Part shown: piece after piece, positions 1 through 64,000 of the stretch
Layout of the letters: each line of letters opens with the position of its first letter
How positions within the stretch are numbered: the first letter of the stretch is position 1
Origin: a bacterium
GTDB taxonomy: Bacteria > UBA8248
Direction of reading: 5' to 3'
Length of the DNA: 64,000 nucleotides
Assembly: GCA_965202625.1 (NCBI GenBank)
Contig: CBDBBI010000010.1
Location: 1,345,489-1,409,488, forward strand
Position numbers and translations under genes: made by a program
The notes under the pieces: generated by a model
Seen by the model: the letters and a program-made list of their open reading frames with translations, nothing else
The model's database searches: none
Told to the model about the DNA's origin: nothing

Positions 1-274
1 AGTCGGCGGTGTTCTCGACCCAATAGCGGCTGTCGTGGATCTCGGACGACTCAGAGATGCGGGCGAGGGTCGTATCGAGCAGATCGTCATCAAGCGGCGT
101 CGCGTCAATGGTGATGAGTTTTTCCAGGTCTGTGTCGATGCGGTTCTCAAGCGCGAGATCCATCAACACCGCGCCCGCAAGCGCAAAGCGCATCGACCAT
201 ACGGGCACCTGGACGAAATTCCCGCTCTCGTCATCCAGAGTCAAGAGCAATATTTCTTCCGCGAACCTCAACAT
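1..274 (-). CDS. GPP34/GOLPH3-family protein, N-terminal part (runs off left edge; absent from supplied ORF track)
   Basis: Manual translation from ATG at 274: MLRFAEEILLLTLDDESGNFVQVPVWSMRFALAGAVLMDLALENRIDTDLEK..., matching the EEILLL..LDD / LAGAVLMDLAL..RI pattern of GPP34 proteins. Confidence 0.8.
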   Translation of the reverse strand, partial: MLRFAEEILLLTLDDESGNFVQVPVWSMRFALAGAVLMDLALENRIDTDLEKLITIDATPLDDDLLDTTLARISESSEIHDSRYWVENTAD

Positions 275-535
275 ACTACTTTCTCTCCAACCGGCGGCGA
301 CTGCGCGCGCATCGCGAATACATGGAAAAAGACGACCGATACATCCAGCGCGCCTGCCCTAGCCTCGTTCTCTCTCTCAACGCTCAGCGGATCCTGATTA
401 TAAGATGCATTATATCTTCTCATATCTTCGCCTTGACGAATGCACGCTATCATAACCGCATCGGACCTGCAAGGGCGCCTGGAGTCGATGCAGCCGGACA
501 AAAATAATTGCGAACGGCTCGTAAAACGGCCGTGC

Positions 536-597
536 AAGGGCGTTGCAAAAGTCCCTCAAAGCAGGCCATCAAGCGTGATGGCGGCGAGGGCGTCCGC
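536..597 (+). repeat. 62-bp structured dispersed repeat, copy 1 (REP/MITE-like or ncRNA)
   Basis: 58/62 identical to the reverse complement of 21522-21583; nested stems GGGCG/CGTCC, CCCTC/GAGGG, GCCATCA/TGATGGC. Confidence 0.85.
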
Positions 598-684
598 ATC
601 CGCCGCGCGCGCGATGTCGGGATGCGCGGAAAAGCGCTTCTCTCCTCACTCGATGAAACCGCTCTTCCTCTTTTCTTTTCTCCC

Positions 685-1734
685 TCAGTCGGAGATGACT
701 TCCTGAATGAAGCGCTCGGCAACGGCGCGCCAACTGAAAGAGGCCGCGCGCGCACCTCCGCGGCGCCCCAGTTTTTCGCGCAGTTCCGCATCCTTCAACA
801 GATCAACCAGCGCGTCGGCCAGGGCAGCCGCCCCGTCATCCGGCGGCAGGAGAACGCCGGCGTCGCCCACGATTTCAGGCGTCGCCGCGACCCGCAGGGC
901 CACCACGGGCAGACCCGCCGCCATGGCCTCCAGGAAAACGATGCCGAAACCCTCCTGTAAAGAGGGAAGACAGAATATATCCGCCGCCGCGTATTCACGG
1001 CGCACGGCCTCATCGTCCGGAAGCGCGCCAAGAAGCGTCACGGCGTGGCCCAGCCCCAGGCGATGCGTCTGTTTTTGCAGGAGGTTGAAATTCGGCCCGC
1101 CACCTACGACGCGCAGCCTGGCCTCTGGGACGCGGGCGAGGACTTTCGGCATGGCGCGGATCAGGCTCCTTGTGTTTTTTCTGGGATATTGCCTCGCCAC
1201 CGAGAGGATGGTGTGGCCCGACGACCTCCTCATCCCCCTTACGCGCTCCCAATGAGGCGGATGAATCCCGTTGGGCACGACGCCCACCTTCTCCGCCGTC
1301 AGACCATAGGCTTCGCAGGCCACCCCCCGGCTGTATTCGCTGGTGACGATGACCTTATCGGCGCGGCGCGCATTGGCGCGCTCCAGATGGGCGAGGACGC
1401 GCAGATATTGACGCGGCGCCCCGCGCTCGAATCGCATCTCATCGGACGCGACCCCGTGCAGATAGACGATGAAGGGCGCCCTGACGCTCAAATCAAAGCC
1501 ATCGATATCGAAACCCACGATGAGGTCGAAACCATCAAGCGGTACCCGCTCCTTCAACTCCAGGTTATACAGGAGCCTTTGAAGGAGAAGGCTCGCTGCG
1601 CGCTCGTCGGGGCCGACGATCTCCACCGTATGCCCGTTCGCCTCCAGCCCTCCCGCAAGACCCGTTATGGCCGCCGCCGTGCCCGACCCTCTCGCCGTAT
1701 TCAAGGTCCAGGAGTTCAGAAAAGCGATCCGCAA
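685..1734 (-). CDS. Glycosyltransferase family 4 (GT-B)
   Basis: DIFCLPSLQEGFGIVFLEAMAAGLPVV (E-x7-E motif), TILSVARQYPRKN. Confidence 0.93.
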   Translation of the reverse strand: MRIAFLNSWTLNTARGSGTAAAITGLAGGLEANGHTVEIVGPDERAASLLLQRLLYNLELKERVPLDGFDLIVGFDIDGFDLSVRAPFIVYLHGVASDEMRFERGAPRQYLRVLAHLERANARRADKVIVTSEYSRGVACEAYGLTAEKVGVVPNGIHPPHWERVRGMRRSSGHTILSVARQYPRKNTRSLIRAMPKVLARVPEARLRVVGGGPNFNLLQKQTHRLGLGHAVTLLGALPDDEAVRREYAAADIFCLPSLQEGFGIVFLEAMAAGLPVVALRVAATPEIVGDAGVLLPPDDGAAALADALVDLLKDAELREKLGRRGGARAASFSWRAVAERFIQEVISD

Positions 1735-1749
1735 ACTTTCTTCTCCCCC

Positions 1750-1782
1750 AAAAGAAAAGAGGGCGCGGCTCCGCGCCCCCCT
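1750..1782 (-). terminator. Probable Rho-independent terminator downstream of phhB
   Basis: Minus strand GGGCGCG-GAGC-CGCGCCC hairpin followed by TCTTTTCTTTT, about 25 nt after the phhB stop. Confidence 0.55.
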
Positions 1783-1802
1783 TCATCACAAGAATGTGCT
1801 TC

Positions 1803-2135
1803 CTACAGCGCTTGATCCGATTTGGCCGCGAAGACGAAATCACTCTCCGTCAAGCCGTCTATCTTGTGCGTCCAGACGGTGATCCTCACCTTCCCCCACG
1901 CCAGATAGATGTCGGGATGATGCCCCTGCGCCTCGGCCATCTCGCCTACGCGATTCGTGAAATCAAGCGCCGTCCTAAAATCGGGAAAGCGATATTCCTT
2001 CTCCAAATGATGCGCATCCACCACGCGCCAATCGCCCCCCAACTGCTTTTGCAGGGCGGAGAGCGCGTCTCCTTTCAAGGGTGGAACGCCGCCTTTGCAT
2101 GGGACGCATTCTTTGGCCGCAAGATCGCCGCTCAT
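1803..2135 (-). CDS. phhB: Pterin-4-alpha-carbinolamine dehydratase
   Basis: C-x-P-C-x-GG-x-PPL N-terminus, AEAQGHHPDI, WTHKIDGLTESDFVFAAK; GAGGAG RBS. Confidence 0.93.
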   Translation of the reverse strand: MSGDLAAKECVPCKGGVPPLKGDALSALQKQLGGDWRVVDAHHLEKEYRFPDFRTALDFTNRVGEMAEAQGHHPDIYLAWGKVRITVWTHKIDGLTESDFVFAAKSDQAL

Positions 2136-2206
2136 GGGCTTACTCCTCTATGAACAGAAAAAACTGTATATCCCCACAACAATAACGCCTCATCATCGCG
2201 CCTTTT

Positions 2207-2370
2207 TCAAAAAGCCGCAAGAACGCGCAAGCCCCCCTTGAGGGAGGACAAGACGTCTCGGGCGCACTTCTCCATGTTGGACGCGGCCTTCTCCGCGCTC
2301 AGGTTCCCGAAGTGAAAATCAATGGCCATGCCCCCAAAACCCATCTTTTCCTGTTGCGCAAGAATGCCCG
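2207..2370 (-). pseudogene. 3' remnant of an LLM-class (luciferase-like) flavin oxidoreductase
   Basis: QEKMGFGGMAIDFHFGNLSAEKAASNMEKCARDVLSSLK resembles the LLM C-terminal FG.L......NM...A..V...L pattern; no recognisable N-terminal part. Confidence 0.45.
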
Positions 2371-2545
2371 ACGCAAACCTTTGGCCGCGCGCGCGATGAG
2401 CTGCGGCCTGTGGGCGATACGCTCCTGGCCGTCGGGCCTCCCGTGTCAAAGCGCCATGAAGGGTTCTCTCTACTGCGGGCGCGCGTCTGGTCATCATCCC
2501 GCCCGATGCTCTCAGGAACGCGCAAAGAGGGGATGACTCCCATTC

Positions 2546-3448
2546 CTAGGAGACGGTGGCATCGACAAAGCGCATGTTCACCGCCCGATCGTAGGAAACG
2601 CCCGTTTTTATCAACCCGCCGCTCAGACACGCGGCTCGCAGCCATGCAAAGCTCTCGCGCGTCAAGCGGGGGTCCTGGTTCCAAATGCCCATTTTCTGAT
2701 ACCGCGCGATGGATTGGGACAAAAGCCTGAAGGGAACGTCCTCAAAATAGGGCTTCACGCACCGGGCGACTTCCTCCGAGTCGCACTCGGCGAGCCAGCG
2801 CCCCGTCTTGCGCATGGCTCTCGTCATGCCGAGAGCGGATTCGGGATGCTCTCGCAAAAATACGGCTGTAGCGTAGAAAGCCGTATAGGTCGTCAAACCC
2901 CGACTCGCCGCCGCGTACCAGATATGGCCCGCGCCTTCCTGAACCATCTCTTCCACAAAAGGCTGAAACGTCTGGATGACGTCCACGTCTCCAGAACGCA
3001 GAGCCTCGGCGTTCTCGCCCATCGTCCGCTCCGGCGCCCTGTCCACGTCCTTCGGGTGGAGCCCGGCCAAGCGCAAATCATGCTGAAGGCACATCCAGGG
3101 GGTAGGCACCTCGCTGACCGCCGCGATCCTCCTTCCCATCAGATCGCCCACCTGAAATTCCGAATTCGGCGTCCTGGCGACGAGAAAAAACGGATCCCGG
3201 CAAACGACCTCGCAAAAAATCTTCAAGTCGCACGCAGGATTTTGATCATGCGCCACCATGACGCGCATGGGTCCGCCCCAGCTGACGTGGGCGGTGCCGA
3301 ACATCAGCAGGTTCGCTGTTCGAGAGGGGTCAGGCGACGCCTCCAGGGCCACGTCAACGCCTTCCTCCTCATAAGCTCCCAACGCGAAGGCGGCGTAAAA
3401 CGGCGTGTAAAAAACAGCGCGGAAGTTCTCAAGCAAGATAATACGCAA
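2546..3448 (-). CDS. ABC-type substrate-binding protein, NMT1/THI5/SsuA-like
   Basis: FYTPFYAAFALGAYEEEGVDV, DVIQTFQPFVEE, TYTAFYAT; TTG start; no obvious signal peptide. Confidence 0.8.
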   Translation of the reverse strand: MRIILLENFRAVFYTPFYAAFALGAYEEEGVDVALEASPDPSRTANLLMFGTAHVSWGGPMRVMVAHDQNPACDLKIFCEVVCRDPFFLVARTPNSEFQVGDLMGRRIAAVSEVPTPWMCLQHDLRLAGLHPKDVDRAPERTMGENAEALRSGDVDVIQTFQPFVEEMVQEGAGHIWYAAASRGLTTYTAFYATAVFLREHPESALGMTRAMRKTGRWLAECDSEEVARCVKPYFEDVPFRLLSQSIARYQKMGIWNQDPRLTRESFAWLRAACLSGGLIKTGVSYDRAVNMRFVDATVS

Positions 3449-3659
3449 ACAAACCTCCCGATAAACTCGGAACGACCCGGCTCAGCCACCCGCCTCCGCG
3501 CTCAAAATCGCCCATCGCGCTTCCTCGTACGTCAGGTGGATTTCCTCCGCGCGCCGAGCCGCGCACCGTGATGCCCCGGAACGGCTTCCTCCCGTTGCCG
3601 TTCTTGCCGGTGGGCAGTCAAGCGCATACCAAACTCTCATCCGTCCATCTCGCGGCGTA

Positions 3660-3705
3660 TTCTGCCGACACAAAAAATTCACTTCTGCCGACACAAAAAA
3701 TTCAC
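3660..3705. repeat. Perfect 23-bp tandem duplication TTCTGCCGACACAAAAAATTCAC x2
   Basis: Direct reading: 3660-3682 and 3683-3705. Confidence 0.95.
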
Positions 3706-3726
3706 TGAAAATGAGGGCTTCATCCC

Positions 3727-3756
3727 GCCATGTTCCACGATGTTCCGCCATGTTCC
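3727..3756. repeat. Three 10-bp-period direct repeats with ATGTTCC core
   Basis: GCCATGTTCC ACGATGTTCC GCCATGTTCC. Confidence 0.8.
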
Positions 3757-4009
3757 GCATGGGAAAAACGCCACCTCCATATCCGCCAGCAGAGATGCGC
3801 CCTCAACCCAAAGAGACGAGCCGCGCCATCCAGACACTGAATCTATGCCAAGCCCACCTTGGATATTCCGATGTTCTTTTGAGCGTCCGGCCCCGGCGTC
3901 CATCTTTCCACGATGAGATGATCGTTGCCGATTTTCCGCATCCAGAAGAGCTTGCCATATTGTGTCACTACCCGGGCACAGTCCGAATGACAGACATGCT
4001 CTATTCGCC

Positions 4010-5983
4010 TTACGCGGAACCGGCATCTCCTACCATGGCGGCGGGCTTGGGTTCTCCCTCCTCGGCGAGGCGTCTTTTCTGAATGAGGAAAACCACTCCG
4101 AGTATGAGCGCGCCCACCGCGTGGTTCCAGTAGCCCGGCCAGAACAAGAGTCCGGCGGATAAGAAAAGGAGGGCGCGCATCGACCGCGAGAAAGAGAAAT
4201 ACATGAAGCCCACCATGGCAGCGGCCAGTGCCTGAAAACCGAGCAAGGCGGCGGCGAAAGTCTCCAAAAATGCCCAGGTCTGCCGAATCAGAAGAATCGG
4301 TGTGAAAGCAAACATCAAGGGCAGAATGTACATGCCCTTTGCCGTGCGGAAAGACGCCCAGGCGGCCTTCGCCGGATTGGCGTTCGCTATCCCCGCCGCC
4401 GTATAGGCGGGCACGCACACAGGGGGGGTGAAACAGCTGTCCAGGCTATACCAAAATACGATGAGATGGGCCGAGAGAAGCGAGAGATTGTATGGCTCTC
4501 CAAGCTCCAGGAGCGCGGGCACCGCCATGACCGACAAAACGATGTAGGCCGCACTCGTCGGCAGGCCCATTCCGAGCACGAACGAGGCCACGCCTACCAG
4601 GAGAATCCCCAAAAACAGGCTGTCGTTCGCCAAATTCGTGACCAACGAGGAAAATTTAAGGCCCAGACCCGTCTGAAACAAAGCCCCCATGATGATGCCC
4701 ACCGCACCCACGGCCGCGCATATCGGAAGCGATTGCACCGCGCCCTTCTCCAAAGCCAGAATAATGTTCCAAAGCCCGCGGGCCGCCTCGCCCGCGACTT
4801 CGCTGACGCTCGTCCCCTCCGTCCTGGCCTTTTTCCATAAAACGAGACCTCCTTTAAGTCCCGCCAGAAGCACGACCGCCAAAATGCCGGCGAGGCCCGC
4901 GTAGGGAACGCTGCGCCCCGTCATCAGAATCACCAAGATCACGATCGGGGGAAGAAGATAGAACCACCCGTCTCTCATGATGGGACCCAAAGGGGGTATC
5001 ATATCTCTGGGCATTCCCACGAGTCCCTCTTTTCTCGCCTCCAGGTGAACGATCGCATAGACGGAGAAGAAATACAGAACGGCCGGCAGAATCGATACTT
5101 TCACGATTTCCCAATACGATATACCGGTGAATTCCACGATCAAGAACGCGGACGCTCCCATGACAGGCGGCATGATTTGCCCTCCGGTGGAGGCCGCCGT
5201 CTCAATCGCCGCCGCTATTTCGGGTCTGAATCCCGTGCGCTTCATCATCGGAATGGTGAACGAACCCGTCGTCACCACGTTCGCGTTGGCACTGCCCATG
5301 ATCGTTCCCGTCATCGCGCTGGCGAAAACCGCAGCCTTCGCCGGCCCGCCCCGCAACTTGCCCGCCACCGACATGGAAAGCTTCACGTAAAAATCAGCCG
5401 CCCCCATGCGGTCCAAAAACGCGCCGAACAGGATAAAGAGGAATATGTAAACCGAAAAAACGCTCAGGGGCGCCGTCCAGAGACCATCATACGTCATGTA
5501 CTGATGATCCACGATGTGCATGTAAGATGCGCCCTTGTGGGCCAAGAGCCAAGGAAAATAGGGGCCAAAATAGGAATAGACGATGAAGAAAAGCGATATC
5601 ATCGGCAACGCCAGATTAATGGTCCTTCGCGCCGCCTCGAAGGTGAGCGCCAAAACGACCGTCCCCAAAAACATGTCCATCCATTTCAGCGGATCAACGT
5701 AATACAGGCGGTCCAAAAAATAATCGATGTAGAGTATTGGATAGGCAATTGAGGCGACCGCCAGGAAAAAAATGGCGACCGCCATGGCGGCGCGCCATCC
5801 TCTCCCCATCGGTTTTCTATAGACGATGAATATCAGGGACATTCCGAACAGATAGGAAAGCGTCCTCTGGTAAAGCGGTTCGTATCCTCCCGTATAGGCC
5901 ACCTGGATATGGAAGACGGACATGCCGACCGCTATAGCCAGAACGAGCCAATCCAGAAGAGTTCTTCGCTTATCGATCATCAC
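4010..5983 (-). CDS. TRAP transporter fused permease (4TM/12TM, TAXI-associated)
   Basis: GGPAKAAVFAS, GSANANVVTTGSFTIPMMKRTG, EAAASTGGQIMPPVMGASAF-type motif, LGMGLPTSAAY; highly hydrophobic, 657 aa. Confidence 0.95.
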   Translation of the reverse strand: MMIDKRRTLLDWLVLAIAVGMSVFHIQVAYTGGYEPLYQRTLSYLFGMSLIFIVYRKPMGRGWRAAMAVAIFFLAVASIAYPILYIDYFLDRLYYVDPLKWMDMFLGTVVLALTFEAARRTINLALPMISLFFIVYSYFGPYFPWLLAHKGASYMHIVDHQYMTYDGLWTAPLSVFSVYIFLFILFGAFLDRMGAADFYVKLSMSVAGKLRGGPAKAAVFASAMTGTIMGSANANVVTTGSFTIPMMKRTGFRPEIAAAIETAASTGGQIMPPVMGASAFLIVEFTGISYWEIVKVSILPAVLYFFSVYAIVHLEARKEGLVGMPRDMIPPLGPIMRDGWFYLLPPIVILVILMTGRSVPYAGLAGILAVVLLAGLKGGLVLWKKARTEGTSVSEVAGEAARGLWNIILALEKGAVQSLPICAAVGAVGIIMGALFQTGLGLKFSSLVTNLANDSLFLGILLVGVASFVLGMGLPTSAAYIVLSVMAVPALLELGEPYNLSLLSAHLIVFWYSLDSCFTPPVCVPAYTAAGIANANPAKAAWASFRTAKGMYILPLMFAFTPILLIRQTWAFLETFAAALLGFQALAAAMVGFMYFSFSRSMRALLFLSAGLLFWPGYWNHAVGALILGVVFLIQKRRLAEEGEPKPAAMVGDAGSA

Positions 5984-6009
5984 TGCGCCTCTTTACAACA
6001 AAGAGCGAG

Positions 6010-6993
6010 TCAGTTCGACGCCCCGATCTCTTTGAAGAAGCGCTTGGCACCCTCATGGAGGGGCACGCCGACGTGCATTCCCGCCATTTTGGGGTTCCAT
6101 CTTTTATAGATCTTGTGGACGCCCGAAAGAAATTTTTGCTCGTTCATCGCCGTTTTGAGAATCGAATACACCACGTCGGCATCCATCTTGGCCGTCGTGA
6201 GCAGGACGCCGGAAAGCCCCATCGAGTCCGTCGGCTTGTCACTTCCCTTGTAGATGCCCCCCGGAATCTGGCAAGGCGTGAACCCATGGCTCGCCAGCAT
6301 TTTTTTCACGTCGTCGGCCATGTCCAGGAACACGAGATTCCGGCCCAAGGCCGCCTGGATGCCCGCGCCGTTTGGATCACCCGAGTTGTGGAAATAGAAG
6401 TCGATTTGCCGCGATCGAATGGCGCGCGACATGCCGCCGACGCCCGGAAACGTGACCTTATAGCCCCTTTTCGTGAGCTCCTGATAGCTCGTTCCATAAT
6501 GCTTGACGATCAGGCTCGCCACGTACTCCGTGCTGGTTCCCTTCTTGGCCGGAGCCAGTTTCAACGGCTCTTTCGACTTGATGATGTCTCCCCAAGTCTT
6601 GATCCCTGCGTCATACAGCTCCTTGGCCGCGTATTGGTGATAGCAGGAAGCCCAGAACGTGGCGATCCCCCGGATGTTCTTATACGCTTTTTTATACGGG
6701 GTCTTGCCGCTGATCGCTGCACTGGCGAAATTCGAGAACGAATAAGCGAAATCCGCACCGCCCGTTCCGAGGCGCGCCGGGTTCGCCCGCCCGCCGCCGG
6801 GCACCACGCTGATGATGGCCTTGTCCTGCGTTTTGTTAAAAATCTCGGTGAGACCCGCGCCCAGCCGGCCCATGGTGCCGCGCAGGCTGCCAACCGCCAG
6901 GTCGTATTGCGCAGGCGCCCCATAAGCACCGCCAGCCGTCAAAAACGGCAAAACCAAGGCCAGAACTCCAAACATCATGGTGATTTTTCTCAT
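6010..6993 (-). CDS. TAXI-family TRAP solute-binding subunit
   Basis: Signal peptide; C-terminal VPLHEGAKRFFKE motif; directly upstream of the fused permease. Confidence 0.92.
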   Translation of the reverse strand: MRKITMMFGVLALVLPFLTAGGAYGAPAQYDLAVGSLRGTMGRLGAGLTEIFNKTQDKAIISVVPGGGRANPARLGTGGADFAYSFSNFASAAISGKTPYKKAYKNIRGIATFWASCYHQYAAKELYDAGIKTWGDIIKSKEPLKLAPAKKGTSTEYVASLIVKHYGTSYQELTKRGYKVTFPGVGGMSRAIRSRQIDFYFHNSGDPNGAGIQAALGRNLVFLDMADDVKKMLASHGFTPCQIPGGIYKGSDKPTDSMGLSGVLLTTAKMDADVVYSILKTAMNEQKFLSGVHKIYKRWNPKMAGMHVGVPLHEGAKRFFKEIGASN

Positions 6994-7436
6994 CTTTCCT
7001 CTCCTTCATGAAAGTGACGTTTCTCTTCAACCTTCAACGACATTTATCGTTCCGACTCGCTCAAACCCATCGCGCCTGTTTTCTCCCCCGAGGCGCTCGC
7101 CCCTTTGGACGAACGTCTCAACCCGGGATTTTCCATGCAGGTCTCAGGTTCTGGCGCACGCAGCTTCCATGCGCCTGCCCGCTTCGCCCAAACGCTGAGA
7201 AAAACCTCGACTTTGCATTCTATCACCAGCCATGCAACCCCAAAACGCTGCCCACTGCAAGAATCAAACCCTGCGCTTCGTTCCCTAAAAACGGTCTTTT
7301 ATGTATGCTTTGGGTGAATTGTACAGACGAGAGCGTTTCCGTGTCAACGAACCATATGCGATGGATGGGCGTTCGCGCCCTGCAAAACGGAAGAAACCCA
7401 CAATTCGTTTCCCAGATTCCCAGAAAGGAGCCGCAA

Positions 7437-7787
7437 ATGCCATTTTACCGTTGGGAGGAGATGAGGCAAAAAAACCTGGCCAGTCCCTCTGACTCTGAGG
7501 GCAGCATCATCATCGGCGAGCACCTCACCCTGAACCGCTCGGTGAGTCAGCCTGGCAAGCTGGCCCGCCCGCACGCGCACGGCTGTGAGCAAATGATCAA
7601 CGTCGTCCAGGGAGAGGCATGGTTTCGGGTGGGAGACGAAGAAAAAACCGTGGCCGCAGGCGACGTCATACACATTCCAGCAGGAACGGAGCACGAGTTC
7701 AGAAACATGGGCGGCGTCGAGTTCATCTACCTTTCATTCAAGAACAAATCCGAAGACTGGCCGCCCCCGAGCGCGACCATGAACTAG
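7437..7787 (+). CDS. Cupin-domain protein (start re-assigned to ATG 7437)
   Basis: PHAHGCEQMINVVQG and GDVIHIPAGTEH cupin motifs; AAGGAG RBS before 7437. Confidence 0.88.
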   Translation: MPFYRWEEMRQKNLASPSDSEGSIIIGEHLTLNRSVSQPGKLARPHAHGCEQMINVVQGEAWFRVGDEEKTVAAGDVIHIPAGTEHEFRNMGGVEFIYLSFKNKSEDWPPPSATMN

Positions 7788-8914
7788 TTTTTCGCCTTCA
7801 GACCTGCGTGCAGCTCTTCCGGGTCAATGGGCAGATTGACGGCTTCCTTACGCCTGGCGGAGAGATCGCAAGCCATGCAAAGCATGAGGTTTCTGTGTCC
7901 CTCCGCCCCGGTGGCGTGGGGCATGTCCACCCCCGTGTAGAGGTGCGCGAACCAGGCGAGGGACTCATCGCGCATTGGACCCCAAAACTGGCCTTTGGAC
8001 ATATCCCCCGCCGGATAACTTTCGAGTAGATGCACGTGGCGCTCCTCTCCCCGGTGCGAAGCCAGGGGATTCTCGGACGCCATGATGAAGTCGGCGTGGG
8101 TGTCGTCTATCGTGAACGCGCCCTCCGTCCCCACCACGCTGATCGTGACGCCATAAGTCGACGCGGGCCAGATGGTGGGCATCCCCCAGCCGCACTCCAT
8201 GCTCCAGATGGCACCATCCTCAAAGGTGAAGATGCTGAAGGTCGCATCTTGCGTGCCGACTCCCGTCATCACCCTCGATATCGAACGCGAGACGACCTCC
8301 ACGGGGCACTTCTCTGTCCCCATCACGAAGAGCATGACGTCCAACGCGTGGGTGCCGGATATCACCATGGGTGTCAGGGTGGAGCGATCCTCATTCTTCG
8401 ACAATCGGGTGATTCCGACTTGACGGTTGAGCAGCGCGCGGGTCGTCGCCGAAGTGATCTCGCCCAATACGCCGGACTGGGCGTGCTCGCGCGCCGTGAG
8501 CCAGCGCCTCCTGAAACGCTGGGTATAGCCGACCAGCAGTTCCGCGCCCGCCGTCTCGGCGGCCACCACGATTCTCGCCGACTCCACCGCGTTCGTGGCC
8601 AGCGGCTTTTCCACGAGTATCCTGTGTCCGCACTCTATGGACTCCCACAGCGGCTTGGCGTGCCACTCCTCATCCGTGGCGATGATGACGGCGTTGACCT
8701 CTGATCTTTGGATGAGTTCAGAAAAATCGGTGGTGAAAAAATCGGCGCCGAATTCCCCGGCCATGGCCCTGCCCTTTTTCTCATCCACGTCGCAGCAACC
8801 AAACCATTCCACGCCCGGATACTCTCTGGCACAGCGTGCGCGAATGCGGCCCACGCGCCCGCAACCGACCACCCCCAGGCCAATCGGGTTTCTCCCACCT
8901 CCCAAAACCGCCAT
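7784..8914 (-). CDS. Gfo/Idh/MocA-family oxidoreductase (inositol-dehydrogenase-like), paralogue A
   Basis: GVVGCGRVG Rossmann motif, LVEKPLA, GYTQRF, ISGTH; GGAGG RBS supports start at 8914. Confidence 0.92.
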   Translation of the reverse strand: MAVLGGGRNPIGLGVVGCGRVGRIRARCAREYPGVEWFGCCDVDEKKGRAMAGEFGADFFTTDFSELIQRSEVNAVIIATDEEWHAKPLWESIECGHRILVEKPLATNAVESARIVVAAETAGAELLVGYTQRFRRRWLTAREHAQSGVLGEITSATTRALLNRQVGITRLSKNEDRSTLTPMVISGTHALDVMLFVMGTEKCPVEVVSRSISRVMTGVGTQDATFSIFTFEDGAIWSMECGWGMPTIWPASTYGVTISVVGTEGAFTIDDTHADFIMASENPLASHRGEERHVHLLESYPAGDMSKGQFWGPMRDESLAWFAHLYTGVDMPHATGAEGHRNLMLCMACDLSARRKEAVNLPIDPEELHAGLKAKN

Positions 8915-9023
8915 CACATCCTCCCGCAAAACCCGCCCGTTTCCGAAAACAAGAATGCGCAGGAACCCCTTTCCATCAACGCGACGGTTGACGCGCGAGC
9001 GCCTCTCCAAGCGACGGTGCCCA

Positions 9024-10133
9024 CTAGTCCAACTCCTCCGGCGAAACCGGAAGCGCCATAGCCCGCCCCGTCTTGGCTGAACGATCCATCGCCAGACACA
9101 GCATCAGGTTCTCATGCGCCTCTTTCGCCGTGGCATGTGGCGTGGGGACGTCCATGTGGATTCTATCAAACCATGAGCGCGTCTCCTCGCGCATGGGCCC
9201 CCAGAGCTGATCAAACGCCACGTCTCCCGGCGGATAGCTCGTCAAGAAACTCACGCTCCGCTCCTCTTTCAAGCGCGCGGACTCATGCGGCGCCTCGGTG
9301 ACGAACACCATATCGCGGTGGGTGTCGTCTATCGTGAGCGCGCCCGCCGTCCCCACGATCCCCAGTTCGAGCGAATACACCTCCGCCGGCCAGACGCGCG
9401 GCAACGCCCAGCTCACGTTCATGCTCCATATCGTCCCGTCCTCATACGTGAGGATGGCGAACGTGGAATCCTTTGTGAGATACGGGGCCATCGCCTTGTC
9501 CACGGAACGCGCATACACCTCCACCGGGCGCAAGCCCTCCAGGAACCAGGCACACAGATCCACGCTGTGGGTGCCCGATATGACCATGGGGGTGAATTTT
9601 GTCGGGAATTCGGTTTTCGTGGAATTCGCCACCGGGTTCATGCGGTTCAGAAAGGCGCGGGCCGTGAGGGAGGAGACCTCGCCCAACGCGCCAGAGCGAA
9701 TCTTCTCCTTCGCCGCCAAGAAGCGGCGGCGGAACCTTTGCGTATAACCCACGACGACGTCCGCCCCCGCGTCTGCGAAAGCTTTCGCCAGTCGCGCGGA
9801 AACGCTGGCGTCCACCGCTAGAGGTTTTTCAATCAGCATCCGGTGGCCGCGCTCCGCACTTTCCAGAACCGGTTCAAGGCGTTCGTTGGCATAGGTGGCG
9901 AAAATGGCGCTGTTCACCTCATCGCGCCTCAGGAGCTCCCGATAGTCGGTGGTGAAAAAATCAGCCTCTACGTCCTCGGCGAGTTTTCGACCCGTTTTCT
10001 CATCCACGTCGCACAGCCCGATCCATTCGACCGCCGCGCTCTGGCGCGCGAATGACGCCCGAATGCGCCCAATCTTCCCACACCCCACCACCGCAAGGCC
10101 GATGGGCCTTCTCTTCCGGTTCAGCAAGTTCAT
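9024..10133 (-). CDS. Gfo/Idh/MocA-family oxidoreductase, paralogue B
   Basis: AVVGCGKIG, LIEKPLA, GYTQRF, ISGTH; collinear with paralogue A. Confidence 0.92.
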   Translation of the reverse strand: MNLLNRKRRPIGLAVVGCGKIGRIRASFARQSAAVEWIGLCDVDEKTGRKLAEDVEADFFTTDYRELLRRDEVNSAIFATYANERLEPVLESAERGHRMLIEKPLAVDASVSARLAKAFADAGADVVVGYTQRFRRRFLAAKEKIRSGALGEVSSLTARAFLNRMNPVANSTKTEFPTKFTPMVISGTHSVDLCAWFLEGLRPVEVYARSVDKAMAPYLTKDSTFAILTYEDGTIWSMNVSWALPRVWPAEVYSLELGIVGTAGALTIDDTHRDMVFVTEAPHESARLKEERSVSFLTSYPPGDVAFDQLWGPMREETRSWFDRIHMDVPTPHATAKEAHENLMLCLAMDRSAKTGRAMALPVSPEELD

Positions 10134-10463
10134 GGGATCTCACCTTATCGAGTGCGCATGAGCCGAAATTCAAGAGATCAAGCTTAGCACCACCTCGCCT
10201 GCCGAGCAAAGATTATCGCGGCTTCCAAAACTCTCGTTTCAGCCGCCAAAATACACTGGTGCCTCGAACATTGGGAGCCCCGAACGCATCCACGTAGCAA
10301 AAAACGTCGAGCGCACCTTACAGGTAAAAAAGCGAACAGGCTTTTCGTGCCTTCAGCCCTGAAAAGAGAGGATCACTACGCCGAAATCACGCGCGGATTT
10401 CGCTCGAAAACCGGACCACGGATAGAGGACAAAAAAACGGCCTGGTCGTTGAAAATATACTAG

Positions 10464-11915
10464 TCAATCATTGTCGCATTCGCCCGGCGTGGGCGTGGCG
10501 CCCGTTTTCGCCGTCTCAATGACGTGCGCGCGGCCGCCCAAACGCCCGATCAACGCCGCCTGATCGCGCTTCGCCCGCCTGTCTATCTCCTCAGGGTCGA
10601 GAATCGCCCGCAGGGCGTTCTCCATCTCGCGGATCAACGCTTGATTCTCCGGCCTGCCCGCGCCGTCATCCTGCTCCTCGGGGTCGTTTCCCAGATCGTA
10701 GAACTCGGGCGGATAACCCACGTAGTGAACGTATTTCGCGCGTCCCTTGCGTATAAGATAGGCTGCCGTCTCCGCGCCCGAGGCGTGGTATTCGCTGAAA
10801 ACGATCCTTTCCGAATCATAAAGGGCGCGCGCGATTCCGTAGAGCGAGCGGCCCGCGCGTCTTCTATCCTCCTCATCGGGCACAACGCCGAGCGACTCCA
10901 GAATGGTGGGATAGAAGTCCAGAAGCGAGACGGGCGTATCGACCACTCCGCCCGGCTCGACATCCGGCCCGGCCATCACGAGCGGCACGGCGGCCGATTC
11001 CTCATACATCGTCCCCTTGCCCCAGACGCCCCGGGCGCCCAGATTCTCGCCATGATCGCTCGTGAAGAAGACGCGGGTGGAACGCGCAAGGCCCGCGCGC
11101 CCCAGGCTCTCCAGCACGCGGCCGACCTGGGCGTCCAGAAAGGTGCAAAGGCCAAAATAAGAGGCGATGGCGATTCGCCTTTTTTGATCGTCGAAGAAGC
11201 TGTCTGATGGAACGTATTTTCGATACGCCTCTATCCAGGGATGCCGGGAGCGGCCGTCCAGGGCGTGCGGCTTGGGCAGGGGGACGGAGGCGGGCGGGTA
11301 CATGTCAAAATACGCCCGAGGCGCCATCAAGGGAAAATGCGGAGAGACGAAGGAGACGAAAGTCAGCCAGGGCTTGTCCCGATAATTTTGGGCGTCGTTC
11401 TCCAGCCATGCGCACGCCTTCTCGGCGATGTCGACGTCATACTTCGTATAGCTCGTCTCGCCCGGCCCGATCTCGCTCGCCAGTTTATCCGCCTTCTGAA
11501 CGATAAGCGCATCGCGGATGGAACCCAGCACGCTGCCCACGCCGCCGTCTCGCGCGTGCATGGGGATGATCTGCTCGTCAAAACCGGTGGGGTCCGAGGC
11601 GTTTCGGTAGTGGAGCTTGCCGATGGACGTGACGCGGTGGCCCGCCGCCTGCAGGCGATGCCCCCAGCCGAGGGGTTCTCCCGTATAAGGGCTCGCGTTG
11701 TCCCAATGGCCCGTCTCGTGTGCATATCGACCTGTGGAGAAGCTCGCCCGAGCGGCCGTGCAAATCGGGGAATTCGTATACGCGCTCGTAAACCGGACGC
11801 CTGCGGCCGCCAAACGGTCGACGTTCGGCGTTCTCACTATTGGATGCCCGTAACAGCCGAGCGTCCTGACGTTATGCTCATCCGACATGATGATGAGCAG
11901 GTTCATCGGCTCCAT
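10464..11915 (-). CDS. Formylglycine-type sulfatase (choline-sulfatase-like)
   Basis: IMSDEH, SPICTAARASFSTGR (CxAxR), IGKLH, FTSDHGENLG, YDLGNDPEE. Confidence 0.92.
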   Translation of the reverse strand: MEPMNLLIIMSDEHNVRTLGCYGHPIVRTPNVDRLAAAGVRFTSAYTNSPICTAARASFSTGRYAHETGHWDNASPYTGEPLGWGHRLQAAGHRVTSIGKLHYRNASDPTGFDEQIIPMHARDGGVGSVLGSIRDALIVQKADKLASEIGPGETSYTKYDVDIAEKACAWLENDAQNYRDKPWLTFVSFVSPHFPLMAPRAYFDMYPPASVPLPKPHALDGRSRHPWIEAYRKYVPSDSFFDDQKRRIAIASYFGLCTFLDAQVGRVLESLGRAGLARSTRVFFTSDHGENLGARGVWGKGTMYEESAAVPLVMAGPDVEPGGVVDTPVSLLDFYPTILESLGVVPDEEDRRRAGRSLYGIARALYDSERIVFSEYHASGAETAAYLIRKGRAKYVHYVGYPPEFYDLGNDPEEQDDGAGRPENQALIREMENALRAILDPEEIDRRAKRDQAALIGRLGGRAHVIETAKTGATPTPGECDND

Positions 11916-11979
11916 GTACAAGACTCCCCCAGTACCTCGTTCATCATTTCGCCTGAGGCGACCTGGAAACGCGCTCCCG

Positions 11980-12864
11980 TCACATGTGAGGCCATACGGG
12001 GTCCGTCCGGTTGTTCAGCGGACCGGAGGGGTGCTCCTCCAGATAGTCATAGACGTTGCCTAGTCCTCCCCTTCTCAGCATGGTGAGGCGCTCTCCCATG
12101 TGATCGTTGCTTTTGAGCGAAGTCGCATAGACCTCAAAAACCTTCTCCTGGACTTGCTCCCGGCTCAGTCCCTGGCTTTTCAAGGCCCTGACCTTGTCGA
12201 TCAGCGCATAGAGCTTTTCGCGCTGACGCGGTATCTCGTCTTTCCCGCAGGGTCGGCCGTGTCCGGGAACGAACCAGTCCACGTCCAGTGCCTCGAGCAT
12301 CGCCAGGGACTGGAACCAGCCCCACAGGTCGGCCGAGTGACACGCGACGTTGTAGGCGGGCGTGAGGTTGTCCGCCGTGAAGGCGACGCGATCCTCGACC
12401 GCGTGGACGATAGTTTGTCCCCGCGTGTGACCGGGAGAATGGATGAGGATGAACGTCTTGCCGCCTAGACGAATCGTCATCCGCTCCTTGTAGGTGATGT
12501 CGGGGGGCAGCAGCTCGAAACCATTCAGTAGCGCCTCGCTCCCCGGATCGTATTTGCACATGCGCTCCTTGCCCTCCTCCGCCGTGGCGATGGAGGCGTA
12601 GAAATCCGCGGCCGTGATTTCGCTCGAAACTATCGTCTCCGGCCGCAGGAACCAGTTGCCCGCGATGTGATCCTGGTGATGCTCGGTGTTGACGAGGTAG
12701 CGAAGCGGGCCCTTTCCCTTGATGAAATCGCGCCAGGCGAGAGCCTCTGAAGGCCGCATGGGCCCATCTACGGCAACCACGCCGGCATCGGTCGTCACCA
12801 TGCCCACCGTCGGATAGCAGTCATAATAAAAGACGCTTTGGGTCAATTTTTCCATTTCGTCCAT
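11980..12864 (-). CDS. MBL-fold metallo-hydrolase (cyclase-like)
   Basis: NTEHHQDHIAGN, SPGHT, FTAD, VPGHG. Confidence 0.88.
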   Translation of the reverse strand: MDEMEKLTQSVFYYDCYPTVGMVTTDAGVVAVDGPMRPSEALAWRDFIKGKGPLRYLVNTEHHQDHIAGNWFLRPETIVSSEITAADFYASIATAEEGKERMCKYDPGSEALLNGFELLPPDITYKERMTIRLGGKTFILIHSPGHTRGQTIVHAVEDRVAFTADNLTPAYNVACHSADLWGWFQSLAMLEALDVDWFVPGHGRPCGKDEIPRQREKLYALIDKVRALKSQGLSREQVQEKVFEVYATSLKSNDHMGERLTMLRRGGLGNVYDYLEEHPSGPLNNRTDPVWPHM

Positions 12865-12897
12865 TTCCCCCGAATCACGGCCGGCAAGACGCCTCCG

Positions 12898-13791
12898 CTA
12901 ATCACCGGCGAGCCCCGCCTCGCGCTCGAACCACTCGCGTATGACACCTTGGTCGAAACGTCCGAATCCTAAGTCCATCGCCCCTTCGTAGGCCTTGCGC
13001 ACCGCGTCGGTCAGCGGAGTGGGCGCGCCGTTCGAGCGTGCGAACTGCTGAATCAGTCCCAAATCCTTGTGCATGAGGGACAAGGCGAATTTCACAGGTT
13101 CGTATTCCTTGTTTCTCAGGCCCCAGCCTCGGGTGTTCATCACGCGAAACACCGTGCTCGCATAAAGATATTCCATCGTCTTGTCCGGGTCGAGACCCGC
13201 CTTCACGCCAAGGGTGAACGCTTCCGCCAAGGCGCAAAGCTGACATGAGACGAGCTGGTTCGTGAGCAGTTTCATCCTCAAACCTGCACCGTTGGCGCCA
13301 AAATAATCAAGCAACGCGCACACGCTGTCCAGCACCGCGCGGTGGGCGTCCAGAATCTCCTTCTCGCCCCCCACCATGAGACCGATTTTCGCGTCTCGGG
13401 CGATAATCGCGTTTCCGCTGACGGGGGTGTCCAGAAAATGAAAGCCGCGCCGCGCCGCCTCCTTCGCGATCGCGACGCTCTCATCGGGCAAAATGGTGGA
13501 AAAATCAAAGCAAACGGCCCCCTCGTTGGCGGTGAGCAGAGCGCCGCTATCACCCAGATAGGCATCGCGCGCATGCACACCCGTGGGAAGCGAACTGCAA
13601 ACGTAATCCGCCCCCCGGGCCGCCTTTGCGGGAGAGTCAAAAACGGATATCCCCGTCTCTTTCGCCGCCTCTTGCGCCGACGGGCTCGGGTCGTGACCCA
13701 GCACCTCGAAACCAGCCTTCAGCAGATTGACGGCCAGGGCGCCCCCCATGTTGCCCAGGCCCAAAAACGCGATTCTCGCGGACAAATCCAC
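12898..13791 (-). CDS. NAD(P)-dependent beta-hydroxyacid dehydrogenase (3-hydroxyisobutyrate/tartronate-semialdehyde reductase family)
   Basis: FLGLGNMGG, FLDTPVSG, MKLLTNQL, MHKDLGL. Confidence 0.92.
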   Translation of the reverse strand: MDLSARIAFLGLGNMGGALAVNLLKAGFEVLGHDPSPSAQEAAKETGISVFDSPAKAARGADYVCSSLPTGVHARDAYLGDSGALLTANEGAVCFDFSTILPDESVAIAKEAARRGFHFLDTPVSGNAIIARDAKIGLMVGGEKEILDAHRAVLDSVCALLDYFGANGAGLRMKLLTNQLVSCQLCALAEAFTLGVKAGLDPDKTMEYLYASTVFRVMNTRGWGLRNKEYEPVKFALSLMHKDLGLIQQFARSNGAPTPLTDAVRKAYEGAMDLGFGRFDQGVIREWFEREAGLAGD

Positions 13792-13796
13792 CCTCC

Positions 13797-14882
13797 CTAA
13801 ACGCCATATTTTCGTATGGCTTCCTTCGTGAACTCCATCCCGTGTCCGGGGGTGGCGGGAACCTCTATGTGGCCACCTGAGACGGAGAAATCATGGGTCA
13901 GAGTCCCCGGAGGCAACATTTCCACGTATTCCGCCATGTAGCCGCTCGGCGTTGCGGCGATGAGGCTCACGGACACCTCCTGAAGCAAATGGCTACAAAG
14001 CGAGAGATTGTAAGCCTCCGCTAGGTGGGCAACTTTGCGAAATTCCGTCACGCCGCCGCAGCGTCCCACGTCAGGCTGGAGAAACGAAGCCGCCCGTCTC
14101 TCGCAAATTTCCCGAAAACCCCAGCGCATGTAAGCGTTTTCCCCGGCGGCGATGGGCGTCAGACTTATTCGCGCCACCTCCGCCAGACCGTCCACGGAGT
14201 CCGCCAGCACCGGCTCCTCAAACCATCTTACGTCGTATTCGGCGAGCATGGCGGCCACCTCCAAAGCCTCGCGCGGGGTGTATTTCTGGTTCGCGTCCGC
14301 GAACAAAACCACCCTCTCGCCCATCTCTTTTCTCAGAACGCGGATTCGCTCCTCGTCCCGATCCAATCCCAGTTTCAGCTTGTATGCGCCGATTCCCTTC
14401 TCCATGAACCCCCAACATTCATCCACCATCTCCTCATCCGTGAGCGTGAGCCATCCACCGCTGCCATACACGGGCGCCTTGCTTCTGAATCCACCCAAGA
14501 TTCGACAGAGCGGCGCACCCGCCGCCTTGGCGAGCGCGTCCCAACAGGCAGTATCGACGGCGGACAACGCCTGGAGCCCTAGGCCGCCGCGCATCCTCGC
14601 CTTGTTCGGTGCCCAAAGACGCCGCCAAAGGGCTTCAGGAGCCAGCGCGTCCTGCCCCACGGCCAGCGGCTCCAGTTCCTTCTCTACATAAGGAACGAGC
14701 GCGGTTGAGGCTTCTCCCCCCAAACCCATCACGAAGCCGCAACCGATCGGACCATCCTCGGTGTGAAGAAAAACCAGCAGATAATCCAGCGTCGTTTTCG
14801 CGCTGTTCGCGCTTCCTATCGGGCGGGCCAAAGGCACTTTGGCGGATTTCGCCTCTATTCTCGTGATTTTCAGTCCAGCCAC
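13797..14882 (-). CDS. Mandelate racemase/muconate lactonising (enolase superfamily) enzyme, probable acid-sugar dehydratase
   Basis: YKLKLG (KxK), FADAN, WFEEP, AAGEN, LQPDVGRCGG, CSH, PATPGHG. Confidence 0.92.
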   Translation of the reverse strand: MAGLKITRIEAKSAKVPLARPIGSANSAKTTLDYLLVFLHTEDGPIGCGFVMGLGGEASTALVPYVEKELEPLAVGQDALAPEALWRRLWAPNKARMRGGLGLQALSAVDTACWDALAKAAGAPLCRILGGFRSKAPVYGSGGWLTLTDEEMVDECWGFMEKGIGAYKLKLGLDRDEERIRVLRKEMGERVVLFADANQKYTPREALEVAAMLAEYDVRWFEEPVLADSVDGLAEVARISLTPIAAGENAYMRWGFREICERRAASFLQPDVGRCGGVTEFRKVAHLAEAYNLSLCSHLLQEVSVSLIAATPSGYMAEYVEMLPPGTLTHDFSVSGGHIEVPATPGHGMEFTKEAIRKYGV

Positions 14883-14935
14883 CCTTCACGCCTCTCTGAC
14901 GTTGAACGAATCCCCTGGTGCCCAAATATGCGACG

Positions 14936-14974
14936 AAGGCTGCGGAGACCTCTCCACGGCGCCTCCGCAGCCTT
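14936..14974. other. Intercistronic perfect 12-bp inverted repeat (mRNA-stabilising or attenuating hairpin)
   Basis: AAGGCTGCGGAG (14936-14947) / CTCCGCAGCCTT (14963-14974), 15-nt loop, no U-tract on the coding strand. Confidence 0.75.
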
Positions 14975-14995
14975 GAAAATTACGCCCCATGCGCC

Positions 14996-16000
14996 TTAGT
15001 TCATGCTGGCCAGCGCCTTTTCGAGCGGGCCTCTCTCGATGCCCTCGCCTCCCGCAAAATCCGGCAGGCGACGAATCTTGCCCCGACCCTTTTGCACCTT
15101 GGCGGTCGCGTCAAGCGCGTTGATGATGCGCGGGGTGATCTTGTACAAGGGGCGCACTACGCTGACGGAGCGCCTGGCGATGGAATAATCGATCTTGCGG
15201 CCCTTCGACACCAGCCACTTGTGATAGACCTTGGCGAACTTCTCGGGGTCCTTTTTCCAAAGCTGCGCGGATTTGAGGTAGGCGCGCAGATACTTCACCA
15301 CCCCCTCCGGGTTGTTTTTCAGAGTCCTGGGGTTGGCAAGCTCAATAAAGATCATGGCCGGCGGATTGTCATATTTGCAGTAATCGACGATGGGCCGGCC
15401 CCATTTCTCATCCGAGATGCGAAACGACGTGGGCGCACCGATGACCATGGCCGACACCACTTTCGCCCTGTAAGCAGACAGGCGCTCCGCCGTGGTTGTG
15501 TTCATGATCTTGAGGTCGCGCGGCTTCATGCCGAATGCGGGCAAAATGCTGTTGTCCAGCACAAAGTGCGTGGACGTGCCCTTTTTCTCGGCGATGGTCT
15601 TGCCCTTGAGATCGGCCACCGTCTTGATCGGGGAATCCAGCGGAACCCATATCGAGATGGACTTGCACCAAGAGGAACTGACGGAAATCATCGTCAGCCC
15701 CGCCCTTTTGGCCACGCCGTCCACGAAGGGGCGCGTAGCGCCGTGGCCCACGTCGAGGCTGCGCGAGAGCAAGGCTTCGATGACGAGCTTGCCTTGCGGG
15801 AAAACCTTGACCGACCAATTGCCCTTTCCGAATTCTTCATCGAAATAGCCCATACCCATGGCAACCGCCGTGAAAGAGCCGAACGTCTGGCGGTGCATCC
15901 CGATGCGGAATTTGGCCGCCAGAGCGTCAGTGACCGGCAAACTGACGAACATGAAGCTCAAAGCGAGCATCAGCCCCAGAAACCCCATGCGCTTTCTCAT
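14996..16000 (-). CDS. ABC-type substrate-binding protein, SsuA/NMT1-like (start re-assigned to ATG 16000)
   Basis: Signal peptide MRKRMGFLGLMLALSF...ALA, DLKGKTIAEKKGTSTHF; AGGAG RBS. Confidence 0.85.
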   Translation of the reverse strand: MRKRMGFLGLMLALSFMFVSLPVTDALAAKFRIGMHRQTFGSFTAVAMGMGYFDEEFGKGNWSVKVFPQGKLVIEALLSRSLDVGHGATRPFVDGVAKRAGLTMISVSSSWCKSISIWVPLDSPIKTVADLKGKTIAEKKGTSTHFVLDNSILPAFGMKPRDLKIMNTTTAERLSAYRAKVVSAMVIGAPTSFRISDEKWGRPIVDYCKYDNPPAMIFIELANPRTLKNNPEGVVKYLRAYLKSAQLWKKDPEKFAKVYHKWLVSKGRKIDYSIARRSVSVVRPLYKITPRIINALDATAKVQKGRGKIRRLPDFAGGEGIERGPLEKALASMN

Positions 16001-16201
16001 CTCTTTTCTCCTCTGGGAAAGAAAATACGTGAAACGACTTAAGAGACAGCGAAACAACTGCCTGAAGTCATGGATGAGGGAAGTATGCCACAGACGCGCC
16101 TTCATAACATCAAGCCCATCACGTCAAGAGGAAAGGGTGATGCCGCCAAACCATTCTGTGGTGCTCAGGCCAAGCCGCCCGTCCGGAATGAGGACGCGGG
16201 C

Positions 16202-17017
16202 TCAAAGCCGCATCAAATCCTCCCCGGCGATGACGGGGCCGTCGAAATAGTGGGTTATCGCCCCCCTCACCCGCTCATCTGGTGCCAGAGGAGGAACGAC
16301 GTGGGAGAATACGAGCTTGCCTACGCCGGCGCGCGCGGCCGTCCTTCCCACCTCCTCCGCCGTGGCGTGATGGGCCGCCACAATCCTCGCCGTTGCGCTA
16401 AACCCGCCAAAATTCTCGTCTATCAGCTCCGGAATGCAGGGGTGCATCACCAGAACGTCCGCTCCTTTGGCGAAGGGGATGAACGCCTCCGTGGGACTGC
16501 CGTCGCTCGCGATGACGATTTTTCTTCCCTCCGCCTCAAACGAATAGGAGAGGATATCATCCACGTTGCCGTGGCGCGTGCCCCTCTCGGCGCGGACCTC
16601 GATGCCATCCACGTTGAGCGAATCGCCCGGCGCGAGGGTGGATACCTCAATTTCAGCCCCGTCTCTGGGTTTCCCCTCGCCTACTCTGAGAGTGATGTCG
16701 TATTCATAATAAAGGAGCATACGCTCGACTATACTCTGAACGGGCAAGGGACCATAGACCTTGAGGGGCGACGCCCCGCCCATGATCCACCGGGAGAGGA
16801 AAAATTCGCCAAATCCCGTATAGTGATCAGAGTGAAAATGCGTGAAGAACAGATGGTTCACTCCCCTGACGTGAAAGCCCGCCTTGACTATCTGGGTCGC
16901 GGCGTGCCGAGCGGCATCGACCAGATAGAGTTCTCCGCCCTTGACGATCGCGTTGCACGGGCCGCTTTTCTCAGGGGTCGGCGGCGGGGCTCCCACGCCC
17001 AGAAGAATGAGATCCAC
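16202..17017 (-). CDS. MBL-fold hydrolase, RNase Z / AtsA-like arylsulfatase subfamily
   Basis: LLGVGAPPP, FFTHFHSDH, VYGP, IASDG, HHAT, LVFSH. Confidence 0.85.
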   Translation of the reverse strand: MDLILLGVGAPPPTPEKSGPCNAIVKGGELYLVDAARHAATQIVKAGFHVRGVNHLFFTHFHSDHYTGFGEFFLSRWIMGGASPLKVYGPLPVQSIVERMLLYYEYDITLRVGEGKPRDGAEIEVSTLAPGDSLNVDGIEVRAERGTRHGNVDDILSYSFEAEGRKIVIASDGSPTEAFIPFAKGADVLVMHPCIPELIDENFGGFSATARIVAAHHATAEEVGRTAARAGVGKLVFSHVVPPLAPDERVRGAITHYFDGPVIAGEDLMRL

Positions 17018-17210
17018 AACCGTTTCTCCCCTTCATCAAAGCGTCCGCACATCCAGGAGACGACCCCTTGAGGGGGTTCTCCTCGCCTGGCAGGTTCTCG
17101 CGCACGCTGGGCGAAACGAGGCGCGCCTTGCTGGGCCGCACTCCCGTAAGGTATCCTGTGATCGATAGGAAGATTCTCGCGCATGACGTCTAAAAAAGAA
17201 AGCGGCTGCT

Positions 17211-18077
17211 ATGCATCGTCTCTCTGAGCATCTCTATGCGGAGACCGCCTACGACTGGGCGAACGTGGGCGCCGCCGTCACGGAAAACGGTATCCTCCTC
17301 CTTGATTGTCCGGTGCGGCCAAGCGATTCGCGCGCATGGCAAAAGGAAATTTCTCTCCTAAGCCCGCTGGGAACGCGCTACCTCATCGCCACGGACTATC
17401 ACGGCGACCACACCACGGGCGCGGCGTTCATTGAGGGGGAGCCGCACTTCATCGCCCCCCAGCGCGTCTATGATGAAATCGCCAAGGGCGAGGACGCCTT
17501 CTCCAGAGAAATTTTTGTGGAGACGCTTCGCGACCAGGGGCTTTCGGAGGAGGCGGATAAAATCGCGCGCGCCGTCGTCCCGCTTCCGCAGTTTTGCTTC
17601 AAGGAAAACCTCACCCTGCGCCTGCCGCCTCTCACGTTCGAGATTTACCAAAAGGGCGGCCACTCCCCCGCCTGCTCTTCCGTTCTCGTGCCCGAGGAGG
17701 GCGTGCTCTTCTCGGGCGACGTCGTCATCAACGGCCCCTCGGCAGGGATGCGCGACGCCCACGTGGGCGAGTGGATAGAAGCCCTCGCCTGGGTGGAGGG
17801 TCTGGATATTGACGTCATCGTTCCCGGCCATGGCGAAATATGCGGCAAGGCGGCGGCGAGGGAACTCAGAGAGCGCCTGCGCGGGATGGTGGAGATCATG
17901 ACCGAGGCGCTTGCCGCCGGAAAACAAAAGAAGGAAGCGGTGGCGGATGGGAAGTTTCTCAAGTATTTTCACGCCGACGACGCGCTTGGCGCATATTGGC
18001 GCAAGCAACGCGAGGACACGTTCCGAGAAGGGCTCGAGCGCCTGTATAATGAGGTGGTCGCCAGCGCGGGAGAGTAG
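17211..18077 (+). CDS. MBL-fold metallo-hydrolase (cyclase-like)
   Basis: ATDYHGDHTTG, GGHSP, LFSGD, VPGHG. Confidence 0.88.
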   Translation: MHRLSEHLYAETAYDWANVGAAVTENGILLLDCPVRPSDSRAWQKEISLLSPLGTRYLIATDYHGDHTTGAAFIEGEPHFIAPQRVYDEIAKGEDAFSREIFVETLRDQGLSEEADKIARAVVPLPQFCFKENLTLRLPPLTFEIYQKGGHSPACSSVLVPEEGVLFSGDVVINGPSAGMRDAHVGEWIEALAWVEGLDIDVIVPGHGEICGKAAARELRERLRGMVEIMTEALAAGKQKKEAVADGKFLKYFHADDALGAYWRKQREDTFREGLERLYNEVVASAGE

Positions 18078-18113
18078 CGCCAATTCCTTCATCCACCCAG
18101 AAAGGACAGCGCG

Positions 18114-18554
18114 ATGAGAGTAGAGGAAAAAAGGCTAGGCCGCGTCTTTCGGGTCACGCTCGAGGCGGGAGATCGGTTCTATGAGAATCTGACCCGCCTC
18201 GTGAAGGAAAAAAACATTCGGGCGGGTTCGGTTTTTCTCATCGGCGCCCTTTCCGAGACGCAGATGATCTCCGGCTTCAGGAGCATGGAAGGATACGACG
18301 TCGACCGCCTTCGCCTCGATGGCTGGCGCGAGCTCGTCGCTCTGGGAAACATCACCTGGCCAGACGATGCGCCCGCCGCCCTGGGCGACGCGCAGTGGGA
18401 TGCGCCCCAGCCTTACGTCCACGTCCACATGGCAATCAGCGGCGGGCCGGGTGCGCCGGAAGAAGTTCTGGCGGGACACCTGAGCGACGGCGTCATCAAG
18501 GGTGGCATGATCGTCGAAATCTATGAACACCTGGACGCCCCTTCCAGCTCATGA
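18114..18554 (+). CDS. PPC-domain (DUF296) protein
   Basis: FLIGALS, ELVALGNI, HVHMAIS, AGHL zinc-binding pattern. Confidence 0.85.
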   Translation: MRVEEKRLGRVFRVTLEAGDRFYENLTRLVKEKNIRAGSVFLIGALSETQMISGFRSMEGYDVDRLRLDGWRELVALGNITWPDDAPAALGDAQWDAPQPYVHVHMAISGGPGAPEEVLAGHLSDGVIKGGMIVEIYEHLDAPSSS

Positions 18555-18606
18555 TGATCCGCCCCGCTTCATCGGCGCCCAGCGCCGTTTCCAACAGGAT
18601 GAGACG

Positions 18607-19797
18607 ATGAGCGACTCTTCACTTGAGAATCTCCCCTTCGCTCCGAGTGAGGATCCCTTCACGGTGGAGCATGGGGGTTTTTACAGACGTTGGTTCTCCA
18701 TGGTCGAGGACGTCGAGGAGCTGAAACAAGCCGTCGCCTCCCTCAAGGGAACCACCGACGATCTCTGGGTGCCCCTCTGGCGCGGGATGGGCGCGCGTCA
18801 TGAAGAACAGGCGGAGCAGTTCGCCCGCCGGGGAGACGCGCGCGCCGCGCGCGCGGAATTCCTGCAAGCGAAGACCTACTACAGCATCGCGCGGTTTCCC
18901 CGTCCCCTCACCCCGCTCAAGGAGGAGGCCAATCGAGACTGCGTGCGCGCGTATCTCAAGTCATGCGCGTTTCTCGACCCGCCTCTTGAGGTGGTCGAGG
19001 TGGAATGCGAGGGAAAGTCCATCACCGCCCATTTTCGCGCTCCAAAAGACGCAAGCGCGGAACGGCCCGCTCCCGCCGTGCTCGTCATGTGCGGCGGGGA
19101 CATGTTCAAGGAGGACAGAGGCTGGGCGGGCGAGATGTCCCTGTCGAACGGCCTGGCCGCCCTGGTGATGGACGGCCCCGGCACGGGAGAGAACCCCTTT
19201 CCCTACGAGCCTGAGTCCGTCGTCGCCTGGCGCGCGGCGGTAGACTACCTGGCCGCCCGTCCCGAGGTCGATCCGCATCGCGTAGGCGCGTTCGGCATCA
19301 GCCGGGGCGGCCATTCGGTGATGCTGCTCGCCGGCTCCTATCCCGATAAAGTGCAAGGGGCCGTGGCCAGTGCGGGCCACCATTTCGGATACCGGATGAC
19401 GGAGGGGGAGATGGAGAATTTCGTCGCCAGCCAGAACAAGCGCGCCGCGCACGTATTCGGAGCGCCGGGGGATGGCCCCTCTTTTCCGGCGACCACGGTC
19501 GAGAGAGAGGAGGCGCTCTTCCGCCGCTGGGCGCTCAGCGAGCTGGGTCTTGTGGACAAAATCGTCTGTCCTGTCTTGATGATCAACGGAAAACAGGATC
19601 ACCTCGCCCCTGTGGGGAACATCTACTACATGCTGGAGCACGGCCCGGTGACCGGCAAGGAGGCGAGAATCTACCCGGACGATGGGCACTGCGCTTTCAA
19701 ATACTTCGACCATTGGGCGCCAGAATCCTTCCGTTGGCTGGCGGAGAAGCTGGGAGGGCGAGCGGAAATCCACCCGGGCGGCCAAGAAAGTCCCTGA
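18607..19797 (+). CDS. Alpha/beta hydrolase (FrsA / 2,6-dihydropseudooxynicotine hydrolase-like)
   Basis: FGISRGG nucleophile elbow, MDGPGTGE, NGKQD acid, DDGHC His. Confidence 0.88.
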   Translation: MSDSSLENLPFAPSEDPFTVEHGGFYRRWFSMVEDVEELKQAVASLKGTTDDLWVPLWRGMGARHEEQAEQFARRGDARAARAEFLQAKTYYSIARFPRPLTPLKEEANRDCVRAYLKSCAFLDPPLEVVEVECEGKSITAHFRAPKDASAERPAPAVLVMCGGDMFKEDRGWAGEMSLSNGLAALVMDGPGTGENPFPYEPESVVAWRAAVDYLAARPEVDPHRVGAFGISRGGHSVMLLAGSYPDKVQGAVASAGHHFGYRMTEGEMENFVASQNKRAAHVFGAPGDGPSFPATTVEREEALFRRWALSELGLVDKIVCPVLMINGKQDHLAPVGNIYYMLEHGPVTGKEARIYPDDGHCAFKYFDHWAPESFRWLAEKLGGRAEIHPGGQESP

Positions 19798-20708
19798 TGC
19801 GCTTGAGCAGGTTATCGCGAACAACTCTTCTTCGAGCGATTCTTCCGAAGAACGACTGGGGCGACGCCCTGTACGCTACGCTCTACCACCTGATCCGGCT
19901 CGGACGCTGGCCCCGCGGACGCAACCCGAGGCGCTTCAACGACTACCTCTACAGGCTGAAGGTGGACGGTTCGCTGCAGGATCCACTCTGCGTGTTCACC
20001 ACGGACAAGGAATACGCGAAATACTTTATCGCCTCGGTGGTCGGGTGGGAGCACACCATCGAGACCTACCGTGTCCTGCGGACGAAAGCGGAAGTGGACG
20101 GGCTGGTTCTGGATCGCTTCCCTTGCGTGGTGAAGCCCACGCACATGAGCGGACCAGCCCAGGTGCACCCTGATGCGGACAGCCCGCTGCGCCGAGACCT
20201 GCTGAGGGAATGGTTCGAGGCTGACTTCTACCACGAGACCAGAGAGCAGAACTATCGGCCGCTCGCTTCGAAGGTCATCATTGAGGAATTCGTCTCCGAA
20301 GATGGGCGAACGATACCGGAAGACTATAAGGTCTTCTGCTTCGGAGGGGTTCCGAAAATCGTCCAGGTGGACCAGGGCCGCTTCTCCGGCCACACCCGAT
20401 CCCTCTACGACACTTCGTGGAACAAGCTGCCCATCAAGCTCCACTACCCCGACGTCTCGCGCCCCTGCCCCCGACCGGTGATGCTGGAAAAGATGCTTCA
20501 TGTCGCGGAGCGGCTCGCCCGACAGTTCGCGTTCGTTCGCGTGGACATGTATGCCGTGAACGGCCGGGTGAAGGTGGGCGAGTTGACGCACTGCTCCGAA
20601 TCCGCAGTAGGAAAGATACGCCCCCCTTCCGGAGAAATCACGCTGGGCCGGTTTTTCGAACCCGACGCGCCGGCCAGGACGGACGGCGGAGAAAAGAAAC
20701 GGCGATGA
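19797..20708 (+). CDS. TupA-like ATP-grasp amidoligase (start re-assigned to ATG 19797)
   Basis: DKEYAKYFI, VVKPTHMSG, IIEEFV, DYKVFCFGG, FVRVDMY, GELT. Confidence 0.88.
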   Translation: MRLSRLSRTTLLRAILPKNDWGDALYATLYHLIRLGRWPRGRNPRRFNDYLYRLKVDGSLQDPLCVFTTDKEYAKYFIASVVGWEHTIETYRVLRTKAEVDGLVLDRFPCVVKPTHMSGPAQVHPDADSPLRRDLLREWFEADFYHETREQNYRPLASKVIIEEFVSEDGRTIPEDYKVFCFGGVPKIVQVDQGRFSGHTRSLYDTSWNKLPIKLHYPDVSRPCPRPVMLEKMLHVAERLARQFAFVRVDMYAVNGRVKVGELTHCSESAVGKIRPPSGEITLGRFFEPDAPARTDGGEKKRR

Positions 20709-21463
20709 GAAGAAAGATCAAAAGAAAGATCAGAGAAATCGTGAACACCACGAGATGGATAAAGAACGTCCGCAAGACGATAGCGCTCAAGAGACTCCGG
20801 AACATGCCGCCCGGCAGCCCCGCGTGGCTCGTCGAAACGGAAATCAGATACGGCGGTCCGGTTTACGTCCTCCCCCGAAACGTGATCAGCCCCCACAACC
20901 CGCGCCGCGCCGCGTCTTCAAATCATAGAATGCAGGGCGGCGACAGGATGTCGCGGTCGCATCACGGATACGCGGAGAAATACGCGCAACGCCTGGCGCC
21001 TTTCCTGAAGCGCGAAAACGATTTGACCATCGTGGAGATCGGAATTCTGCAGGGTACAGGGCTGGCCATCTGGTCCGACCTCTTTCCCGGATCGCGCTTA
21101 ATCGGCCTCGACGTCGATCTCGCAAACGCGCGCGGCAATCTGGCGAACTTGAGAAAGGCCGGTGCTTTCCGGAAACGGGAGCCGGAGCTTTACGAATTCG
21201 ATCAGTTCGAGGCTAGCGGCGACGCCGTGAAAAAAATTCTCCAGGGCGACCGCGTGGACGTATTCATGGACGACGGCTGCCACGTTCGGGAGGCGATCTT
21301 GAAGACGATGGAGAGCCTCATGCCGCATATGGCGGATGCGTTCGTCTATTTCGTCGAAGACAACGACGCCGTGTCCGACGAGATTCGCGCCCTTTATCCC
21401 GAATGCGAGGTGGAGAGCGCCGGCGAGTTGACCGTTGTGTCTCACGCAAGGCGTTCGCCCTGA
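20705..21463 (+). CDS. Class I SAM-dependent methyltransferase-like protein (start re-assigned to ATG 20705)
   Basis: HGYAEKY, IVEIGILQGTGLAIWSDLFP, IGLDVD, FDQ, VFMDDGCH, YFVED. Confidence 0.75.
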   Translation: MRRKIKRKIREIVNTTRWIKNVRKTIALKRLRNMPPGSPAWLVETEIRYGGPVYVLPRNVISPHNPRRAASSNHRMQGGDRMSRSHHGYAEKYAQRLAPFLKRENDLTIVEIGILQGTGLAIWSDLFPGSRLIGLDVDLANARGNLANLRKAGAFRKREPELYEFDQFEASGDAVKKILQGDRVDVFMDDGCHVREAILKTMESLMPHMADAFVYFVEDNDAVSDEIRALYPECEVESAGELTVVSHARRSP

Positions 21464-21521
21464 CTGTCCCGCATATCTTTTGGAAATTCTTCGAAACGCA
21501 AAATGGAGGCCGCCCATTCCG

Positions 21522-21583
21522 GCGGACGCCCTCGCCGCCATCACGCTCGACGACCTGCTTTGAGGGTCTTTTGCAACGCCCTT
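21522..21583 (-). repeat. 62-bp structured dispersed repeat, copy 2
   Basis: Reverse complement matches 536-597 with 4 substitutions. Confidence 0.85.
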
Positions 21584-21747
21584 TTCCGAGCCGTTTACGC
21601 ACCGAAAAACGGCGGATTTTCCAGGCCATTCTCAATGATTTTTCCCCGGCTACATCGAAAATCGACTGAAACACTCTTTTCCAAGGGATGATCAGGTCAG
21701 AGGAAGGGCCGCACCGCCGGGCGGATGTTGAGCGGGAGATGCGCGCG

Positions 21748-22450
21748 TCACAGCACCCCCTTCGTCAATGCGTAGAAGCGTGAGAGACGCTTCATCTCCC
21801 CGAAAGCCTCCGGCGGCGGATCGGAGCCGGCGGAGCGGGCTTTTTGCATGGAGCGGAACAACCGGCGAGCGAGATCCCGGCGAACGTCCAGCCTCGGCGC
21901 GGACACCTCCCCGATTCTTCCAGAGGCGAAAACCGCTTCCAGACGGGCGAGGAACTCCAACCATATCGACCATTCCTCCGCTGAGGGCGGGACGGGGGAC
22001 GACTCGCTCGTGCGCACCCGAAAGGCGGCGGGCGGATGATGGACAGAGTTCGACCAGCACAGACGATAGGCGATTTCCGCATGATCGATCGGCAGACGGG
22101 CAAAAGACGACCTGCGGCCATTCCGCTCCAGGACGCGCATCTGCGCGCCCAGTACCGCCAGGTCCGGCTCCGCATCTAAACGATCGATCTGCCGCGCGAA
22201 CCGATCCGCGCGGGTGACGTCGTCCACATCCATTCGGAATACGATTTCCGCGTCCAAGTGCCCCAATACCTCGCTCAGGCAGCGCGCAACGCCGCGCGGA
22301 CTCGGAATGACGCACGAGCGCAACGCGGGCGTCTTTCAACCCCTCAAGATACTCCTCCACCTCCGGTTCACAGCCGTCGGCGATGATGAGGACTGTTCGC
22401 CTCAAGGAAGCAGACCGCGCCAAACCGCGCGGCGGACTGCAATCTCTCAT
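21748..22450 (-). pseudogene. Frameshifted, degraded GT2 glycosyltransferase
   Basis: Frame 1 VLIIADGCEPEVEEYLEGLKDARVALVRHSE, then shift near 22305 into RGVARCLSEVLGHLDAEIVFRMDVDDVTRADRFARQ (DxDD); canonical N-terminus unrecognisable. Confidence 0.75.
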
Positions 22451-22672
22451 TCCACCCGCACAGGATACAATGAGCAGGATTCATTTTAAAAACCATTTCC
22501 GGCTGCGTCTCCTCTACAACGAAACTCGGTATGCGCCGCCTGGCGCTTCTATGACATAATGGGGAAAATCATGGGTCTCCACAACGCATCACTCCGGTTT
22601 CCGAATCGGTGAAAGACAAGAAGCAAACTGCGAATAAACGCCCCATTCATCGGCGGGAGCGAGACGGACACG

Positions 22673-24622
22673 ATGTGCGGAATCGCGGGCTTTCTCTTCA
22701 TACATCAGGCGATAGACGACCCCCGGGGCGTCGTGTCCCGAATGGCGGAGCGTCTCCGCCACCGAGGCCCGGATGATGAAGGAACCTGGGTGGATGAGGC
22801 GGCGGGCGTCGCCCTGGGGCACCGGAGACTCTGCATCTTCGATCTGAGCGCGGAAGGACGCCAGCCCATGGCTTCGCGCGGCGGGCGATACGTCCTCATC
22901 TACAATGGGGCAATCTATAACTTTCTTGATCTGCGCGATGAATTAACGAGAGAGGGCGTGTCTTTCAAAGGGAGGTCGGACACCGAAGTTCTCATCAACG
23001 CTGTGGAGTTCTGGGGGCTGGAGACGGCTATCCGGCGATTCGTCGGCATGTTCGCCTTTGCCCTTTGGGATCGCATCGAGCAAACGCTGCATCTCGCGCG
23101 CGATCGGACGGGCGAGAAACCCCTTTATTACGGCTGGGCGGGGAAGTCTTTCCTCTTCGGCTCCGAGCTCAAAGCCCTGCGCGCACACCCCAGTTGGGAA
23201 GGGGAGATTTCCGCCAACGCTCTGACGCTCTATATGAAGCGAAGCTGCGTTCCCTGCCCTCATTCCATCTATCGGGGAATCCACAAGTTGGCACCCGGCG
23301 CCATTCTCAGCCTCCGCACCTCGGACGCGCCAGGGCGCCTGCCGGCGCCATGCGCCTATTGGCGCGCGAAGGACGCGATAGAGAGCGGGGCGGCCGACAG
23401 ACGGGCCTCGCTCACCGACGATGCGGCGGTTGCGCAGTTGGATGAAGCGTTGCGGCGCTCCGTGCGTCAGATGCTGCAAGCGGACGTGCCTCTCGGGGCG
23501 TTTCTCTCCGGCGGGATCGACTCCTCCCTGGTGGTCGCCCTTATGCAGGAGCAGAGCGGAATTCCCGTTCGAACGTTTTCCATCGGATTCGACGAGGAGG
23601 GCTATGACGAAGCGCGCCACGCGAGCGCGGTGGCCCGCCACCTTAAAACGGAGCACACCGAACTCTACGCCAGCCCGAAAGAAGCACTCGACGTCATTCC
23701 CCGCCTGCCGAGACTCTACGACGAGCCGTTCTCGGACTCATCCCAAATTCCCACGTTCCTGGTGTGCGCCCTCACACGAGAACACGTGACGGTGAGCCTG
23801 TCGGGAGACGGGGGTGATGAGCTTTTTGGCGGCTACAACCGCTATTTCTGGGGACCCAGGGTGTGGCGCTCGACCTGTTGGCTGCCGGCGCCGCTCAAAA
23901 AACCGCTGGCGAGCGGGATGGTGACGTGGGCCCCGGCACTGGATCGCTTCTACCAAAAAATATCTCCTATCCTGCCGATGCGCTATCAGGTAGAGATAGC
24001 CGAAGACAAATTCACCAAACTGGCGAACCTGCTGGGCGCATCAGACATCGACGAAATGTATGAGCGGCTGACCACGAATTGGGAAGATTCGATCTGCGTC
24101 AACGGGAACCGGCGCCCGGAGAATGCGTTTTCTCCGACACTGGCGTCAGACGTCCTTCGCCCCGAGGAGAAGATGATGTATCGGGACATGGTGGGATATT
24201 TACCCGACGACATTCTCGCCAAAGTGGACAGGGCGAGCATGGGGGTGAACCTTGAGGTGCGAGCCCCCTACCTGGACCACCGCGTCGTGGAGTTCGCCTG
24301 GTCCTTGCCGCTCAAGCTCAAGGTGCGCGATGGCGAAGGAAAATGGATTTTACGGCGTCTGTTGTCCCGCTATGTCCCCTCCTCTCTGATGAGAAGACCT
24401 AAAATGGGGTTCAGTCCGCCCATCGGCGAATGGCTGCGGGGCGATCTCAGGGACTGGGCGGAGGATCTGTTGCGCGAATCGCGCCTTGAGGGGGAGGGGT
24501 TTTTTCAGGCGGAACCCATCCGCCAAATGTGGGCACAGCACCTGTCCGGCAAAAGAAACTGGCAGCGGCATCTTTGGGACGTCCTCATGTTTCAGGCGTG
24601 GTGGAATGAGCAGGGGCGATGA
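22673..24622 (+). CDS. asnB: Asparagine synthase (glutamine-hydrolysing) family amidotransferase, polysaccharide-cluster type
   Basis: MCGIAG N-terminal Cys, HRGPD, LGHRRL, YNGAIYNF, FLSGGIDSS, SGDGGDELFGGY, KMGF. Confidence 0.96.
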   Translation: MCGIAGFLFIHQAIDDPRGVVSRMAERLRHRGPDDEGTWVDEAAGVALGHRRLCIFDLSAEGRQPMASRGGRYVLIYNGAIYNFLDLRDELTREGVSFKGRSDTEVLINAVEFWGLETAIRRFVGMFAFALWDRIEQTLHLARDRTGEKPLYYGWAGKSFLFGSELKALRAHPSWEGEISANALTLYMKRSCVPCPHSIYRGIHKLAPGAILSLRTSDAPGRLPAPCAYWRAKDAIESGAADRRASLTDDAAVAQLDEALRRSVRQMLQADVPLGAFLSGGIDSSLVVALMQEQSGIPVRTFSIGFDEEGYDEARHASAVARHLKTEHTELYASPKEALDVIPRLPRLYDEPFSDSSQIPTFLVCALTREHVTVSLSGDGGDELFGGYNRYFWGPRVWRSTCWLPAPLKKPLASGMVTWAPALDRFYQKISPILPMRYQVEIAEDKFTKLANLLGASDIDEMYERLTTNWEDSICVNGNRRPENAFSPTLASDVLRPEEKMMYRDMVGYLPDDILAKVDRASMGVNLEVRAPYLDHRVVEFAWSLPLKLKVRDGEGKWILRRLLSRYVPSSLMRRPKMGFSPPIGEWLRGDLRDWAEDLLRESRLEGEGFFQAEPIRQMWAQHLSGKRNWQRHLWDVLMFQAWWNEQGR

Positions 24623-24623
24623 G

Positions 24624-25769
24624 ATGAACAAAACGCTGTTCTTGCTGGATCTCGAGGATAGATATTTCCTGAGCCACAGGCGCGCGCTCGGGCTGGCGGC
24701 CAGAGCGGCGGGATATCGCGTCGTCGTGTGCGCGAGAATTGGCGGAAAATACCTAGAGCGCATTCGCGCGGATGGTTTCGAGTCCTTCGCCTTGAGCGAA
24801 AACAAAAAGGGGATTCACCCTCTGCACGAGTTGCGCGCCCTCATAAAACTTGTTCGCGCCTATCGGGCGTATCACCCTCACATCGCCCACCACATCGGCC
24901 TGAGAAACCTGCTGCACGGCTCCATCGCCGCCTGGTTCGCCAAAACGCCGGCCATCGTGAATTCGGTCGTCGGTCTGGGCGCGCTGTTCACCTCGGGCTC
25001 AATGAAGCTGATTCTGTTGAGAAAAATCTTGTTGTTCGCACTCAAGCGTTTTCTCACGAGAAAAAACACGTGGGTGATCGTCCAGAACGACGACGACAAA
25101 AGGGTGATTCTGAAAAACCTGCTTTCCGAGGCATCCCGATTGACAATCATTCGAGGCTCCGGCGTTGACGTCCACTCGTTTCGCCCGGTCCCCGAGTCTC
25201 CTGGCATGCCCATGGCGGTTCTCGTTTCTCGAATGCTTGCGCACAAGGGGGTCCGTGAATTCGTGGAGGCGGCGCGCTTGTTGAGAGAGGAGAACGTGGA
25301 GGTTCGCATGGTGTTGGTCGGGGCGCCAGACCCCAAAAATCCCTCCTCCATTCCGGAAAGCGCGCTTTCCCACTGGAATGAGAGGGGCGAGGTCGAGTGG
25401 TGGGGCTACAGGGAGGATATTCGCGAGGTGTGGCGAGGCGCGCACATCGCCATTTTGCCATCGTATGGAGGGGAGGGGCTCCCGAAAAGTTTGCTGGAAG
25501 CGGCGGCGTTCGGACGCCCCCTGGTGGCCACCGACGTTCCGGGCTGCCGGGATTTCGTGAGGGAGGGGGTGAATGGATTTCTCATCCCGACGAGGGATTC
25601 CAGAAAACTGGCCCAAGCGATCAAAAAACTGGCCCAGGCTCCCGATCTCAGGCGGAGAATGGGCGAGGCGGGGCGAAAGATGGTAGAGGAGAAATTCTCC
25701 GACGAAATCGTCTCACAAAGCATCTTGGAATTGTATGCGCGGTGCCGGAACGAAACGGGAAAGAAATAA
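24624..25769 (+). CDS. Glycosyltransferase family 4, CapM-like (start re-assigned to ATG 24624)
   Basis: FLSHRRAL, IRGSGVD, SRMLAHKGVREFVEAA, EGLPKSLLEAAA, TDVPGC. Confidence 0.92.
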   Translation: MNKTLFLLDLEDRYFLSHRRALGLAARAAGYRVVVCARIGGKYLERIRADGFESFALSENKKGIHPLHELRALIKLVRAYRAYHPHIAHHIGLRNLLHGSIAAWFAKTPAIVNSVVGLGALFTSGSMKLILLRKILLFALKRFLTRKNTWVIVQNDDDKRVILKNLLSEASRLTIIRGSGVDVHSFRPVPESPGMPMAVLVSRMLAHKGVREFVEAARLLREENVEVRMVLVGAPDPKNPSSIPESALSHWNERGEVEWWGYREDIREVWRGAHIAILPSYGGEGLPKSLLEAAAFGRPLVATDVPGCRDFVREGVNGFLIPTRDSRKLAQAIKKLAQAPDLRRRMGEAGRKMVEEKFSDEIVSQSILELYARCRNETGKK

Positions 25770-25801
25770 ACAGAAGGGGTAGGCGGCTGAAACTCCCTGG
25801 A

Positions 25802-27196
25802 CTAGGTGCCGTGGCCCCGTATGCGCAAAAACGTCAGGATCGTGAGAAATATCACCTGCAAGTCCATGTAAAATGAGTAATTCAGAATATAGTACAAATC
25901 GTATTCCAGTTTTGCTTTGCAATCTTCGACCTTATTGACATAGCCCTGCAGAACCTGCGCCCACCCTGTGATGCCTGCGGGAACGATCACCCGGTATTCG
26001 TATTCCGGATAAAGCCTTTTTGCTGTCTTCGTAGCCTCGACATATTCCGTCCTGGGACCGACAAGGCTGATATCTCCCCTGATGACGTTCCAGAGTTGCG
26101 GAAACTCATCCAGATGATACCGGCGAAGCAAGCGCCCCAGAGGGAAAACTCTCGGGTCGCCCTCCTTCGTTACCACCGCGCCCTGTGGCCGCCCCGCCTC
26201 CATGCGCATCGTTCGAAACTTATACGCGGTGAACAATTTTCCATACTGGGTGACCCGGGACTGGGAATAAAAGACCGGGCCCTCGTTCGCAAACTTGATT
26301 GCGATAGCGATGATGAGGCCGAGGGGGGCGAACAAGACCAAGATCGTGACGCTAGAGACCAAATCAAGCGCGCGTTTGCACAGGTATTGCTTCCGGCTCA
26401 GTATCTGCCGCCCTCTCAAAACGGGGAATTTCTCGCTACTGGAGATGAATTCAAAAAGAATGCGGCCCTCCATAAGAGCGATTATATCCACCAGATCAAC
26501 ACATGACGCGCGATGGGCCATACACGCACCGAAAACATGGGCGGCCCCCGGCTTGTTGAGGTAACCCGGATCGGACACCACAAACCGGACGTCGGGCTCG
26601 GACGCCAGGAATTCTTCAAGTCGCTTGACGTCTTCCTCGTATTCGCCACTCGTCGGAATTTCCGCGACGACCTTCATGTTTCGGTTGTTCTCATCCGACA
26701 ACTCCCCGGATAGCCTTTTTTTGACCTCCTCCCCCCCGATGATCACGATTTTGCATTCCAGATTTCCGTTCAAAACGATTTTCTTGAAAACCGCTCGCGT
26801 CAAAAGAACGAGGGAGAAAATAGCGGCATACAGCGAAAGCGAGAACAAAGCACCATATTCGGGCACGAATAAGATGCCGCCCACCCCCTCGCGCAAGATA
26901 AAGCTGATCGTTAAAACCTTGAATATCTGCCAGGAGGACAGGAAGACGTGAACATAATAGCGATAGGCATACAGGCCATACAGATAGAAAAGAAAAAAAT
27001 GCAGGGCGGGCAGCAAAACGAGGTCGGGGCCGAAATCCAACAAGCCATCAGCACTCAGACCATTCCATAGAAAGCGCATCAATCGCTCAGAGAGGATAAA
27101 GGACAGGAGGTCGATCATCATAAAAGAACGATCTTGCCGGGATACCGTGGGTTTCGGGTATTTTCTCTTGCGCATGCCGCCGCTTTCGGTGATCAT
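25802..27196 (-). CDS. Initiating polyprenyl-phosphate phosphoglycosyltransferase (WbaP/WcaJ-like sugar transferase)
   Basis: N-terminal TM block; KRALDL, KFRTM, DPRV, LDEFPQLWNV, SLVGPR, GITGWAQV, DLYY. Confidence 0.94.
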   Translation of the reverse strand: MITESGGMRKRKYPKPTVSRQDRSFMMIDLLSFILSERLMRFLWNGLSADGLLDFGPDLVLLPALHFFLFYLYGLYAYRYYVHVFLSSWQIFKVLTISFILREGVGGILFVPEYGALFSLSLYAAIFSLVLLTRAVFKKIVLNGNLECKIVIIGGEEVKKRLSGELSDENNRNMKVVAEIPTSGEYEEDVKRLEEFLASEPDVRFVVSDPGYLNKPGAAHVFGACMAHRASCVDLVDIIALMEGRILFEFISSSEKFPVLRGRQILSRKQYLCKRALDLVSSVTILVLFAPLGLIIAIAIKFANEGPVFYSQSRVTQYGKLFTAYKFRTMRMEAGRPQGAVVTKEGDPRVFPLGRLLRRYHLDEFPQLWNVIRGDISLVGPRTEYVEATKTAKRLYPEYEYRVIVPAGITGWAQVLQGYVNKVEDCKAKLEYDLYYILNYSFYMDLQVIFLTILTFLRIRGHGT

Positions 27197-27982
27197 GGAA
27201 ATTTGCTCTCTCTATCAGGCCCCGTTTATATTCTATGCTGACGATAAGGAATTTGTATATTCTAGTAGATAAATCCATCCCAGCAAAAACATGAAAAATT
27301 ATTTCACATCATCGCATAACGCCTCATCCTTCCCGCCTCGGGCGCGACTGAAAACCGCCTCTTCTCAATGCCACTCGCATTTTGGGCGTATGGCGCAATA
27401 GTGGTCGGTGCGGCGCGAGGAGCCGTCGCCGCCAACCACGAAGGGTTTATGCGCACGTCGCTCCTGCCCAGAATCTACATTTATCAGATCAGCGGCAAAA
27501 TGCTCTCCGAACGCTCCCTTGGCAGGCCACGAGATCGGCCTTTTCCCGAGATGTTTCAGCAAAAATGAAAAGGAATACGCGAAAAAGGAGAATCTCAAAA
27601 TTCCGCGCTGGCGATTGTGGACGAAAGACAAAAATATCCGCATGCCGATTCCGGCCCATTCTTCCTGCTTAAAAAACCTTTGTTGAATCAGGATTTCGGG
27701 GGGTGTTATTTTGGGGGGATTTATAGTGGGAGGTTTTGGGTCTTCGCGCTTGAGAAAAACCGACAAACTCTCGATAGGTTCGGCGGAAGCCTGGGCATGG
27801 GCCGGTTGCGTCGGCATATGCTTTGCAGGCCGGAGCCGAGGAAATATTCCCATTTCCCAAAATTTCCGTTTTATACTGGGATCTCCTGGCGTTTTGCCTG
27901 ACGGCACAACCGCGGAGCAGCCGCAAGGTGAACCGAGAACCCAGCCTCAAGAAAGCATAAAGAAAATCAGATGGCGAGATTC

Positions 27983-29440
27983 TCACCCAGAATCTGCCCG
28001 GACGGACGCCATCGTTATTTCACGATAGATGTAGCGGACAAAATGCAGCAGGATGGCGAACAGCCAGATCGGATAGAACTTCGCCGAAGTGGAAACGGCG
28101 ATGAACAAGGCGGGGATGGTGCAGAAAATAACGGCGAAAGGCATGAATAGGGGCAACGAATTCTCATGAGGCCGCAAGAGCATCACCCGAATAAAATATC
28201 TCACGGTCAAGAGGGGTAAAAGCACCCAGATTACGCCTAATATTCCCAAATCCACAATAACGTTCAAGGGAAAGCTGTGCAGCGTACGGAGACGGGTCTC
28301 CAGAGGATTCTTTTGGAACAAATCCATACTCGCCCACCCACTATTTAAGTTGTATTGCGTGATGTCTCCATAAATGTGCGATGAAAAGGTGGATGGCGTA
28401 TCAGCGGAATAGCCATAGAAGAATCCCCTCCGGGGTCCGCCCCCCAGGAAAGGCCGTTCAATAAAGATGTCTATCGCGCGCGCGTATTCAAAATTTCTCG
28501 ATTTCAACCCCCGGATCAGATTGGGAACGTCAACAAATTCAGGTCTCGCCGCCGTCCCCGCCGTCAGCCCTACAGAAACAAGCAGAACGAAAATCAAGGG
28601 CCCCACAAAAAAGGTATAAAAAGAGGTGATTTTCTTTTTTCTAAAAAGGTGTTTACGGAATCTCAAAAAAAAGATGAAAAGGAGCAGAATGCCCAGAAAC
28701 AACCCGAGCACCGGAGAACGTTTCCCCGTTGCGAAAAGCATAAGCATTCCGGAAAGTGACGCGAAAATATAAAAATACCCCCCTCTCCTCAAGAAAAAAT
28801 AGAAGCCAACGCCCACCAACAACAGTGCAAGCCTTGCGGGAACAACATGGTGGCTCGTGAACATGCTGATAAACATTCCAGTGCGAGAATCTACGGAATA
28901 CGTGTTGGGAATTCCCAAATAAAAGACCAGAATGCTCTCGACGCCCAAAACCAGGGTGACCCCTAACACGCTTTTCAACGCGCTTTCAAACTCTTCCCAG
29001 CCCCACATATTGCTGTAGATCAAATACCATACGAGCATGCCGTCCACATATGGAACGACATCCCACAGAATCATATACAGGGGCACAGACGTTTTCAATA
29101 CGTCCCCTGTCATATAGGCATAGAGTAATCCGACCCAGAATATCGCCCAAAACCAAAGCACGACGACCCCAAAAGCCAGCGGCGATCTTCTCACCCCAAA
29201 CCGAATCGCCTCTATGGCCCATGCGGCGCACAGCAAAACAAAAAGGAGCGCATAAACTTTATACGGACTTACCAAATCGTTTGGAAAATAAGGGACTCTT
29301 CTCCAGGGGATGAGAAAATAAACCGCATGGAGATAGATGACGGTATTCGTGAGCAAGAAGGGAGAAGCTCTCTTTTCACCCAAGACATGGGGAGCGCCTG
29401 ACTCCCGTTCGTCAGGCATGGAAGGATGATCCGGCGACAT
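27983..29440 (-). CDS. O-antigen ligase / Wzy polymerase-like multi-pass membrane protein
   Basis: About 12 hydrophobic segments; TGKRSP, RPFLGGG, LHSFPLNVIVDLGILG. Confidence 0.75.
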   Translation of the reverse strand: MSPDHPSMPDERESGAPHVLGEKRASPFLLTNTVIYLHAVYFLIPWRRVPYFPNDLVSPYKVYALLFVLLCAAWAIEAIRFGVRRSPLAFGVVVLWFWAIFWVGLLYAYMTGDVLKTSVPLYMILWDVVPYVDGMLVWYLIYSNMWGWEEFESALKSVLGVTLVLGVESILVFYLGIPNTYSVDSRTGMFISMFTSHHVVPARLALLLVGVGFYFFLRRGGYFYIFASLSGMLMLFATGKRSPVLGLFLGILLLFIFFLRFRKHLFRKKKITSFYTFFVGPLIFVLLVSVGLTAGTAARPEFVDVPNLIRGLKSRNFEYARAIDIFIERPFLGGGPRRGFFYGYSADTPSTFSSHIYGDITQYNLNSGWASMDLFQKNPLETRLRTLHSFPLNVIVDLGILGVIWVLLPLLTVRYFIRVMLLRPHENSLPLFMPFAVIFCTIPALFIAVSTSAKFYPIWLFAILLHFVRYIYREITMASVRADSG

Positions 29441-29544
29441 GTATCACTTGTGTAAACGAACTCACGCCATGGTCGCGCGGCAGCTTCACGCGCGGCATTT
29501 ATACGCTCGCCTTTGCAAAGAGCCAGATTGCTTCCGCAGGAAAC

Positions 29545-31593
29545 CTATATGCCATCTGGTTCTTTTCCTGGTTCTTTTCTCGCGACAATCGCTTCCCTGA
29601 ACTCAAGAAATAAAACCGCGCATACAGCAAGCAACAAACCCGCGAGCAGGCTCAAAGACACCTTGAACTTCAAATTTCTGGGAGTCGGTTTCCGTGGTAA
29701 AATCGCACGGCTCGCGATCTTCAAATTCGTGTTGCCAGACGATACGAACGTCGGCGCCCGGGCGTAGTTCTTGGACGCATCGGCATAGACAGAACGCAAT
29801 AACTCATATTCAAACTTTAACTTATTCTGGCGAGCGATGAAATTCTCCTTCTCAGCAACCTTTTGGTCCAGTTGTTGCCTCACATCCCGTAACTTGTCTT
29901 GAAACGTTTTCTTCTCCTCCCTTAAACGCATCACTGACAAAATACCTTTATCCAAAACGGACAATCTCTCAAATAGCGCATTTGTTATATGCACCGTCAT
30001 ACTCGTCAGAATCTCCTGCGACTTCGCTTCCGCCTGTTTTGCAAAACGACTCGGGCTTAAACCAATTTTTAGGAACAGATTATTTCTCCGATTCTGCCAA
30101 GCCAAGATCCCTCGTTCTTTCTTGCCAAGTTCAGACTCAATTTCCTTCCTCTGATTCAACATTCGATAGATTTTCATTTGCAGATATCTTACTTCACGCT
30201 TCCACAATTTTTTAGATTGCTCCAACAATTCCGAATCGATTTTTAAGATTCTCTCCCGATACCTGCTCTTTTTCTCCTTTACTCCTTCCAAGCGCAACTT
30301 CTCATCCACAATCTTGAGTGACGGTGCTTCAAGCAGAGGGATCACCCCGTTCACACCCTCATCTTGTTTCAGGACATTCACTAAAGATTGGCTACTCGGA
30401 GAGGATAATATTTCATTTTGGCTCAACTTATTCGCGTCGTTCATCCCATCGAACCATCGCAATTTTCTTACCGAAACCTGCTCTTCAACATCCAGAATAG
30501 GCAAAGCGGCCAAAAGTTTTTTCCTTTCATTCTCCAACAAATTTTTCGCGCCTTTCACTCTTTGAAGGCGAAACATAGCCTCAGAAATGTCTCCTAGCCC
30601 CATGCGTTGAATGGATTCATCTCGCACGCTTACTGGCCCATCGACTCTCAAATCACCGTTCGCCTTTTTGAGCAGGTTGGACAACTCGCTTCTTGCTTGC
30701 AATATCTCTTTTGAAATCACCCGATGAAACGCGAGCAAACTATTGACTTTATTGCTCTCGATCAGCATTCGCGAAGAGGAAGAAACACTGCTGTCCTCTA
30801 TGAACTTCAGCACTTCGTCCCGTTCCTTCAACATCACGTCATAGTCGTTGTCTCTGAGAGAGAGACCGTTCTTAAAAAGCAGGGATGATAGTTGGCTTCG
30901 CTGCTCCAGCAGTATCCGGATATCCTCGTTCAAATGCGCTAAATTGGATTTTTTATTGAATTGCAACAGCGCGCTTTCCGCATCGTTCAGTTGCTGCCTT
31001 GCGTCATCGTGCTGTTGTTGAAGATATTTTTTCGTTTGCAAAACGTCCGATTGGCTATAATTCGAATATGAGCGCACCGTTTGTTCGGCGACATAGTTCG
31101 CCAAATCTCTCGACAATGCGGGAACCGGCGTAGTGGCGGAGAGGTGAAGCAGGCTCGTGTCCTTAATTATTCTTACCGCTAAAACGCCACCCCACAGGTT
31201 GACCGCCGATATACCGTGAGGCTCGGCATCCTGCCTGAACTTCTGCATCACTTGCTCGGCAGGCACAAGACTCGAGAGCAATTCACCGGCTGTCTGTATG
31301 CCGAGCCTGGAAATTCCGGATCGGGACGGAGCACTCTCCAGTTTCAAAACATCCACGAGCATCACCGCGGTAGATTTATATTCTCTCACTTTGGAAAAGG
31401 TGGTTGCGAATACAAACCCAACAAATACCAAAGGACAGACGAAAAACAACAACCAGCGCTTTTTGAGGGAATTCACAATTTCCTGCAAAGATATCCGATC
31501 TTCCCATTCTTCCATTCTGAAACGCTCGCCAGTTTCAAAATACTCCCTCACCACGCGCCGAATCCATCTCCTGCCAAAATCCATCGCCCCCAT
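29545..31593 (-). CDS. Wzz/GumC-type polysaccharide co-polymerase with long coiled-coil, no kinase domain
   Basis: ISLQEIVNSLKKRWLLFF + TM1, YKSTAVMLV, long heptad-rich region, AILPRKPTPRN + TM2. Confidence 0.85.
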   Translation of the reverse strand: MGAMDFGRRWIRRVVREYFETGERFRMEEWEDRISLQEIVNSLKKRWLLFFVCPLVFVGFVFATTFSKVREYKSTAVMLVDVLKLESAPSRSGISRLGIQTAGELLSSLVPAEQVMQKFRQDAEPHGISAVNLWGGVLAVRIIKDTSLLHLSATTPVPALSRDLANYVAEQTVRSYSNYSQSDVLQTKKYLQQQHDDARQQLNDAESALLQFNKKSNLAHLNEDIRILLEQRSQLSSLLFKNGLSLRDNDYDVMLKERDEVLKFIEDSSVSSSSRMLIESNKVNSLLAFHRVISKEILQARSELSNLLKKANGDLRVDGPVSVRDESIQRMGLGDISEAMFRLQRVKGAKNLLENERKKLLAALPILDVEEQVSVRKLRWFDGMNDANKLSQNEILSSPSSQSLVNVLKQDEGVNGVIPLLEAPSLKIVDEKLRLEGVKEKKSRYRERILKIDSELLEQSKKLWKREVRYLQMKIYRMLNQRKEIESELGKKERGILAWQNRRNNLFLKIGLSPSRFAKQAEAKSQEILTSMTVHITNALFERLSVLDKGILSVMRLREEKKTFQDKLRDVRQQLDQKVAEKENFIARQNKLKFEYELLRSVYADASKNYARAPTFVSSGNTNLKIASRAILPRKPTPRNLKFKVSLSLLAGLLLAVCAVLFLEFREAIVARKEPGKEPDGI

Positions 31594-31595
31594 CC

Positions 31596-32576
31596 CTATA
31601 TATGCCCACCCTGCAACTCATATTCTATTTTTGGCGCCAACCTCGGAACAGTAAAACCTTGATGAAAGCAAACCACGTTTTCCACCGCTTCCATTTCCAT
31701 CCGCAGACGTGATTCTTTTGTAAAAGAACCAATATGGCTCGTCAACAAGCAGTTCCCCATATTCGCCAAAGGGCCCAGATAGGGTTCCTCCGCAAATACG
31801 TCCAGTGCCGCACCACCGATTCTGCCCGCCTTCAATACCTCCGCCAAGGCGTTTTCGTCAATCACCCCCCCCCGCGCAGTGTTCACTAGAATAGCATCCG
31901 ACTTCATCAACGACAATTCCGCTTTCCCAACGTAATTTTCCGTCCGCGAATTTCTGGGCAGGTGCAGGGTAATCACGTCCGCTCGCCGAAAAATTTCGTT
32001 TTTCCCCACCCATGCGATTCCGACCTCCGTTCCAAATTCCAGATCCGGATTGACGTCATGCCCCAGGATATTCGCGCCAAAGGATCTCAGAAGCCGAGCA
32101 ACGCGCTTTCCGATGCGATTGACGCCTATCACTCCCACCGTTACGTCTCCAACCCCTCTGCCTATAGAACGCTCCCACCTTCCCGCGCGCAAAGACGCGT
32201 CCACCTTGTGAATCCCTCGAAGCATGGACACTATCAAACCTATGGTTAAATCAGCCACGGCTGCGGAGGGAGCCTCGGGCGTATACGCCACCTGAACTCC
32301 GCGTTTTCGGGCCGCCAGCAGATCCACGCTGTCCAGACCGACTCCAACGCGAGAGACAAGCCTCAAATTCGGGGCGCTTTCCATCACCTTCGCCGTAATG
32401 GGCTCCACGCCCGCGATGACGTAACGCGCCTCGGCGACGAGGGCGCACATCTCACTCTCGCTTGGCCGACGCGAATGTGGCTGGAAAAAGTATTCGATTT
32501 CCGCTTTTTCGAGAATTTCCAGGGGCTCGCGGCCGAACGCGCCGAAAGAAGCAAGACTTATCAGGGCTTTGCTCAT
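31596..32576 (-). CDS. D-isomer-specific 2-hydroxyacid dehydrogenase (phosphoglycerate-dehydrogenase-like, no ACT domain)
   Basis: SRVGVGLDSVD, VNTARGGVIDE, ALDVFAEEP, TSHIGS; GVIGVNRIG in place of GxGxxG. Confidence 0.9.
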   Translation of the reverse strand: MSKALISLASFGAFGREPLEILEKAEIEYFFQPHSRRPSESEMCALVAEARYVIAGVEPITAKVMESAPNLRLVSRVGVGLDSVDLLAARKRGVQVAYTPEAPSAAVADLTIGLIVSMLRGIHKVDASLRAGRWERSIGRGVGDVTVGVIGVNRIGKRVARLLRSFGANILGHDVNPDLEFGTEVGIAWVGKNEIFRRADVITLHLPRNSRTENYVGKAELSLMKSDAILVNTARGGVIDENALAEVLKAGRIGGAALDVFAEEPYLGPLANMGNCLLTSHIGSFTKESRLRMEMEAVENVVCFHQGFTVPRLAPKIEYELQGGHI

Positions 32577-32613
32577 TATCCCATTCTTCGTTTGCGATTG
32601 GCGTATTCGACCT

Positions 32614-33359
32614 TCAAGCGAAAACGAGGACGCCTTTTGAACGCTTCGCTTCTCGGTGAGAAAACCTCGATTTGCCGCCCTTCACTACACGCGCATTCCC
32701 TTGAGCCTCAGACTCATGAAACGCTATTACCATCTCCAGCGCTTTCATCCCACATTCCAGGGCGCAACTCAAGTCTCCTGTCCCCAAAAGTTCCACAATT
32801 CCATTTCCCGTGCGCTGGACAATATCATAATTTTCGCCAGCAAGCGAATGCCGCTCCATGGGATTTACATACCGGGGAAAAGGACGATCCCTCAACTCCT
32901 CGGCGCGCGCGTAGATTGGTCAAGAAGCGTTGAGCTCGTCAATGACGATTCCGCCATATCTCCCCGCGAGAACGATGAGATACGGGACGCCCCTATCCTC
33001 ACAAGACTCCACGTAACCTCTCATGCCATTCCTGAATACGACCGTGCCGAATCCGGCAGGGTCCTCATATGGATATTGCGCGCCTCTCGGATTCGGAGTG
33101 CGTGTTGCGTGCATGATCAAGCGCTCCGAGTGCCCAGGCGGGTTCAGATTCCGAAAGAAATCGCATCAAATCAAAAAGGTGAATGACAAAATTATCGAGA
33201 CCCGTAACGTCGCAATGGAAATAGACATGACGAATCTCGCCCACGCGCTGAGGTCGCCATTCACAAATGGCGACCACCTCCACAGGGCGTTCCCTCATAG
33301 GCGCGATAATGCCGCTGTCCCATGCCGCCAAACCCGACGATAACCGCAGGAAGCGCCAT
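32614..33359 (-). pseudogene. Gfo/Idh/MocA oxidoreductase with internal deletion, two frameshifts and a nonsense codon
   Basis: MALPAVIVGFGGMGQRH / VEVVAICEWRPQRV joined directly to GEIRHVYF; IHLFDLMRFL; PNPRGAQYPYEDPAGFG; TGA at 32920. Confidence 0.8.
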
Positions 33360-33361
33360 GT

Positions 33362-33800
33362 CTATTCAACTGTGATGACGGGAAAAAGGGCGCCCAGCCT
33401 GAAACGTGATTCGGGAGACTCCGTACAGGCGCTCAAAAGAGACTGGTCGAACACGTAATCGAATTCTCCCATGCTCTCTCCGGCTTGCCCGCCACCATCC
33501 AGCGATGGGGAGATGGGGACACCCATTTCTTCGCAATCCGGGGCGCAGGGCCAAGCGCGTTTCAATACCTGCAACCCAAGATTCCCGCGCACGCATCAAA
33601 GCCAAGAAATATCCGGGGCACCTCCCTGCCTCAAAGAGAACGTCCGCTCGCCTTGAGGTAGTCTTGCGTCGATTCGAGATACGTTTTGGCGTCTCTTTCT
33701 TCGCCGTAAATCACCCCATATTCCTTCGTAAAATTTCCTATTCATCCTCCGGACGCATTCCGGAGGTCAGAGACGCCAGCAGACAATCCAGACGTCTATA
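33362..33800 (-). pseudogene. Possible degraded class I methyltransferase remnant
   Basis: Broken frames contain DVLFEAGSAP (motif-I-like) and GEFDYVFDQS (motif-II-like). Confidence 0.3.
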
Positions 33801-33824
33801 CGCTTTCTTTCGCCACAACCCGCC

Positions 33825-34766
33825 TCATGCGGAAACCTCGTTTTCCAAAGCCCACTCCACCATTTTTTTCAGACCCGCGCCCAGCTGCGTTTTCGGCTTC
33901 CAGCCAATATCCCTGCGGATTGCGGTGATATCCGCAACGCTACCGAAGATGTCCCCCGGCGTGTTCCCATCCTGGCGGATGGGATATTCCTCATATCCGA
34001 ACGCTTCGATCAAGGCGGAAAGAAGTTGCTTGACGGTAGTTCTTCGAGCGGACCCCAGATTATATACCCGATTGAACGTTCTTGCTTCATGGAGAGACCG
34101 CATCCAGGCGTCAACGACGTCATCAACGTAGAGGAAGTCCCGATAACGCTCGAACGCCCCTTTCACCAATATCGTCTCCCGTTTCAACAAATAAGCGAGA
34201 TAAATGCTTACCATTCCCTGCTTGTGGTTTTTGAAATCTTGCCCGGTGCCATAAATGTTGAACAAGCGAAAAATCGTAGCATCCCCTCCAAGACGTCCGA
34301 AATGACGCAAAAGAACTTCCGCCGCCGCCTTAGACGCGCCATAAAAAGAGTGGGGAGCAAGGGGATGATCTTCTCGAAGCGGAAGCTCTGAGGATCCATA
34401 AACCGCCATCGAACTCGCAAACAAAACGCGCTTGACGCCGTTGCGTTCGCACCATCTCAACAGGAGAAAGGTGCCCCTGGCATTCGCATCGAAATCATGC
34501 AGCGGGACCTCGTGGGAAATTTGGCCTGATGACTGGGCACCCAGATGCAGGACGGCGTCAACAGGTCCAAACCTGAAGCCGGCATACGTCCGAGAATCGG
34601 ACAAGCTCCCGACAACCAACTCAGCGCCGGGGGGGGGGGGGACGTTTTTCTCATCGCCCGTTGACAAATTATCCACCACAAACACGGAATGGCCCTCGTC
34701 AATCAATCTTTTCACAATGCAAGAGCCGATGAAGCCGGCACCGCCAGTCACCAGATAACGTCCCAC
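33825..34766 (-). CDS. NAD-dependent epimerase/dehydratase (extended SDR)
   Basis: VTGGAGFIGS, ASSMAVYG, YGASK, RLFNIYG, RDFLYVDD. Confidence 0.93.
   Translation of the reverse strand: MGRYLVTGGAGFIGSCIVKRLIDEGHSVFVVDNLSTGDEKNVPPPPGAELVVGSLSDSRTYAGFRFGPVDAVLHLGAQSSGQISHEVPLHDFDANARGTFLLLRWCERNGVKRVLFASSMAVYGSSELPLREDHPLAPHSFYGASKAAAEVLLRHFGRLGGDATIFRLFNIYGTGQDFKNHKQGMVSIYLAYLLKRETILVKGAFERYRDFLYVDDVVDAWMRSLHEARTFNRVYNLGSARRTTVKQLLSALIEAFGYEEYPIRQDGNTPGDIFGSVADITAIRRDIGWKPKTQLGAGLKKMVEWALENEVSA
34629..34641. repeat. G13/C13 homopolymer inside the epimerase coding sequence
   Basis: 13 consecutive G on +; reads GTC CCC CCC CCC CCC GGC (VPPPPG) on -. Confidence 0.95.
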
Positions 34767-34769
34767 CTC

Positions 34770-36767
34770 CTATTCACTCCTCGCGGAACAGCCAACGCTT
34801 CTGTGACGTTTATCCACCGCTTTCATATTCAAGAGCTCTCTCCACCTCGGAAGTTCAGGGTCGAGGTTCCAATAGCTTCGCACAAAATCTCTTTTCTCGC
34901 CCAAACTCTTTGAAGGACCATATTCCAGGTAGGCTCCAAGTTTTTCTCTCAGTTCTTCCGGCGTACTGAAAGAGCGATAGTATCCCTCATGTCCCGTCAA
35001 TAAATTCATGCTGAAAGCAGAACTCACAACAGGAACGAAAACCTCGCACCCATAGGCAAGAGCGTCTATTGATACAGAACTCGAGGGCACGAGAACGGCG
35101 TCCACCCGTTGAAGACAGGCATAGATGTCCCCTTCTTTTATATTCCACCGGTATTCTTCCGCCTGAACCCCCAGCTCATTGAGCCACAAACCCATCGGTG
35201 TCAATGGATGACCCTTGAGCCACACGTCCCATTCTCCCGCAAGCGGATAGGCACCCTGCAGAAACGACAAGAAGGATTTCGTCTCCTCACGGGAAAAGGA
35301 GCCCGCAACCAGCAAGGTCGGCTTGCGGGCTTTTGCGGGCAATGGGTAATTCATGTTTTTGGCCAGTGATATTTGGCGAATCCCCTCTACTTCGAACAGA
35401 TGGGGATATCCCCACTCAGAGAGGAGGCCATTCGTCCCCCCGCCATTGACGGCGATTCTTCCGGGAATAGGCAATCCATCAGGAAGGTGGTAGGATTCGA
35501 GCTCTGATTTGTGGTGGATAAAAGATATAAAATTCCGAGAAAGGGTCGTGTGCACGAAGCCGACAGATTCCAGAGCGGGCTTTTTGCGTAAAATCGCTCG
35601 ATTCATCGCTTTTTCCCACGCCTGCATTTCACATGGATATACGCACAGAGAAGGGTTTTCCAAGACGCTGAAAAATCTCTTGAACGCTTCATATTGAATC
35701 AGCCCGCGCATGGCCTCTATGCCGCAAAACGAGCGTCTCCACAAATTCTCGACGAGGGGATAGCATTCGACGGGAAACAAAGCTCCGCACATTTGCTCTT
35801 CATCGAAACTTCTCTCCAGAACAAAATATCTTCCTACTTGCCGCAACCACGAACACAACGCCGTGAAAGCCTCCTTAAAACCAAAAAATTCATCAAAAAA
35901 CGCAAGGTGCTCCCCGTTTTTCCTGAATTTCCTCGCCATCTTCAAGGATCCCCAAAAACCGATGCCTCCGACGCGCGCGAAAATTAAGAGCCAAAGAATA
36001 CGCTCGCCTTGTCTGGAATACATTTCTTGAATCGGCTCAAAATATCGATTGCGAAAAACACCGCCCTCCCCTCCATTCAGATACGAAAAATAACTCACGA
36101 ACACATGCGGTGCCGAGGCGAGCGTTTCCCGCTGGGAAAAACCCATCATCAGTCTGGCGAGCATGGCTCTTTGGCAGGCTTGCAGCCAACCCGCAAGTGC
36201 AAGCAAAAAAATGCCCGGAAATAAAGCCTTCATCCCTTGCGTACTGAATATCTGGGGTTTTTTCTCCAGATGAAACGACATGCCAAAGACATCCGCCATG
36301 CGTTTTATCGACTTACAGAGATTCCTGCTTTTTATGGCCACCGCCATGCGGTCGTATTTTCCGGTTCGCAGTTGCTTCTGAATCGCAAGCGCTTGGGCCA
36401 ACTCGAGAAACGTATCGGTTTTGAATGGGTTCTTCTCTGAAATGGGTCCTAGCCAGAAGCCGCTCATCCCTCCATCACTCGTCATGAAAAAACGCCGAAT
36501 GGAAACGTTGCGGATACGCGACATTCCGCGCTTGGCAGACCATTCGGGAAGCCCCCTAGAAAGATTCTCACTTTCCCGCTCGACAAACCTGGCTGCATTC
36601 AACACGACGACTTGCTCCAGGCCACGCTTGTGAAGTTCTTGCTCAAGACGCCGGATAAACGTCCAATTCGCCGTCAGGGAGAACAGAAAAACCGCATTCT
36701 GGTCGCCCCAGGCTTCAGGCGACAGTTCTTCAAACGAGAGGCTTTCATCAAAGACAAATAACTGCAT
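34770..36767 (-). CDS. Surface carbohydrate biosynthesis protein (TIGR04326-like), putative transferase (start re-assigned to ATG 36767)
   Basis: FRNRYF, YPCEMQAWEK, GFVH, LKGHP, SSVSIDAL GT-B-like C-terminus; GGAGG RBS. Confidence 0.6.
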   Translation of the reverse strand: MQLFVFDESLSFEELSPEAWGDQNAVFLFSLTANWTFIRRLEQELHKRGLEQVVVLNAARFVERESENLSRGLPEWSAKRGMSRIRNVSIRRFFMTSDGGMSGFWLGPISEKNPFKTDTFLELAQALAIQKQLRTGKYDRMAVAIKSRNLCKSIKRMADVFGMSFHLEKKPQIFSTQGMKALFPGIFLLALAGWLQACQRAMLARLMMGFSQRETLASAPHVFVSYFSYLNGGEGGVFRNRYFEPIQEMYSRQGERILWLLIFARVGGIGFWGSLKMARKFRKNGEHLAFFDEFFGFKEAFTALCSWLRQVGRYFVLERSFDEEQMCGALFPVECYPLVENLWRRSFCGIEAMRGLIQYEAFKRFFSVLENPSLCVYPCEMQAWEKAMNRAILRKKPALESVGFVHTTLSRNFISFIHHKSELESYHLPDGLPIPGRIAVNGGGTNGLLSEWGYPHLFEVEGIRQISLAKNMNYPLPAKARKPTLLVAGSFSREETKSFLSFLQGAYPLAGEWDVWLKGHPLTPMGLWLNELGVQAEEYRWNIKEGDIYACLQRVDAVLVPSSSVSIDALAYGCEVFVPVVSSAFSMNLLTGHEGYYRSFSTPEELREKLGAYLEYGPSKSLGEKRDFVRSYWNLDPELPRWRELLNMKAVDKRHRSVGCSARSE

Positions 36768-36961
36768 CCAAAGACCTCCTGGATTTCGAGACCCGCGCGT
36801 AAAATGCAAGGTAAAAAGAGATGAATTGCGCCTTTTTAGGCGCACAGGGCGCATCCATGACGCAGCCCGCCAACAAGGACGGTCACTCAGTGCCTCGAAA
36901 CCATCGAAAGAACGATAGATCCTGGGGAAGTCGCTGAAAACGGAAAAGGAAAAAAAGCGAA

Positions 36962-37879
36962 TCAATCAAAGATTTTAATTTCCTCGGGAGGACCCGACCC
37001 TACCTCGTCATGAATCTCACGCAGACATTCCAATAATCCTTGTCCCATATCCATATACTTGTTGGCCACGATTTTCTGGCCAATTTTAGGCTCGAACGTA
37101 TATGGCGTCAGGCTATAGTGACCCACGTGGCCATCCTGGTTGAACTCCAACGCAATGTCTCCCCCCAGAATTTCACGTATCATTTCCAGAAGTGCTCTGA
37201 AGCGTATGGGATAGGAGCCAGTGATTATCAGGTGCTGATTAGAGAATTCCGCATCCAGGACGTGAGCGCAAAGACGCGTCGCATCCTTTACGCTGATGTA
37301 TTCGCGCATCTCGTCGCCGGTGCCGAAGCATTGAACCCGTCTTTCGGATATCGCCTGACGCAGATAACGATGGACGCTGTTTCTTGCATCCGCTCGAGGG
37401 CCAAACAAAGTCCCGAAACGAAGAATCGTATAATCCAGGCCATACTGCTTTTGATACTCTTCCACGTAGAGTTCCGCCGCTTGCTTGCTGCAACGATAAA
37501 AGCCGCCTCGATTGCTATAAACGTATATGGAGCTGGCGTGAACATAGCGCTGGACGCCGGCTTCGCGCGACGCATCAAGTATGTTCACAGTACCCAGGAC
37601 GTTCTGGGTGACAGTTTGCGCGGCTTGCGTTTTCGCATCATCGAGGTCTGCAATGCCGGCGAAGTTGCAGACGACGGCACAGCCTCTTACGGCCTCACGC
37701 ACTTGAGCGGAGTCCAGAATATCGCCAACATACATTTTCTGGCCTGGCCGCAAATATGGGGAGGGGCTCAAGTCGAATACAAGAACCTCATGCCCATCCT
37801 CAACAAACGCGTCGGCTAGGTGGCTGCCAACAAAGCCCGAGCCCCCAAACACGACAATTTTCAACGTGTCGGCCACCAA
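36962..37879 (-). CDS. NAD-dependent epimerase/dehydratase
   Basis: VFGGSGFVGSH, ASSIYVYS, YRCSK, RFGTLFGPR. Confidence 0.92.
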   Translation of the reverse strand: MVADTLKIVVFGGSGFVGSHLADAFVEDGHEVLVFDLSPSPYLRPGQKMYVGDILDSAQVREAVRGCAVVCNFAGIADLDDAKTQAAQTVTQNVLGTVNILDASREAGVQRYVHASSIYVYSNRGGFYRCSKQAAELYVEEYQKQYGLDYTILRFGTLFGPRADARNSVHRYLRQAISERRVQCFGTGDEMREYISVKDATRLCAHVLDAEFSNQHLIITGSYPIRFRALLEMIREILGGDIALEFNQDGHVGHYSLTPYTFEPKIGQKIVANKYMDMGQGLLECLREIHDEVGSGPPEEIKIFD

Positions 37880-38139
37880 CCAATCTCCGTCCGCAATGGA
37901 TACGATTTACCCGGTGATGTAATCCGCATTCTCTTGAGAGCAAATAAACGACCAACGACGCGATTTCATCGGGTTACGCCATTCTCTTCGTCGGAATCAC
38001 GGCCACCCTTATCCACCAGTTTTTCCAATGCGGGGCTACTCGTTCCGTAATGAGCGAAAACGCTGGCTCGAACGCGAAGGAGAAGACGCAAAATGGCCTG
38101 CCCGATACCTGAGCTCACGCCCGTTAAAAGCACTTCCAT
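37880..38139 (-). pseudogene. Short-chain dehydrogenase/reductase remnant with large internal deletion
   Basis: MEVLLTGVSSGIGQAILRLLL (TGxxxGIG) followed after about 45 codons by C-terminal IPTKRMA*PDEIASLVVYLLS / ENADYITG*IVSI. Confidence 0.8.
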
Positions 38140-38151
38140 AGGAATGCAACC

Positions 38152-38946
38152 TCACGCTTTGTCATCATATAGAAAGGTCCTGTCCCCCGCGCTATCAAAC
38201 CCATGCTCCCTCAACCAATGTTCCACGCCCGGTATTTGCCAATCATAGTCCACGTCCACTCCTCCCCATTGCCGCAGTGGGTAAATGCGCTTCCCCATCC
38301 ATTTCTGCGGCAGAAGTCCATCTTCCATTTTTTCCAGACAGTGCGGACGCACAATGGAAAGCCCCATGTCCGCAAACCACGCGTCCCCCTGCGAATCCCG
38401 ATCACAATTCATACTATCGGGGTCGCCAAACGTCTCAAACGGAACGAAGGGACGCAACAGGCCATCTTCCCCAATCTTCCGCGCCCGAAGGGGACTCCAC
38501 ATGTTGTAACAAGAAACGGTAACCGCCGAATCGTAAGAAGGATTTTCCCGCAATACCCGAATCCCCTCCTCAATCGTTTCAGGCAATACCGTAGGCGCAT
38601 TGCAAAAAAGAAGGACAAAGAGTTCTACCTCCACGCCCAACGTATTTTGCGCATCCGTTATGGCCTGATACCCATGCACGTAAGCGTCCTCGCCAAGTGC
38701 TTCTTTCGTGGCCAATTTTGGCGGCCGCGCAATCACCCGCGCCCCCATCTCACGGGCAAGGCCCATCAATTTTTCATCGTCCGTCGAGAGATACACGTCA
38801 TTCACGCTCGGCGCATCCAAAGCTGCTTTCAAGGGATAATAGGAAAGCTGCCGCCCCAAAACCGGATGGGTGTTTTTGCCGGGAAATCCTGTGCTTCCTT
38901 TTCTTCCCAACAGCAATGCGGCTACGTAATTTTTCTTCTCATTCAT
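38152..38946 (-). CDS. Acylneuraminate/Kdo-type cytidylyltransferase family protein
   Basis: LLGRKGSTGFPGKN, YLSTDD, VIARPPKLA, VDVDYDWQ. Confidence 0.85.
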   Translation of the reverse strand: MNEKKNYVAALLLGRKGSTGFPGKNTHPVLGRQLSYYPLKAALDAPSVNDVYLSTDDEKLMGLAREMGARVIARPPKLATKEALGEDAYVHGYQAITDAQNTLGVEVELFVLLFCNAPTVLPETIEEGIRVLRENPSYDSAVTVSCYNMWSPLRARKIGEDGLLRPFVPFETFGDPDSMNCDRDSQGDAWFADMGLSIVRPHCLEKMEDGLLPQKWMGKRIYPLRQWGGVDVDYDWQIPGVEHWLREHGFDSAGDRTFLYDDKA

Positions 38947-39003
38947 TTTTCTTCAAGCCCACCCGCATCACGCGATGAAGCACCAAACCACTTTCAAGCC
39001 GAT

Positions 39004-40776
39004 CTAGGACTGCAATTCCACGAATTCCCGGTATCGACCTTTCACCTCCATGAGAGCGGCATGGTTTCCCTCCTGAACGACTCGGCCATTCTCAATAACC
39101 AGAATCTTGTCCGCACTTTTTACCGTGGAGAGACGATGAGCGACGAGCAATATGGTCATCCGTCCGCTCAAGTTCTGCACGGCCGTCTGTATGAGGCGCT
39201 CGAACTCGCTATCGAGCGCACTCGTCGCTTCGTCCAAAACCAAAACTTGGGGAGAGCGAACCAGAGCTCTTGCGAGAGCCAGCCGCTGTTTCTGGCCCCC
39301 GGACAATTTGAACCCCCGGTTGCCGACGATCGTCTTGTATCCCTGGGGCAACTCCCTGATGTATTCGTGGGCATAGGCGATTTCCGTGGCCTTTCGCACC
39401 TCTTCCTCATCCGCTTCCATATTTCCATAAAGGATGTTGTTATACACAGTATCGTTAAAAAGATATGGGTCCTGCTCCACAACCCCGATTTGGTTCCGCC
39501 ATTCGCCCACGGAAATGTCTCTCAAATCTACGTTATCAACGTAAACGACGCCTTGTGTCGGATCATGAAGACGCAAGAACAGATCGACCAAAGTGGTCTT
39601 TCCGCCTCCGGAGGGGCCCACGAGCGCGGTAGTCGCAAACTTCTCAACCGATACGCTTATCTCGCTCAGCGCGTTATTCTTCGTCCCCGGATAGGAAAAC
39701 GACACCCTTTCGAACCTCACGCCCTCCTCCAGGACGCCAGCGCGCCTTTTCGGTAGATGCGCCTTGTCCGTTCTTTCCGCGTATTCCCTGATGCGCTCCA
39801 GGTGGGGGGTGAGCTCTTTGATCATGACCCAGGAGTTGTTTATCACTTTCAGTTTGGGGAGAATCAGCAAAAGAATAACCAAAAACACGGTGAGGGTGAC
39901 AAAGGGAATTTCCAGAAATTCAACGGCAACGACCATACCAACAACCATGATGACGAAAAAGAGCGGTTCGTGAAACAAGGATACGATAATTCTGTTGTCC
40001 ACGATTTGAACCGAGACCCGACGATAATTGTTTACGCGGCTTGCATAATGCGCAACGTGGTGTGCGACGTTTCCAAAGACCTTTACCGTCTTGATTCCAG
40101 AGAATACGTCATAAAGATAGGAGTTGATGCTCTCCACGCCTTGCGACTCTTGCTTTCCCTTCAAATATCCCTTCTGAAAACGCGGGAGCAGGAAAAAATA
40201 AGAAATGGATGATATGCCCACAACCATAGCGGTAAGCGAAAAAGAGACCATCAAATTCATGGACAAATACAGGGCGCAGAAAAAAATACTGCTCACAATG
40301 AGCACCAGGTATTCGAAAATAGCGCCGGAATTATGCGCGGACGTGAACTGAACAGCAATGAGATCTCCGACTTTTTTTTGATAAAAAAACGAGAGGGGAA
40401 GGTTCACGAGGTTTCGAAAGGCTTTCTCCCTCATGTCGCATGTAATTTTAGAACTCAGGACCCGCGCGAAATGCATAGAAGCAGCAACCAAAACATATTT
40501 GGTCAGCGTAGCGAGCGTGAATAGAACGATGAGATTCCAGAACGAATACTCCAGGCCAATGATCCCGAATGCCCATTTAGCGGTCGTCGTAAAGATGTGG
40601 CTTGTTTCGACTCCCTCAATAGATTGAAATATGGGCATCAGCATGCCCAGACCGATGCTCTCGAACATCGTCGCCAAAACAAGTACGAAAAAATACAAAA
40701 AAAGGATCTTCTTGTAGTCACGAACGATGGTGAGAATATTCTTTCGCTCGTCATGCACAGGCTTTCTCATCCGCAC
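39004..40776 (-). CDS. ABC exporter, fused permease/ATPase (MsbA/PglK-like glycolipid flippase candidate)
   Basis: Six-TM domain; GPSGGGKTT Walker A, LSGGQKQR, LVLDEATSALD, AHRLST. Confidence 0.93.
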   Translation of the reverse strand: MRMRKPVHDERKNILTIVRDYKKILFLYFFVLVLATMFESIGLGMLMPIFQSIEGVETSHIFTTTAKWAFGIIGLEYSFWNLIVLFTLATLTKYVLVAASMHFARVLSSKITCDMREKAFRNLVNLPLSFFYQKKVGDLIAVQFTSAHNSGAIFEYLVLIVSSIFFCALYLSMNLMVSFSLTAMVVGISSISYFFLLPRFQKGYLKGKQESQGVESINSYLYDVFSGIKTVKVFGNVAHHVAHYASRVNNYRRVSVQIVDNRIIVSLFHEPLFFVIMVVGMVVAVEFLEIPFVTLTVFLVILLLILPKLKVINNSWVMIKELTPHLERIREYAERTDKAHLPKRRAGVLEEGVRFERVSFSYPGTKNNALSEISVSVEKFATTALVGPSGGGKTTLVDLFLRLHDPTQGVVYVDNVDLRDISVGEWRNQIGVVEQDPYLFNDTVYNNILYGNMEADEEEVRKATEIAYAHEYIRELPQGYKTIVGNRGFKLSGGQKQRLALARALVRSPQVLVLDEATSALDSEFERLIQTAVQNLSGRMTILLVAHRLSTVKSADKILVIENGRVVQEGNHAALMEVKGRYREFVELQS

Positions 40777-40859
40777 GCACTCATTTCATCAAAGGGGGGG
40801 GAGGTAAAGCCCACCTGCCTTGTTGCGTCTCATATGCGGCGCAACAACTCCCGCGCAAC

Positions 40860-42101
40860 TCAGACTACTTTTGAAAAGGAGTCTATTTCCCGTCTTAATA
40901 CGCGCGCCATGCGCTCGGTGTTTCTTCCATCAAAATGGTAGTCCGAGTCCATGCGCAAGCGCTCCCAGTCGCAATCAAATCCCTCAAAACCGGACTCCAG
41001 CCCCTGTAAGGCGTCAAGCACGCCCTTTGCATCTCGCAGAACGAAATCCGATCCGTAGCCACTGTAAACGTAAGGCTCCATTCCCACATACGAAAAAGTA
41101 AATACCCGAGTGCCCACAACAGAGGCCTCGTTGATGCTCCAAGAAGCGTTCGGCGTAATCACCAGATCGCTGCCAACTATCAATTGGTGCGTATTCCATC
41201 TCTCGTGGTCTATGACGAATCGGGAATCCATATCAGGAAGATCAAAAAATCGCCTGATGCATTCGACGCTTCTCGAAACGCTTACTTCTCTGAAACGAAT
41301 GAATATATGGCAATCCAGATCGCGGCGTTGAAAATCCACCAGCGCCTTGAACATTGCATCCCATTGTTCAAGCGCGCAACAACTAAGCACTCCAGGCAAG
41401 AGAATAGTAACGATCCACCGCCGCTTTCCATGGCGATGGCGTATGTCTGAAATGATTTTCTCCTTTTTTTTGAATTCATCGAGCAGAAGATCCACGGTGT
41501 GCCTCCCCACTTTTTCCAGTTGCAACCCATTCCAGTAGGGGGAGAAAGTTCTCGAGTAGAGCTCGCAAAGAACCATGAGCTTGTCGAGATGAACAAAACT
41601 ACTTTCCGGCCTATTATAGATAGTTCCCGAATGAACGATGCCGATCCTTTTTCTACCGTCTCGATTCGCAACGATAGATTCAAGGACGTGGCCTTCGTTG
41701 TATTCGTTTCTGACCAGCTCTACGTCATATTTCACGTTCTCCATTTCGTATTGTTTCAAAATGTAGTGATACAGTGCTTTTGTCGTCGCTTTCGCCATAC
41801 TCGCCGACAAGTAGCTGGCACCCGGCCCATGCCTGAAACCTTTGGCGATGCGCCACGTGCACGCAAAAGTCCATTTGAGCAGAGCCAGATTCACGCCATA
41901 GCCATTCTTGTCCGCATAATCGTAACCCTTTGTTCTCATGTTGTCTTGCGATGTTTTCTTCTTGCCTGGCTTCTTCATCACAATTTTCCAATCGCCAAAA
42001 ATATGGATGATCTCACCGGGCCGAAATCCCACCTTATATAAATAAGAATCGTCAAGCCGGGTGAGAATATCCTGAACCTGCGGCTTATTGATTAGCGCCA
42101 T
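40860..42101 (-). CDS. Surface polysaccharide biosynthesis protein, C-terminal GT-B-like half of an apparently split gene
   Basis: ATG at 42101 overlaps upstream TAA; GIVHSG, FIRFR, SDLVITPNASWSINEA. Confidence 0.6.
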   Translation of the reverse strand: MALINKPQVQDILTRLDDSYLYKVGFRPGEIIHIFGDWKIVMKKPGKKKTSQDNMRTKGYDYADKNGYGVNLALLKWTFACTWRIAKGFRHGPGASYLSASMAKATTKALYHYILKQYEMENVKYDVELVRNEYNEGHVLESIVANRDGRKRIGIVHSGTIYNRPESSFVHLDKLMVLCELYSRTFSPYWNGLQLEKVGRHTVDLLLDEFKKKEKIISDIRHRHGKRRWIVTILLPGVLSCCALEQWDAMFKALVDFQRRDLDCHIFIRFREVSVSRSVECIRRFFDLPDMDSRFVIDHERWNTHQLIVGSDLVITPNASWSINEASVVGTRVFTFSYVGMEPYVYSGYGSDFVLRDAKGVLDALQGLESGFEGFDCDWERLRMDSDYHFDGRNTERMARVLRREIDSFSKVV

Positions 42102-42814
42102 TACCTCACACCGTCGTTGAAGATGCCGTGGATAACCGGCATGGCCAATGCGTATCGCTTGAGCGCGGAAGAAACCCGGCCGTTCTTGACGCACCGCAAA
42201 AAAATCGCGCCCGGGAGAAGCAAACATGCGAGGCGCCATCCATACGCCTGAAGAATGTTTGTGAACTTCGTCGCAAAACGCGAATAGCGCGAACCGCCGC
42301 CATCCTGCAGCGGTGGATGAAACGCGCCCAAAAACTCCATACTCCCATTCGACACGGAGACGACGTTCTCGTTTTTACTCTTTAATTCTTCATAAAGTTT
42401 CGCATACGCGTACCTATCGATAACTATCCGCACCAGCCATATTTGATAGAATTTGACGATGTGATCACTATGGACGACTCCATGCAATAGTTTGTATGAT
42501 GCCGTCCCTTGGATGTCGGCGCTTTTCTCGTCCAACAACTTCACCGCGTCTTCACTCACATCAAAATGATAATCCGCCGTTTCCTCCATCTGCACTGGCC
42601 GCACTTTCGCTTCAGGGTTGATCCAATTTATCAATCTTCTGATGATTTTTTGCGCCGCAGGCTCTTTGTCCCTACGTCCGCCGTAGAGGGACTTAGGAAA
42701 AAAGAGGACGTTCCGGGCGTTTCTGATAGCTTTCACGTGCAAAATAACTTTCAAAAGCGACCAGCTCTCAAACAAAAGAACATCTATCGCGCGCACCTTC
42801 ACCATAAGCATCAC
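42101..42814 (-). CDS. Hypothetical protein, probable N-terminal half of the split gene above
   Basis: 237-aa ORF in operon position, ends AMPVIHGIFNDGVR-TAA overlapping next ATG. Confidence 0.55.
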   Translation of the reverse strand: MMLMVKVRAIDVLLFESWSLLKVILHVKAIRNARNVLFFPKSLYGGRRDKEPAAQKIIRRLINWINPEAKVRPVQMEETADYHFDVSEDAVKLLDEKSADIQGTASYKLLHGVVHSDHIVKFYQIWLVRIVIDRYAYAKLYEELKSKNENVVSVSNGSMEFLGAFHPPLQDGGGSRYSRFATKFTNILQAYGWRLACLLLPGAIFLRCVKNGRVSSALKRYALAMPVIHGIFNDGVR

Positions 42815-42863
42815 TCCTTGAACCCGAAGATTTCCATCGCTGGTTCGTCTTGAGCCTATTAAA

Positions 42864-44258
42864 TCATTTGGAGAAGGTCGGGTTGCTTCTTTGCATCCAA
42901 TCCGTCCCTATTTTCTCCGCCAACCAGAATTCATATGGAGAATTGATTTTGACGCTTTCTTCGGGAAGCATGGTAATGTGTCCTACTTTTTCTCCAAATA
43001 ATTTTTTCGATAGTGTCACTTCCTTCCGGCTGAGGCAAATTGCCCCGTTTTCCTTGAACAATGCTTTCCTCTCCAAACGGAAGGTCCGGTTAGCAGAACC
43101 ATTTATGGGAAAAAGCCCGTTTCTTCCATGATGATAGAAAAAAGAAACGTCCTCGGTTATCGATATCACGGAATCCACGCCAAAAATGACCATGGAATCC
43201 ACAGCCTTATCAATATGCCGGCCTCTCCGAAATGGCGTGTTGACGTAGCACGTGCAAACGGCGTCAGGAGAATATCCCTGCCTTTCTTCTATCGTCCTTA
43301 CCACGTGAAACGCCGTATCCTCCACTCTGGAAAACCGCCTCCCCAACCCTTCGGGTCGAAAGAGGCCATCTACTCCCTCCAGTCGTTCTACATAGTCCAG
43401 AACGTCCGCATCGGACGAGGATACGACTACCTTATCGACGGATCGCGCTTTCTTGATTTCCTCGAGCGTTCGCTCCAACAGTGATTTTCCCATGAATTCC
43501 GTAAAAGGATTTCCGAGTGCGAATCCAGAGTCCACAGAAACGGGAACGAGGGCTAAAACTTTCGGCTTCCGCTTAAGGTTCATTTCCTCCACGACCCGCC
43601 GCTTGATCTGGCGGCGCGTTTCCAAGAGCGGACCTCGAGATTTCGACAAGCTGTCGCCATGCTGTCGATAATAAAACAGGGGCACGTTCACATTGTAGGG
43701 ACGATGCCGCTGAATGAATTTCAGCCACAGTCCATAACCGTCCTGGCGATTGAACTCCTCGTAATAACCGCCTATTTCCATCAGGACTTCTTTGCGGATC
43801 ATCGCGCATGCGCCATGGGCCGGAATATCCAGCAACTCGACTTCATCTCCTATTTTTTTGCGACGGACGATTTCCGTAACCTCTCCATTCTGGTCGACTT
43901 CATAATAATCCGGATACACCAAATCCACGTCGGGCTTTACGTCCAGGATGTTGGAAAGAACGAGGAGAATGTTCTCATCAAGGAAATCATCCGCATCCAC
44001 GCGCATCAGATATTCGCCATTGGCTGCGCGCAAAGCGATGTTGTTCGTAATATTCAAGCCTTTATTCTCTTGTTTGAGAATGCGAATCTTCGGATGATCT
44101 TTGTATTTTTCAAGCACTTGCGAAGTGTCGTCGGTCGAGCCGTCGTCAATGACGATCAACTCCCAGTCATCCATCGTCTGACGAAGGACGCTGCGAACCG
44201 CATCGTCAATAAAATGCGCATAGTTATACGTCGGAATATACACCGTGATTTTAGGCAT
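42864..44258 (-). CDS. Fusion: GT2 glycosyltransferase + degenerate cytidylyltransferase-like domain
   Basis: N-term IPTYNY, IDDGSTD, RVDADD; C-term VVVSSSD, RPEGL, FRRGRHIDKAV, ENGAI, KINSPYEFWLAE. Confidence 0.88.
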   Translation of the reverse strand: MPKITVYIPTYNYAHFIDDAVRSVLRQTMDDWELIVIDDGSTDDTSQVLEKYKDHPKIRILKQENKGLNITNNIALRAANGEYLMRVDADDFLDENILLVLSNILDVKPDVDLVYPDYYEVDQNGEVTEIVRRKKIGDEVELLDIPAHGACAMIRKEVLMEIGGYYEEFNRQDGYGLWLKFIQRHRPYNVNVPLFYYRQHGDSLSKSRGPLLETRRQIKRRVVEEMNLKRKPKVLALVPVSVDSGFALGNPFTEFMGKSLLERTLEEIKKARSVDKVVVSSSDADVLDYVERLEGVDGLFRPEGLGRRFSRVEDTAFHVVRTIEERQGYSPDAVCTCYVNTPFRRGRHIDKAVDSMVIFGVDSVISITEDVSFFYHHGRNGLFPINGSANRTFRLERKALFKENGAICLSRKEVTLSKKLFGEKVGHITMLPEESVKINSPYEFWLAEKIGTDWMQRSNPTFSK

Positions 44259-44297
44259 GACGAATCAACCCAGCGAGGCGCGCTTAAAAACCATCGT

Positions 44298-45890
44298 TTA
44301 CTTCACCATGTTCATGGCCAACGCCTGATCCGCCTTGATGTCCACTTTCGCTTCCTTGCCGAGCAAATCGTCGATCATCCAGCCCGGAAGGCCGTCGGCG
44401 GGCCTCTTCATGCCCAGCATGGAGGACTCTATCGTCTCTCCGGATTGAATGTCTCGTTCGGCGACAATGCTGCGCCGCGCGCTGTTGCGGGCGGGGTTTT
44501 CACGCTCGGCGACTTCAAGCGCGCCGCTGCCCAGGACGGTCTCCGCAAGACGGACGTTTTCCACCATCTTTTTCAAGTCCTCCGGATTCATCGAAAAGAA
44601 ATGTCCCGAGCCGGTCAGTTCCCGATCCAGAGTATAGTGCTTTTCAATGACTTTCGCCCCGAGAGCCACGCCCAGGGCGGGTATGGCCATATGCGCGTCC
44701 GGCTCCGTATGGTCGGACAAGCCAACGATAAGGCCGGGATATTTCTCCAGCAAGGCAGGGACGCGCAGAAGGTTCGCGTCCTCATTCGTCGTGGGATAAC
44801 TCAACATGCATGCCATGACGATGAGCTGATGGTTGCCTGCGTCGAAAATCGTGGAGACTGCCCGCTCAATCTCCTCCACCGTCGAGCCGCCGGTCGAAAG
44901 AATGACGGGCTTGCCAAAACCAGCCACGCGCCTGAGCAGTCGGCTGTCAGGAAGATCGCATGAGGCTATCTTGAAAAGCGACATGCCCAAATCGTTCAAC
45001 ATATCGGCGCTCTCCACGTCGAATGGCGTGGAAAATGGAATGACGTCTTTTTCAAGACTGTATGCGAAAAGCTCCTCGTATTCGAGAGCACCGAAACGAT
45101 CCAGCTGGCGGTAATACTCTATTTGCGGTATTTCCTTTCCCTGCCAGTAAGTCGTGGCTTCCTTGCGCGTCAAACGCTCCGCCTTGTAGGTCTGGAACTT
45201 GATCGCGTCCACTCCGGCTTCAGCGGCGAGGTCGATCATCTCCTTGGCCATCCGCATGTCGCACATGTGATTGCAAGCCGCCTCCGCAATAAGAAAGGCG
45301 GGATGGCCATCTCCTATCATTTTGTTTCCGACGGAAATCTCCTTCGCATACGGGCTCATCTCGTGCGCAGACATGAGAAGATCGAACGCGCGATGGACGT
45401 TGACGCAATCATCACGCACGGCGGACGCATACAACGGGGGCTTCGCCGTCAAGGCCCTCGTGCTCATAATGCGAAGTGCCCCGTTTCGCCTCCCCTTCCG
45501 GTCTACCGTGCACAGATCGTCTATTTTGTTGTCCTGCACGTATTTCAGCAGAGCGTCGAGGTCGCTTCTCCTGGTCGGATGGTCAGGCTGAATTCCGACA
45601 ACGAAAGAAACGCTCTCACTCCCCCATTCATTGAGGACGTCTTGATACACCTCCATCAAGGGCGCCTCGCCGGTGAGCGCATCGCCCCGAAAATGAACGA
45701 GCGCGTTATTTTGCCTCGCAATCTCGGCGACGTCCTCGGAATCGGTGGATACGACAATATCGTCCACGCTGTTAAACTTCTTCGCATAATGGATGGCGTG
45801 CGCAACCAGAGAAACGCCGTTGATCCTCAGCAGATTCTTATCCGGTAGACGATTAGAGCGCCGTTTGGCTGGTATGATGGCGACGATCAT
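44298..45890 (-). CDS. Fusion: NeuA-type cytidylyltransferase + NeuB-type nonulosonate synthase with SAF domain
   Basis: IIPAKRRSNRLPDKN, VSTDS; then IAEAACNH, KFQ, STPFD, KIAS, GLSDH, EKHY, MKRPADG. Confidence 0.92.
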   Translation of the reverse strand: MIVAIIPAKRRSNRLPDKNLLRINGVSLVAHAIHYAKKFNSVDDIVVSTDSEDVAEIARQNNALVHFRGDALTGEAPLMEVYQDVLNEWGSESVSFVVGIQPDHPTRRSDLDALLKYVQDNKIDDLCTVDRKGRRNGALRIMSTRALTAKPPLYASAVRDDCVNVHRAFDLLMSAHEMSPYAKEISVGNKMIGDGHPAFLIAEAACNHMCDMRMAKEMIDLAAEAGVDAIKFQTYKAERLTRKEATTYWQGKEIPQIEYYRQLDRFGALEYEELFAYSLEKDVIPFSTPFDVESADMLNDLGMSLFKIASCDLPDSRLLRRVAGFGKPVILSTGGSTVEEIERAVSTIFDAGNHQLIVMACMLSYPTTNEDANLLRVPALLEKYPGLIVGLSDHTEPDAHMAIPALGVALGAKVIEKHYTLDRELTGSGHFFSMNPEDLKKMVENVRLAETVLGSGALEVAERENPARNSARRSIVAERDIQSGETIESSMLGMKRPADGLPGWMIDDLLGKEAKVDIKADQALAMNMVK

Positions 45891-47053
45891 CTTTTGCCCC
45901 CCCCCCGTCTCTCATTATCTGCGGATAAGCCGCTCTTGGAGAGTTTCTCCAGAACGGATATGCAAGAATCCACTGAATCCATTGGCAAGCCGTCAAACGG
46001 GGCACGACAAATCTTTTCCCACTCTCCTTTCACAAACCACTTATCAAGCAGTCCCGAAAAACCTTCAAACGAACACACCTCACAAAGCGTTCCGGGTAAA
46101 TTTGCAGAAGCACCCAGGACGTCCGATAAGGAATCCAGCCGGAGGCTGATCGTTGGTCGGCCACAACAAATGGCTTCATACAAAATCATGGAGTCGAATC
46201 CTAATATGAGGTTCGAGGAAAATACAACATCAAGGGCTGAGGGCCCGGAATCTATTTTCAAGTTGGGAAACGGCGACGCGGCGGTTCCCCATACTTCTCG
46301 CTCTCTGGGGTGAAGCCTCAGAAAAAAAATTGCCTCATGCCCCGCTTTACGTATTTTTTCCTCACAAAGGCGGAGTGCCTCCTCAATGATGGGAAGCCTC
46401 TCTCCCTTCAAGAATGGCTCAACAATCTGGGCTCGCCCAAGACCGGTAAAAACAGGCTGCGTAAAGAGAGAGCAAATAAAATCTTCTTTGCCGAGGTTGT
46501 TTTCTCGCCGAAAATTCACTTCGCTATCCCGCTTGGACAAAAGCAGCATCTCGAGATGGGGGCTTCCCACGACTACCATCCTGCTTGAGGAGACGCCCTC
46601 AGCAATTCCCTGGTCTCGCGATCGCGCGTCAATGACGCCGAGCACGTCTGGAAGATAAGAAAAATTCTTGTCCTCGTCATGTATTCTATGCCAGCCCCTC
46701 CAATCGTCCATCAGCGCGAAGCTCTTGAGCCCGAGTTGCCTCGCAGCCATGATAATGTATCCGTTTGAAGGGTCATAGTTATTGTTTGACGTTGTGCAGA
46801 ATATTACGTCAGGAGACAGGCGAGAAAGCAGGTCGCACGCGCCTTCAATGCTGAGCGGCACTTGATTCACCAGAGTTTCAAGGGGGACAACCTCTATATC
46901 ATGCGCTTTGAATACTTCAATGGCGAAAAGATGCACTATTACGCACAGACGATATTTCTCCGGGCGAACAAGGCTTTTAACGACAGGTAAAATAGCGCGC
47001 GCGCCACCCGCATCCTGGGCATAAACCAAAACAACAGGTCGGCAAGATTTCAA
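45887..47053 (-). CDS. Uncharacterised GT-B-fold protein (candidate nonulosonate transferase or UDP-sugar hydrolase)
   Basis: QDAGGA, LMDDW, VVVGSPHLE, RLHPRE, GFDSMILYEA. Confidence 0.55.
   Translation of the reverse strand: MKSCRPVVLVYAQDAGGARAILPVVKSLVRPEKYRLCVIVHLFAIEVFKAHDIEVVPLETLVNQVPLSIEGACDLLSRLSPDVIFCTTSNNNYDPSNGYIIMAARQLGLKSFALMDDWRGWHRIHDEDKNFSYLPDVLGVIDARSRDQGIAEGVSSSRMVVVGSPHLEMLLLSKRDSEVNFRRENNLGKEDFICSLFTQPVFTGLGRAQIVEPFLKGERLPIIEEALRLCEEKIRKAGHEAIFFLRLHPREREVWGTAASPFPNLKIDSGPSALDVVFSSNLILGFDSMILYEAICCGRPTISLRLDSLSDVLGASANLPGTLCEVCSFEGFSGLLDKWFVKGEWEKICRAPFDGLPMDSVDSCISVLEKLSKSGLSADNERRGGGKR
45897..45906. repeat. C10/G10 homopolymer at the junction of two ORFs
   Basis: Minus strand CGG GGG GGG GGC AAA AGA TGA, with ATGA overlap at 45887-45890. 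Confidence 0.95.
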
Positions 47054-48339
47054 CCGAAACTTCTCAGGGCGTCGGCGTTCTTTCGGACCTTCTCGACTGC
47101 GAGAACAAATTGGTCAATTTCCCTTTCGGTGTTCGGGTATCGGCAAATGTTCGTCAAAAGCAAGTCCTTCTCCCAGAGCCGCTCGACAACCGGACAGGTT
47201 CCCTTCGCGTATGACACGCCGCCCTCGCGCGCGTCGTCACGAAAAGGATAGCCTTTCGTCCCGTATGCGCTCCTCTTTTGATATATCGGTTCGAGATATA
47301 TAGGTCGCACATACCCCTCCGTCACTTGAACGCCTTCCTCCCTGAGGGCTCTCGCAAAAATTTCACGGGGGATGCCCATTTTCGTTTCATCATACTTCAT
47401 GGCGTAAAGGTAATAGACATGCGTGCAGCCCCGAGCGGTTTCCGGAGGGGTCAAGAAATCAAACTCGGCCAGCTGCTGGGTCAGGTTCTCGGCGAGGCGA
47501 ACCCGAATGCGCGTCAGTTCGTCCATCTTGCCGATTTGCGCAATGCCAACGGCTGCGCATATTTCCGGCAAGCGATAGTTAAAACCGACCATGTTCGTGA
47601 TATCTTCCCGGCCCATGGGGCCAATCACAACCTCCCCGTGATTGCGTTTCAACTGCATATGAAGCGCCAGCTCTTCCTTGTCCGTTAAGGCAACCCCGCC
47701 CTCGCCGCACTGGATGACCTTGTGATAATTCAGGCTCTGAACACCTATGTCCCCTACGGCGCCCGTCTTTTTTCCCGCGCACTCTGCGAGTGGGGCCTGG
47801 GCGTTGTCCTCAATGAGCATAAGTCCACGTCGGTCGGCAAGAGCGCGCAACTCCATCAATGGGGAGGGATGTCCAAACAGATTGACTGTGAGAATGGCGC
47901 GCGTTCTATCGTTTATCAAAGACTCCACCGAAGAAGGATCGATGCAGAACGTCGCATCCTCCACGTCGGCAAACACGGGGATCGCATTTTCCATGAGAAT
48001 ACTGCTCGCAGTGGCGCTCATGGTGAACGGGGATGTAATAATCTCCTCTCCAGGCTCAACCCCCGTCGCCGCCACCGCGCAATGCAGAGCCGACGTCGCT
48101 GAATTCACGCAGACGGCGCGCTTCACGCCGAACCTTTCGGCAAATAACTTTTCAAGCTTCCTGACTTTCACGCCGCCGAGGAAACGCTCCGAATGCGTCC
48201 CCGAGAATCCTGAAAGATGTTGGCTTCTCAAGCTGCTAAGAACCTCTTTTTCCTCAGCCTGATCGACCATCGTGGTATGCACGGCGTAAGGTTCTTTGCG
48301 TATGGGCTCTCCACCAAGAAGAGCTAATTTGCCGTTCAC
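47050..48339 (-). CDS. DegT/DnrJ/EryC1/StrS PLP-dependent sugar aminotransferase
   Basis: NSATSALH, EDNAQA, SLNYHKVIQCGEGG, GFNYR. Confidence 0.94.
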   Translation of the reverse strand: MNGKLALLGGEPIRKEPYAVHTTMVDQAEEKEVLSSLRSQHLSGFSGTHSERFLGGVKVRKLEKLFAERFGVKRAVCVNSATSALHCAVAATGVEPGEEIITSPFTMSATASSILMENAIPVFADVEDATFCIDPSSVESLINDRTRAILTVNLFGHPSPLMELRALADRRGLMLIEDNAQAPLAECAGKKTGAVGDIGVQSLNYHKVIQCGEGGVALTDKEELALHMQLKRNHGEVVIGPMGREDITNMVGFNYRLPEICAAVGIAQIGKMDELTRIRVRLAENLTQQLAEFDFLTPPETARGCTHVYYLYAMKYDETKMGIPREIFARALREEGVQVTEGYVRPIYLEPIYQKRSAYGTKGYPFRDDAREGGVSYAKGTCPVVERLWEKDLLLTNICRYPNTEREIDQFVLAVEKVRKNADALRSFG

Positions 48340-48355
48340 ATGCGTTCCCCTCGCG

Positions 48356-49363
48356 TCAAATAGGGGTCACTTTCCTCATTATATCCGATGAGAGGACGGC
48401 TTCGCAAATTTCAATCGCCCTCACGCCGTCGCGCAGAGAACAAGAGGGCGCATCACCAACCTCCAGGCACCTTACAAGCTCCTCTACAGCCCGAAGAGAA
48501 CTATTGCGCCACTGCGTTTCCTCTGGTCGCCGAGCAAGTTCCAACACCTGGAACAAGCGAAAGTAGGGGTCTTCACGCGCTTGGAATCGAAGAAGTTTCT
48601 GGCCCCTTTGCCCAATGACGATTCTTCCTCTATCCGTGATGATATCCGCATCAAAGAGGACATACTCCAACACAGGAACGTGTAAAAACGTAGCGTATAT
48701 CCCGCGCTCGAAAACAACGTCAAAATCCGCTCCAGAACCCCCAGCCTCATTGTCATTGTCAAACACCCTCAAAAGATGCACCTCTTTGGGGTCGCCAAAA
48801 AACCAACGCAGCAAATCAATATAATGGGAGGCGTTTTCCAACAAACCTTTTACGTAGTGCACAGTAACACGGATGACAGAGCCATGAATTCCACTCTCCA
48901 GCTCGCGCTTGAGTTGACGAAGAGTCGGGTTCCATCTCCGAAAGTAGTTCACCGCCACAGGCCGAGTCCCCGCGATAGAAATGGATTCACGCGCTTCTAT
49001 GGATGATTGCGCAACTGGTTTTTCGAGGAAAACGGCTTTCACGTCTGCGTCGCAAACTGCGCGCAAAGCGTTGAGATGATGCGCCGTAGGCAGGCAAATA
49101 CTCACGATATCGGGACGTTCCCGGTCAAGCATCTGATTGTAGTCCGCATACAACGTATCCACGCCCCAACGCCGGCCAAAAGCCGTCCGAGCGTCGGCGC
49201 TTACATCCGCAGCAGAGACAAGGTCGACGTCCGGGCAAGCCAGATACGCGCCCGCGTGCGTAGCGGTCCATTTGCCCTCGGAAAAATTATCGTATCGGGA
49301 GGCAATGTTCCCGCAGCCGATAATAGCCGCCTTATATGTGGCTTTGCCGCTGTTCAAAAACAC
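48356..49363 (-). CDS. Gfo/Idh/MocA-family sugar oxidoreductase
   Basis: IIGCGNI, FLEKPV, VNYFRRW, NASHYIDL. Confidence 0.92.
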   Translation of the reverse strand: MFLNSGKATYKAAIIGCGNIASRYDNFSEGKWTATHAGAYLACPDVDLVSAADVSADARTAFGRRWGVDTLYADYNQMLDRERPDIVSICLPTAHHLNALRAVCDADVKAVFLEKPVAQSSIEARESISIAGTRPVAVNYFRRWNPTLRQLKRELESGIHGSVIRVTVHYVKGLLENASHYIDLLRWFFGDPKEVHLLRVFDNDNEAGGSGADFDVVFERGIYATFLHVPVLEYVLFDADIITDRGRIVIGQRGQKLLRFQAREDPYFRLFQVLELARRPEETQWRNSSLRAVEELVRCLEVGDAPSCSLRDGVRAIEICEAVLSSDIMRKVTPI

Positions 49364-50123
49364 GCTGCTGAACGACCTGACGATTGATATCCAGAAGGCT
49401 TGGTTCCGTATCTAAAAGCCGCATCACATCGAATAGCGTGAAGCAAGGGTTCTTTGCATAAAGGCGGGTATAAATTGCGAGGATTAACTCGAAATCCTCC
49501 CGATTGTCTACAGTGAGACGGAGGCCCGGTCTGCGGCATTCCGACCACTTCCCCACCGCCTCAAAAGATTTTAGCCTGAATCTGTCTGGTCGTTCAAAAA
49601 TATAGGAGGTGACGTGCTCTCGATCGACAGGATCGTCGCTCCACCCAGCCACTTGCCTCAAGAGAGAAGTGGAGAAAATCTCCACGCTCGTTCCTATGGG
49701 AAACGTCGATTCTTCCTCCCATGAGGAGCTATGCCGCATCGAGGTATTCGCCACGTAATCGAATTTATCCGCAAGAAATAGTCCTACCATCTCATCAATA
49801 AGGAGCGGCTCCACAAGAGGGGCATCCCCGCCGAGTTCGACAATTACGTCTCCATTCCACGCATCAGCCGCTTGGAGAACTCGGCTCAGGACGTCTTCCT
49901 CGCTACCTCGGAAACAACCCAGGCCGCTTTCTTCGGCCACTCGAACGATGGGGTCGTCAAGCGGATTTGTCGTGGTCGCGATGATCGCCGCGTCTAAACT
50001 CTTCGCTCTAAGCACCCTTTCCGCCATTTGCGCCAGCATGGGTTTTCCGCATACATCCAGAAGCACTTTTCCCGGCAACCTCAAGGAATTCATCCTGGCT
50101 TCGATGATGGCGACGATTTTCAC
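49332..50123 (-). CDS. SpsF-like cytidylyltransferase (start re-assigned to GTG 50123)
   Basis: IIEARMNSLRLPGKVL, FRGSEEDVLSR, GDAPL, REHVT, RLTVDNREDF. Confidence 0.9.
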   Translation of the reverse strand: MKIVAIIEARMNSLRLPGKVLLDVCGKPMLAQMAERVLRAKSLDAAIIATTTNPLDDPIVRVAEESGLGCFRGSEEDVLSRVLQAADAWNGDVIVELGGDAPLVEPLLIDEMVGLFLADKFDYVANTSMRHSSSWEEESTFPIGTSVEIFSTSLLRQVAGWSDDPVDREHVTSYIFERPDRFRLKSFEAVGKWSECRRPGLRLTVDNREDFELILAIYTRLYAKNPCFTLFDVMRLLDTEPSLLDINRQVVQQRVFEQRQSHI

Positions 50124-50698
50124 TCGCGCTTCTCTTCTCGCATATCTTCCCAACGCACACGAAATATCCCCAATCGATATTCATCGACATAACCTGACCT
50201 ACAGAAAAAACTCTCTTTGAGCGTCGCTTCATGGAGATACCCGTTTTTCTCAAAACTTCGTCTCGAACCCTCATTCGTCGCCCACATACCGGCCGTAATC
50301 TTCCGAAGGTTGAGCTTCTCGAAGCCATGGGCAGTCATGAGAGCGATGGCTTCCGTCGCAACGCCTTTTCCCCAGAAACGCCTGTCGCCAATGACGATGC
50401 TCATATCGCCCGTTCGATGGACCCAGTCGATCTTATGAATGCCGACGACCCCCACGAGCAAACTTTCATCTTCTTTCATGACAACGCCAAACTGCACGTC
50501 CGTTCGGCTCTTCATAAGAGCGTCGAATACCTCCCGCTGCCCCTCCTCGGTTACGGGAAACGTTCCCTTGTTGATATTCTGCGTGACCTCAGAGGAATTG
50601 AACCAAGCGTGCCAAACCGGAATATCTTCCGCTTTCAACGCACGGAGAAATACGCGTTGACCACTTCTAAACATGGGACGCCCTTCTGGGTTTCGCAT
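50120..50698 (-). CDS. GNAT N-acetyltransferase (RimJ/RimL, PseH-like)
   Basis: FWGKGVATEA, LNLRKI, NEGSRRSFEKNG. Confidence 0.9.
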   Translation of the reverse strand: MRNPEGRPMFRSGQRVFLRALKAEDIPVWHAWFNSSEVTQNINKGTFPVTEEGQREVFDALMKSRTDVQFGVVMKEDESLLVGVVGIHKIDWVHRTGDMSIVIGDRRFWGKGVATEAIALMTAHGFEKLNLRKITAGMWATNEGSRRSFEKNGYLHEATLKESFFCRSGYVDEYRLGIFRVRWEDMREEKRE

Positions 50699-50710
50699 TG
50701 GTCTTGCGAT

Positions 50711-51649
50711 TCATGGCTTGAGCCAAGCCCTGCAATGCAGAAGATCGCCCACGCCCGCTTCCTGAAGTTGGCGCCGATAAAAATCATCCACCCCCTCAAG
50801 AACGTCTAAAAAAATCTTTCCCCGGGGGGTTTCTTTCCTGAGGAATTCGTTCGGAAAATTCAAATTCGTATGTTGGGAAGAACCAGTGTCGCCGCTTCCG
50901 GTATGCAGCCATTTGAAATGATTCGTGAGAGAGGCCGCAAGATAGTGGGTGCACTCAAAATCATATCCGCATTCCATCAGAAGCCTGCCCAAGCTTTTCT
51001 CCGTAAAATAATAAAGGTGATATTCACGGAAATAAAAATCCCTGTAATTCGCCACATCATAATAACTCGCAATCGGATCCAACAAGTTGGGAACGGCTAT
51101 AAAAACAACGGACTCTGGATGTATAAAGCGTTTCAAATCCTCCAAAAAATCCTTCACGCATGGAACGTGCTCAAGCACGGCGTGCATCACAACAACGTCG
51201 AATGGCAGTTCCGTCTCACAATCGATGAGGGGCTTGTCCCACACGGGAATACCGGCCGCATGTAACGTTCGAACGTGCGTGGGTGTAATCTCCACTCCCT
51301 GAACGTGCGAGACATTTCCCTGAATCGACCGTAGAAACGATCCGCGCCCGCAACCAACGTCCAAAACGCGAGACTCCGAACACAAATAGGGCTCCACCTC
51401 TTTCTTGTAAATTTTATAATTGTCGAACTTGGGAAGAGGTCTTTCTCTCAATTGATCGGGTGCGAAAACATAACCGTCATCCGAATACCAATCGTGGGTC
51501 GCCTGCGTTTCATCCCAGGTTTCCAGAAAACTGAGGTCGCATGAACCGCAAAAATACAGAGCGATATTTACCTGCTGATCTATTTTTCTCCCCCGAACCG
51601 TATTGCGGATGCGCCGCCCACGGTCGGAACAGATGGGACAGAAACTCAT
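50711..51649 (-). CDS. Class I SAM-dependent methyltransferase with N-terminal Cys4 zinc motif (start re-assigned to ATG 51649)
   Basis: CPIC...CGSC, VLDVGCGRG, GVEI, FDVVVMHAVLEHV, YHLYYFT. Confidence 0.9.
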   Translation of the reverse strand: MSFCPICSDRGRRIRNTVRGRKIDQQVNIALYFCGSCDLSFLETWDETQATHDWYSDDGYVFAPDQLRERPLPKFDNYKIYKKEVEPYLCSESRVLDVGCGRGSFLRSIQGNVSHVQGVEITPTHVRTLHAAGIPVWDKPLIDCETELPFDVVVMHAVLEHVPCVKDFLEDLKRFIHPESVVFIAVPNLLDPIASYYDVANYRDFYFREYHLYYFTEKSLGRLLMECGYDFECTHYLAASLTNHFKWLHTGSGDTGSSQHTNLNFPNEFLRKETPRGKIFLDVLEGVDDFYRRQLQEAGVGDLLHCRAWLKP

Positions 51650-53025
51650 TATGCCGGAATCCCCTCGTATGATGACAGCGAACGCCATGGCGGCATAAAG
51701 CCTTGGGTCTGCACGTCTTTCGCCATCTTCAGCAGGGAGAAGTCGTGATATCGTCGCGCGACGAGCTGCGCACCGAAAGGCAGGCCCTCGGAACTCTTGA
51801 ACGTGGGCACGTTCATCGTCGGGACGCCGCAAAGCGTCCATATGAGGCAGTTGTCTTTTTTGTCCCGCCCCATGATTCCTTTCGGCGCATGACCAGAAGT
51901 GGACAAGTTCAAAATCATATCGAAATCTTCAAAAAAATCGGAAAGAATCGTTTTTAGATTTTCTTGCTGCTCTAAACCCTCCCAATATTGCTCGGAGGTA
52001 ATCTTTTGGCCTTGCTCTATCATTTCCGAGAAAATATCGCTCAACTCGTCTCGATGCAACCGATATTCCTCATCAAAATAGTAAGACAGCCCTTTCTGAT
52101 AGACGAGCGCATGAATATCATGGGCGCGAGAGAACGGCTCAGGCAACTCAACCTCTCTTAATTCAACGTCTTCGCATCGGGATAGGTGGGACGCCAGCCG
52201 ACAAACGGCGTCCTTCGCATACTCTTCCGCATGTTCCCAACCTGGGCCCCTGACAAACGCCACCCTGTATGGCGGCTTCACCTGGCTTGATGACCAGTCG
52301 TCAAGATTGTTTTTGACATACGGATAATTCGCTCCCCTTACTCGAGCGGATTCAAACATCAACCACAGATCATCAATAGTCCTTGCAAAAAAAGATACGT
52401 GATCCAAAGTGTCGAGGGTCTTCAGGATCCCCGTTCTGGGCACGACTCCAAAGGAGGGCTTAAAACCATACACGCCAGAATAACTCGCAGGCCGTATCGT
52501 GGAGCCTGCGGTCTGCGTGCCTAGCGAGAACGGAACCATACAAGCGGCAACAGATACGGCTGAACCGCTGGACGAAGTCCCAGGAGAATAGGCCGGGTTA
52601 TACGGGTTCACCGTAGGCCCGGGATGATGAACGGCAAACTCCGCCGTGACGGTTTTGCCGAGCGTCAATCCGCCTTCCCTCTTGAGGTGAGATATTACCC
52701 GAGCGTCGTTGCCAGGGGTAAAGCCTTTCCAGATAGGACTTCCCATCCAGGTCTGAAAGTCCGCCGTGTTAATGACGTCTTTTACGCCGAAAGGCGCGCC
52801 CCAGAGAAGACCTTCGAACTCTCCCGCATTTATTTTCCGCTCTATTTCGCGCGCTTGGCGAATGGATATCTCCGGCTCAAAGTGCTGCCATGCGCAAAGA
52901 GAGGAGTCATACCGCTCTACCTGCGCGATACAGGAAAGGAGCCATTCCACAAGGCTTAATTTTCTTTTTTTTATGAGTTCTATCGCTTCGATGGCAAAAA
53001 GCGCGTTCGCTTCCATATCGCTCAT
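51649..53025 (-). CDS. Amidase-signature family enzyme (GatA-like fold)
   Basis: FGVKDVI (Lys), PGTSSSGSA (cis-Ser), GTQTAGSTIRPA (nucleophile Ser), GFKPS, GLPFGAQL. Confidence 0.92.
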   Translation of the reverse strand: MSDMEANALFAIEAIELIKKRKLSLVEWLLSCIAQVERYDSSLCAWQHFEPEISIRQAREIERKINAGEFEGLLWGAPFGVKDVINTADFQTWMGSPIWKGFTPGNDARVISHLKREGGLTLGKTVTAEFAVHHPGPTVNPYNPAYSPGTSSSGSAVSVAACMVPFSLGTQTAGSTIRPASYSGVYGFKPSFGVVPRTGILKTLDTLDHVSFFARTIDDLWLMFESARVRGANYPYVKNNLDDWSSSQVKPPYRVAFVRGPGWEHAEEYAKDAVCRLASHLSRCEDVELREVELPEPFSRAHDIHALVYQKGLSYYFDEEYRLHRDELSDIFSEMIEQGQKITSEQYWEGLEQQENLKTILSDFFEDFDMILNLSTSGHAPKGIMGRDKKDNCLIWTLCGVPTMNVPTFKSSEGLPFGAQLVARRYHDFSLLKMAKDVQTQGFMPPWRSLSSYEGIPA

Positions 53026-53027
53026 TT

Positions 53028-54170
53028 CTATGCGGAGTCAATTATTCCCACTTGATCGGGCCGAATGACTTTGGGCAGCTCCCGCGCCTGCCCCTCTCTC
53101 TGGCTCTCAAGGAGATCCAGAAATTCTTCTTCCGTGTATCCCGTGATCTCCAAGTAATAATCAAGCGCTCCGGGACGTTTCGAGTCAACTTTCCGCGCAA
53201 GCGCAAACCCCTCTTCACGCGACATAATTCCGTTTCTCACATCTATGCTCGCCTGGTCGGTACCTCTTCCAAACCCACGTTTTACCCACTTCGAATAATC
53301 GTGCACGCCCGCCATACGGCATTCCACGCTTTTGTATCCTTTATAAGCACCCTCGACCTTATCTTCACGCCACCCATATTCTCTTTTTATGAACTCCACC
53401 TGGCGTTCTCCGTCCCAAAACAGATAATCCCCTAAGTGGATTCCCCGCATACCGAGCGTATCAAGCTCTTCTTTGGGGGGAATAAGAAAAGGAAACAGAT
53501 CGCGCTCTGTCAGCCCAATATCTTCATCTACCATTTTTGATGAATCCACCTTCATCGAAACCTTCAAGTATAAGGTTTCGTCATACGGGAGAGGATCAGC
53601 GTATGTTGACTTGCTACCCAATTCAGCGGTTGACTCTCCCCAAACCATAAGGGGGATCCCATATTGCGTCGCCACTTTTAGAGGATAGGCTCCCACGCCT
53701 GCGTGACAATGCCAACAGGAATCGCCGATCGTCGTCAAAGATTTCCGGGCGATTTTGTTAATCACCCCTCGGTTCGGCGTGAACATGACATGGTCAACGT
53801 TAAACTTTTCCAAGCAATTTTGCAGATTCCACCAGCCGGTTTCTGTCCACCAATTATGGCTAAACGTGCAAGTGAGAGGTCTTAACCCATAAACTCGCGT
53901 CAGAACGTGAAGCTGAAAACAGCTATCTTTGCCCCCGCTTATAGGGACCAGGCAATCATAGTTGTCCCCTGCTTCAGCCTTCGCCTTTTCCAATATACTT
54001 TTTAACTGCGCCTCCCGTTCTATCCAATTGATGTGCATCTTCATTTCAGAACTGCGGCACGCCTTACAAATTCCAAGCGCGTCAAAATCCATTCCCTCTG
54101 AGGTCTCCGGCATGCAGCACCGCACACAATATCGCAACTCTGAAAAAGGAGCGTTTCTCGAAGCCGGCAT
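53028..54170 (-). CDS. N-acetyl sugar amidotransferase (PseA/WbpG/WbuX/PtmG family, PP-loop)
   Basis: CVRCCMPET...CKAC, YDCLVPISGGKDS, CWHCH, WGE, KRGFGR. Confidence 0.93.
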   Translation of the reverse strand: MPASRNAPFSELRYCVRCCMPETSEGMDFDALGICKACRSSEMKMHINWIEREAQLKSILEKAKAEAGDNYDCLVPISGGKDSCFQLHVLTRVYGLRPLTCTFSHNWWTETGWWNLQNCLEKFNVDHVMFTPNRGVINKIARKSLTTIGDSCWHCHAGVGAYPLKVATQYGIPLMVWGESTAELGSKSTYADPLPYDETLYLKVSMKVDSSKMVDEDIGLTERDLFPFLIPPKEELDTLGMRGIHLGDYLFWDGERQVEFIKREYGWREDKVEGAYKGYKSVECRMAGVHDYSKWVKRGFGRGTDQASIDVRNGIMSREEGFALARKVDSKRPGALDYYLEITGYTEEEFLDLLESQREGQARELPKVIRPDQVGIIDSA

Positions 54171-54238
54171 CTGTCTATTCCCTCAAGAATAAATGTGATG
54201 TTGACGTTCTTTTTTATTTATCGGCAAACCAGGCGCCT

Positions 54239-55513
54239 TTACGAAGCCTGTGGAATCAAAGGCATGATTTGTCCTGCCTGTCGAAGCACCATGACCTTGG
54301 ATTCTGGCCCCGTCGCTTCCAATGCGTTATCCACCGCCGCCTGTATGGATGCAGACCAGCCAAATCCCATCCTGTTCGCTTCCTCCTGATGGACGTGAGG
54401 AGAAACCAATATGCCCTTCACGCGCTTCGAAATGATTCTGCCAACAGCAATCAGCGTATAGGCCAAGAGCTTTTCGCGAAACTCCCCCGCTTCAACGGCT
54501 CGATAAAGCGAATCGGGCTCCCGAAACCCGTAGCGTTCGAAATTCGGAAATTGCGGAGAAACACCCTCACGACAATCCGAAGCCAACACGATAATCCCGT
54601 TATCCCGACACACGACATCCGCCGCACACACGGCTTTGATGGCCTGACGAAGATCGATGTCAGACGGATAGGCTTCGACGACAACGACGTCCGCCGTTCC
54701 ATCCACCGGCACCCCGTATAATTCCAGACATCGATCACACCCTGTTTTGTGTGCGCATTCCACATCGCCTGCAACGGCATCATAGATTCTTTCATCGTCT
54801 ATCATAACCGTGTTGACGATGAAACGGACGCCAGCCTGACGCGCAATGCGAACGCACGCCTTCCTCACCTTGTTGTGAAAATTCCCGAGAATTTCGCTCA
54901 TCTCATAATCCAGAGCAGACCAATGCGTCGCTTCTATCGTCGCCTCTCCGCAAACGCCGGGCATGACGCTCTTCGCCCCACCAGAGAACCCCGCAGTCGC
55001 ATGAGGGATGATGCTGCCGACGGAGATGAGAAAATCCGATTTCAATACTTCCTTGTTCATCTGCACGTCGAAGCCGAGTTTACTCCGTCCTAACGAAGTC
55101 AACGCCGCAGGGTTGTCCCATTCATGGTTGAGAATTTGAAACCGAGAGGCCAGATGATGACCGAACTTGCGCTGTATCTCCTCCTCCGTCATGGCGCGAT
55201 GCGTGCCCAAGCCAATCAGAATGCGAACACACGCATCCGGAACGTCGGCCTCAGCGAGTTCCTCCAGAATGAAGGGGAGGACGCGATGAAGCGGAGTGTG
55301 GCGCGTATTGTCATCCGTAGCAATCAACACCCTCTTCGCCCCTCTGGCCATCTCTCTGAGAGGGGGAGTACCGATTGGGTTGCGAATTCGCTCCCTAAGA
55401 GCGCGCTCGTCAAGCCCTTCACCGTTCGGCGGCGAGGGTCCATACACGCCCATCAGACGCTCATCTCTCACCTCAAAGTCTTCAAACGGGCCCTTCGTGA
55501 GAGATATTTTCAT
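54239..55513 (-). CDS. larA: LarA-family nickel-pincer-dependent alpha-hydroxyacid racemase/epimerase (start re-assigned to ATG 55513)
   Basis: TDDNTRHTP, GLGTHR, PHATAGFSGGAKS, ATH, QAIK: equivalents of the LarA catalytic and cofactor-binding residues are all present. Confidence 0.9.
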   Translation of the reverse strand: MKISLTKGPFEDFEVRDERLMGVYGPSPPNGEGLDERALRERIRNPIGTPPLREMARGAKRVLIATDDNTRHTPLHRVLPFILEELAEADVPDACVRILIGLGTHRAMTEEEIQRKFGHHLASRFQILNHEWDNPAALTSLGRSKLGFDVQMNKEVLKSDFLISVGSIIPHATAGFSGGAKSVMPGVCGEATIEATHWSALDYEMSEILGNFHNKVRKACVRIARQAGVRFIVNTVMIDDERIYDAVAGDVECAHKTGCDRCLELYGVPVDGTADVVVVEAYPSDIDLRQAIKAVCAADVVCRDNGIIVLASDCREGVSPQFPNFERYGFREPDSLYRAVEAGEFREKLLAYTLIAVGRIISKRVKGILVSPHVHQEEANRMGFGWSASIQAAVDNALEATGPESKVMVLRQAGQIMPLIPQAS

Positions 55514-55529
55514 AACAGCGCGTCTCCGG

Positions 55530-57380
55530 CTAATCTTTCCATAATTTTGCATCCGTCGAACAGAACATGTCCACCCATTCTGAACGCCAGTTTTTACCAC
55601 CCCGATAATAACGATACGCAAATGCGCTTACCGCTTCTTGCGTCTCGCTATCCTCCCACCACGAATCCACGTCAGGCCAGACGGCGTTCAAATGTCTCGC
55701 CGCGCTCTCCGGAGATGAGTGATGCACTTTCACTTCTCTCAATTTTTCGATATCGGACTTCGCATCACGCGAAACCCTCCAAACATTTTCGTTCCAGAAA
55801 AAAATAGTGGGTATGCCCGCCGCCATCGTGAATGCCGCAGTTGTCCCCATGTAAGGGAGAACGCAAACCCTGCATTGGGCTAACGCAGGGGACATCCGAC
55901 CAGATAGGAGCCCCACCAATTTCTCGGTGAGTATTTGGACGCCAGAGCACTTTTCCTGCACGTAGCGCTGGACATATCGAAGGCCAACCGCTGTGGGATG
56001 AGGCTTGTAAAACAAAGTGGAGCGAAGGGCATCGTTTAGGTGACGGATGAAATGCACCTCGTCCACCATATGTTGCGGGATGTCTTCGGGCAGATGATCC
56101 GTTGCCAGCAATTTTGAATACACAATTAGGCACGAACCTATCAAAACGATGGATGAATTCCGCTTTCGACTTCGCTTTACTTTTGAAAGAAGGGGGGATG
56201 CGGCCGGCACTGCGGTTACTTGATAATCAGATTGAACCTCCCACCCCCACGATATGAATCTATCCGCCGCCTTATACTCGACAAGGTGGTACCAAGGATG
56301 CGCTTCCTTTAGGCCGTAACCTCCCCCATGCTGATTGACAACCAGACGGACAGGACGCCTCTCCAGCAGATTGGACACGTAGAATTTTGCTTGGTCGTCA
56401 GTCCCTAAAACAGGGCCACATGCGATGGTGTCCGTCCAAGGTGACGTCGCTTTTATCTTTACCAAAGCCTTTTTCTCGTTTGCTCGAAAATCATCCGTGA
56501 ACGCTTTGGGCATCGTTTCTTCAATGAGCCCATCCACAACCTGCAAGAAAATCTCGGCTTCTCTGGCGTCAATATCTTGAATGGATCCGATCTCTTCCAT
56601 GATGTCGTCTTTGGAGATACTCCCATTTTTCGCTTCAGATTTTTTCTGAAATGATTTTACGGCATCCTTACATCGTCTTGCGTTTCGAAATCGCATCCGA
56701 AGAGCCATATAAAAGCTATCGAATGGATTCAAGCCCTGTACTCTGAGAAACTGCACATATCCCAGATTAGAAGCCAAAATATGGGCCCAGTGGTAAATTT
56801 CCAATTTTCTGTTCGGCTTCTTGAACTTAGCATAGTTTTCTCGTGTGAATAGATTTGCATGCTCCTCCGGTGCAGGCGCGCCATCTCGCATCACCCATCC
56901 CGCCGGCCGATATGCGCGGAAAAAACGGCTGAAAATAAGCCGGTTCAGCGGATCCTGGAATATCAGATAATCAAAATGGGATGTCGTAACCGAGGAGAGG
57001 CTTTCATCCTGAGGCGCGAGATATACCAGATATGGGGTGTTGCTCTTTAGCTGATTGCGGATTCGCAAAAACCGCTCAAAAGAACATATGACTACCCTCA
57101 AAAGCCATCCCATCAACAATATGCGCCAATATCGCTTGGAATAAGAACGTCGGTGCCTTTCGTTTTGCAGATGTCTCAATTTGGCGACGTAAAATTCACA
57201 AACCCTCTCCAGCTTTTGCGAGACGGGCAAAATATCCTCATGCTTGATCACTCGGCGGATTCCATGTTTTTCCCATCCCCACTGAAAAAACTGCGCATCT
57301 GAAAGGGACCACGGACCCAGATGCTCGGCTTCATATTCGCTTGAGATGGGATCCATTCTCGTAAGGATGAGTTGCTTCAA
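55530..57380 (-). CDS. LIC12162-family putative transferase
   Basis: YWRILLMGWL, QHGGGYG, FISWGW, YKPHP, TMAAGIPTIFFWN. Confidence 0.75.
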   Translation of the reverse strand: MKQLILTRMDPISSEYEAEHLGPWSLSDAQFFQWGWEKHGIRRVIKHEDILPVSQKLERVCEFYVAKLRHLQNERHRRSYSKRYWRILLMGWLLRVVICSFERFLRIRNQLKSNTPYLVYLAPQDESLSSVTTSHFDYLIFQDPLNRLIFSRFFRAYRPAGWVMRDGAPAPEEHANLFTRENYAKFKKPNRKLEIYHWAHILASNLGYVQFLRVQGLNPFDSFYMALRMRFRNARRCKDAVKSFQKKSEAKNGSISKDDIMEEIGSIQDIDAREAEIFLQVVDGLIEETMPKAFTDDFRANEKKALVKIKATSPWTDTIACGPVLGTDDQAKFYVSNLLERRPVRLVVNQHGGGYGLKEAHPWYHLVEYKAADRFISWGWEVQSDYQVTAVPAASPLLSKVKRSRKRNSSIVLIGSCLIVYSKLLATDHLPEDIPQHMVDEVHFIRHLNDALRSTLFYKPHPTAVGLRYVQRYVQEKCSGVQILTEKLVGLLSGRMSPALAQCRVCVLPYMGTTAAFTMAAGIPTIFFWNENVWRVSRDAKSDIEKLREVKVHHSSPESAARHLNAVWPDVDSWWEDSETQEAVSAFAYRYYRGGKNWRSEWVDMFCSTDAKLWKD

Positions 57381-57432
57381 TGCTTCTCTCCAAGCCTAAA
57401 GACAGGGAACAGGCGGGAGCAACCCACGCTCA

Positions 57433-58530
57433 TCAAGTGATAAAATGCGAATGATGAGACGCTCTCCCAAGCGCATCCCATGTCAATTCTTCGCCCGCTC
57501 GCATTCGGCGGGTTACTCGTCTTCCGATTACTCTATCCACTTCATATGGCGGGATGGCCCCTTGAGGAGCGGGTCTCAGAACTTCAATGTGTTCCCGCGC
57601 AATGACGGCCCCGACTTCCAAATCAGACCGAGCGCGCAAACATCTTCTTTGCAAAACCGCAGTGTCTCGCTCGTTCTCGCTTATCACCTTTTCCCTTCTT
57701 CCCAGAGCCAATTCCAATTCCCGGGTTCTATCGACCATCTCCCGCCAGGCATCAGGCGTCATCGAAAAGATATGATCGGGACCCCTTCGATTGACGTCAT
57801 CCGTAAAATGCTTCTCGACGATTCTCCCCCCCAACGCAATCGCCCCCAAAACCGTCGCATGGCCGGGCGTATGGTCAGACAAACCGAGGATCAACGAGGG
57901 ATAAAGCGCCCGGAACGCGCTCAAAACGTTCAGATGTATATGCTGAAAATTCTCCATTGACCCCGTATAGTTCGTGTTGCACTGGAGAAGCGCCAACTCT
58001 TCGTTGCGCCGCAAAATACACTTGACCGCCTGTTGGACGTCTTGCAAGTCCGAGGCGCCGGTTGCGAGCATGACGGGCTTTCCCTTTTCCGAAATCTTTT
58101 GGAGCATTTCATGCCATGTAATGTCTCCTGAGCCAATTTTATACACATCCACGTACGGCTCAAGAAAATCCACCGCCTCAAAATCATACGGAGATGAAAA
58201 AAAATCAATCCCTGCCTCATCACAGCAAATTTTAAGCGCCTCCGTCCATTCCCAGGGGAGGGAGGCGTCTTCATAAATCTCATATACCGACTTTTCCCAT
58301 GCAGCCTGATGGGACAACTTGTCCGCCATGGCGTCAAACCCATGTTCACTCACAATTTCAGGGGCGCGAAAATGTTGAAACTTCGCCGCGTCGGCCCCCG
58401 CCTCCTTCGCGAGATGAACAAGCCGCTTTGCGCGCTCAAGGCTACCATCATGGTTGGCTGCGATATCGGCGATGAAATATGTCGGATGGTCGTCTCCAAT
58501 CCATCGACCTCCAACACGGAAATTCGGCAT
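57433..58530 (-). CDS. neuB: NeuB-family nonulosonate synthase with SAF domain
   Basis: IADIAANHDG, KFQ, SSPYD, KIGSGD, GLSDH, EKHFT, DHIFS, LRPAP. Confidence 0.93.
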   Translation of the reverse strand: MPNFRVGGRWIGDDHPTYFIADIAANHDGSLERAKRLVHLAKEAGADAAKFQHFRAPEIVSEHGFDAMADKLSHQAAWEKSVYEIYEDASLPWEWTEALKICCDEAGIDFFSSPYDFEAVDFLEPYVDVYKIGSGDITWHEMLQKISEKGKPVMLATGASDLQDVQQAVKCILRRNEELALLQCNTNYTGSMENFQHIHLNVLSAFRALYPSLILGLSDHTPGHATVLGAIALGGRIVEKHFTDDVNRRGPDHIFSMTPDAWREMVDRTRELELALGRREKVISENERDTAVLQRRCLRARSDLEVGAVIAREHIEVLRPAPQGAIPPYEVDRVIGRRVTRRMRAGEELTWDALGRASHHSHFIT

Positions 58531-58548
58531 ATTCAGGAATCCCTCCAC

Positions 58549-59664
58549 TCACCCCAACAGACGATCGTAGGCGTCAAACAATTGCACGACGTTCTTCGTC
58601 CAGTTCGCCTGCTTTTCCACGAGCATCCTGTTTTCGAGAGACATCTTTTCTCTTTCCCGTCTTTTTTGATATGCCTGCAAAATCGTCTCGCCCAAAATTT
58701 CCGCATCTCCGGATGGATACAACCACCCGTTCTTCCCTGGAGCCACCCATTCCCGATTCCCGTATTCATCCACGACGACAACAGGAAGACCGCAACCCAT
58801 GGCTTCCAGCAGGCTCACCGACGTCCCATCGCTGAAAGTCGCGCTCACATACAAATCCGCCTCATTGAAATAATCCACCAATTGATGGTTGGGCATCTGG
58901 CCGGGTAGATGAATATAACGCGCGAGTTCATTCTCGTCTATAAACTTCTCCACCCTGGATCTTAAACTCCCGTCGCCGAGCATGATGACCCTTATGTTCG
59001 AGCGAGATTTTTTCGCCCGCTTTATCGCCTCCAAAAAAACGAAGGGCCCGTGAATCGGCTCAAACGCTCTTGTGCTGATGACGACGAAGAAATTTTCCCA
59101 ATTCAACTTTTTTCGCAATCCAATTTTTGACTTTCTGGGCGTGAACTGCTGCACGTCAATTCCCCAAGGGAAGAACACTACCTGCTCGTCTCTTAAAGGA
59201 GACAAGGATAACACCCGCTCTCGGACAGCATCGCAATCTCCCAAAACCATATCCGCGCGCTTCAGCGTGAATTTCGTTATCCAGCGCATCCACCGGTTTT
59301 TATCAGGAAAAACCAAAACGTCTGAACCCCATGACACGACGAGCAAGGGCGTTGACTTGCAAATGGAGGCTACAAAGGCGCCCGTCTGCACGGGGCCCGC
59401 ATGAATAAGGTCTGGCTTGCTTTCTCGAACACGTTCCCGAAATCGAAAAATCAGCCTTGCCCACTCAAAAATGCCTGGGGCGTCTTTATTTTTTAGCAAG
59501 GGTGGAAGTTTGTTGATCTTCTCAGGGAAAGGGCGAGATTCATACTGGAAGGAACTGTCAGCAAACGGCAAGAACCAAACGTCGCGCCCTGATTTCGCCA
59601 ACGCCTCCAAAAACCTTCTGTCGTGCGTCGAATATCCCTGTGATATGTAGAGGATTCTACTCAT
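58549..59664 (-). CDS. Glycosyltransferase family 4
   Basis: VVSWGSDV, PWGID, STRAFEPIHG, SDGTSVSLLEAMGCG. Confidence 0.92.
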   Translation of the reverse strand: MSRILYISQGYSTHDRRFLEALAKSGRDVWFLPFADSSFQYESRPFPEKINKLPPLLKNKDAPGIFEWARLIFRFRERVRESKPDLIHAGPVQTGAFVASICKSTPLLVVSWGSDVLVFPDKNRWMRWITKFTLKRADMVLGDCDAVRERVLSLSPLRDEQVVFFPWGIDVQQFTPRKSKIGLRKKLNWENFFVVISTRAFEPIHGPFVFLEAIKRAKKSRSNIRVIMLGDGSLRSRVEKFIDENELARYIHLPGQMPNHQLVDYFNEADLYVSATFSDGTSVSLLEAMGCGLPVVVVDEYGNREWVAPGKNGWLYPSGDAEILGETILQAYQKRREREKMSLENRMLVEKQANWTKNVVQLFDAYDRLLG

Positions 59665-60604
59665 TACAATAAGCCATCAACCAACCCGGCAAATGCCCTT
59701 TTAAGGATTCCACAAACCCCGTTCGCAAAGAATCGTGAAATTTTCTCACCCCATCCTCTATCGTTGGCATGGAGTGTCCAAGTAAATTCGATATTTTCTC
59801 AACGCGCAAAGTGGTGTTTTGGGGCCGTTTCGCAGCAAATGGAAACGCCACCACCGACGTCGGCGCAATGGACGTTGCATCCAGAACGAAAATATCCGCC
59901 AGCAGAACAGAAAACGCATGTTTCGAGCAGGCGTCAGAAGCACCCGCATGATATACGCCCTTCGCTCTTATATTCACCAACTCCAGAATGATCTGGGCCA
60001 AATCGCCCGCATACAGGGGCGCAAAATACACGTCCGTGAACATCCCCAGCGTTTCTTTTTGCAGCAACCCGCGCAATATCCACTCTCCCAAACTCAATTT
60101 ATCCTGAAAATTCCACCCGTATAGATTCGTTCTCAAGATCAAACTGTGCGGACAAACCGCGCGCACCACTTCCTCTCCCATGAGTTTCGATCGCGCGTAT
60201 GCGTTCAGAGGCCCCGGTGCATCCTCCTCTGAATACCGCCCCCGCGCGCCATCAAAAACCGAGTCGGTCGATACGTAAAGAAGAAACGACTTGTTGGCGT
60301 GAGCCCATTCCGCGAGGTTCGACGACGCGAGAACATTTTGCCTCTCAGCCAATTCCGGGTCTTTCTCGCACGCATCCACATTGGTCATCGCCGCGGCGTG
60401 AACGATGATGTCGGGCGCGATCTGGTTCAAACACCGATGGGCGGGGCCCTTTTCGGACAGATCGCATCGTATCCATTTCAAACGGGAAGAGCGGATAGGG
60501 ACGGAACGCGAGACGCCAAATACGCTATATTGTTTTTTCGTCGCACAAAAAATCAGATTGCTGCCCAACAGCCCACTCGCGCCTGTGACAAGCAGCTTAG
60601 AAAT
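59657..60604 (-). CDS. RmlD-like (dTDP-4-dehydrorhamnose reductase family) SDR with abnormal start (ATT or frameshift)
   Basis: SKLLVTGASGLLGSNL, HAAAMTNVDACE, VSTDSVFDG, YARSK; no ATG/GTG/TTG in frame upstream of the Rossmann motif. Confidence 0.8.
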   Translation of the reverse strand: MSKLLVTGASGLLGSNLIFCATKKQYSVFGVSRSVPIRSSRLKWIRCDLSEKGPAHRCLNQIAPDIIVHAAAMTNVDACEKDPELAERQNVLASSNLAEWAHANKSFLLYVSTDSVFDGARGRYSEEDAPGPLNAYARSKLMGEEVVRAVCPHSLILRTNLYGWNFQDKLSLGEWILRGLLQKETLGMFTDVYFAPLYAGDLAQIILELVNIRAKGVYHAGASDACSKHAFSVLLADIFVLDATSIAPTSVVAFPFAAKRPQNTTLRVEKISNLLGHSMPTIEDGVRKFHDSLRTGFVESLKGHLPGWLMAYCNE

Positions 60605-60716
60605 TTGGAATCACCCCCCAAGGCTCGGACATCATTACCCGGCCCGACGCGAAATTTATATTTCCCTTTCCCAGCCATATCGCGACAAGCGACAAGAAAG
60701 GAAATTCAGCCATCGC

Positions 60717-61403
60717 CTACGTGTTTTCCCGATAATCATACAAAGATTCCGCGATGTGCAGATGAATCGGCTCATCAATATCGAAGGCATGCGCCTCAGG
60801 AATTTTATATGGACTGAGGCGCTCTCCATAAAACGTTCTTTCCCTCTCAAGAGCATCAATTCTTGCGATGTAAAATGAGCCGCTATTCACAAACACTTCG
60901 GGTAGAAGCTGCTTCTGCCGAAAATACTCGCTTCCAAAAGCAGGCTTCAAAAACCCGTTTTCCTCGACAGAGGCCCAAAACGGCGAGTAGAAGTATTTCG
61001 TCACGGCCATCACAAAATCGCACGCCCCGTTTTCGAAAATCTCATGGCCTCCCCTGAGATCGTCTGGCCGGAGAAGAGCAGCGGTCGGGAAAATAACGCA
61101 AAGGCTGTCTATCTCCTTGTTGCATCTGCGCAACCAACCCACAAAATCAAGACTAACTTGGACGAGGGTGACGGAATCAGCCGCCAACTCAAGAGGGCGT
61201 TCATGGATGAGAGCGCCTGCATTTTTAGAGATTTCGCCGATAGCATCGTCATCGGTGGAGACCCATATATCCTCAAACAAACCCGATGCCGTTGCCGTCT
61301 CAATCGTATGCGCAATGAGCGGTTTATTCTTGAACAAAGCGATATTCTTTGAGGGAAACCTTTTTGATCTGCCGCGAGCCGGTATGAGGCAGGTTATTGC
61401 CAC
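60717..61403 (-). CDS. neuA: Acylneuraminate cytidylyltransferase (NeuA/PseF-like)
   Basis: LIPARGRSKRFPSKN, VSTDD, ERPLELA, NSGSFY, DIDEP. Confidence 0.92.
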   Translation of the reverse strand: MAITCLIPARGRSKRFPSKNIALFKNKPLIAHTIETATASGLFEDIWVSTDDDAIGEISKNAGALIHERPLELAADSVTLVQVSLDFVGWLRRCNKEIDSLCVIFPTAALLRPDDLRGGHEIFENGACDFVMAVTKYFYSPFWASVEENGFLKPAFGSEYFRQKQLLPEVFVNSGSFYIARIDALERERTFYGERLSPYKIPEAHAFDIDEPIHLHIAESLYDYRENT

Positions 61404-61565
61404 CGTCCTCTCCCCAAAATGTGCATGGTAATTACAATGGATTCAAATACAAAGAACGCCCATTTTAGATTTCACGTTGTTAAAATCATGGAGACCGCAC
61501 CACACGAGGACATCAACGCGCGCAAATCACATCAGCGGAAAACGACGCATTCACTCCAAGGTCCT

Positions 61566-62633
61566 TCAATCACTGAACAAGTCCGAAAGTTCCAAGCGGT
61601 GCCCCGGGGGCAAGTCTCTTTGCAGACGCGCGTCCGAGAGCCTTTCGAAGGTATCGGGCGCAAGCGCAAAACCCGGGCGGCGAAAGTCCACCTTCAAGTC
61701 CGAGAGCCTATCGCCTTTTTTGCCCCCCTCCACCAAGAAAACGCTGCGGCGCATCATCCGTCGCCTATCCAACTCCGCAGGCTTCATGACGCGCCGTGGA
61801 AGCCCCATCGCAATCTCGAGATCGCGCATCACGTGAATAAATTTTTTCACATCAGGAGGCTCCAGCGAAAACATGTACTCGGGGCCTCTAGTCGTTCGAT
61901 CAAAAGTGAGGGTTTTCTCTATTAAGTTTGCGCCAAGTGCCACCGCCGCGATGTCCATATCCCATCCCGGCGAATGATCGGAATAAGCGATCGGGAAGGG
62001 AAACATTTGTTTCAGCGTCTTAATGATGTTCAGATTGATGCTGGGGAGGCGCGCGGGGTAGCCAGAAGGGCATTGGTGAATAATGATGTTTTCATTATCT
62101 TCTTCTAAAATTGCTTCAACCGCATTCTCTACCTCTCCAATCGTGGAATTCCCCGTATCCAACTGCACGCACATGCCAGTTTTCGCAACCCGGCGAATTA
62201 ACGGCAAGTGATTCACGTCCGCAGACGCAATCTTAATCGAGTGACAACCTAATTTTTCCATTAAATCAACTTCTTCCTCAAAACCAATCGTCGCGAAAAA
62301 AGCCAGTCCCATGTCGTCACTATAGCTCTTCAATGCCGTCCATTCATCGTCGCTCATCGCTCTGCGACACATAATTTCATACAGCGATTCACTCACCGTC
62401 TCCGTCTTCTCGGTCGCCCTGTCGACCAACACGTCATATTCAATCTCTACCTTCCTATCCGAACATAAACGATCCGGATCCAAAACTTGAAACTTAATAG
62501 CGTCCGCCCCGCATTCAGCGGCAAGTTTCACCAGCTTCTTAGCCGAGTCCAAACCATCGTGGGTCGGGCCAGCCTCGAACGTTACAAAAACAGGGTGCCC
62601 ATCTCCTACCTGCCTATCGCCGAAATGTACCAT
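61566..62633 (-). CDS. Divergent NeuB-family synthase (TFEAGPTH subtype)
   Basis: TFEAGPTHDG, KFQ, KIASAD, CPSGYP, AYSDH, EKTLTFDR, RRPG. Confidence 0.88.
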   Translation of the reverse strand: MVHFGDRQVGDGHPVFVTFEAGPTHDGLDSAKKLVKLAAECGADAIKFQVLDPDRLCSDRKVEIEYDVLVDRATEKTETVSESLYEIMCRRAMSDDEWTALKSYSDDMGLAFFATIGFEEEVDLMEKLGCHSIKIASADVNHLPLIRRVAKTGMCVQLDTGNSTIGEVENAVEAILEEDNENIIIHQCPSGYPARLPSINLNIIKTLKQMFPFPIAYSDHSPGWDMDIAAVALGANLIEKTLTFDRTTRGPEYMFSLEPPDVKKFIHVMRDLEIAMGLPRRVMKPAELDRRRMMRRSVFLVEGGKKGDRLSDLKVDFRRPGFALAPDTFERLSDARLQRDLPPGHRLELSDLFSD

Positions 62634-63110
62634 CAACGAAACCCTCAAAGTTCATCATGCCTTGAAAACCGAGAACATCGCTCAGCCTTCAAAGGCAATA
62701 CAATAATACGTCCAGGAATTTTCCATATATTTGGCGCAAAAAATGGGGAGCAAACATCAGCACCCAATACCCCAGAAACCCTTTCGCAAAAACCACATCC
62801 CTAAGCAAATCCAAAAATGGTTTTCTTTTCTCTATCGCCTCCTTATGTCATGGCTCAATATCCAAACGCTTCTACTCTAGGTGCCACTATGGCTGAGGCG
62901 TATCGCAAGCCCGGGGGATGAGACATGACCTTCGGCTTCTTGCTGCTTGCCTCCAGCGCATCCGCTTATGGACCTTATATTCCCCGCTCCATAGCTCGAA
63001 TACCGCGATCATTATAAAATCACCCTTATTTTCGCCACAGAATCAGCATCCGCCTCAAAAGGCAAGGTTGCGCATCAAGCCGAAAACGGAGGCCAACGTC
63101 GAGGAAATTT

Positions 63111-64000
63111 TTAATCATCCTCTAGGCGAATCAATTTTTTCAACTCTTTTTGGCTAAGCCACTGCGCATTGGTGTCGCTCGCATAGACAAATCCATCCGG
63201 GGGAGAATGATCTTCGCAGTGCTCACGCCCGGCTTCTAAAAAGCGATTCGCCCGAATGACGTACATGTCATTGAGTTCAACAGAGTGTCCGGCCTCTTCA
63301 TTCGAAATGAGCACTTCGTGCAGCTTCTCGCCGGGCCGAATGCCGATGAAATCAATGCCGCAATCCGGAGCGACCGCCCGAGCCAATTCCATGATGCTCA
63401 TGCTCGGGATTTTGGGAACGAAAACCTCACCGCCTTCCATCTGTGAAATACAACGAATGACGAACTCCACGCCCTGCTCCAGAGTGAGCCAGAAACGGGT
63501 CATGCGTTCATCCGTCACGGTGATCCTTCCGCTCCGCCGCTGTTCACTGAAAACAGGGAGAACGCTTCCCCTGCTGCCCATAACGTTTCCATAGCGCGCA
63601 CACGAGAATATCGTCGGCCGTCGCCCCCCCTTCGCAGAATAGTTGTTGCCATGGACGAACATTTTCTCCGCGCACAACTTCGTCGCCCCATACAAATTGA
63701 TAGGATTCACCGCCTTGTCTGTGCTCAGGGCAAAAACTCTTTGGACTCCTCTGTCGATTGCGGAGTCAATCACGTTCTGCGCACCATAAATATTTGTTTT
63801 CACAGCCTCAAACGGATTGTACTCGCAGACGGGAACCTGCTTCAAAGCCGCCGCGTGAACGACGACATCCACCTCGTCAAACGCCCTGCATACCCTTTCT
63901 TTGTCTCTAACGTCCCCAATAAAATAGCGCAAGGGCGAGGTGGGTGAATCTGGAAACTGTTGACGCATCTCATGCTGCTTCAATTCATCACGGCTAAAAA
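63111..64000 (-). CDS. pseB: UDP-N-acetylglucosamine 4,6-dehydratase (inverting), 5' end outside window
   Basis: FSRDELKQ, FIGDVRD, HAAALKQVP, STDKAVNPINLYGATK, RYGNVMGSRGSV, GIRPGEKLHE. Confidence 0.95.
   Translation of the reverse strand, partial: FSRDELKQHEMRQQFPDSPTSPLRYFIGDVRDKERVCRAFDEVDVVVHAAALKQVPVCEYNPFEAVKTNIYGAQNVIDSAIDRGVQRVFALSTDKAVNPINLYGATKLCAEKMFVHGNNYSAKGGRRPTIFSCARYGNVMGSRGSVLPVFSEQRRSGRITVTDERMTRFWLTLEQGVEFVIRCISQMEGGEVFVPKIPSMSIMELARAVAPDCGIDFIGIRPGEKLHEVLISNEEAGHSVELNDMYVIRANRFLEAGREHCEDHSPPDGFVYASDTNAQWLSQKELKKLIRLEDD

Follow-up and report, generated by a model that had tools for sequence, protein, structure and literature searches.

The five genes at positions 50120–55513 of the window (the whole 64-kb stretch of DNA analyzed here) all lie on the minus strand, and re-reading of the open reading frames from the sequence places each of them at the coordinates and spacings that follow. 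In the direction of transcription, they encode a 424-aa homolog of the LarA superfamily of nickel-pincer-nucleotide-type 2-hydroxyacid racemases and epimerases (54239–55513), a 380-aa protein of the N-acetyl-sugar amidotransferase (NASAT, or WbuX) family, the PP-loop synthetase subunit (53028–54170), a 458-aa amidase-signature (AS) amidase, the proposed ammonia-generating partner of WbuX (51649–53025), a 312-aa SAM methyltransferase of class I whose N terminus carries a CxxC...CxxC Zn ribbon (50711–51649), and a 192-aa RimJ/SpeG-like N-acetyltransferase of the GNAT type (50120–50698). The sequence-only reading described a same-strand run with overlaps or gaps of at most 68 nt, which the coordinates and junction sequences confirm: 68 nt separate the LarA gene from the WbuX gene, 2 nt lie between the WbuX stop and the amidase start, the amidase and methyltransferase genes overlap by 1 nt (TAATG), and the GNAT gene follows after 12 nt. 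The longest methyltransferase reading frame begins at 51841, and the coupled ATG at 51649 yields the 312-aa product that matches the length of its orthologs.

On the downstream side, the minus strand continues with a CTP_transf_3 cytidylyltransferase (49332–50123), whose GTG start overlaps the end of the GNAT gene (GTGA), a GFO/IDH/MocA oxidoreductase (48356–49363), a 429-aa DegT/DnrJ/EryC1 aminotransferase (47050–48339) that overlaps the next gene (TTGA), a distant relative within the UDP-GlcNAc 2-epimerase (GT-B) superfamily that we denote unk388 (45887–47053), a 530-aa cytidylyltransferase::NeuB fusion (44298–45890) and a 464-aa GT2::cytidylyltransferase fusion (42864–44258). Upstream on the same strand, 16 nt ahead of the LarA gene, is the gene for a 616-aa LIC12162-family transferase (55530–57380; TIGR04331, 306 bits with a cut-off of 225), which occupies the same position relative to LarA in three other loci (L001, L087, and L095). 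Because these flanking genes are packed as tightly as the five, and promoter-like and terminator-like sites show no excess over shuffled sequence, the five-gene boundary is an arbitrary slice of a minus-strand glycan operon of about 38 kb. Marine metatranscriptome contigs that are at least 99% identical to the window span the cytidylyltransferase/GNAT, GNAT/methyltransferase, methyltransferase/amidase, and LarA/LIC12162 junctions.

The earlier reading of the second gene product as an amidotransferase stands: the whole protein matches TIGR03573 (330 bits with a cut-off of 203), the solved structure of the Legionella pneumophila NASAT (8WEX) is matched at 158 bits, and both the PP-loop (S78GGKDS) and the Zn tetracysteine (C15xxC18...G33xC35xxC38) are present. 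By these sequence criteria, it is a true member of the family that includes PtmG, PseA, and WbpG, the definition and chemistry of which have been described (PMC10607449). The TIGR03573 match, the two motifs, and the setting in a surface-glycan/nonulosonic acid (NulO) cluster are shared with Escherichia coli O145 WbuXYZ, Pseudomonas aeruginosa O5 WbpG with HisH2/HisF2, Campylobacter jejuni PseA/PtmG, Methanococcus maripaludis MMP1081-1083, and the L. pneumophila NASAT, as is the predicted chemistry, in which an N-acetyl group, ammonia, and ATP would yield an acetamidino group, AMP, and PPi. The usual set, however, consists of WbuX, HisF2/AglZ, and HisH (PMC11340318), whereas here the HisH glutaminase and HisF2/AglZ are absent and an AS amidase is found instead, either adjacent or fused to a WbuX that belongs to a clade of its own, with some 32–36% identity to the HisH/HisF-linked proteins.

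The link between WbuX and the amidase is far broader than this operon. In 72 of the 74 amidase loci with enough upstream DNA, the gene directly 5′ of the amidase on the same strand encodes a WbuX with 45% identity or more, and in the other two the WbuX gene is the one immediately 3′; these loci come from archaea, from lineages of the candidate phyla radiation, and from many other bacterial phyla. All 84 amidase-linked WbuX proteins, including the one in the window, form a single exclusive clade in a neighbor-joining tree of 174 sequences. We failed to detect HisH or HisF homologs within the 64-kb window or at any of the amidase loci other than L015, L017, and L025, which are exactly the loci that encode a second, divergent WbuX paralog (28–35% identity). 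Moreover, natural N-to-C WbuX-amidase fusions were found (P0285, P0286, P0289, P0290, P0291, P0333, P0364, and P0378). Four of them were inspected for motifs: P0285, P0286, and P0291 retain the PP-loop and Cys4 site of WbuX as well as the Lys and cis-Ser motifs of the amidase, and P0378 retains only the cis-Ser motif. Metagenome gene calls may yield false fusions, but the recurrence of P0291, P0286, and P0378 on several independent contigs speaks against this here. In the other WbuX clade, the fusion partner is HisH (P0311) or HisF (P0317 and P0336).

The amidase itself (PF01425, 239 bits) has a catalytic triad, K82, cis-S151, and S175, that is invariant across 40 orthologs. Given the conserved adjacency, the fusions, and the exclusive WbuX clade, in which the usual HisH/HisF partners are missing, this enzyme, for which the sequence-only reading offered no role, is most likely the ammonia-supplying subunit of WbuX and thus its key partner. 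Since the closest solved relative is malonamidase E2 (185 bits, followed by GatA at 121 bits), and GatA, the top NCBIfam match, is reached at 193 bits, far under the equivalog cut-off of 481, homology does not fix the amide donor, which is probably glutamine. The arrangement recalls GatCAB, in which GatA is an AS-family glutaminase that gives ammonia to an ATP-dependent synthetase subunit: both systems join an AS enzyme that has a Ser-cisSer-Lys triad to a subunit that uses ATP for amidation. The present system departs from GatCAB in that its amidase falls outside the GatA equivalogs, a PP-loop NASAT takes the place of GatB/GatC, and the acceptor of the putative complex is predicted to be a sugar N-acetyl group rather than an aminoacyl-tRNA. 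In one near relative (L104), WbuX is followed directly by the methyltransferase, and an amidase was not found in the sequenced stretch; therefore, the amidase is dispensable, or encoded elsewhere, in at least this organism.

Alternatively, the amidase could be a hydrolase with the sugar as its substrate, such as a de-N-acetylase, which would expose an amine for re-acylation, or an amidine or amide hydrolase that edits the WbuX product. The AS family does include secondary-amide hydrolases, and the proximity to malonamidase E2 rather than to the glutaminase GatA fits such a role, but malonamidase E2 too frees ammonia from a primary amide. Furthermore, partnering of WbuX with the amidase or with HisH/HisF is strictly exclusive, and the fixed WbuX-to-amidase order of the fusions parallels the WbuX-HisH and HisF-WbuX fusions, so that we consider a sugar hydrolase quite improbable.

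As for WbuX, its amidase-linked clade shares about 26–40% identity with the HisH/HisF-linked proteins, and given this low identity its chemistry could differ from theirs. Carboxylates are commonly amidated by PP-loop enzymes, NAD synthetase and asparagine synthetase among them, and one might accordingly imagine that WbuX converts a sugar carboxylate to a carboxamide, or performs another ATP-dependent amidation, with the amidase as its glutaminase and no acetamidino product. We give very little credence to this version: the TIGR03573 score is well over the cut-off for the whole protein, the family-specific tetracysteine and PP-loop are kept, and in 26 loci the gene directly 5′ of WbuX encodes a GNAT N-acetyltransferase. 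Moreover, in L097, HisH, HisF, and a WbuX of the HisH/HisF-linked type (32% identity) replace the WbuX-amidase pair ahead of the same GFO-DegT-unk388-NeuB-LarA-GT2::cytidylyltransferase genes, that is, in the same pathway context.

The methyltransferase (Methyltransf_23, 66 bits; C4xxC7, C34xxC37, and VLDVGCGRG motifs) belongs to a small family, with about 33 orthologs at 39% identity or more, that by its gene neighborhoods is an accessory of the WbuX-amidase pair: all nine contexts are in a WbuX neighborhood, with the gene immediately 3′ of the amidase in seven and directly 3′ of WbuX in L104, although the family occurs in just one of the 83 amidase loci. The premises from the literature on which N-methylation of an amidine had been suggested are correct, in that PtmG/PtmH of Campylobacter and ORF28/ORF8 of L. 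pneumophila serogroup 1 convert Leg5Am7Ac to Leg5AmNMe7Ac. The window resembles these systems in gene order, a NASAT gene and then a SAM methyltransferase gene in a nonulosonic acid locus, but differs in the amidase that intervenes between the two and in the failure of the methyltransferase to match TIGR03587, the pseudaminic-acid-associated methylase family (19 bits with a cut-off of 112); the sugar here is probably other than legionaminic acid. By analogy with PtmH, the enzyme most likely methylates the product of the pair to give an N-methyl-acetimidoyl group. The position of the gene ties it to the amidotransferase-amidase pair and supports, but does not prove, methylation of the amidine nitrogen. 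Methylation of a sugar hydroxyl or carbon, or of a 2-hydroxyacyl substituent, is less likely: the only structural neighbors are a putative methyltransferase of the generic class I type and TcaB9, a Zn-binding nucleotide-sugar C-methyltransferase, which, like the absence of detectable TIGR03587 membership, favors this option, and against it stand the confinement of the family to the vicinity of WbuX and a placement that mirrors the ptmG-ptmH adjacency.

The acetyltransferase matches Acetyltransf_3 (PF13302, 94 bits) and scores just 32 bits as PseH, with a cut-off of 93. Rather than the additional decoration that had been supposed, it belongs, by its gene neighborhoods, to a larger amino-sugar block that is conserved as such, together with the cytidylyltransferase, the GFO oxidoreductase, the DegT aminotransferase, and the NeuC-like protein. 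The GNAT gene is present in 59 of the 83 amidase loci (directly adjoining the WbuX-amidase pair in 33), the DegT gene in 64, the GFO gene in 56, and the cytidylyltransferase gene in 36. The best solved structures for the aminotransferase are 8GYH, perosamine synthase, scyllo-inosose aminotransferases, and KdnA, not PseC. For unk388, 9 of 27 orthologs match PF02350 and the best solved structure for the family profile is the UDP-GlcNAc 2-epimerase 4NEQ (E = 9e-5), which makes it a candidate NeuC/LegG-like hydrolyzing epimerase. This succession of oxidoreductase, aminotransferase, N-acetyltransferase, and NASAT parallels WbpB/WbpE/WbpD/WbpG, which produce UDP-ManNAc(3NAm)A in P. aeruginosa O5. 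In contrast to that pathway, the acetyltransferase is a GNAT and not a left-handed beta-helix enzyme, and the CTP_transf_3 cytidylyltransferase, NeuB synthase, and NeuC-like protein beside the block suggest a CMP-ulosonic acid, not a UDP-uronic acid.

The LarA homolog contains the Lar_N and LarA_C domains and, as in the lactate racemase of Lactobacillus plantarum (5HUQ) and the malate racemase Mar2, the lysine that tethers the nickel-pincer nucleotide, the nickel-ligand histidine, and both catalytic histidines (equivalents of H108, H174, K184, H200, D72, R75, Q295, and K298 are all kept). It differs from these enzymes in scoring under every NCBIfam cut-off for characterized equivalogs, in a clade-invariant Arg289 in place of Y294, and in its setting, a glycan module with NeuB, cytidylyltransferase, and GT2 genes, which the surveys of the LarA superfamily consulted here do not mention. 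In 27 of 28 informative loci, its neighbors are NeuB and/or the GT2::cytidylyltransferase, and these conserved neighborhoods indicate that it belongs to a separate trio, NeuB-LarA-GT2::cytidylyltransferase. In the window, the usual direct neighbor, NeuB, is separated from LarA by the eight-gene block from WbuX to unk388, and the A/T-rich 68-nt spacer (54171–54238, minus strand) is the left junction of this inserted block with the LarA backbone.

The sequence-only reading joined the five genes into one tailoring cassette, in which LarA epimerization, amidination, the amidase step, N-methylation, and GNAT acylation would act in sequence on a single CMP-nonulosonate. Some observations fit: L001 repeats the five genes in the same order at 63–87% identity, all five families occur within one cluster in L091, WbuX and/or the amidase are present in 7 of the 28 LarA loci, with variants in L097 and L104, and transcripts span gene junctions. 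Nevertheless, LarA, like the methyltransferase, is found in only one of the 83 amidase loci, LarA loci without any WbuX or amidase are known (L087, L095, L102, and L105-L108), two of which (L087 and L095) have LIC12162-LarA-cytidylyltransferase::NeuB with nothing in between, and LarA-WbuX adjacency is confined to the window and L001 and coincides with a 68-nt junction. We therefore regard a single cassette as unlikely; the earlier interpretation is partly supported, with the gene order recurring but with LarA assigned to different constant partners.

We propose instead, with a probability of about 0.6, that three functional units meet within the five genes, in one co-transcribed operon for a surface glycan with a NulO-type sugar, in which the amidase feeds WbuX. 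In the trio with NeuB and the GT2::cytidylyltransferase, LarA would be a catalytically competent nickel-pincer-type 2-hydroxyacid epimerase, as predicted from its residues. The amino-sugar block would follow the logic of the Wbp pathway on a CMP- or NDP-activated ulosonic-acid precursor, with oxidation of a hydroxyl by the GFO oxidoreductase, transamination by DegT, N-acetylation, probably by the GNAT, which would install the group later converted by WbuX, and then amidination, and the Zn-ribbon methyltransferase would subsequently act on the amidinated product. The real core of this stretch is a widespread and apparently undescribed pairing of WbuX with an AS amidase, predicted to form a two-component amidotransferase, the halves of which are fused into one polypeptide in some organisms: the amidase would hydrolyze the amide donor and pass ammonia to WbuX, which would cleave ATP to AMP and PPi and convert the sugar N-acetyl to an acetamidino group. 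Throughout the amidase-linked WbuX clade, the amidase may thus stand in for the canonical ammonia supply by HisH/HisF2 (WbuY/WbuZ).

Sequence and structure comparisons place the WbuX-type amidotransferase (53028-54170, minus strand) in the NASAT family, with a predicted acetamidino product. The protein scores 330.3 bits against the NASAT model TIGR03573 (cut-off 203.2), matches the L. pneumophila NASAT structure 8WEX, and carries both family motifs (PMC10607449), namely the PP-loop SGGXDS, present as S78GGKDS, and the Zn-site tetracysteine CXXCXn[GN]XCXXC, present as C15VRC...G33IC35KAC38. The adjoining amidase (51649-53025, minus strand) is a full-length AS enzyme (PF01425, 239 bits, above the gathering score) in which K82, S151 (the cis-Ser) and S175 align to K62, S131 and S155 of malonamidase E2, and this Ser-cisSer-Lys triad is invariant among 40 orthologs. 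Among solved structures, the nearest to it are those of malonamidase E2 (185 bits) and GatA (121 bits). GatCAB also uses an AS enzyme together with a synthetase, but the window amidase is not a GatA; it falls below the cut-off of the GatA equivalog TIGR00132 (192.8 against 481.1 bits), passes none of the NCBIfam equivalog cut-offs, and has neither gatB nor gatC beside it. An exact-sequence look-up of the window amidase returned no match, and gene contexts were therefore taken from homologs.

All proteins of the window cluster were mapped onto each of 83 non-redundant loci with amidase orthologs, and WbuX (at least 45% identity) lies directly 5' of the amidase on the same strand in 72 of the 74 loci with sufficient upstream DNA, and directly 3' of it in the other two. 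The hosts include Omnitrophota, Verrucomicrobiota, Desulfobacterota, Planctomycetota, Chloroflexota, Acidobacteriota, Proteobacteria, Ignavibacteria, candidate-phyla-radiation lineages and archaea. The canonical partnerships of such synthetases are of the HisH/HisF type, as in WbuXYZ, WbpG-HisH2F2 and MMP1081-1083. Whereas canonical NASAT systems, three-gene acetamidino systems, are accompanied by HisH and HisF2/AglZ partners (PMC11340318), the window WbuX lacks these partners and has an AS amidase instead. Queries with E. coli HisH and HisF found no match in the window, and HisH/HisF queries were without a match in 80 of the 83 amidase loci; the three that matched (L015, L017 and L025) are exactly those with a second, divergent WbuX paralog. 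Moreover, when WbuX was searched against 1.84 billion representative proteins, members of the window's clade were found fused N-to-C with an AS amidase in eight representatives, and WbuX proteins of the other clade were found fused with HisH or HisF. The catalytic motifs of both halves are kept in three of the four amidase fusions checked, with only the amidase cis-Ser motif kept in the fourth (P0378), and the P0291 (874 aa), P0286 and P0378 fusions recur across several independent contigs and sources. All 84 amidase-linked proteins group in one exclusive clade of a neighbour-joining tree built from 174 WbuX sequences. Furthermore, in one homologous locus (L097:1-4700) a HisH-HisF-WbuX set (WbuX at 32% identity) takes the place of WbuX-amidase and is followed by GFO-DegT-unk388-NeuB-LarA-GT2::CTP, as downstream of WbuX-amidase; this arrangement is a natural non-orthologous displacement. 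The absence of the usual partners, the fusions with their motifs kept, the recurrence of these on independent contigs, the exclusive clade and the swap in L097 together make a strong comparative case that the amidase takes the functional place of HisH/HisF, as the putative ammonia-generating subunit. The working principle would then be like that of other glutaminase-synthetase amidotransferases. Our literature search brought up no publication that connects an amidase with WbuX or with acetamidino formation. We also observed triple-domain proteins, P0285 (1181 aa) and P0286 (1150 aa), that consist of WbuX, a degenerate WbuX-like domain (25-30% identity) and an AS amidase, the P0286 type being present on at least 13 contigs.

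The sequence-only reading had treated WbuX and the amidase as part of a five-gene tailoring cassette together with LarA, a methyltransferase and a GNAT protein. All five ORFs are present, and their junctions agree with that reading: LarA and WbuX are 68 nt apart, WbuX and the amidase 2 nt, the amidase and the methyltransferase overlap by 1 nt (TAATG), and 12 nt separate the methyltransferase from GNAT. The longest ORF of the methyltransferase begins at 51841, within the amidase gene, and a start at the coupled ATG (51649) yields 312 aa, equal in length to its orthologs. As a conserved unit, the cassette dissolves under synteny analysis, LarA and the methyltransferase each being found in one of the 83 amidase loci; this sole locus (L001) is the closest relative, and another (L002) holds decayed remnants of both genes. 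The five-gene boundary is arbitrary because the flanks are packed equally tightly, with a gap of 16 nt between LarA and the LIC12162 transferase gene, a GTGA overlap of GNAT and cytidylyltransferase and a TTGA overlap of DegT and unk388, and because promoter-like and terminator-like sites, scanned over 44-58 kb, are fewer than in shuffled controls and show no enrichment. Thus, no internal transcription units can be claimed. Metatranscriptome contigs at 99% identity or more to the window span the cytidylyltransferase/GNAT, GNAT/methyltransferase, methyltransferase/amidase and LarA/LIC12162 junctions, which fits a single long transcript, in libraries that may contain DNA carry-over.

With respect to the LarA homolog (54239-55513, minus strand; Lar_N 190 bits, LarA_C 42 bits), H105, H171, K181 and H197 correspond to His108, His174 (catalytic), Lys184 and His200 (NPN-binding) and do not vary within the clade. 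Besides the two catalytic His residues, the Lys that tethers NPN and the Ni-ligand His, the protein keeps Asp72, Arg75, Gln295 and Lys298; in place of Tyr294 of lactate racemase, all members of the clade have an Arg (Arg289 in the window protein). The protein remains below the cut-off of every characterised LarA homolog (at best 298 against 500 bits for NF052593, and 280 against 460 bits for lactate racemase), and no LarB, LarC or LarE was found among the window ORFs scanned. Close homologs (50-82% identity) were located in 28 informative loci, in 27 of which LarA is flanked by a synthase of the CTP::NeuB kind, a GT2::cytidylyltransferase fusion or both. WbuX and amidase are absent from several LarA loci (L087, L095, L102 and L105-L108), and in L087 and L095 the order is LIC12162-LarA-CTP::NeuB-GT2::CTP-ABC. 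This backbone recurs in the window, where eight genes from WbuX to unk388 (45887-54170) separate LarA from CTP::NeuB, the 68-nt spacer between LarA and WbuX being the left junction of this block. Since the trio recurs in other loci, some of them free of WbuX, and since the same backbone is interrupted in the window, these gene-order comparisons assign LarA to a module distinct from WbuX-amidase; the gene leaves the proposed cassette for a NeuB-LarA-GT2::CTP set. The two modules stand side by side in L089-L091, L098, L099 and L103, and because they are often adjacent in this lineage they probably serve the same glycan. The trio is conserved (42864-45890 and 54239-55513 in the window; loci L087-L119), which suggests that ulosonic-acid or glycan synthesis involves a nickel-pincer enzyme; the LarA-superfamily surveys consulted do not mention sialic acid, NeuB, polysaccharide or any other glycan context.

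The methyltransferase (50711-51649, minus strand) is a class I SAM enzyme with an N-terminal CxxC...CxxC ribbon, and its family (METHYLTRANSFERASE) is small, with ~33 orthologs at 39% identity or more. It lies directly 3' of the amidase in the window, in L001, L091, L092, L094, the locus of the homologous protein P0271 and, in broken form, L002, and lies ~4.5 kb away in L093. In L104:1252-3316 an ortholog directly follows a WbuX of intermediate similarity (44% identity, outside the amidase-linked clade), with no amidase or HisH/HisF in the DNA examined. Given that every readable context of the family sits in a WbuX neighborhood, gene context argues for a role linked to the WbuX product. The arrangement of amidotransferase and methyltransferase genes parallels Campylobacter ptmG-ptmH and Legionella ORF28/ORF8. 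Against TIGR03587, the PtmH-type, pseudaminic-acid-associated methylase, the window protein scores 19.3 bits (cut-off 112). Matches in the structure database are weak, with only 3CC8 and TcaB9 found, and do not separate N-, O- and C-methylation. The analysis lends support to the earlier, plausible suggestion of an N-methyl-acetimidoyl nonulosonate, with the amidine as the putative site of methylation. Beside WbuX-amidase-MT-DegT, L092:12581-18502 encodes an AMP-binding enzyme, a ComA::ComB-type (phosphosulfolactate synthase/phosphatase) fusion, an Antibiotic_NAT protein and a carbamoyltransferase, a hint that in some relatives the sugar receives a sulfolactate-like 2-hydroxy acid or a carbamoyl group.

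The GNAT protein (50120-50698, minus strand), which had been assigned a role in the cassette, belongs instead with an amino-sugar block that recurs near WbuX-amidase and comprises DegT (64/83 amidase loci), GNAT (59/83, directly beside the WbuX-amidase pair in 33), GFO/IDH/MocA (56/83, mostly together with DegT), CTP_transf_3 cytidylyltransferase (36/83) and unk388 (45887-47053). Among these, unk388 is a remote member of the UDP-GlcNAc 2-epimerase superfamily, GFO returns generic inositol-dehydrogenase matches in structure searches, and GNAT is RimJ/SpeG-like, with SpeG-type GNATs as its best solved structures. We rejected as the main reading that GNAT and DegT are the plain PseH and PseC of the standard pseudaminic acid pathway: both fall far below the PseH and PseC cut-offs (GNAT scores 32.4 bits against the 93.1 required by PseH TIGR03585), the nearest structures to DegT, the best being 8GYH, are not PseC, and in most loci DegT occurs together with a GFO oxidoreductase. 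The logic of the GNAT block resembles that of WbpB/WbpE/WbpD/WbpG, which oxidise, transaminate, N-acetylate and amidinate; here these steps come together with NeuC-like, NeuB and cytidylyltransferase functions. We infer that the block would serve a sialic-acid-like route in which an additional amino group is acetylated and then amidinated.

The genes discussed here lie in a minus-strand run of ~38 kb, from ~25.8 kb to the end of the window. The run (25800-64000) contains three NeuB paralogs (44298-45890, the fusion; 57433-58548; 61566-62648), at least five cytidylyltransferase domains, an ABC exporter, Wzz-like and Wzy_C proteins and large surface-carbohydrate transferases of two families, TIGR04331 and TIGR04326. 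This gene content and a G+C content of ~50% against ~60% in the flank make it look like a multi-sugar glycan island of horizontal origin. At its edge, an asparagine-synthase-type amidotransferase (22673-24622, plus strand) is closest to the XrtA/PEP-CTERM-associated TIGR03108 (591 bits, below the cut-off of 817). By its genes the high-GC flank (2546-18077) resembles a catabolic region with no relation to the glycan locus; it encodes a TRAP-type DctM transporter, several NMT1-like binding proteins, two GFO/IDH/MocA oxidoreductases, a sulfatase, an enolase-superfamily (MR/MLE) enzyme and metallo-beta-lactamase-fold proteins. Long G/C homopolymers are confined to the glycan locus: C9 (31865-31873), G13 (34629-34641, close to the 5' end of an SDR epimerase/dehydratase gene, 33825-34766), G8 (40794-40801) and C10 (45897-45906, within the final codons of unk388, directly before the CTP::NeuB start). 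Slipped-strand phase variation occurs in Campylobacter glycan loci, and these tracts may be sites of the same process; the C10 tract is one base shorter in one RNA-derived contig (run X8), a variant that may alternatively be a sequencing slip. Among sequencing runs X1-X10, the word share of the region 50120-55513 was 1.00 (0.94 in one run) in four runs of one organism. The region is also partly present in sponge metagenomes and marine metatranscriptomes, and the source may thus be marine and possibly sponge-associated.

To our knowledge, the HisH/HisF2 pair is the only ammonia supply recognised so far for NASAT enzymes. In our boldest reading, to which we give a probability of about one in three, WbuX-amidase would be an unrecognised amidotransferase class of bacteria, candidate-phyla-radiation lineages and archaea, in which an AS amidase channels ammonia to a PP-loop NASAT, and the LarA trio would contain the first nickel-pincer-nucleotide enzyme devoted to making a surface glycan (ulosonic acid). 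WbuX-amidase may act within a route to a new diamino or triamino nonulosonic acid, involving late oxidation and transamination of a sialic-acid-like precursor and an N-methyl-acetimidoyl end group. Acetamidino groups, known for example from the pathogens Legionella, Campylobacter and Pseudomonas, cancel the charge that acidic surface sugars carry and thereby alter cell-surface recognition. If correct, this reading would change the annotation of such loci, whose amidases are now labelled generic 'amidase' or 'GatA family', would add a new entry among glutaminase-synthetase pairings, and would offer a compact two-gene or single-fusion tool for enzymatic sugar amidination. Furthermore, the LarA association would mean that nickel-pincer chemistry reaches beyond central 2-hydroxyacid metabolism, into the synthesis of cell-surface glycans.

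Follow-up and report, generated by a model that had tools for sequence, protein, structure and literature searches.

The locus described here raises the question of what supplies ammonia to an N-acetyl-sugar amidotransferase (NASAT) whose adjoining gene encodes an amidase. HisH- and HisF-like genes next to the NASAT are typical of this family, though not strictly defining for it, and none adjoins the NASAT in the 64-kb window, by which we mean the whole stretch of DNA that was analysed. An earlier note on this DNA had claimed that HisH and HisF homologues are missing from the window, and the searches agree: tblastn of E. coli HisH, HisF and HisA against the 64 kb gave no match at E<=1e-3, and a Pfam scan of 30 ORFs of the cluster found no GATase or His_biosynth domain.

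Organization of the gene pair

The two genes and their junction are located as follows.

53028 to 54170, minus strand: NASAT of the A-type, amidase-linked clade, the proposed ATP-dependent PP-loop synthetase subunit (TIGR03573; WbuX/WbpG/PseA family)
51649 to 53025, minus strand: amidase-signature hydrolase, the proposed ammonia-generating subunit of an amidine synthase (PF01425)
53023 to 53030, minus strand: tight NASAT/amidase junction consisting of TAG, 2 nt and ATG, from reading of the sequence

The NASAT ORF runs from an ATG at 54170 to a TAG stop at 53030-53028 and encodes 380 aa; two bases, AA, separate this stop from the ATG of the amidase (53025-53023), whose ORF encodes 458 aa and ends in TAA at 51651-51649. 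The last A of this TAA is also the first base of the next ATG (51649-51647), which shares its reading frame with the ORF at 50711-51841 and opens a 312-aa SAM methyltransferase. Both the 2-nt spacing and the TAA/ATG overlap described in the earlier note are thus found when the minus strand is read. Junctions of this kind are usual among relatives, where 34 of 74 NASAT and amidase genes overlap (18 of them by 4 nt) and the remainder are spaced by 50 nt or less.

Family assignment of the NASAT

The NASAT matches the TIGR03573 WbuX model with 330.3 bits (cut-off 203.2) over profile positions 2-343 of 344, and PDB 8WEX (LpNASAT) with 157.9 bits. The family is marked by a PP-loop of the form SGGxDS and an N-terminal tetracysteine zinc motif (PMC10607449). 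Judged from its sequence, the window NASAT has both: the PP-loop SGGKDS lies at residues 78-83, and Cys15, Cys18, Cys35 and Cys38 form a putative zinc site. These motifs are invariant in 69 of 69 members of the A clade. The amidase-linked NASATs share 46-99% identity among themselves and 26-40% with the HisHF-linked NASATs, and a neighbour-joining tree of NASATs contains a bipartition matching the amidase-linked group, so that on sequence grounds they are a distinct clade.

Family assignment of the amidase

The amidase matches PF01425 with 239.2 bits (threshold 27) over profile positions 3-445 of 445. When it is aligned with malonamidase E2, its K82, S151 and S175 fall on K62, cis-S131 and S155 of that enzyme. 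The three residues are unchanged throughout alignments A1 and A3 and in 69/69 clade members, in keeping with the intact Ser-cisSer-Lys triad that had been noticed before.

The earlier description of the protein as GatA-like stands by analogy only and fails as a family assignment. The amidase falls under every NCBIfam cut-off, the top model being gatA (TIGR00132) with 192.8 against the required 481.1 bits. The closest structure by phmmer is malonamidase E2 at 184.9 bits, with GatA at 121 bits, and a Foldseek search with the amidase domain of a modelled natural fusion returned malonamidase E2 at TM 0.86-0.88 with 32% identity and GatA at TM ~0.79; the likeness to malonamidase E2 is one of similarity only, there being no curated family model by which membership could be assigned. 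Since malonamidase E2 resembles the protein more than GatA does, in both sequence and fold, the protein is not a member of the GatA family. A true GatA was rejected because the equivalog cut-off is failed and no GatB or GatC partner is present: the 30 window cluster ORFs scanned with Pfam contain no GatB or GatC domain. GatA is absent from all fetched loci.

The closest characterised relatives of the amidase are malonamidase E2, GatA, AtzE and allophanate hydrolase, all of which release ammonia from primary amides. The secondary-amide hydrolases FAAH, aryl acylamidase and the urethanases stand further down the match lists. The only amidase found in the plasmid database is a distant one, 35% identical.

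Conservation and fusion of the pair

Loci carrying the amidase clade were collected from Bacteria and Archaea of about 20 phyla (set A, 81 loci). This set was sampled from the amidase side, and the converse, an amidase for every A-type NASAT, is backed by fewer cases. A NASAT directly adjoins the amidase in 80 of the 81 loci, the lone miss being a 1.5 kb contig; it lies directly upstream on the same strand in 78 and directly downstream in 2. Adjacency by local accident was rejected on this count. Four loci (L022, L030, L032 and L060) encode NASAT, linker and amidase as a single ORF, and databases contain about 60 clusters of such fused proteins, 797-922 aa long, plus 8 longer forms; one fusion, P0137, comes from the cultured Solidesulfovibrio alcoholivorans. 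Unfused pairs are found, for instance, in Massilia sp. Root351 and Root418 and in Pseudoduganella sp. UC29_71. Conservation of the pair, on which the earlier reading depended, is therefore well founded.

Pairwise distances between NASATs correlate with those between their amidases at r=0.80, as against 0.35-0.56 for the NASAT and other cassette genes. Co-evolution is tighter within the NASAT-amidase pair than with the neighbouring genes. AlphaFold2 modelled the natural fusion P0137 with a pLDDT of 88.6 and a pTM of 0.84 and with disorder in the linker only, a confident prediction that the fused protein forms a single body.

Distribution of amidase and HisH/HisF among NASAT clades

The count of amidase against hisH/hisF beside TIGR03573 genes, which the earlier note had suggested, was carried out with two further sets of 80 loci each, one with the short HisHF-type NASAT (set B) and one with the long LpNASAT-like form (set C). 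Set B contains HisH in 75 loci, HisF in 74 and an amidase in 1; the corresponding numbers for set C are 70, 71 and 2. Together, HisH and HisF adjoin the NASAT in roughly 90% of the 160 loci (145-146), and the amidase occurs in 3, each time beside an extra NASAT of the A type. Conversely, HisH/HisF is found in only 3 of the 81 set A loci, in every case beside an additional B- or C-type NASAT paralogue (28-38% identity). Two loci, L163 and L164, carry a NASAT-amidase module and a NASAT-HisH-HisF module next to each other. The partners split by clade: a NASAT goes with either the amidase or HisH/HisF according to its clade, and the two kinds of partner exclude each other. The non-orthologous displacement of HisH/HisF that had been suggested is supported, and each of its computationally testable predictions held.

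Binding of HisF2 to WbpG has been demonstrated experimentally (PMC11445079), from which ammonia supplied by a partner appears to be the norm for the NASAT family. P0249, P0251 and the NASATs of a handful of set B and set C loci have no adjoining partner at all, which shows that not every NASAT needs a dedicated donor.

The surrounding nonulosonate cassette

The genes that follow the amidase on the minus strand are listed here.

50711 to 51649, minus strand: SAM-dependent methyltransferase, its ATG overlapping the amidase TAA (PF13489 and other methyltransferase families)
50120 to 50698, minus strand: GNAT N-acetyltransferase (PF13302)
49332 to 50153, minus strand: CTP_transf_3 (Pfam)
48356 to 49363, minus strand: GFO/IDH/MocA oxidoreductase (Pfam)
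47050 to 48339, minus strand: DegT aminotransferase (Pfam)
45887 to 47053, minus strand: conserved unknown, "cluster 6", which recurs beside the pair
44298 to 45890, minus strand: CTP_transf_3-NeuB fusion (Pfam)

The cassette families between 44298 and 50153 recur in the same order beside the pair in many loci (among them L005, L011, L031, L040 and L044), and they confirm the nonulosonate setting that had been assigned to the pair. A homologue of the GNAT gene occurs in 60 of the 81 loci, mostly immediately upstream of the NASAT, and is the commonest direct neighbour of the pair. The GNAT likely makes the N-acetyl group that is later amidinated. The methyltransferase has homologues in only 4/81 loci, for which reason it was rejected as part of the conserved module; its match to TIGR03587, the Pse-associated methylase, is weak and sub-threshold (E 7e-4). 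It is an accessory gene whose product may possibly N-methylate the amidine.

Proposed function and alternatives

We consider it probable that the NASAT and the amidase form an amidine synthase, as two subunits or as one fused chain, in which the amidase breaks down a primary amide, probably glutamine, and so provides the PP-loop enzyme with ammonia. Because the A-type NASAT clade is paired or fused with the amidase and not with HisH/HisF, the amidase is very probably the ammonia-supplying subunit.

In the mechanism that we infer, which covers ammonia production and hand-over, the donor and the acceptor sugar, the Lys82-cisSer151-Ser175 triad of the amidase would cleave a small primary amide, with the glutamine side chain as the likeliest substrate, to yield ammonia. 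With ATP, the NASAT would form an activating adenylate at the carbonyl oxygen of the sugar N-acetyl group, a chemistry proposed by analogy with other PP-loop enzymes and with the paper on the LpNASAT structure; ammonia would then capture the adenylate intermediate and convert acetamido to acetamidino. The single amidase would do for its NASAT what two paralogues, the glutaminase HisH and the ammonia conduit HisF, do for other NASATs such as WbuX, WbpG and MMP1081. The acceptor would be an intermediate of the di-N-acyl nonulosonic acid pathway, of pseudaminic or legionaminic type, encoded by the surrounding cassette.

The amidase could also be the ammonia donor with a source other than glutamine, such as asparagine, a malonamate-like compound or some other locally made small carboxamide. 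The ranking of malonamidase E2 (185 bits, TM 0.87, 32% identity) ahead of GatA and the failed GatA equivalog cut-off both point that way, but glutamine is the near-universal donor of amidotransferases and the loci compared show no conserved neighbouring gene for the biosynthesis of a special amide donor; we regard another donor as possible, though unlikely.

A direct role of the amidase in the sugar pathway, through N-acyl removal, acyl-amide trimming or hydrolysis or editing of the amidine, with the NASAT drawing on free ammonium or on housekeeping HisH/HisF, either of which could in principle supply it, is rather improbable. Such a role is consistent with the presence of FAAH, aryl acylamidase and the urethanases in the wider family, with the NASATs that lack an adjoining donor and with the chemical diversity of nonulosonate N-acyl groups. 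However, the closest characterised relatives of the amidase all release ammonia from primary amides and have small substrates. It would also be odd to fuse an enzyme with one that reverses or bypasses its product, and the clade-specific exclusivity of amidase and HisH/HisF at the same position would be left unexplained.

That the A-type NASAT-like enzyme instead performs some other ATP-dependent amidation with amidase-derived ammonia, for example of a carboxylate to a carboxamide on the nonulosonate or an acyl substituent, seems highly improbable: PP-loop enzymes do amidate varied acceptors (NAD synthetase, asparagine synthetase, QueC), and the A clade is only 26-40% identical to the HisHF-linked clades and is without a characterised member, but its TIGR03573 score is well over the cut-off, its Cys4 and PP-loop architecture is that of LpNASAT, and the GNAT as commonest immediate neighbour fits an N-acetyl substrate.

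Comparison with known systems

NASATs that work with HisH and HisF include WbuX/WbuY/WbuZ of E. coli O145, WbpG/HisH2/HisF2 of P. aeruginosa and MMP1081-1083 of M. maripaludis, in which MMP1081 is needed for the acetamidino group (PMC2952790). The amidine synthase proposed here shares with these a TIGR03573 synthetase with PP-loop and Cys4 zinc motif, the presumed conversion of acetamido to acetamidino and the placement of the synthetase immediately beside its presumed ammonia-supplying partner. It differs in that this partner is one amidase-signature protein rather than a class-I glutaminase and a (beta/alpha)8 barrel, in its separate NASAT clade and in the common fusion of synthetase and partner.

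GatCAB likewise has an amidase-signature ammonia subunit, the role proposed for the amidase here, serving an ATP-dependent partner, and the triad and the fold correspond. The window amidase is no GatA orthologue, however, and neither GatB nor GatC was seen among the cluster ORFs scanned. The partner here is a PP-loop adenylating enzyme, whereas GatB is a kinase-type subunit, and the proposed acceptor is a sugar instead of a tRNA-bound amino acid.

Malonamidase E2 of Bradyrhizobium japonicum (PDB 1OCK and others), the closest relative of solved structure and by sequence, is a compact single-domain amidase-signature enzyme that takes ammonia from a small carboxamide, and it shares with the window amidase both the triad and the Arg of the GS-x-R-P-A motif. 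It has been described as a stand-alone hydrolase, whereas the amidase of the window type goes obligatorily with a NASAT, as its neighbour or its fusion partner, within a cluster for glycan biosynthesis.

A PP-loop enzyme that recruits a non-classical glutaminase fold has a precedent in glutamine-dependent NAD+ synthetase, a PP-loop ATP-pyrophosphatase that is fused or associated with a nitrilase-type glutaminase and receives channelled ammonia. There the glutaminase has a nitrilase fold and the substrate is the nicotinate carboxylate, in contrast to the amidase signature and sugar acetamido group here, and the comparison does not mean that the glutaminase parts are homologous.

Significance

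Amidotransferases are a standard example of modular evolution: a small number of glutaminase folds supply a large number of synthetases. To our knowledge, GatA is the only amidase-signature ammonia subunit. We lean towards the view that the fold was recruited a second time, independently and after GatCAB, as the ammonia subunit of a channelled amidotransferase, now with a PP-loop adenylating enzyme, and that the pair represents a widespread, often fused and unannotated class of amidine synthase for nonulosonic-acid glycans in about 20 phyla of Bacteria and Archaea, with an interface and tunnel unlike those of HisH/HisF or GatCAB and a donor that might differ from glutamine. A literature search for an amidase linked to NASAT, acetamidino or nonulosonate found nothing relevant.

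If this is correct, a large conserved group of genes now labelled just "amidase" or "GatA family amidase" would gain a function, and the fusions of about 870 aa, currently named after their NASAT half alone, would receive a corrected annotation. A second case, coupled to a PP-loop enzyme, would mean that the amidase-signature fold has been recruited more than once, and it would offer a new interface and ammonia path for study, for which the natural fusions are suited to structural work. Acetamidino nonulosonates occur on flagellins, S-layers and O-antigens, where they affect antigenicity as well as phage or host recognition. Once the amidase-type module is recognised, acetamidino modification would become predictable in a large number of uncultured lineages, among them CPR bacteria, DPANN archaea, Omnitrophota and Nitrospinota.

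The gene pair

The N-acetyl sugar amidotransferase (NASAT) gene and the amidase-signature gene are read from the same strand:

54170-53028, minus strand: NASAT, 380 aa, TAG stop at 53030-53028
53025-51649, minus strand: amidase, 458 aa, ATG at 53025, TAA at 51651-51649

Reading the minus strand bore out the close spacing described in the earlier note: 2 bases lie between the NASAT stop and the amidase ATG, and the last A of the amidase TAA is the first base of the ATG at 51649 that starts a 312-aa SAM methyltransferase. By sequence, the NASAT belongs to TIGR03573 (330 bits by HMM, cut-off 203); it matches Legionella LpNASAT (PDB 8WEX), the sole solved relative, with 158 bits, and carries a PP-loop, SGGKDS, at residues 78-83 and four N-terminal cysteines. 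The amidase groups with PF01425 (239 bits), and its K82, S151 and S175 occupy the alignment positions of the malonamidase E2 triad, Lys62-cisSer131-Ser155, in keeping with the intact Ser-cisSer-Lys triad noted before. Its profile scores place it outside the GatA equivalog: it falls under every NCBIfam cut-off, the top match being GatA at 193 bits against 481. None of the 30 window ORFs scanned has a GatB or GatC domain. The earlier description of a "GatA-like" ammonia donor thus stands as an analogy with GatCAB but not as a family assignment. A tblastn search of the 64 kb with E. coli HisH, HisF and HisA found no homologue, as had been read from the sequence.

The SAM methyltransferase, though translationally coupled to the amidase in the window, is not part of the core, homologues being found in just 4 of 81 amidase loci. 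By analogy it might N-methylate the amidine; N-methylacetimidoyl legionaminic acids are known from Campylobacter.

Conservation of the pair

The best 120 database clusters related to the window amidase are 48-100% identical to it, and their names, which go no further than "amidase" or "GatA family amidase", give no hint of a role. We assembled 81 amidase loci (set A), comprising the best 80 loci on one-genome-per-species contigs found with an alignment (A1) of 30 relatives and 1 metagenomic locus. They span about 20 phyla: Omnitrophota, Verrucomicrobiota, Planctomycetota, Chloroflexota, Acidobacteriota, Gemmatimonadota, Nitrospirota, Bacteroidota/Ignavibacteria, Cyanobacteria, Bacillota, Synergistota, Actinomycetota, Campylobacterota, Desulfobacterota, alpha-, beta- and gamma-Proteobacteria, Bdellovibrionota, many Patescibacteria, Nanoarchaeota and Halobacteriales. 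In this set, which was sampled starting from the amidase rather than the NASAT and whose neighbourhood statistics rest on crude ORF calling, a NASAT 49-88% identical to that of the window adjoins the amidase in 80 of 81 loci. In 78 of them it is the gene just before the amidase on the same strand, and in 2 the gene just after it; the one locus without a NASAT is a 1.5 kb contig. The pair is therefore conserved, as the earlier note's idea of a GatA-like amidase displacing HisH/HisF as ammonia donor supposed. Among unfused junctions 34 of 74 overlap, 18 of them by the 4-nt ATGA type, and the rest are separated by at most 50 nt. The catalytic triad, PP-loop and four cysteines are invariant in 69/69 complete pairs and in 59 fusions.

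Amidase or HisH/HisF as partner

HisH/HisF homologues occur in 3 of the 81 amidase loci, where they lie beside an extra NASAT paralogue 28-38% identical to the window NASAT. With these paralogues as queries, two sets were collected for contrast: set B, 80 loci with short HisHF-type NASATs (alignment A2), and set C, 80 loci with long LpNASAT-like NASATs (alignment A5). HisH occurs in 75/80 set B loci and HisF in 74/80, almost all of these loci having both immediately beside the NASAT; the clade amidase occurs in 1/80. Set C has HisH in 70/80, HisF in 71/80 and the amidase in 2/80. All three of these amidase occurrences are on contigs that also bear an amidase-type NASAT. Co-occurrence thus divides as a displacement would have it, the amidase going with A-type (amidase-linked) NASATs and HisH/HisF with sets B and C.

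Two loci, L163 and L164, hold both systems side by side in the order GNAT, NASAT, amidase, NASAT, GATase, His_biosynth. Their cluster (7400-17600) runs GNAT, tandem NASAT, amidase, second distant NASAT, HisH-like, HisF-like, AsnB and carbamoyltransferase, so that three distinct systems handling ammonia or carbamoyl groups follow one another.

The amidase-linked NASATs are 46-99% identical among themselves and 26-40% identical to set B, and the A versus B bipartition is present in a neighbour-joining tree. Among 1.84 billion 50%-identity representatives searched, there were 11 full-length matches of at least 368 bits, the next scoring at most 311 bits, a gap that marks the amidase type as a compact, well-separated sub-branch; 213 representatives matched at E<=1e-30 and 1856 at E<=1e-10. 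The two representatives closest to the A type but outside it have neither an amidase nor HisH/HisF beside them. No HisH, HisF or amidase lies within 8-10 kb of certain HisHF-type NASATs on long contigs (L110, L113, L175, L195, L231, L240), of which L110 and L113 are from Nitrosopumilaceae, which are ammonia-oxidising archaea; such NASATs may draw on free ammonia or on a partner whose gene lies at another site.

Fusions and predicted structure

In four loci (L022, L030, L032, L060) NASAT and amidase form one ORF of about 870 aa, with the NASAT followed by a linker of about 40-50 residues and the amidase. A database search with one fusion found about 60 more fusion clusters, 797-922 aa long and matching 96-100% of the query, and eight forms of about 1150 aa. 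One of the 60 or so, from cultured Solidesulfovibrio alcoholivorans, carries only the name "N-acetyl sugar amidotransferase". Across loci, the pairwise distances between NASATs track those between amidases with r=0.80 (Spearman 0.64), compared with r of 0.35-0.56 (Spearman 0.07-0.34) for NASAT against DegT, GNAT, GFO, NeuB or "cluster 6", a 388-aa island protein. An AlphaFold2 model of the 875-residue S. alcoholivorans fusion, built on an alignment of 59 fusions, has a mean pLDDT of 88.6 and pTM of 0.84, with pLDDT below 50 only at residues 388-395, in the linker; values this high for a two-domain protein of that size indicate that the mutual arrangement of the domains is confidently fixed in the model.

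In some relatives there is an additional NASAT-like domain, degenerate (25-31% identity) and without a PP-loop, between NASAT and amidase or N-terminal to NASAT:

P0150, P0151, P0155, P0158, P0160, P0165, P0169, P0170: about 1120-1180 aa
P0197, P0202, P0205, P0214: about 610-650 aa

This additional domain hints that NASATs act as dimers, of which one subunit can turn into a pseudo-enzyme scaffold. Other NASAT fusions involve GNAT (P0203, P0210-P0212), a formyltransferase domain (P0204) and a kinase-like domain (P0209).

The surrounding glycan island

From about 25.8 kb through the window end G+C falls from ~60% to ~50% and all genes are on the minus strand. This low-G+C part is a large surface-glycan island, and the fall at its start (about 24000-26000) suggests horizontal acquisition. 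It encodes an initiating sugar transferase, Wzy-like and Wzz-like proteins, an ABC exporter, glycosyltransferases, dehydratases, epimerases, a DegT aminotransferase, a GNAT, a GFO/IDH/MocA oxidoreductase, a LIC12162-family transferase, a LarA homologue, three NeuB-family synthases and five CTP_transf_3 domains:

44298-45890, 57433-58548, 61566-62648: NeuB-family synthases
38152-38946, 42864-44258, 44298-45890, 49332-50153, 60717-61403: CTP_transf_3 domains
54239-55621, minus strand: LarA homologue (Lar_N + LarA_C), under all NCBIfam equivalog cut-offs
55530-57380, minus strand: LIC12162-family transferase
45887-47053, minus strand: "cluster 6" protein, 388 aa
59657-60568, upstream to 60604, minus strand: RmlD-like reductase
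63111-63983, minus strand: PseB/CapD-like dehydratase

This content places the pair within a nonulosonic-acid (NulO) pathway, and with three NeuB synthases and five cytidylyltransferase domains there seems to be more than one. One CTP_transf_3-NeuB and one GT2-CTP_transf_3 fusion are among these genes. For the 388-aa protein, searches against Pfam, NCBIfam and PDB sequences gave nothing beyond Epimerase_2 (E=0.03); its homologues occur in 39 amidase loci, mostly between DegT and GNAT or NASAT, and it may be a divergent hydrolysing 2-epimerase resembling NeuC/LegG.

The LarA homologue lies immediately upstream of the NASAT and right after the LIC12162-family transferase, an order shared only with the close relative L001. 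The LarA family are nickel-pincer-cofactor racemases/epimerases, and such an enzyme is unusual within a nonulosonate cluster; its role could be to epimerise either the sugar acid or a hydroxy-acid substituent. The Rossmann motif of the RmlD-like reductase, LLVTGASG, falls 5' of the first ATG/GTG/TTG, which suggests a rare ATT start: after a TGA stop the sole in-frame start-like codon is ATT at 60604, and ATT TCT AAG CTG CTT GTC ACA GGC reads MSKLLVTG if ATT initiates. In the PseB/CapD-like dehydratase the Polysacc_synt_2 match begins at profile position 35, in-frame stops lie just upstream and the N-terminal NAD-binding part is absent from the frame; this may be a frameshift, a pseudogene or a continuation in another frame past the window end. 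A glutamine-hydrolysing AsnB-type asparagine synthase (22673-24622, plus strand) stands at the island border, and a TRAP fused permease (4010-5983, minus strand) in the 60% G+C flank is 70-72% identical to Nitrospinae/Nitrospinota MAG proteins and 86-90% identical to proteins from genomes of about 3 Mb. The genes of this flank suggest a Nitrospinota genome, and the source of the window is probably a nitrite oxidiser resembling Nitrospina.

Proposed mechanism and alternatives

PP-loop enzymes adenylate an oxygen that is then displaced by ammonia. Catalysis by amidase-signature enzymes passes through an acyl-serine intermediate, with release of the amine; the characterised enzymes closest to the amidase clade, malonamidase E2, GatA, AtzE and allophanate hydrolase, all free NH3 from primary amides. 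The LpNASAT study describes the NASAT reaction as one that ligates ammonia to the N-acetyl group of the sugar, and infers for the family that ATP is converted to AMP and PPi (PMC10607449). HisH2/HisF2 are proposed to deliver ammonia to P. aeruginosa WbpG, and HisF2-WbpG binding was demonstrated by co-IP (PMC11445079); genetic evidence shows that formation of an acetamidino group depends on MMP1081 (PMC2952790).

The amidase of the A-type system would generate ammonia, most simply from glutamine, and pass it to the NASAT active site, where it would convert an adenylated acetamido group to acetamidine. GNAT is the commonest immediate neighbour of the pair, and together with the conserved cassette (PseB-like dehydratase, DegT, GNAT, remote Epimerase_2-like protein, NeuB, CTP_transf_3, GFO) it points to a di-N-acyl NulO intermediate as acceptor.

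By Foldseek the amidase domain of the fusion model is closest to malonamidase E2 (TM 0.86-0.88, 32% identity), with GatA next (TM about 0.79, 24-27% identity), and this order keeps a donor other than glutamine, a variant of the same model, live if rather unlikely. The amidase could in principle act on the sugar, by de-N-acylation or amidine hydrolysis, with the NASAT taking free or housekeeping ammonia; we consider this improbable, as it leaves unexplained both the clade-specific mutual exclusivity with HisH/HisF and the recurrent fusions. An acceptor group other than acetamido for the A-type NASAT is very improbable given its strong TIGR03573 score and the GNAT neighbour.

A full-text literature search found no report that connects an amidase with NASAT or with acetamidino or nonulosonate biosynthesis, an absence that is not proof of novelty. 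Glutamine-dependent NAD synthetase, in which a nitrilase-type glutaminase is coupled to a PP-loop enzyme, offers a conceptual precedent. The proposed system follows the known plan of a synthetase with a dedicated ammonia-generating partner, and the fold of that partner is new for the NASAT family.

Follow-up and report, generated by a model that had tools for sequence, protein, structure and literature searches.

Lactate racemase (LarA) and its homologues (LarAHs) have so far been characterised as nickel-pincer enzymes of central or catabolic metabolism that act on free hydroxy acids, and in all characterised LarAHs the reaction takes place at C2 of an alpha-hydroxy acid (PMC11770544, PMC7583248). 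The roles of their active-site residues are known from structures of Isosphaera pallida LarA (LarA_Ip) with substrate and from further work on the family (10.1101/2024.11.28.625916, PMC11770544, PMC7583248). The catabolic D-gluconate 2-epimerases GntE1 and GntE2 (LarAH19/20; 4NAR) provide a precedent for a sugar acid as substrate: they act on its C2, and the residues following their second catalytic His are small and so make room (PMC11770544, PMC7583248). Among nonulosonic acids (NulOs), accessory stereochemistry genes are also on record, namely ElaA, ElaB and ElaC of A. baumannii KL49, which are responsible for C8 epimerisation of CMP-legionaminic acid; these belong to unrelated families, are not NPN-dependent, and act on a carbon that is not alpha to the carboxylate (PMC13656337). 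The literature consulted offered no connection between LarA enzymes and the making of glycans: the main texts of the LarA-family papers examined contain no sialic, NeuB or polysaccharide contexts, none of COG2089, COG1083, COG1861 and COG0463 appears in the portion of the PMC7583248 supplements considered here, and 'lactate racemase' and 'nonulosonic' meet in one publication only in unrelated passages.

Here we describe a LarAH encoded within a NulO locus of the window, that is, the whole 64-kb stretch of DNA that was analysed. The locus comprises three genes of the NeuB family and five CTP_transf_3 members, counting genes and domains, as well as PseB-like dehydratase, DegT, GNAT and GT2/GT4 members (Table 1); all of its NeuB and PseF matches lie under the equivalog cut-offs, and no sugar type (Neu, Leg, Pse or other) is therefore assigned to it. 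The LarAH open reading frame is intact over 424 codons on the minus strand, while the plus-strand translation is stop-ridden. The intact LarA-family gene reported in an earlier note on this DNA is thus borne out by reading frame, domains and motifs, with its strand corrected to minus. Although the longest mechanical reading frame extends to a TTG at 55621, the ATG at 55513, which has GGAG about 10 nt to its 5' side, was taken as the start because homologues align from residue 1 or 2 of this form. The gaps to the upstream LIC12162-like gene and the downstream amidotransferase gene are 16 and 68 nt, exactly as previously noted, and the three genes share one strand and have Shine-Dalgarno sequences. 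A promoter and terminator scan of 44–64 kb returned counts equal to the shuffled expectation, with no signal above chance.

Table 1. Features of the window discussed in the text; positions are those of the window.
Feature	Position	Strand	Size, matches and remarks
LarAH (LarA homologue)	54239..55513	minus	424 aa; Pfam, NCBIfam and PDB matches, structural model
LIC12162 family transferase	55530..57380	minus	616 aa; TIGR04331, 306 bits vs cut-off 225
WbuX-type N-acetyl sugar amidotransferase	starts 54170	minus	TIGR03573, 330 bits vs cut-off 203
Eight-gene block between LarAH and NeuB fusion	45887..54170	minus	insert of ~8 kb
Cytidylyltransferase-NeuB fusion with SAF domain	44298..45890	minus	530 aa; canonical IPAKxxSxRLPxKN motif
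GT2-cytidylyltransferase-like fusion	42864..44258	minus	464 aa; GT2 DADD motif
Half-size ABC exporter	39004..40776	minus	590 aa; ABC_membrane + ABC_tran
Second NulO branch, upstream	57433..63983	minus	last gene cut by window end
D-2-hydroxyacid dehydrogenase	31596-32576		within window

Judged by its sequence and predicted fold, the protein is a bona fide member of the LarA superfamily with a complete active site. Pfam detects Lar_N (E=3.5e-56) and LarA_C (E=1.2e-10) domains, L. plantarum LarA (5HUQ, E=4e-55) and Mar2 are the best solved relatives in a PDB sequence search, and the top 19 PDB fold matches of the AlphaFold model (mean pLDDT 90.9) are all LarA-family proteins, with TM scores of 0.63–0.84. 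Alignment to L. plantarum LarA recovered every motif that had been pointed out before (D..R, GTHR, PH..AGFSGG.K, H and Q..K): D72, R75, H108, H174, S180, K184, H200, Q295 and K298 of that enzyme correspond to D68, R71, H105, H171, S177, K181, H197, Q290 and K293 of LarAH. The NPN-binding set is complete, comprising K181 as the thioamide tether and H197 as the nickel ligand together with R71, D68 and S177, and both catalytic His residues (H105, H171) and the carboxylate-binding Q290 and K293 are in place. All 22 clade members compared (52–100% identity) keep these positions, with the single exception of H105, which 21 of the 22 have. LarAH thus shares with the L. plantarum and I. pallida enzymes (5HUQ and 9EIA) a two-domain fold (TM 0.75–0.80), the NPN-tethering Lys, the nickel-ligating His, the catalytic His pair and the carboxylate-binding Arg, Gln and Lys; it is, however, only 27–29% identical to them, and its gene stands in a glycan context rather than in lactate metabolism or a lar operon.

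LarAH scores under the cut-off of every NCBIfam LarA subfamily. It obtains 280 bits against a cut-off of 460 for the LarA equivalog (lactate racemase, NF033504), 298 against 500, the best value, and 237 against 462 for the malate racemase models (LarAH5/LarAH6), 263 against 540 for the LarAH10-type hydrophobic 2-hydroxyacid racemase model, and 88 against 740 and 73 against 500 for the GntE/hexonate 2-epimerase models (LarAH14-16, 18-20). The residues that line the substrate site in this family tell the same story: where LarA has Phe175, Phe176, Tyr294 and Trp358, LarAH has Ala, Thr, Arg and Tyr, and the resulting clade signature, an Ala-Thr pair following the second catalytic His, then Arg for Tyr294 and lastly Tyr-Thr (Ala172, Thr173, Arg289, Tyr352 and Thr353), is invariant and differs from the LAR, MAR, HGR and GntE signatures of PMC11770544. 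LarAH reads Ala-Thr-Tyr-Thr where lactate racemases have Phe-Phe-Trp-(Glu/Gln/Thr), has Tyr-Thr in place of the His/Gln-Lys that marks malate racemases at the Trp358 and Thr359 positions, and is without the Glu-Val-Ala-His of GntE. Hydrophobic 2-hydroxyacid racemases, too, carry Tyr or Phe in place of Trp358 (PMC11770544), which tells against the reading favoured below, and Tyr352 fits this class; Ala172, Thr173, Arg289 and Thr353 are not hydrophobic. The Tyr that gives way to the invariant Arg289 is the hydrogen-bond partner of the substrate 2-OH in LarA (10.1101/2024.11.28.625916, PMC11770544), and the C-terminal domain carries a conserved loop, QFPxFxRYGF. By scores and residues LarAH is assigned to a separate clade, one not described before, whose signature fits no described class, and the public name 'nickel-dependent lactate racemase' given to proteins of this clade is probably over-specific. 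Mar2 (LarAH6; 6D6Z/7S91), the protein behind the top NCBIfam model, resembles LarAH in fold (TM 0.77–0.83), and both would accommodate an extra anionic group, but LarAH stays below the cut-off, has no His/Gln-Lys pair and is not found in a malic-enzyme context. GntE is more remote, with a TM score of 0.63 and 20% identity. Since the residues facing the C-alpha substituent (Ala172, Thr173, Tyr352 and Thr353) are small or polar and are joined by Arg289, a bulky, polar substrate is favoured, and we would expect one of sugar-acid size, possibly doubly anionic, in preference to lactate.

The placement of LarAH in a glycan locus is conserved across phyla and is not a one-off insertion. A survey of 38 genome loci encoding relatives of 43–81% identity, from at least eight lineages (Nitrospinota, Bacteroidota, Planctomycetota, Verrucomicrobiota, Desulfobacterota-type, Omnitrophota and others), found an orthologue of the cytidylyltransferase-NeuB fusion in 35 and an orthologue of the GT2-cytidylyltransferase-like fusion also in 35, many of the loci being closely related Nitrospinota, so that the independent observations number nearer 12–15. 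The median gap from the NeuB fusion to LarAH is 30 nt and the GT2 fusion always lies within 1.75 kb, while in the window both fusions are 8–10 kb away. Three gene orders, differing between phyla, were encountered, often with gaps of 100 nt or less or with overlapping genes, and the arrangement recurs in a Kiritimatiellae MAG and in further metagenome contigs. LarAH identity tracks that of its partners (r=0.99 for the NeuB fusion and r=0.95 for the GT2 fusion, both inflated by shared ancestry). The neighbourhood survey proposed in the earlier note therefore places the closest homologues in related contexts, and the link to NulO genes drawn there holds, although the adjacent genes it had named are not the conserved partners: the pairing of LarAH with the LIC12162-like gene, with stop and start often overlapping, is conserved only in Nitrospinota (21 loci).

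Both conserved partners recall the spore-crust legionaminic-acid genes spsE, spsF and spsA of B. subtilis in fused form. The NeuB fusion has SpsE (1VLI) as its best solved relative (E=5e-57), the cytidylyltransferase domains of the two fusions are SpsF-like, and the GT2 domain counts SpsA among its solved GT2 relatives (E=7e-10). The fusions themselves, and the degenerate second domain of the GT2 protein, which is cytidylyltransferase-like and has lost the usual Arg/Lys CTP-binding motif, are specific to the present module, and the sps operon is not known to include a LarA homologue. In the reverse survey, which took 24 loci seeded with the GT2 fusion and having at least 3 kb on both sides, NeuB was present in 22 and LarAH in only three, and the GT2 family is widespread without LarAH. 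This one-way dependence makes LarAH an optional tailoring component of the module. Two loci that lack LarAH, and whose NeuB is of the subfamily found with LarAH elsewhere, have a gene for a B12-binding radical SAM enzyme directly beside the NeuB gene. Apparent GT2-LarAH fusions (713-aa reading frames in three loci) proved to lie in different frames and were rejected as artefacts of reading-frame extension.

The remaining genes of the locus are less widely shared. The block between LarAH and the NeuB fusion encodes the WbuX amidotransferase, a GatA-like amidase, a methyltransferase, a GNAT protein, a CTP_transf_3 nucleotidyltransferase, a GFO/IDH/MocA oxidoreductase, a DegT aminotransferase and a 388-aa protein without assigned function; six loci, a minority, have all or some of it, whereas most loci of Nitrospinota lack it and have LarAH directly adjoining the NeuB fusion, and it is probably a precursor and acetamidino branch. 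The ABC exporter gene often comes next after the GT2 fusion in related loci (L040, L041, L042 and Nitrospinota). The second NulO branch (NeuB, GT4, RmlD-like reductase, PseF-like cytidylyltransferase, NeuB and PseB-like 4,6-dehydratase) is common to the window and locus L007 only. No solved relative of the LIC12162 protein was found, and the protein of about 610 aa that follows NeuB in Omnitrophota, considered as its counterpart, has no significant similarity to it. Two candidates for conserved hydroxy-acid partners were likewise discarded: the D-2-hydroxyacid dehydrogenase has no counterpart in other LarAH loci, and AMP-binding and M20 genes recur in the Nitrospinota loci only.

The reading we favour, at a probability of roughly 55%, is that the LarAH clade consists of dedicated, though optional, NulO-glycan tailoring enzymes that invert C2 of a bulky, polar alpha-hydroxy acid. 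The core of the module would be the SpsF/SpsE-like cytidylyltransferase-NeuB synthase and the GT2-cytidylyltransferase-like transferase, with an ABC exporter frequently encoded next. LarAH would bind an alpha-hydroxy-carboxylate through Arg71, Gln290 and Lys293, pass the C2 hydride to the NPN cofactor, tethered by Lys181 and ligated by His197, while His105 or His171 shuttles the proton, and return the hydride to the opposite face, thereby inverting C2; the inverted product may then enter, or be the precursor of, an exported NulO-containing glycan. To our knowledge, the canonical NulO pathways contain no alpha-hydroxy acid bearing a C2-H, since in a NulO the C2 position is taken up by a ketone or hemiketal; the substrate must therefore be something not yet described. 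No kinase, reductase or acyl-activating enzyme was found to be consistently co-conserved with LarAH in the compared loci, so that nothing there points to the use of its product, and both of these points count against the favoured reading. The earlier note had suggested a new nickel-dependent step in glycan tailoring; the complete active site, the conserved NulO link and the want of a published precedent speak for it. LarAH very probably carries out a step of surface-glycan synthesis that has not been described before, and this is probably a new biological role for a known kind of enzyme. The bolder proposition that the clade represents the first nickel-pincer enzyme devoted to glycans, converting either a NulO-pathway intermediate the size of a sugar acid or the NulO itself into a stereoisomer beyond the reach of NeuB-type synthases, is put forward tentatively, the odds being against it.

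Among the alternatives, the strongest, though unlikely, is that LarAH racemises a small hydroxy acid such as glycerate, lactate or malate and so provides its rarer enantiomer for use in the NulO glycan, whether as substituent or as aglycone; an N- or O-linked glyceroyl or lactyl group, which might be O-methylated, would be an example. The earlier note had named this option first. Pseudaminic and legionaminic acids modified with glyceroyl and di-O-methylglyceroyl groups are known, and methyltransferase genes adjoin LarAH in several loci. Racemisation of glycerate, lactate and 2-hydroxybutyrate is a proven LarAH activity (PMC11770544). Two to three genes upstream of LarAH, the Nitrospinota relatives carry genes for an adenylating (AMP-binding) enzyme and for an M20 peptidase, and the locus in the window has its 2-hydroxyacid dehydrogenase; these are confined, however, the AMP-binding gene to one lineage and the dehydrogenase to the window, and no acyltransferase co-varies with LarAH. 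Against this alternative, too, the bulky Phe175, Phe176 and Trp358 of small-substrate racemases are matched in LarAH by Ala, Thr and Tyr, which argues for a larger substrate.

It is improbable, to a greater degree, that LarAH carries out non-canonical NPN chemistry on the NulO or CMP-NulO itself, either oxidising and re-reducing a carbinol at C4, C7 or C8 to yield an epimeric NulO or catalysing an internal redox isomerisation with the C1 carboxylate and C2 keto group as the binding handle. Its position between the NulO synthase/CMP-synthetase and the transferase is the slot that other tailoring enzymes occupy elsewhere, epimeric NulOs exist, with ElaA, ElaB and ElaC epimerising C8 on the CMP-sugar (PMC13656337), and the clade-specific Arg289 and QFPxFxRYGF loop suggest a remodelled substrate site. 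Nevertheless, LarAH retains in full the Arg, the Gln, the Lys and the His pair by which C2-H is held over the cofactor, which argues for ordinary geometry, all LarAHs characterised so far work on C2 of an alpha-hydroxy acid, and with a ketone at C2 the hydride donor carbon would lie at least two atoms from the carboxylate.

The genes for cofactor synthesis bear on a further explanation, in which LarAH has no cofactor or has been repurposed (as a subunit for binding or scaffolding, for example, or as an enzyme with another cofactor) in genomes without NPN biosynthesis. With LarB, LarC1, LarC2 and LarE of the L. plantarum plasmid lar operon as queries, tblastn gave no match at E<=1e-3 to larB, larC or larE in the window or in 122 related loci (1.58 Mb), and Pfam scans of most other open reading frames of the window revealed none, in agreement with the earlier observation that these genes are not in it; larB, larC and larE are not clustered with LarAH in these loci, a point against the favoured reading as well. 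Because the lar biosynthetic genes are not always found beside larA-homologue genes in characterised organisms, their absence within 10 kb is weak evidence, and the (near-)invariance in 22 members of the two catalytic His, of the Arg that binds phosphate, of the NPN-tethering Lys and of the nickel-ligating His makes this explanation very improbable, LarAH being presumably NPN-dependent in vivo. Finally, that LarAH is an ordinary metabolic lactate or hydroxyacid racemase present in a glycan locus by chance, as the public annotation of close homologues as lactate racemase and the complete set of racemisation residues could suggest, is effectively refuted by a synteny that persists across phyla despite shuffled gene order and cannot be chance, and is further opposed by the shortfall against the LarA equivalog, the missing Phe-Phe-Trp signature and the failure to detect lactate permease, lactate dehydrogenase or lar genes in the examined parts of the loci.

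With a LarAH clade tied to sialic-acid-like modules in many phyla, nickel-pincer chemistry would reach into the synthesis of cell-surface glycans. As no alpha-hydroxy acid figures in the textbook pathways, the clade implies a building block or stereoisomer new to NulO glycans. Should it prove to be a dedicated nickel-pincer enzyme of glycans, an organometallic nickel cofactor would join the toolkit with which bacteria diversify their surface sugars, and a new class of NulO or NulO-like sugar would be present in uncultivated phyla.

The LarA homologue of the window (LarAH) is encoded on the minus strand. The earlier note had described an intact LarA-family gene lying 16 nt after a LIC12162-like transferase and 68 nt before an amidotransferase; the reading frame is intact and both spacings are exact, but the strand had to be corrected to minus. 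The plus-strand translation is interrupted by stops, and the reverse strand gives an unbroken 424-residue protein from the ATG at 55513 to the stop at 54239. This ATG is taken as the start because a GGAG lies about 10 nt 5' of it and alignments with homologues begin at residue 1–2; on the same grounds, the TTG at 55621 in the mechanical ORF list was rejected. All genes from about 25.8 kb through the end of the window lie on the minus strand, and no terminator-like or promoter-like signals above shuffled expectation were found between 44 and 64 kb.

Features of the window (positions in nt; an empty strand cell means that none was recorded)
Feature	Position	Strand	Remark
Acid-sugar or sulfated-sugar catabolism-like group	685-16105		separate gene group
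DctM-type TRAP permease	4010-5983		in 685-16105 group
Sulfatase	10464-11921		in 685-16105 group
Enolase-superfamily MR/MLE enzyme	13797-14882		in 685-16105 group
D-isomer-specific 2-hydroxyacid dehydrogenase	31596-32576	-	flanked by Wzz-like gene and sugar epimerases
731-aa protein	34770-36965	-	no Pfam/NCBIfam match
Half-size ABC exporter	39004-40776	-	
459-aa protein	40860-42239	-	no Pfam/NCBIfam match
237-aa protein	42101-42814	-	no Pfam/NCBIfam match
GT2 + cytidylyltransferase-like fusion	42864-44258	-	
Cytidylyltransferase-NeuB-SAF fusion	44298-45890	-	
388-aa protein	45887-47053	-	no Pfam/NCBIfam match
WbuX-type/GatA-like pair	51649-54170	-	
WbuX-type N-acetyl sugar amidotransferase	53028-54170	-	TIGR03573, 330 bits; downstream of LarAH
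LarAH	54239-55513	-	
LIC12162 family transferase	55530-57380	-	TIGR04331, 306 bits; upstream of LarAH
Three NeuB paralogues	44298, 57433, 61566	-	all below Neu/Pse equivalog cut-offs
Five CTP_transf_3 genes/domains	38152, 42864, 44298, 49332, 60717	-	all below Neu/Pse equivalog cut-offs

LarAH carries the Pfam domains Lar_N (E=3.5e-56) and LarA_C (E=1.2e-10), and its nearest solved proteins are L. plantarum LarA (5HUQ, E=4e-55), T. thermosaccharolyticum LarA and Mar2, and I. pallida LarA. An AlphaFold model built from 22 sequences of its clade, namely its relatives in nonulosonic acid (NulO) modules, has a mean pLDDT of 90.9, and all 19 of its significant PDB fold matches belong to the LarA family (TM 0.63–0.84, 18–29% identity). 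Aligned by MAFFT to L. plantarum LarA (sequence from a plasmid lar operon), LarAH has a counterpart of every functional residue, the roles being those published (PMC11770544, PMC7583248, 10.1101/2024.11.28.625916). In L. plantarum/window numbering, these are D72/D68, within the published LarA signature logo; R75/R71, which binds the nickel-pincer cofactor (NPN) and the carboxylate; S180/S177, within the GFSGG motif; K184/K181, the NPN thioamide tether; the nickel ligand H200/H197; the catalytic H108/H105 and H174/H171; and the carboxylate-binding Q295/Q290 and K298/K293. The active-site motifs recognised earlier are thus all present, and the nine residues are retained in all 22 clade members (52–100% identity) except H105, which is found in 21.

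Relatives are 75–82% identical in Nitrospinota-type MAGs, and many elsewhere are 50–57% identical. A pattern scan with one genome per species yielded 38 LarAH loci (43–81% identity) from Nitrospinota and unclassified relatives (about 20), Cytophagia, Ca. Anammoxibacter, Pirellulales, Planctomycetia, Verrucomicrobiota, Desulfobacterales, Thermodesulfobacteriota, Ca. Zymogenus and Omnitrophota. The recurrence within NulO clusters raised by the earlier note was borne out by tblastn of the window cluster proteins against these loci: orthologues of the NeuB fusion (at least 39% identity) and of the GT2 fusion each occur in 35 of the 38, the former at a median gap of 30 nt from LarAH (100 nt or less in 24 loci), the latter never more than 1.75 kb away. 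The loci that lack one or both partners are L020 and L038, whose contigs are truncated, L002, where the flank stops short, and L037 (43% identity), the exception with a genuinely different context. The order is LIC12162-LarAH-NeuB-GT2 in Nitrospinota, NeuB-LarAH-GT2 in Cytophagia, Pirellulales, Verrucomicrobiota and one deltaproteobacterial MAG, and GT2-LarAH-(0 to 3 genes)-NeuB in Desulfobacterales, Planctomycetia, Omnitrophota, Zymogenus and Thermodesulfobacteriota. Loci with called genes and precomputed Pfam annotation show the same arrangements, and in a Kiritimatiellae MAG the three genes overlap. The half-size ABC exporter often lies 3' of the GT2 fusion. LarAH adjoins the NeuB fusion in most Nitrospinota relatives; in the window, L001 and L002 the two are parted by an 8-kb block encoding WbuX, a GatA-like amidase, a methyltransferase, a GNAT protein, a nucleotidyltransferase, a GFO oxidoreductase, DegT and an unknown protein. 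In 32 loci, the identity of the LarA homologue to the window protein follows that of NeuB (r=0.99) and GT2 (r=0.95), values inflated by shared ancestry but consistent with inheritance as a unit. On one metagenome contig (L098, 1586-6341), the GT2-LarAH-NeuB trio is present but both the GT2 fusion and LarAH are frameshifted, through sequencing errors or because the copy is decaying.

The dependence is one-way. Seeding a metagenome scan with the GT2 fusion brought up 24 full-length homologues flanked on both sides by 3 kb or more; a NeuB-family gene is nearby in 22 but LarAH in only three, and therefore LarAH is an optional tailoring component on a more widespread NeuB and GT2-fusion module, not a core enzyme. 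Independently of LarAH, the GT2 fusion forms a family of wide distribution. Two loci share the NeuB subfamily but not LarAH, and in both the NeuB gene adjoins one for a B12-binding radical SAM enzyme: the latter separates NeuB from the GT2 fusion in L046 (4873-6123), the place of LarAH in other loci, and is directly upstream of the NeuB fusion in L056 (4736-6343). Such enzymes also occur in the modules of L023/L040, L024, L030, L031, L033 and L036, a possible sign that nonulosonic acids undergo radical modification, e.g., C-methylation, in uncultivated phyla. In L049, a methyltransferase and a prenyltransferase-like gene flank the GT2 fusion.

The NeuB domain is nearest to B. subtilis SpsE (1VLI, E=5e-57), and the domain fused to its N-terminus shows the cytidylyltransferase motif in canonical form (IPAKRRSNRLPDKN). 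A DADD motif marks the GT2 domain, whose closest match is GT domain 2 of chondroitin synthase K4CP. In the C-terminal cytidylyltransferase-like domain of the GT2 fusion, the CTP-binding motif is without its basic residues (Arg/Lys), so this domain may bind a CMP-sugar instead of synthesising one; no solved structure of this fusion was found. Several loci hold GFO oxidoreductase, DegT aminotransferase and acetyltransferase as precursor genes, with an Epimerase_2 gene in addition in Planctomycetia and Omnitrophota, which fits an amino-sugar branch feeding NeuB. All NeuB, PseF and PseI matches fall under the equivalog cut-offs, so no sugar type is assigned here.

LarAH also falls below the cut-off of each NCBIfam LarA equivalog model: LarAH6 malate racemase (298 bits vs 500), LarA (280 vs 460), LarAH10 (263 vs 540), LarAH5 (237 vs 462), LarAH14/15/16 (88 vs 740) and hexonate epimerase (73 vs 500). 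Its specificity-reading positions are invariant within the clade and match no described class: LarA Phe175, Phe176, Tyr294, Val297, Trp358 and Thr359 correspond to Ala, Thr, Arg, Ile, Tyr and Thr. The published signatures at 175/176/358/359 are F, F, W, E/Q (LAR), E, V, A, H (GntE), Y, F, H/Q, T (HGR) and x, x, H/Q, K (MAR) (PMC11770544); in LarA_Ip-substrate structures, these positions face the C-alpha substituent and Tyr294 hydrogen-bonds the 2-OH (10.1101/2024.11.28.625916). The small polar pocket residues and the new Arg therefore suggest a larger, polar, possibly additionally anionic substrate. Where sources name clade members (P0030, P0038, P0041, P0057, P0098, P0104, P0109), 'nickel-dependent lactate racemase' is used, a name that is probably too narrow, since the LarA score is sub-threshold and the specificity residues differ.

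All characterised LarA homologues invert C2 of an alpha-hydroxy acid via proton-coupled hydride transfer to NPN (PMC7583248, 10.1101/2024.11.28.625916), and the same reaction would be the default expectation for LarAH because its residue set is complete. We favour, at a probability of roughly 0.55, that LarAH acts as a tailoring enzyme of the NulO module with ordinary LarA chemistry. A point against it is that, to our knowledge, the canonical NulO pathways contain no alpha-hydroxy acid bearing a C2 hydrogen. Within this reading, the pocket residues and the GntE precedent tentatively favour a sugar-acid-sized polar alpha-hydroxy acid from an undescribed pathway branch. Alternatively, LarAH could racemise glycerate, lactate or malate, all small hydroxy acids, and so provide a substituent or aglycone. 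This would agree with known activities of the family, nearby methyltransferases and, in Nitrospinota, an adenylating enzyme, but the pocket is open and no activating enzyme or acyltransferase is conserved along with LarAH, which makes this reading rather unlikely. Non-canonical action on the NulO itself is still less probable.

As the earlier note had stated, larB/C/E are not in the window: no LarB, LarC or LarE homologue was found there or in 1.58 Mb of related loci, and Pfam scans of most other window ORFs concur. Strict conservation across phyla of the tethering Lys, the nickel-ligating His and the catalytic His pair would nonetheless indicate, indirectly, that NPN is available in the carriers; a cofactor-less or repurposed protein is judged very improbable, and a metabolic racemase placed in a glycan locus by chance is the least credible of all.

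Elsewhere in the window, the 2-hydroxyacid dehydrogenase belongs to the same polysaccharide locus and could make a D-2-hydroxy acid for LarAH, with no counterpart near LarAH in other loci. The paralogues in 38152-63983 suggest that two or three different nonulosonic acids are made. The WbuX-type/GatA-like pair recurs in L001, L002, L021 and L125; in the Anammoxibacter locus L040, HisH/HisF-like (GATase + His_biosynth) genes stand instead just 5' of the WbuX homologue, and the GatA-like amidase may serve as another source of ammonia when the acetamidino group is formed. The 459- and 237-aa proteins also occur together in L007, L067 and L048, the former also in L041; the 388-aa protein adjoins DegT and NeuB again in L001, L041 and L125, and is a candidate for the nucleotide-sugar hydrolase or epimerase that is otherwise missing. 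The G+C content drops from 57–62% (1-24000) to 48–53% across the glycan locus (26000-64000), lower values being typical of horizontally exchanged surface-polysaccharide loci. The group at 685-16105 also includes NMT1-family binding proteins, two GFO/IDH/MocA oxidoreductases and a 3-hydroxyisobutyrate-dehydrogenase-like reductase.

In the literature searched, including LarA-family papers, nothing connected nonulosonic acids, O-antigens or capsules with LarA or other NPN enzymes, in agreement with the earlier note, which knew of no characterised surface-glycan role. Thus, the enzyme family and its chemistry are known, while the clade, carried entirely by uncultivated organisms, is new, and its biological setting is both new and conserved. 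Its interest lies in synteny that is robust across phyla and in the unknown sugar chemistry which this implies.
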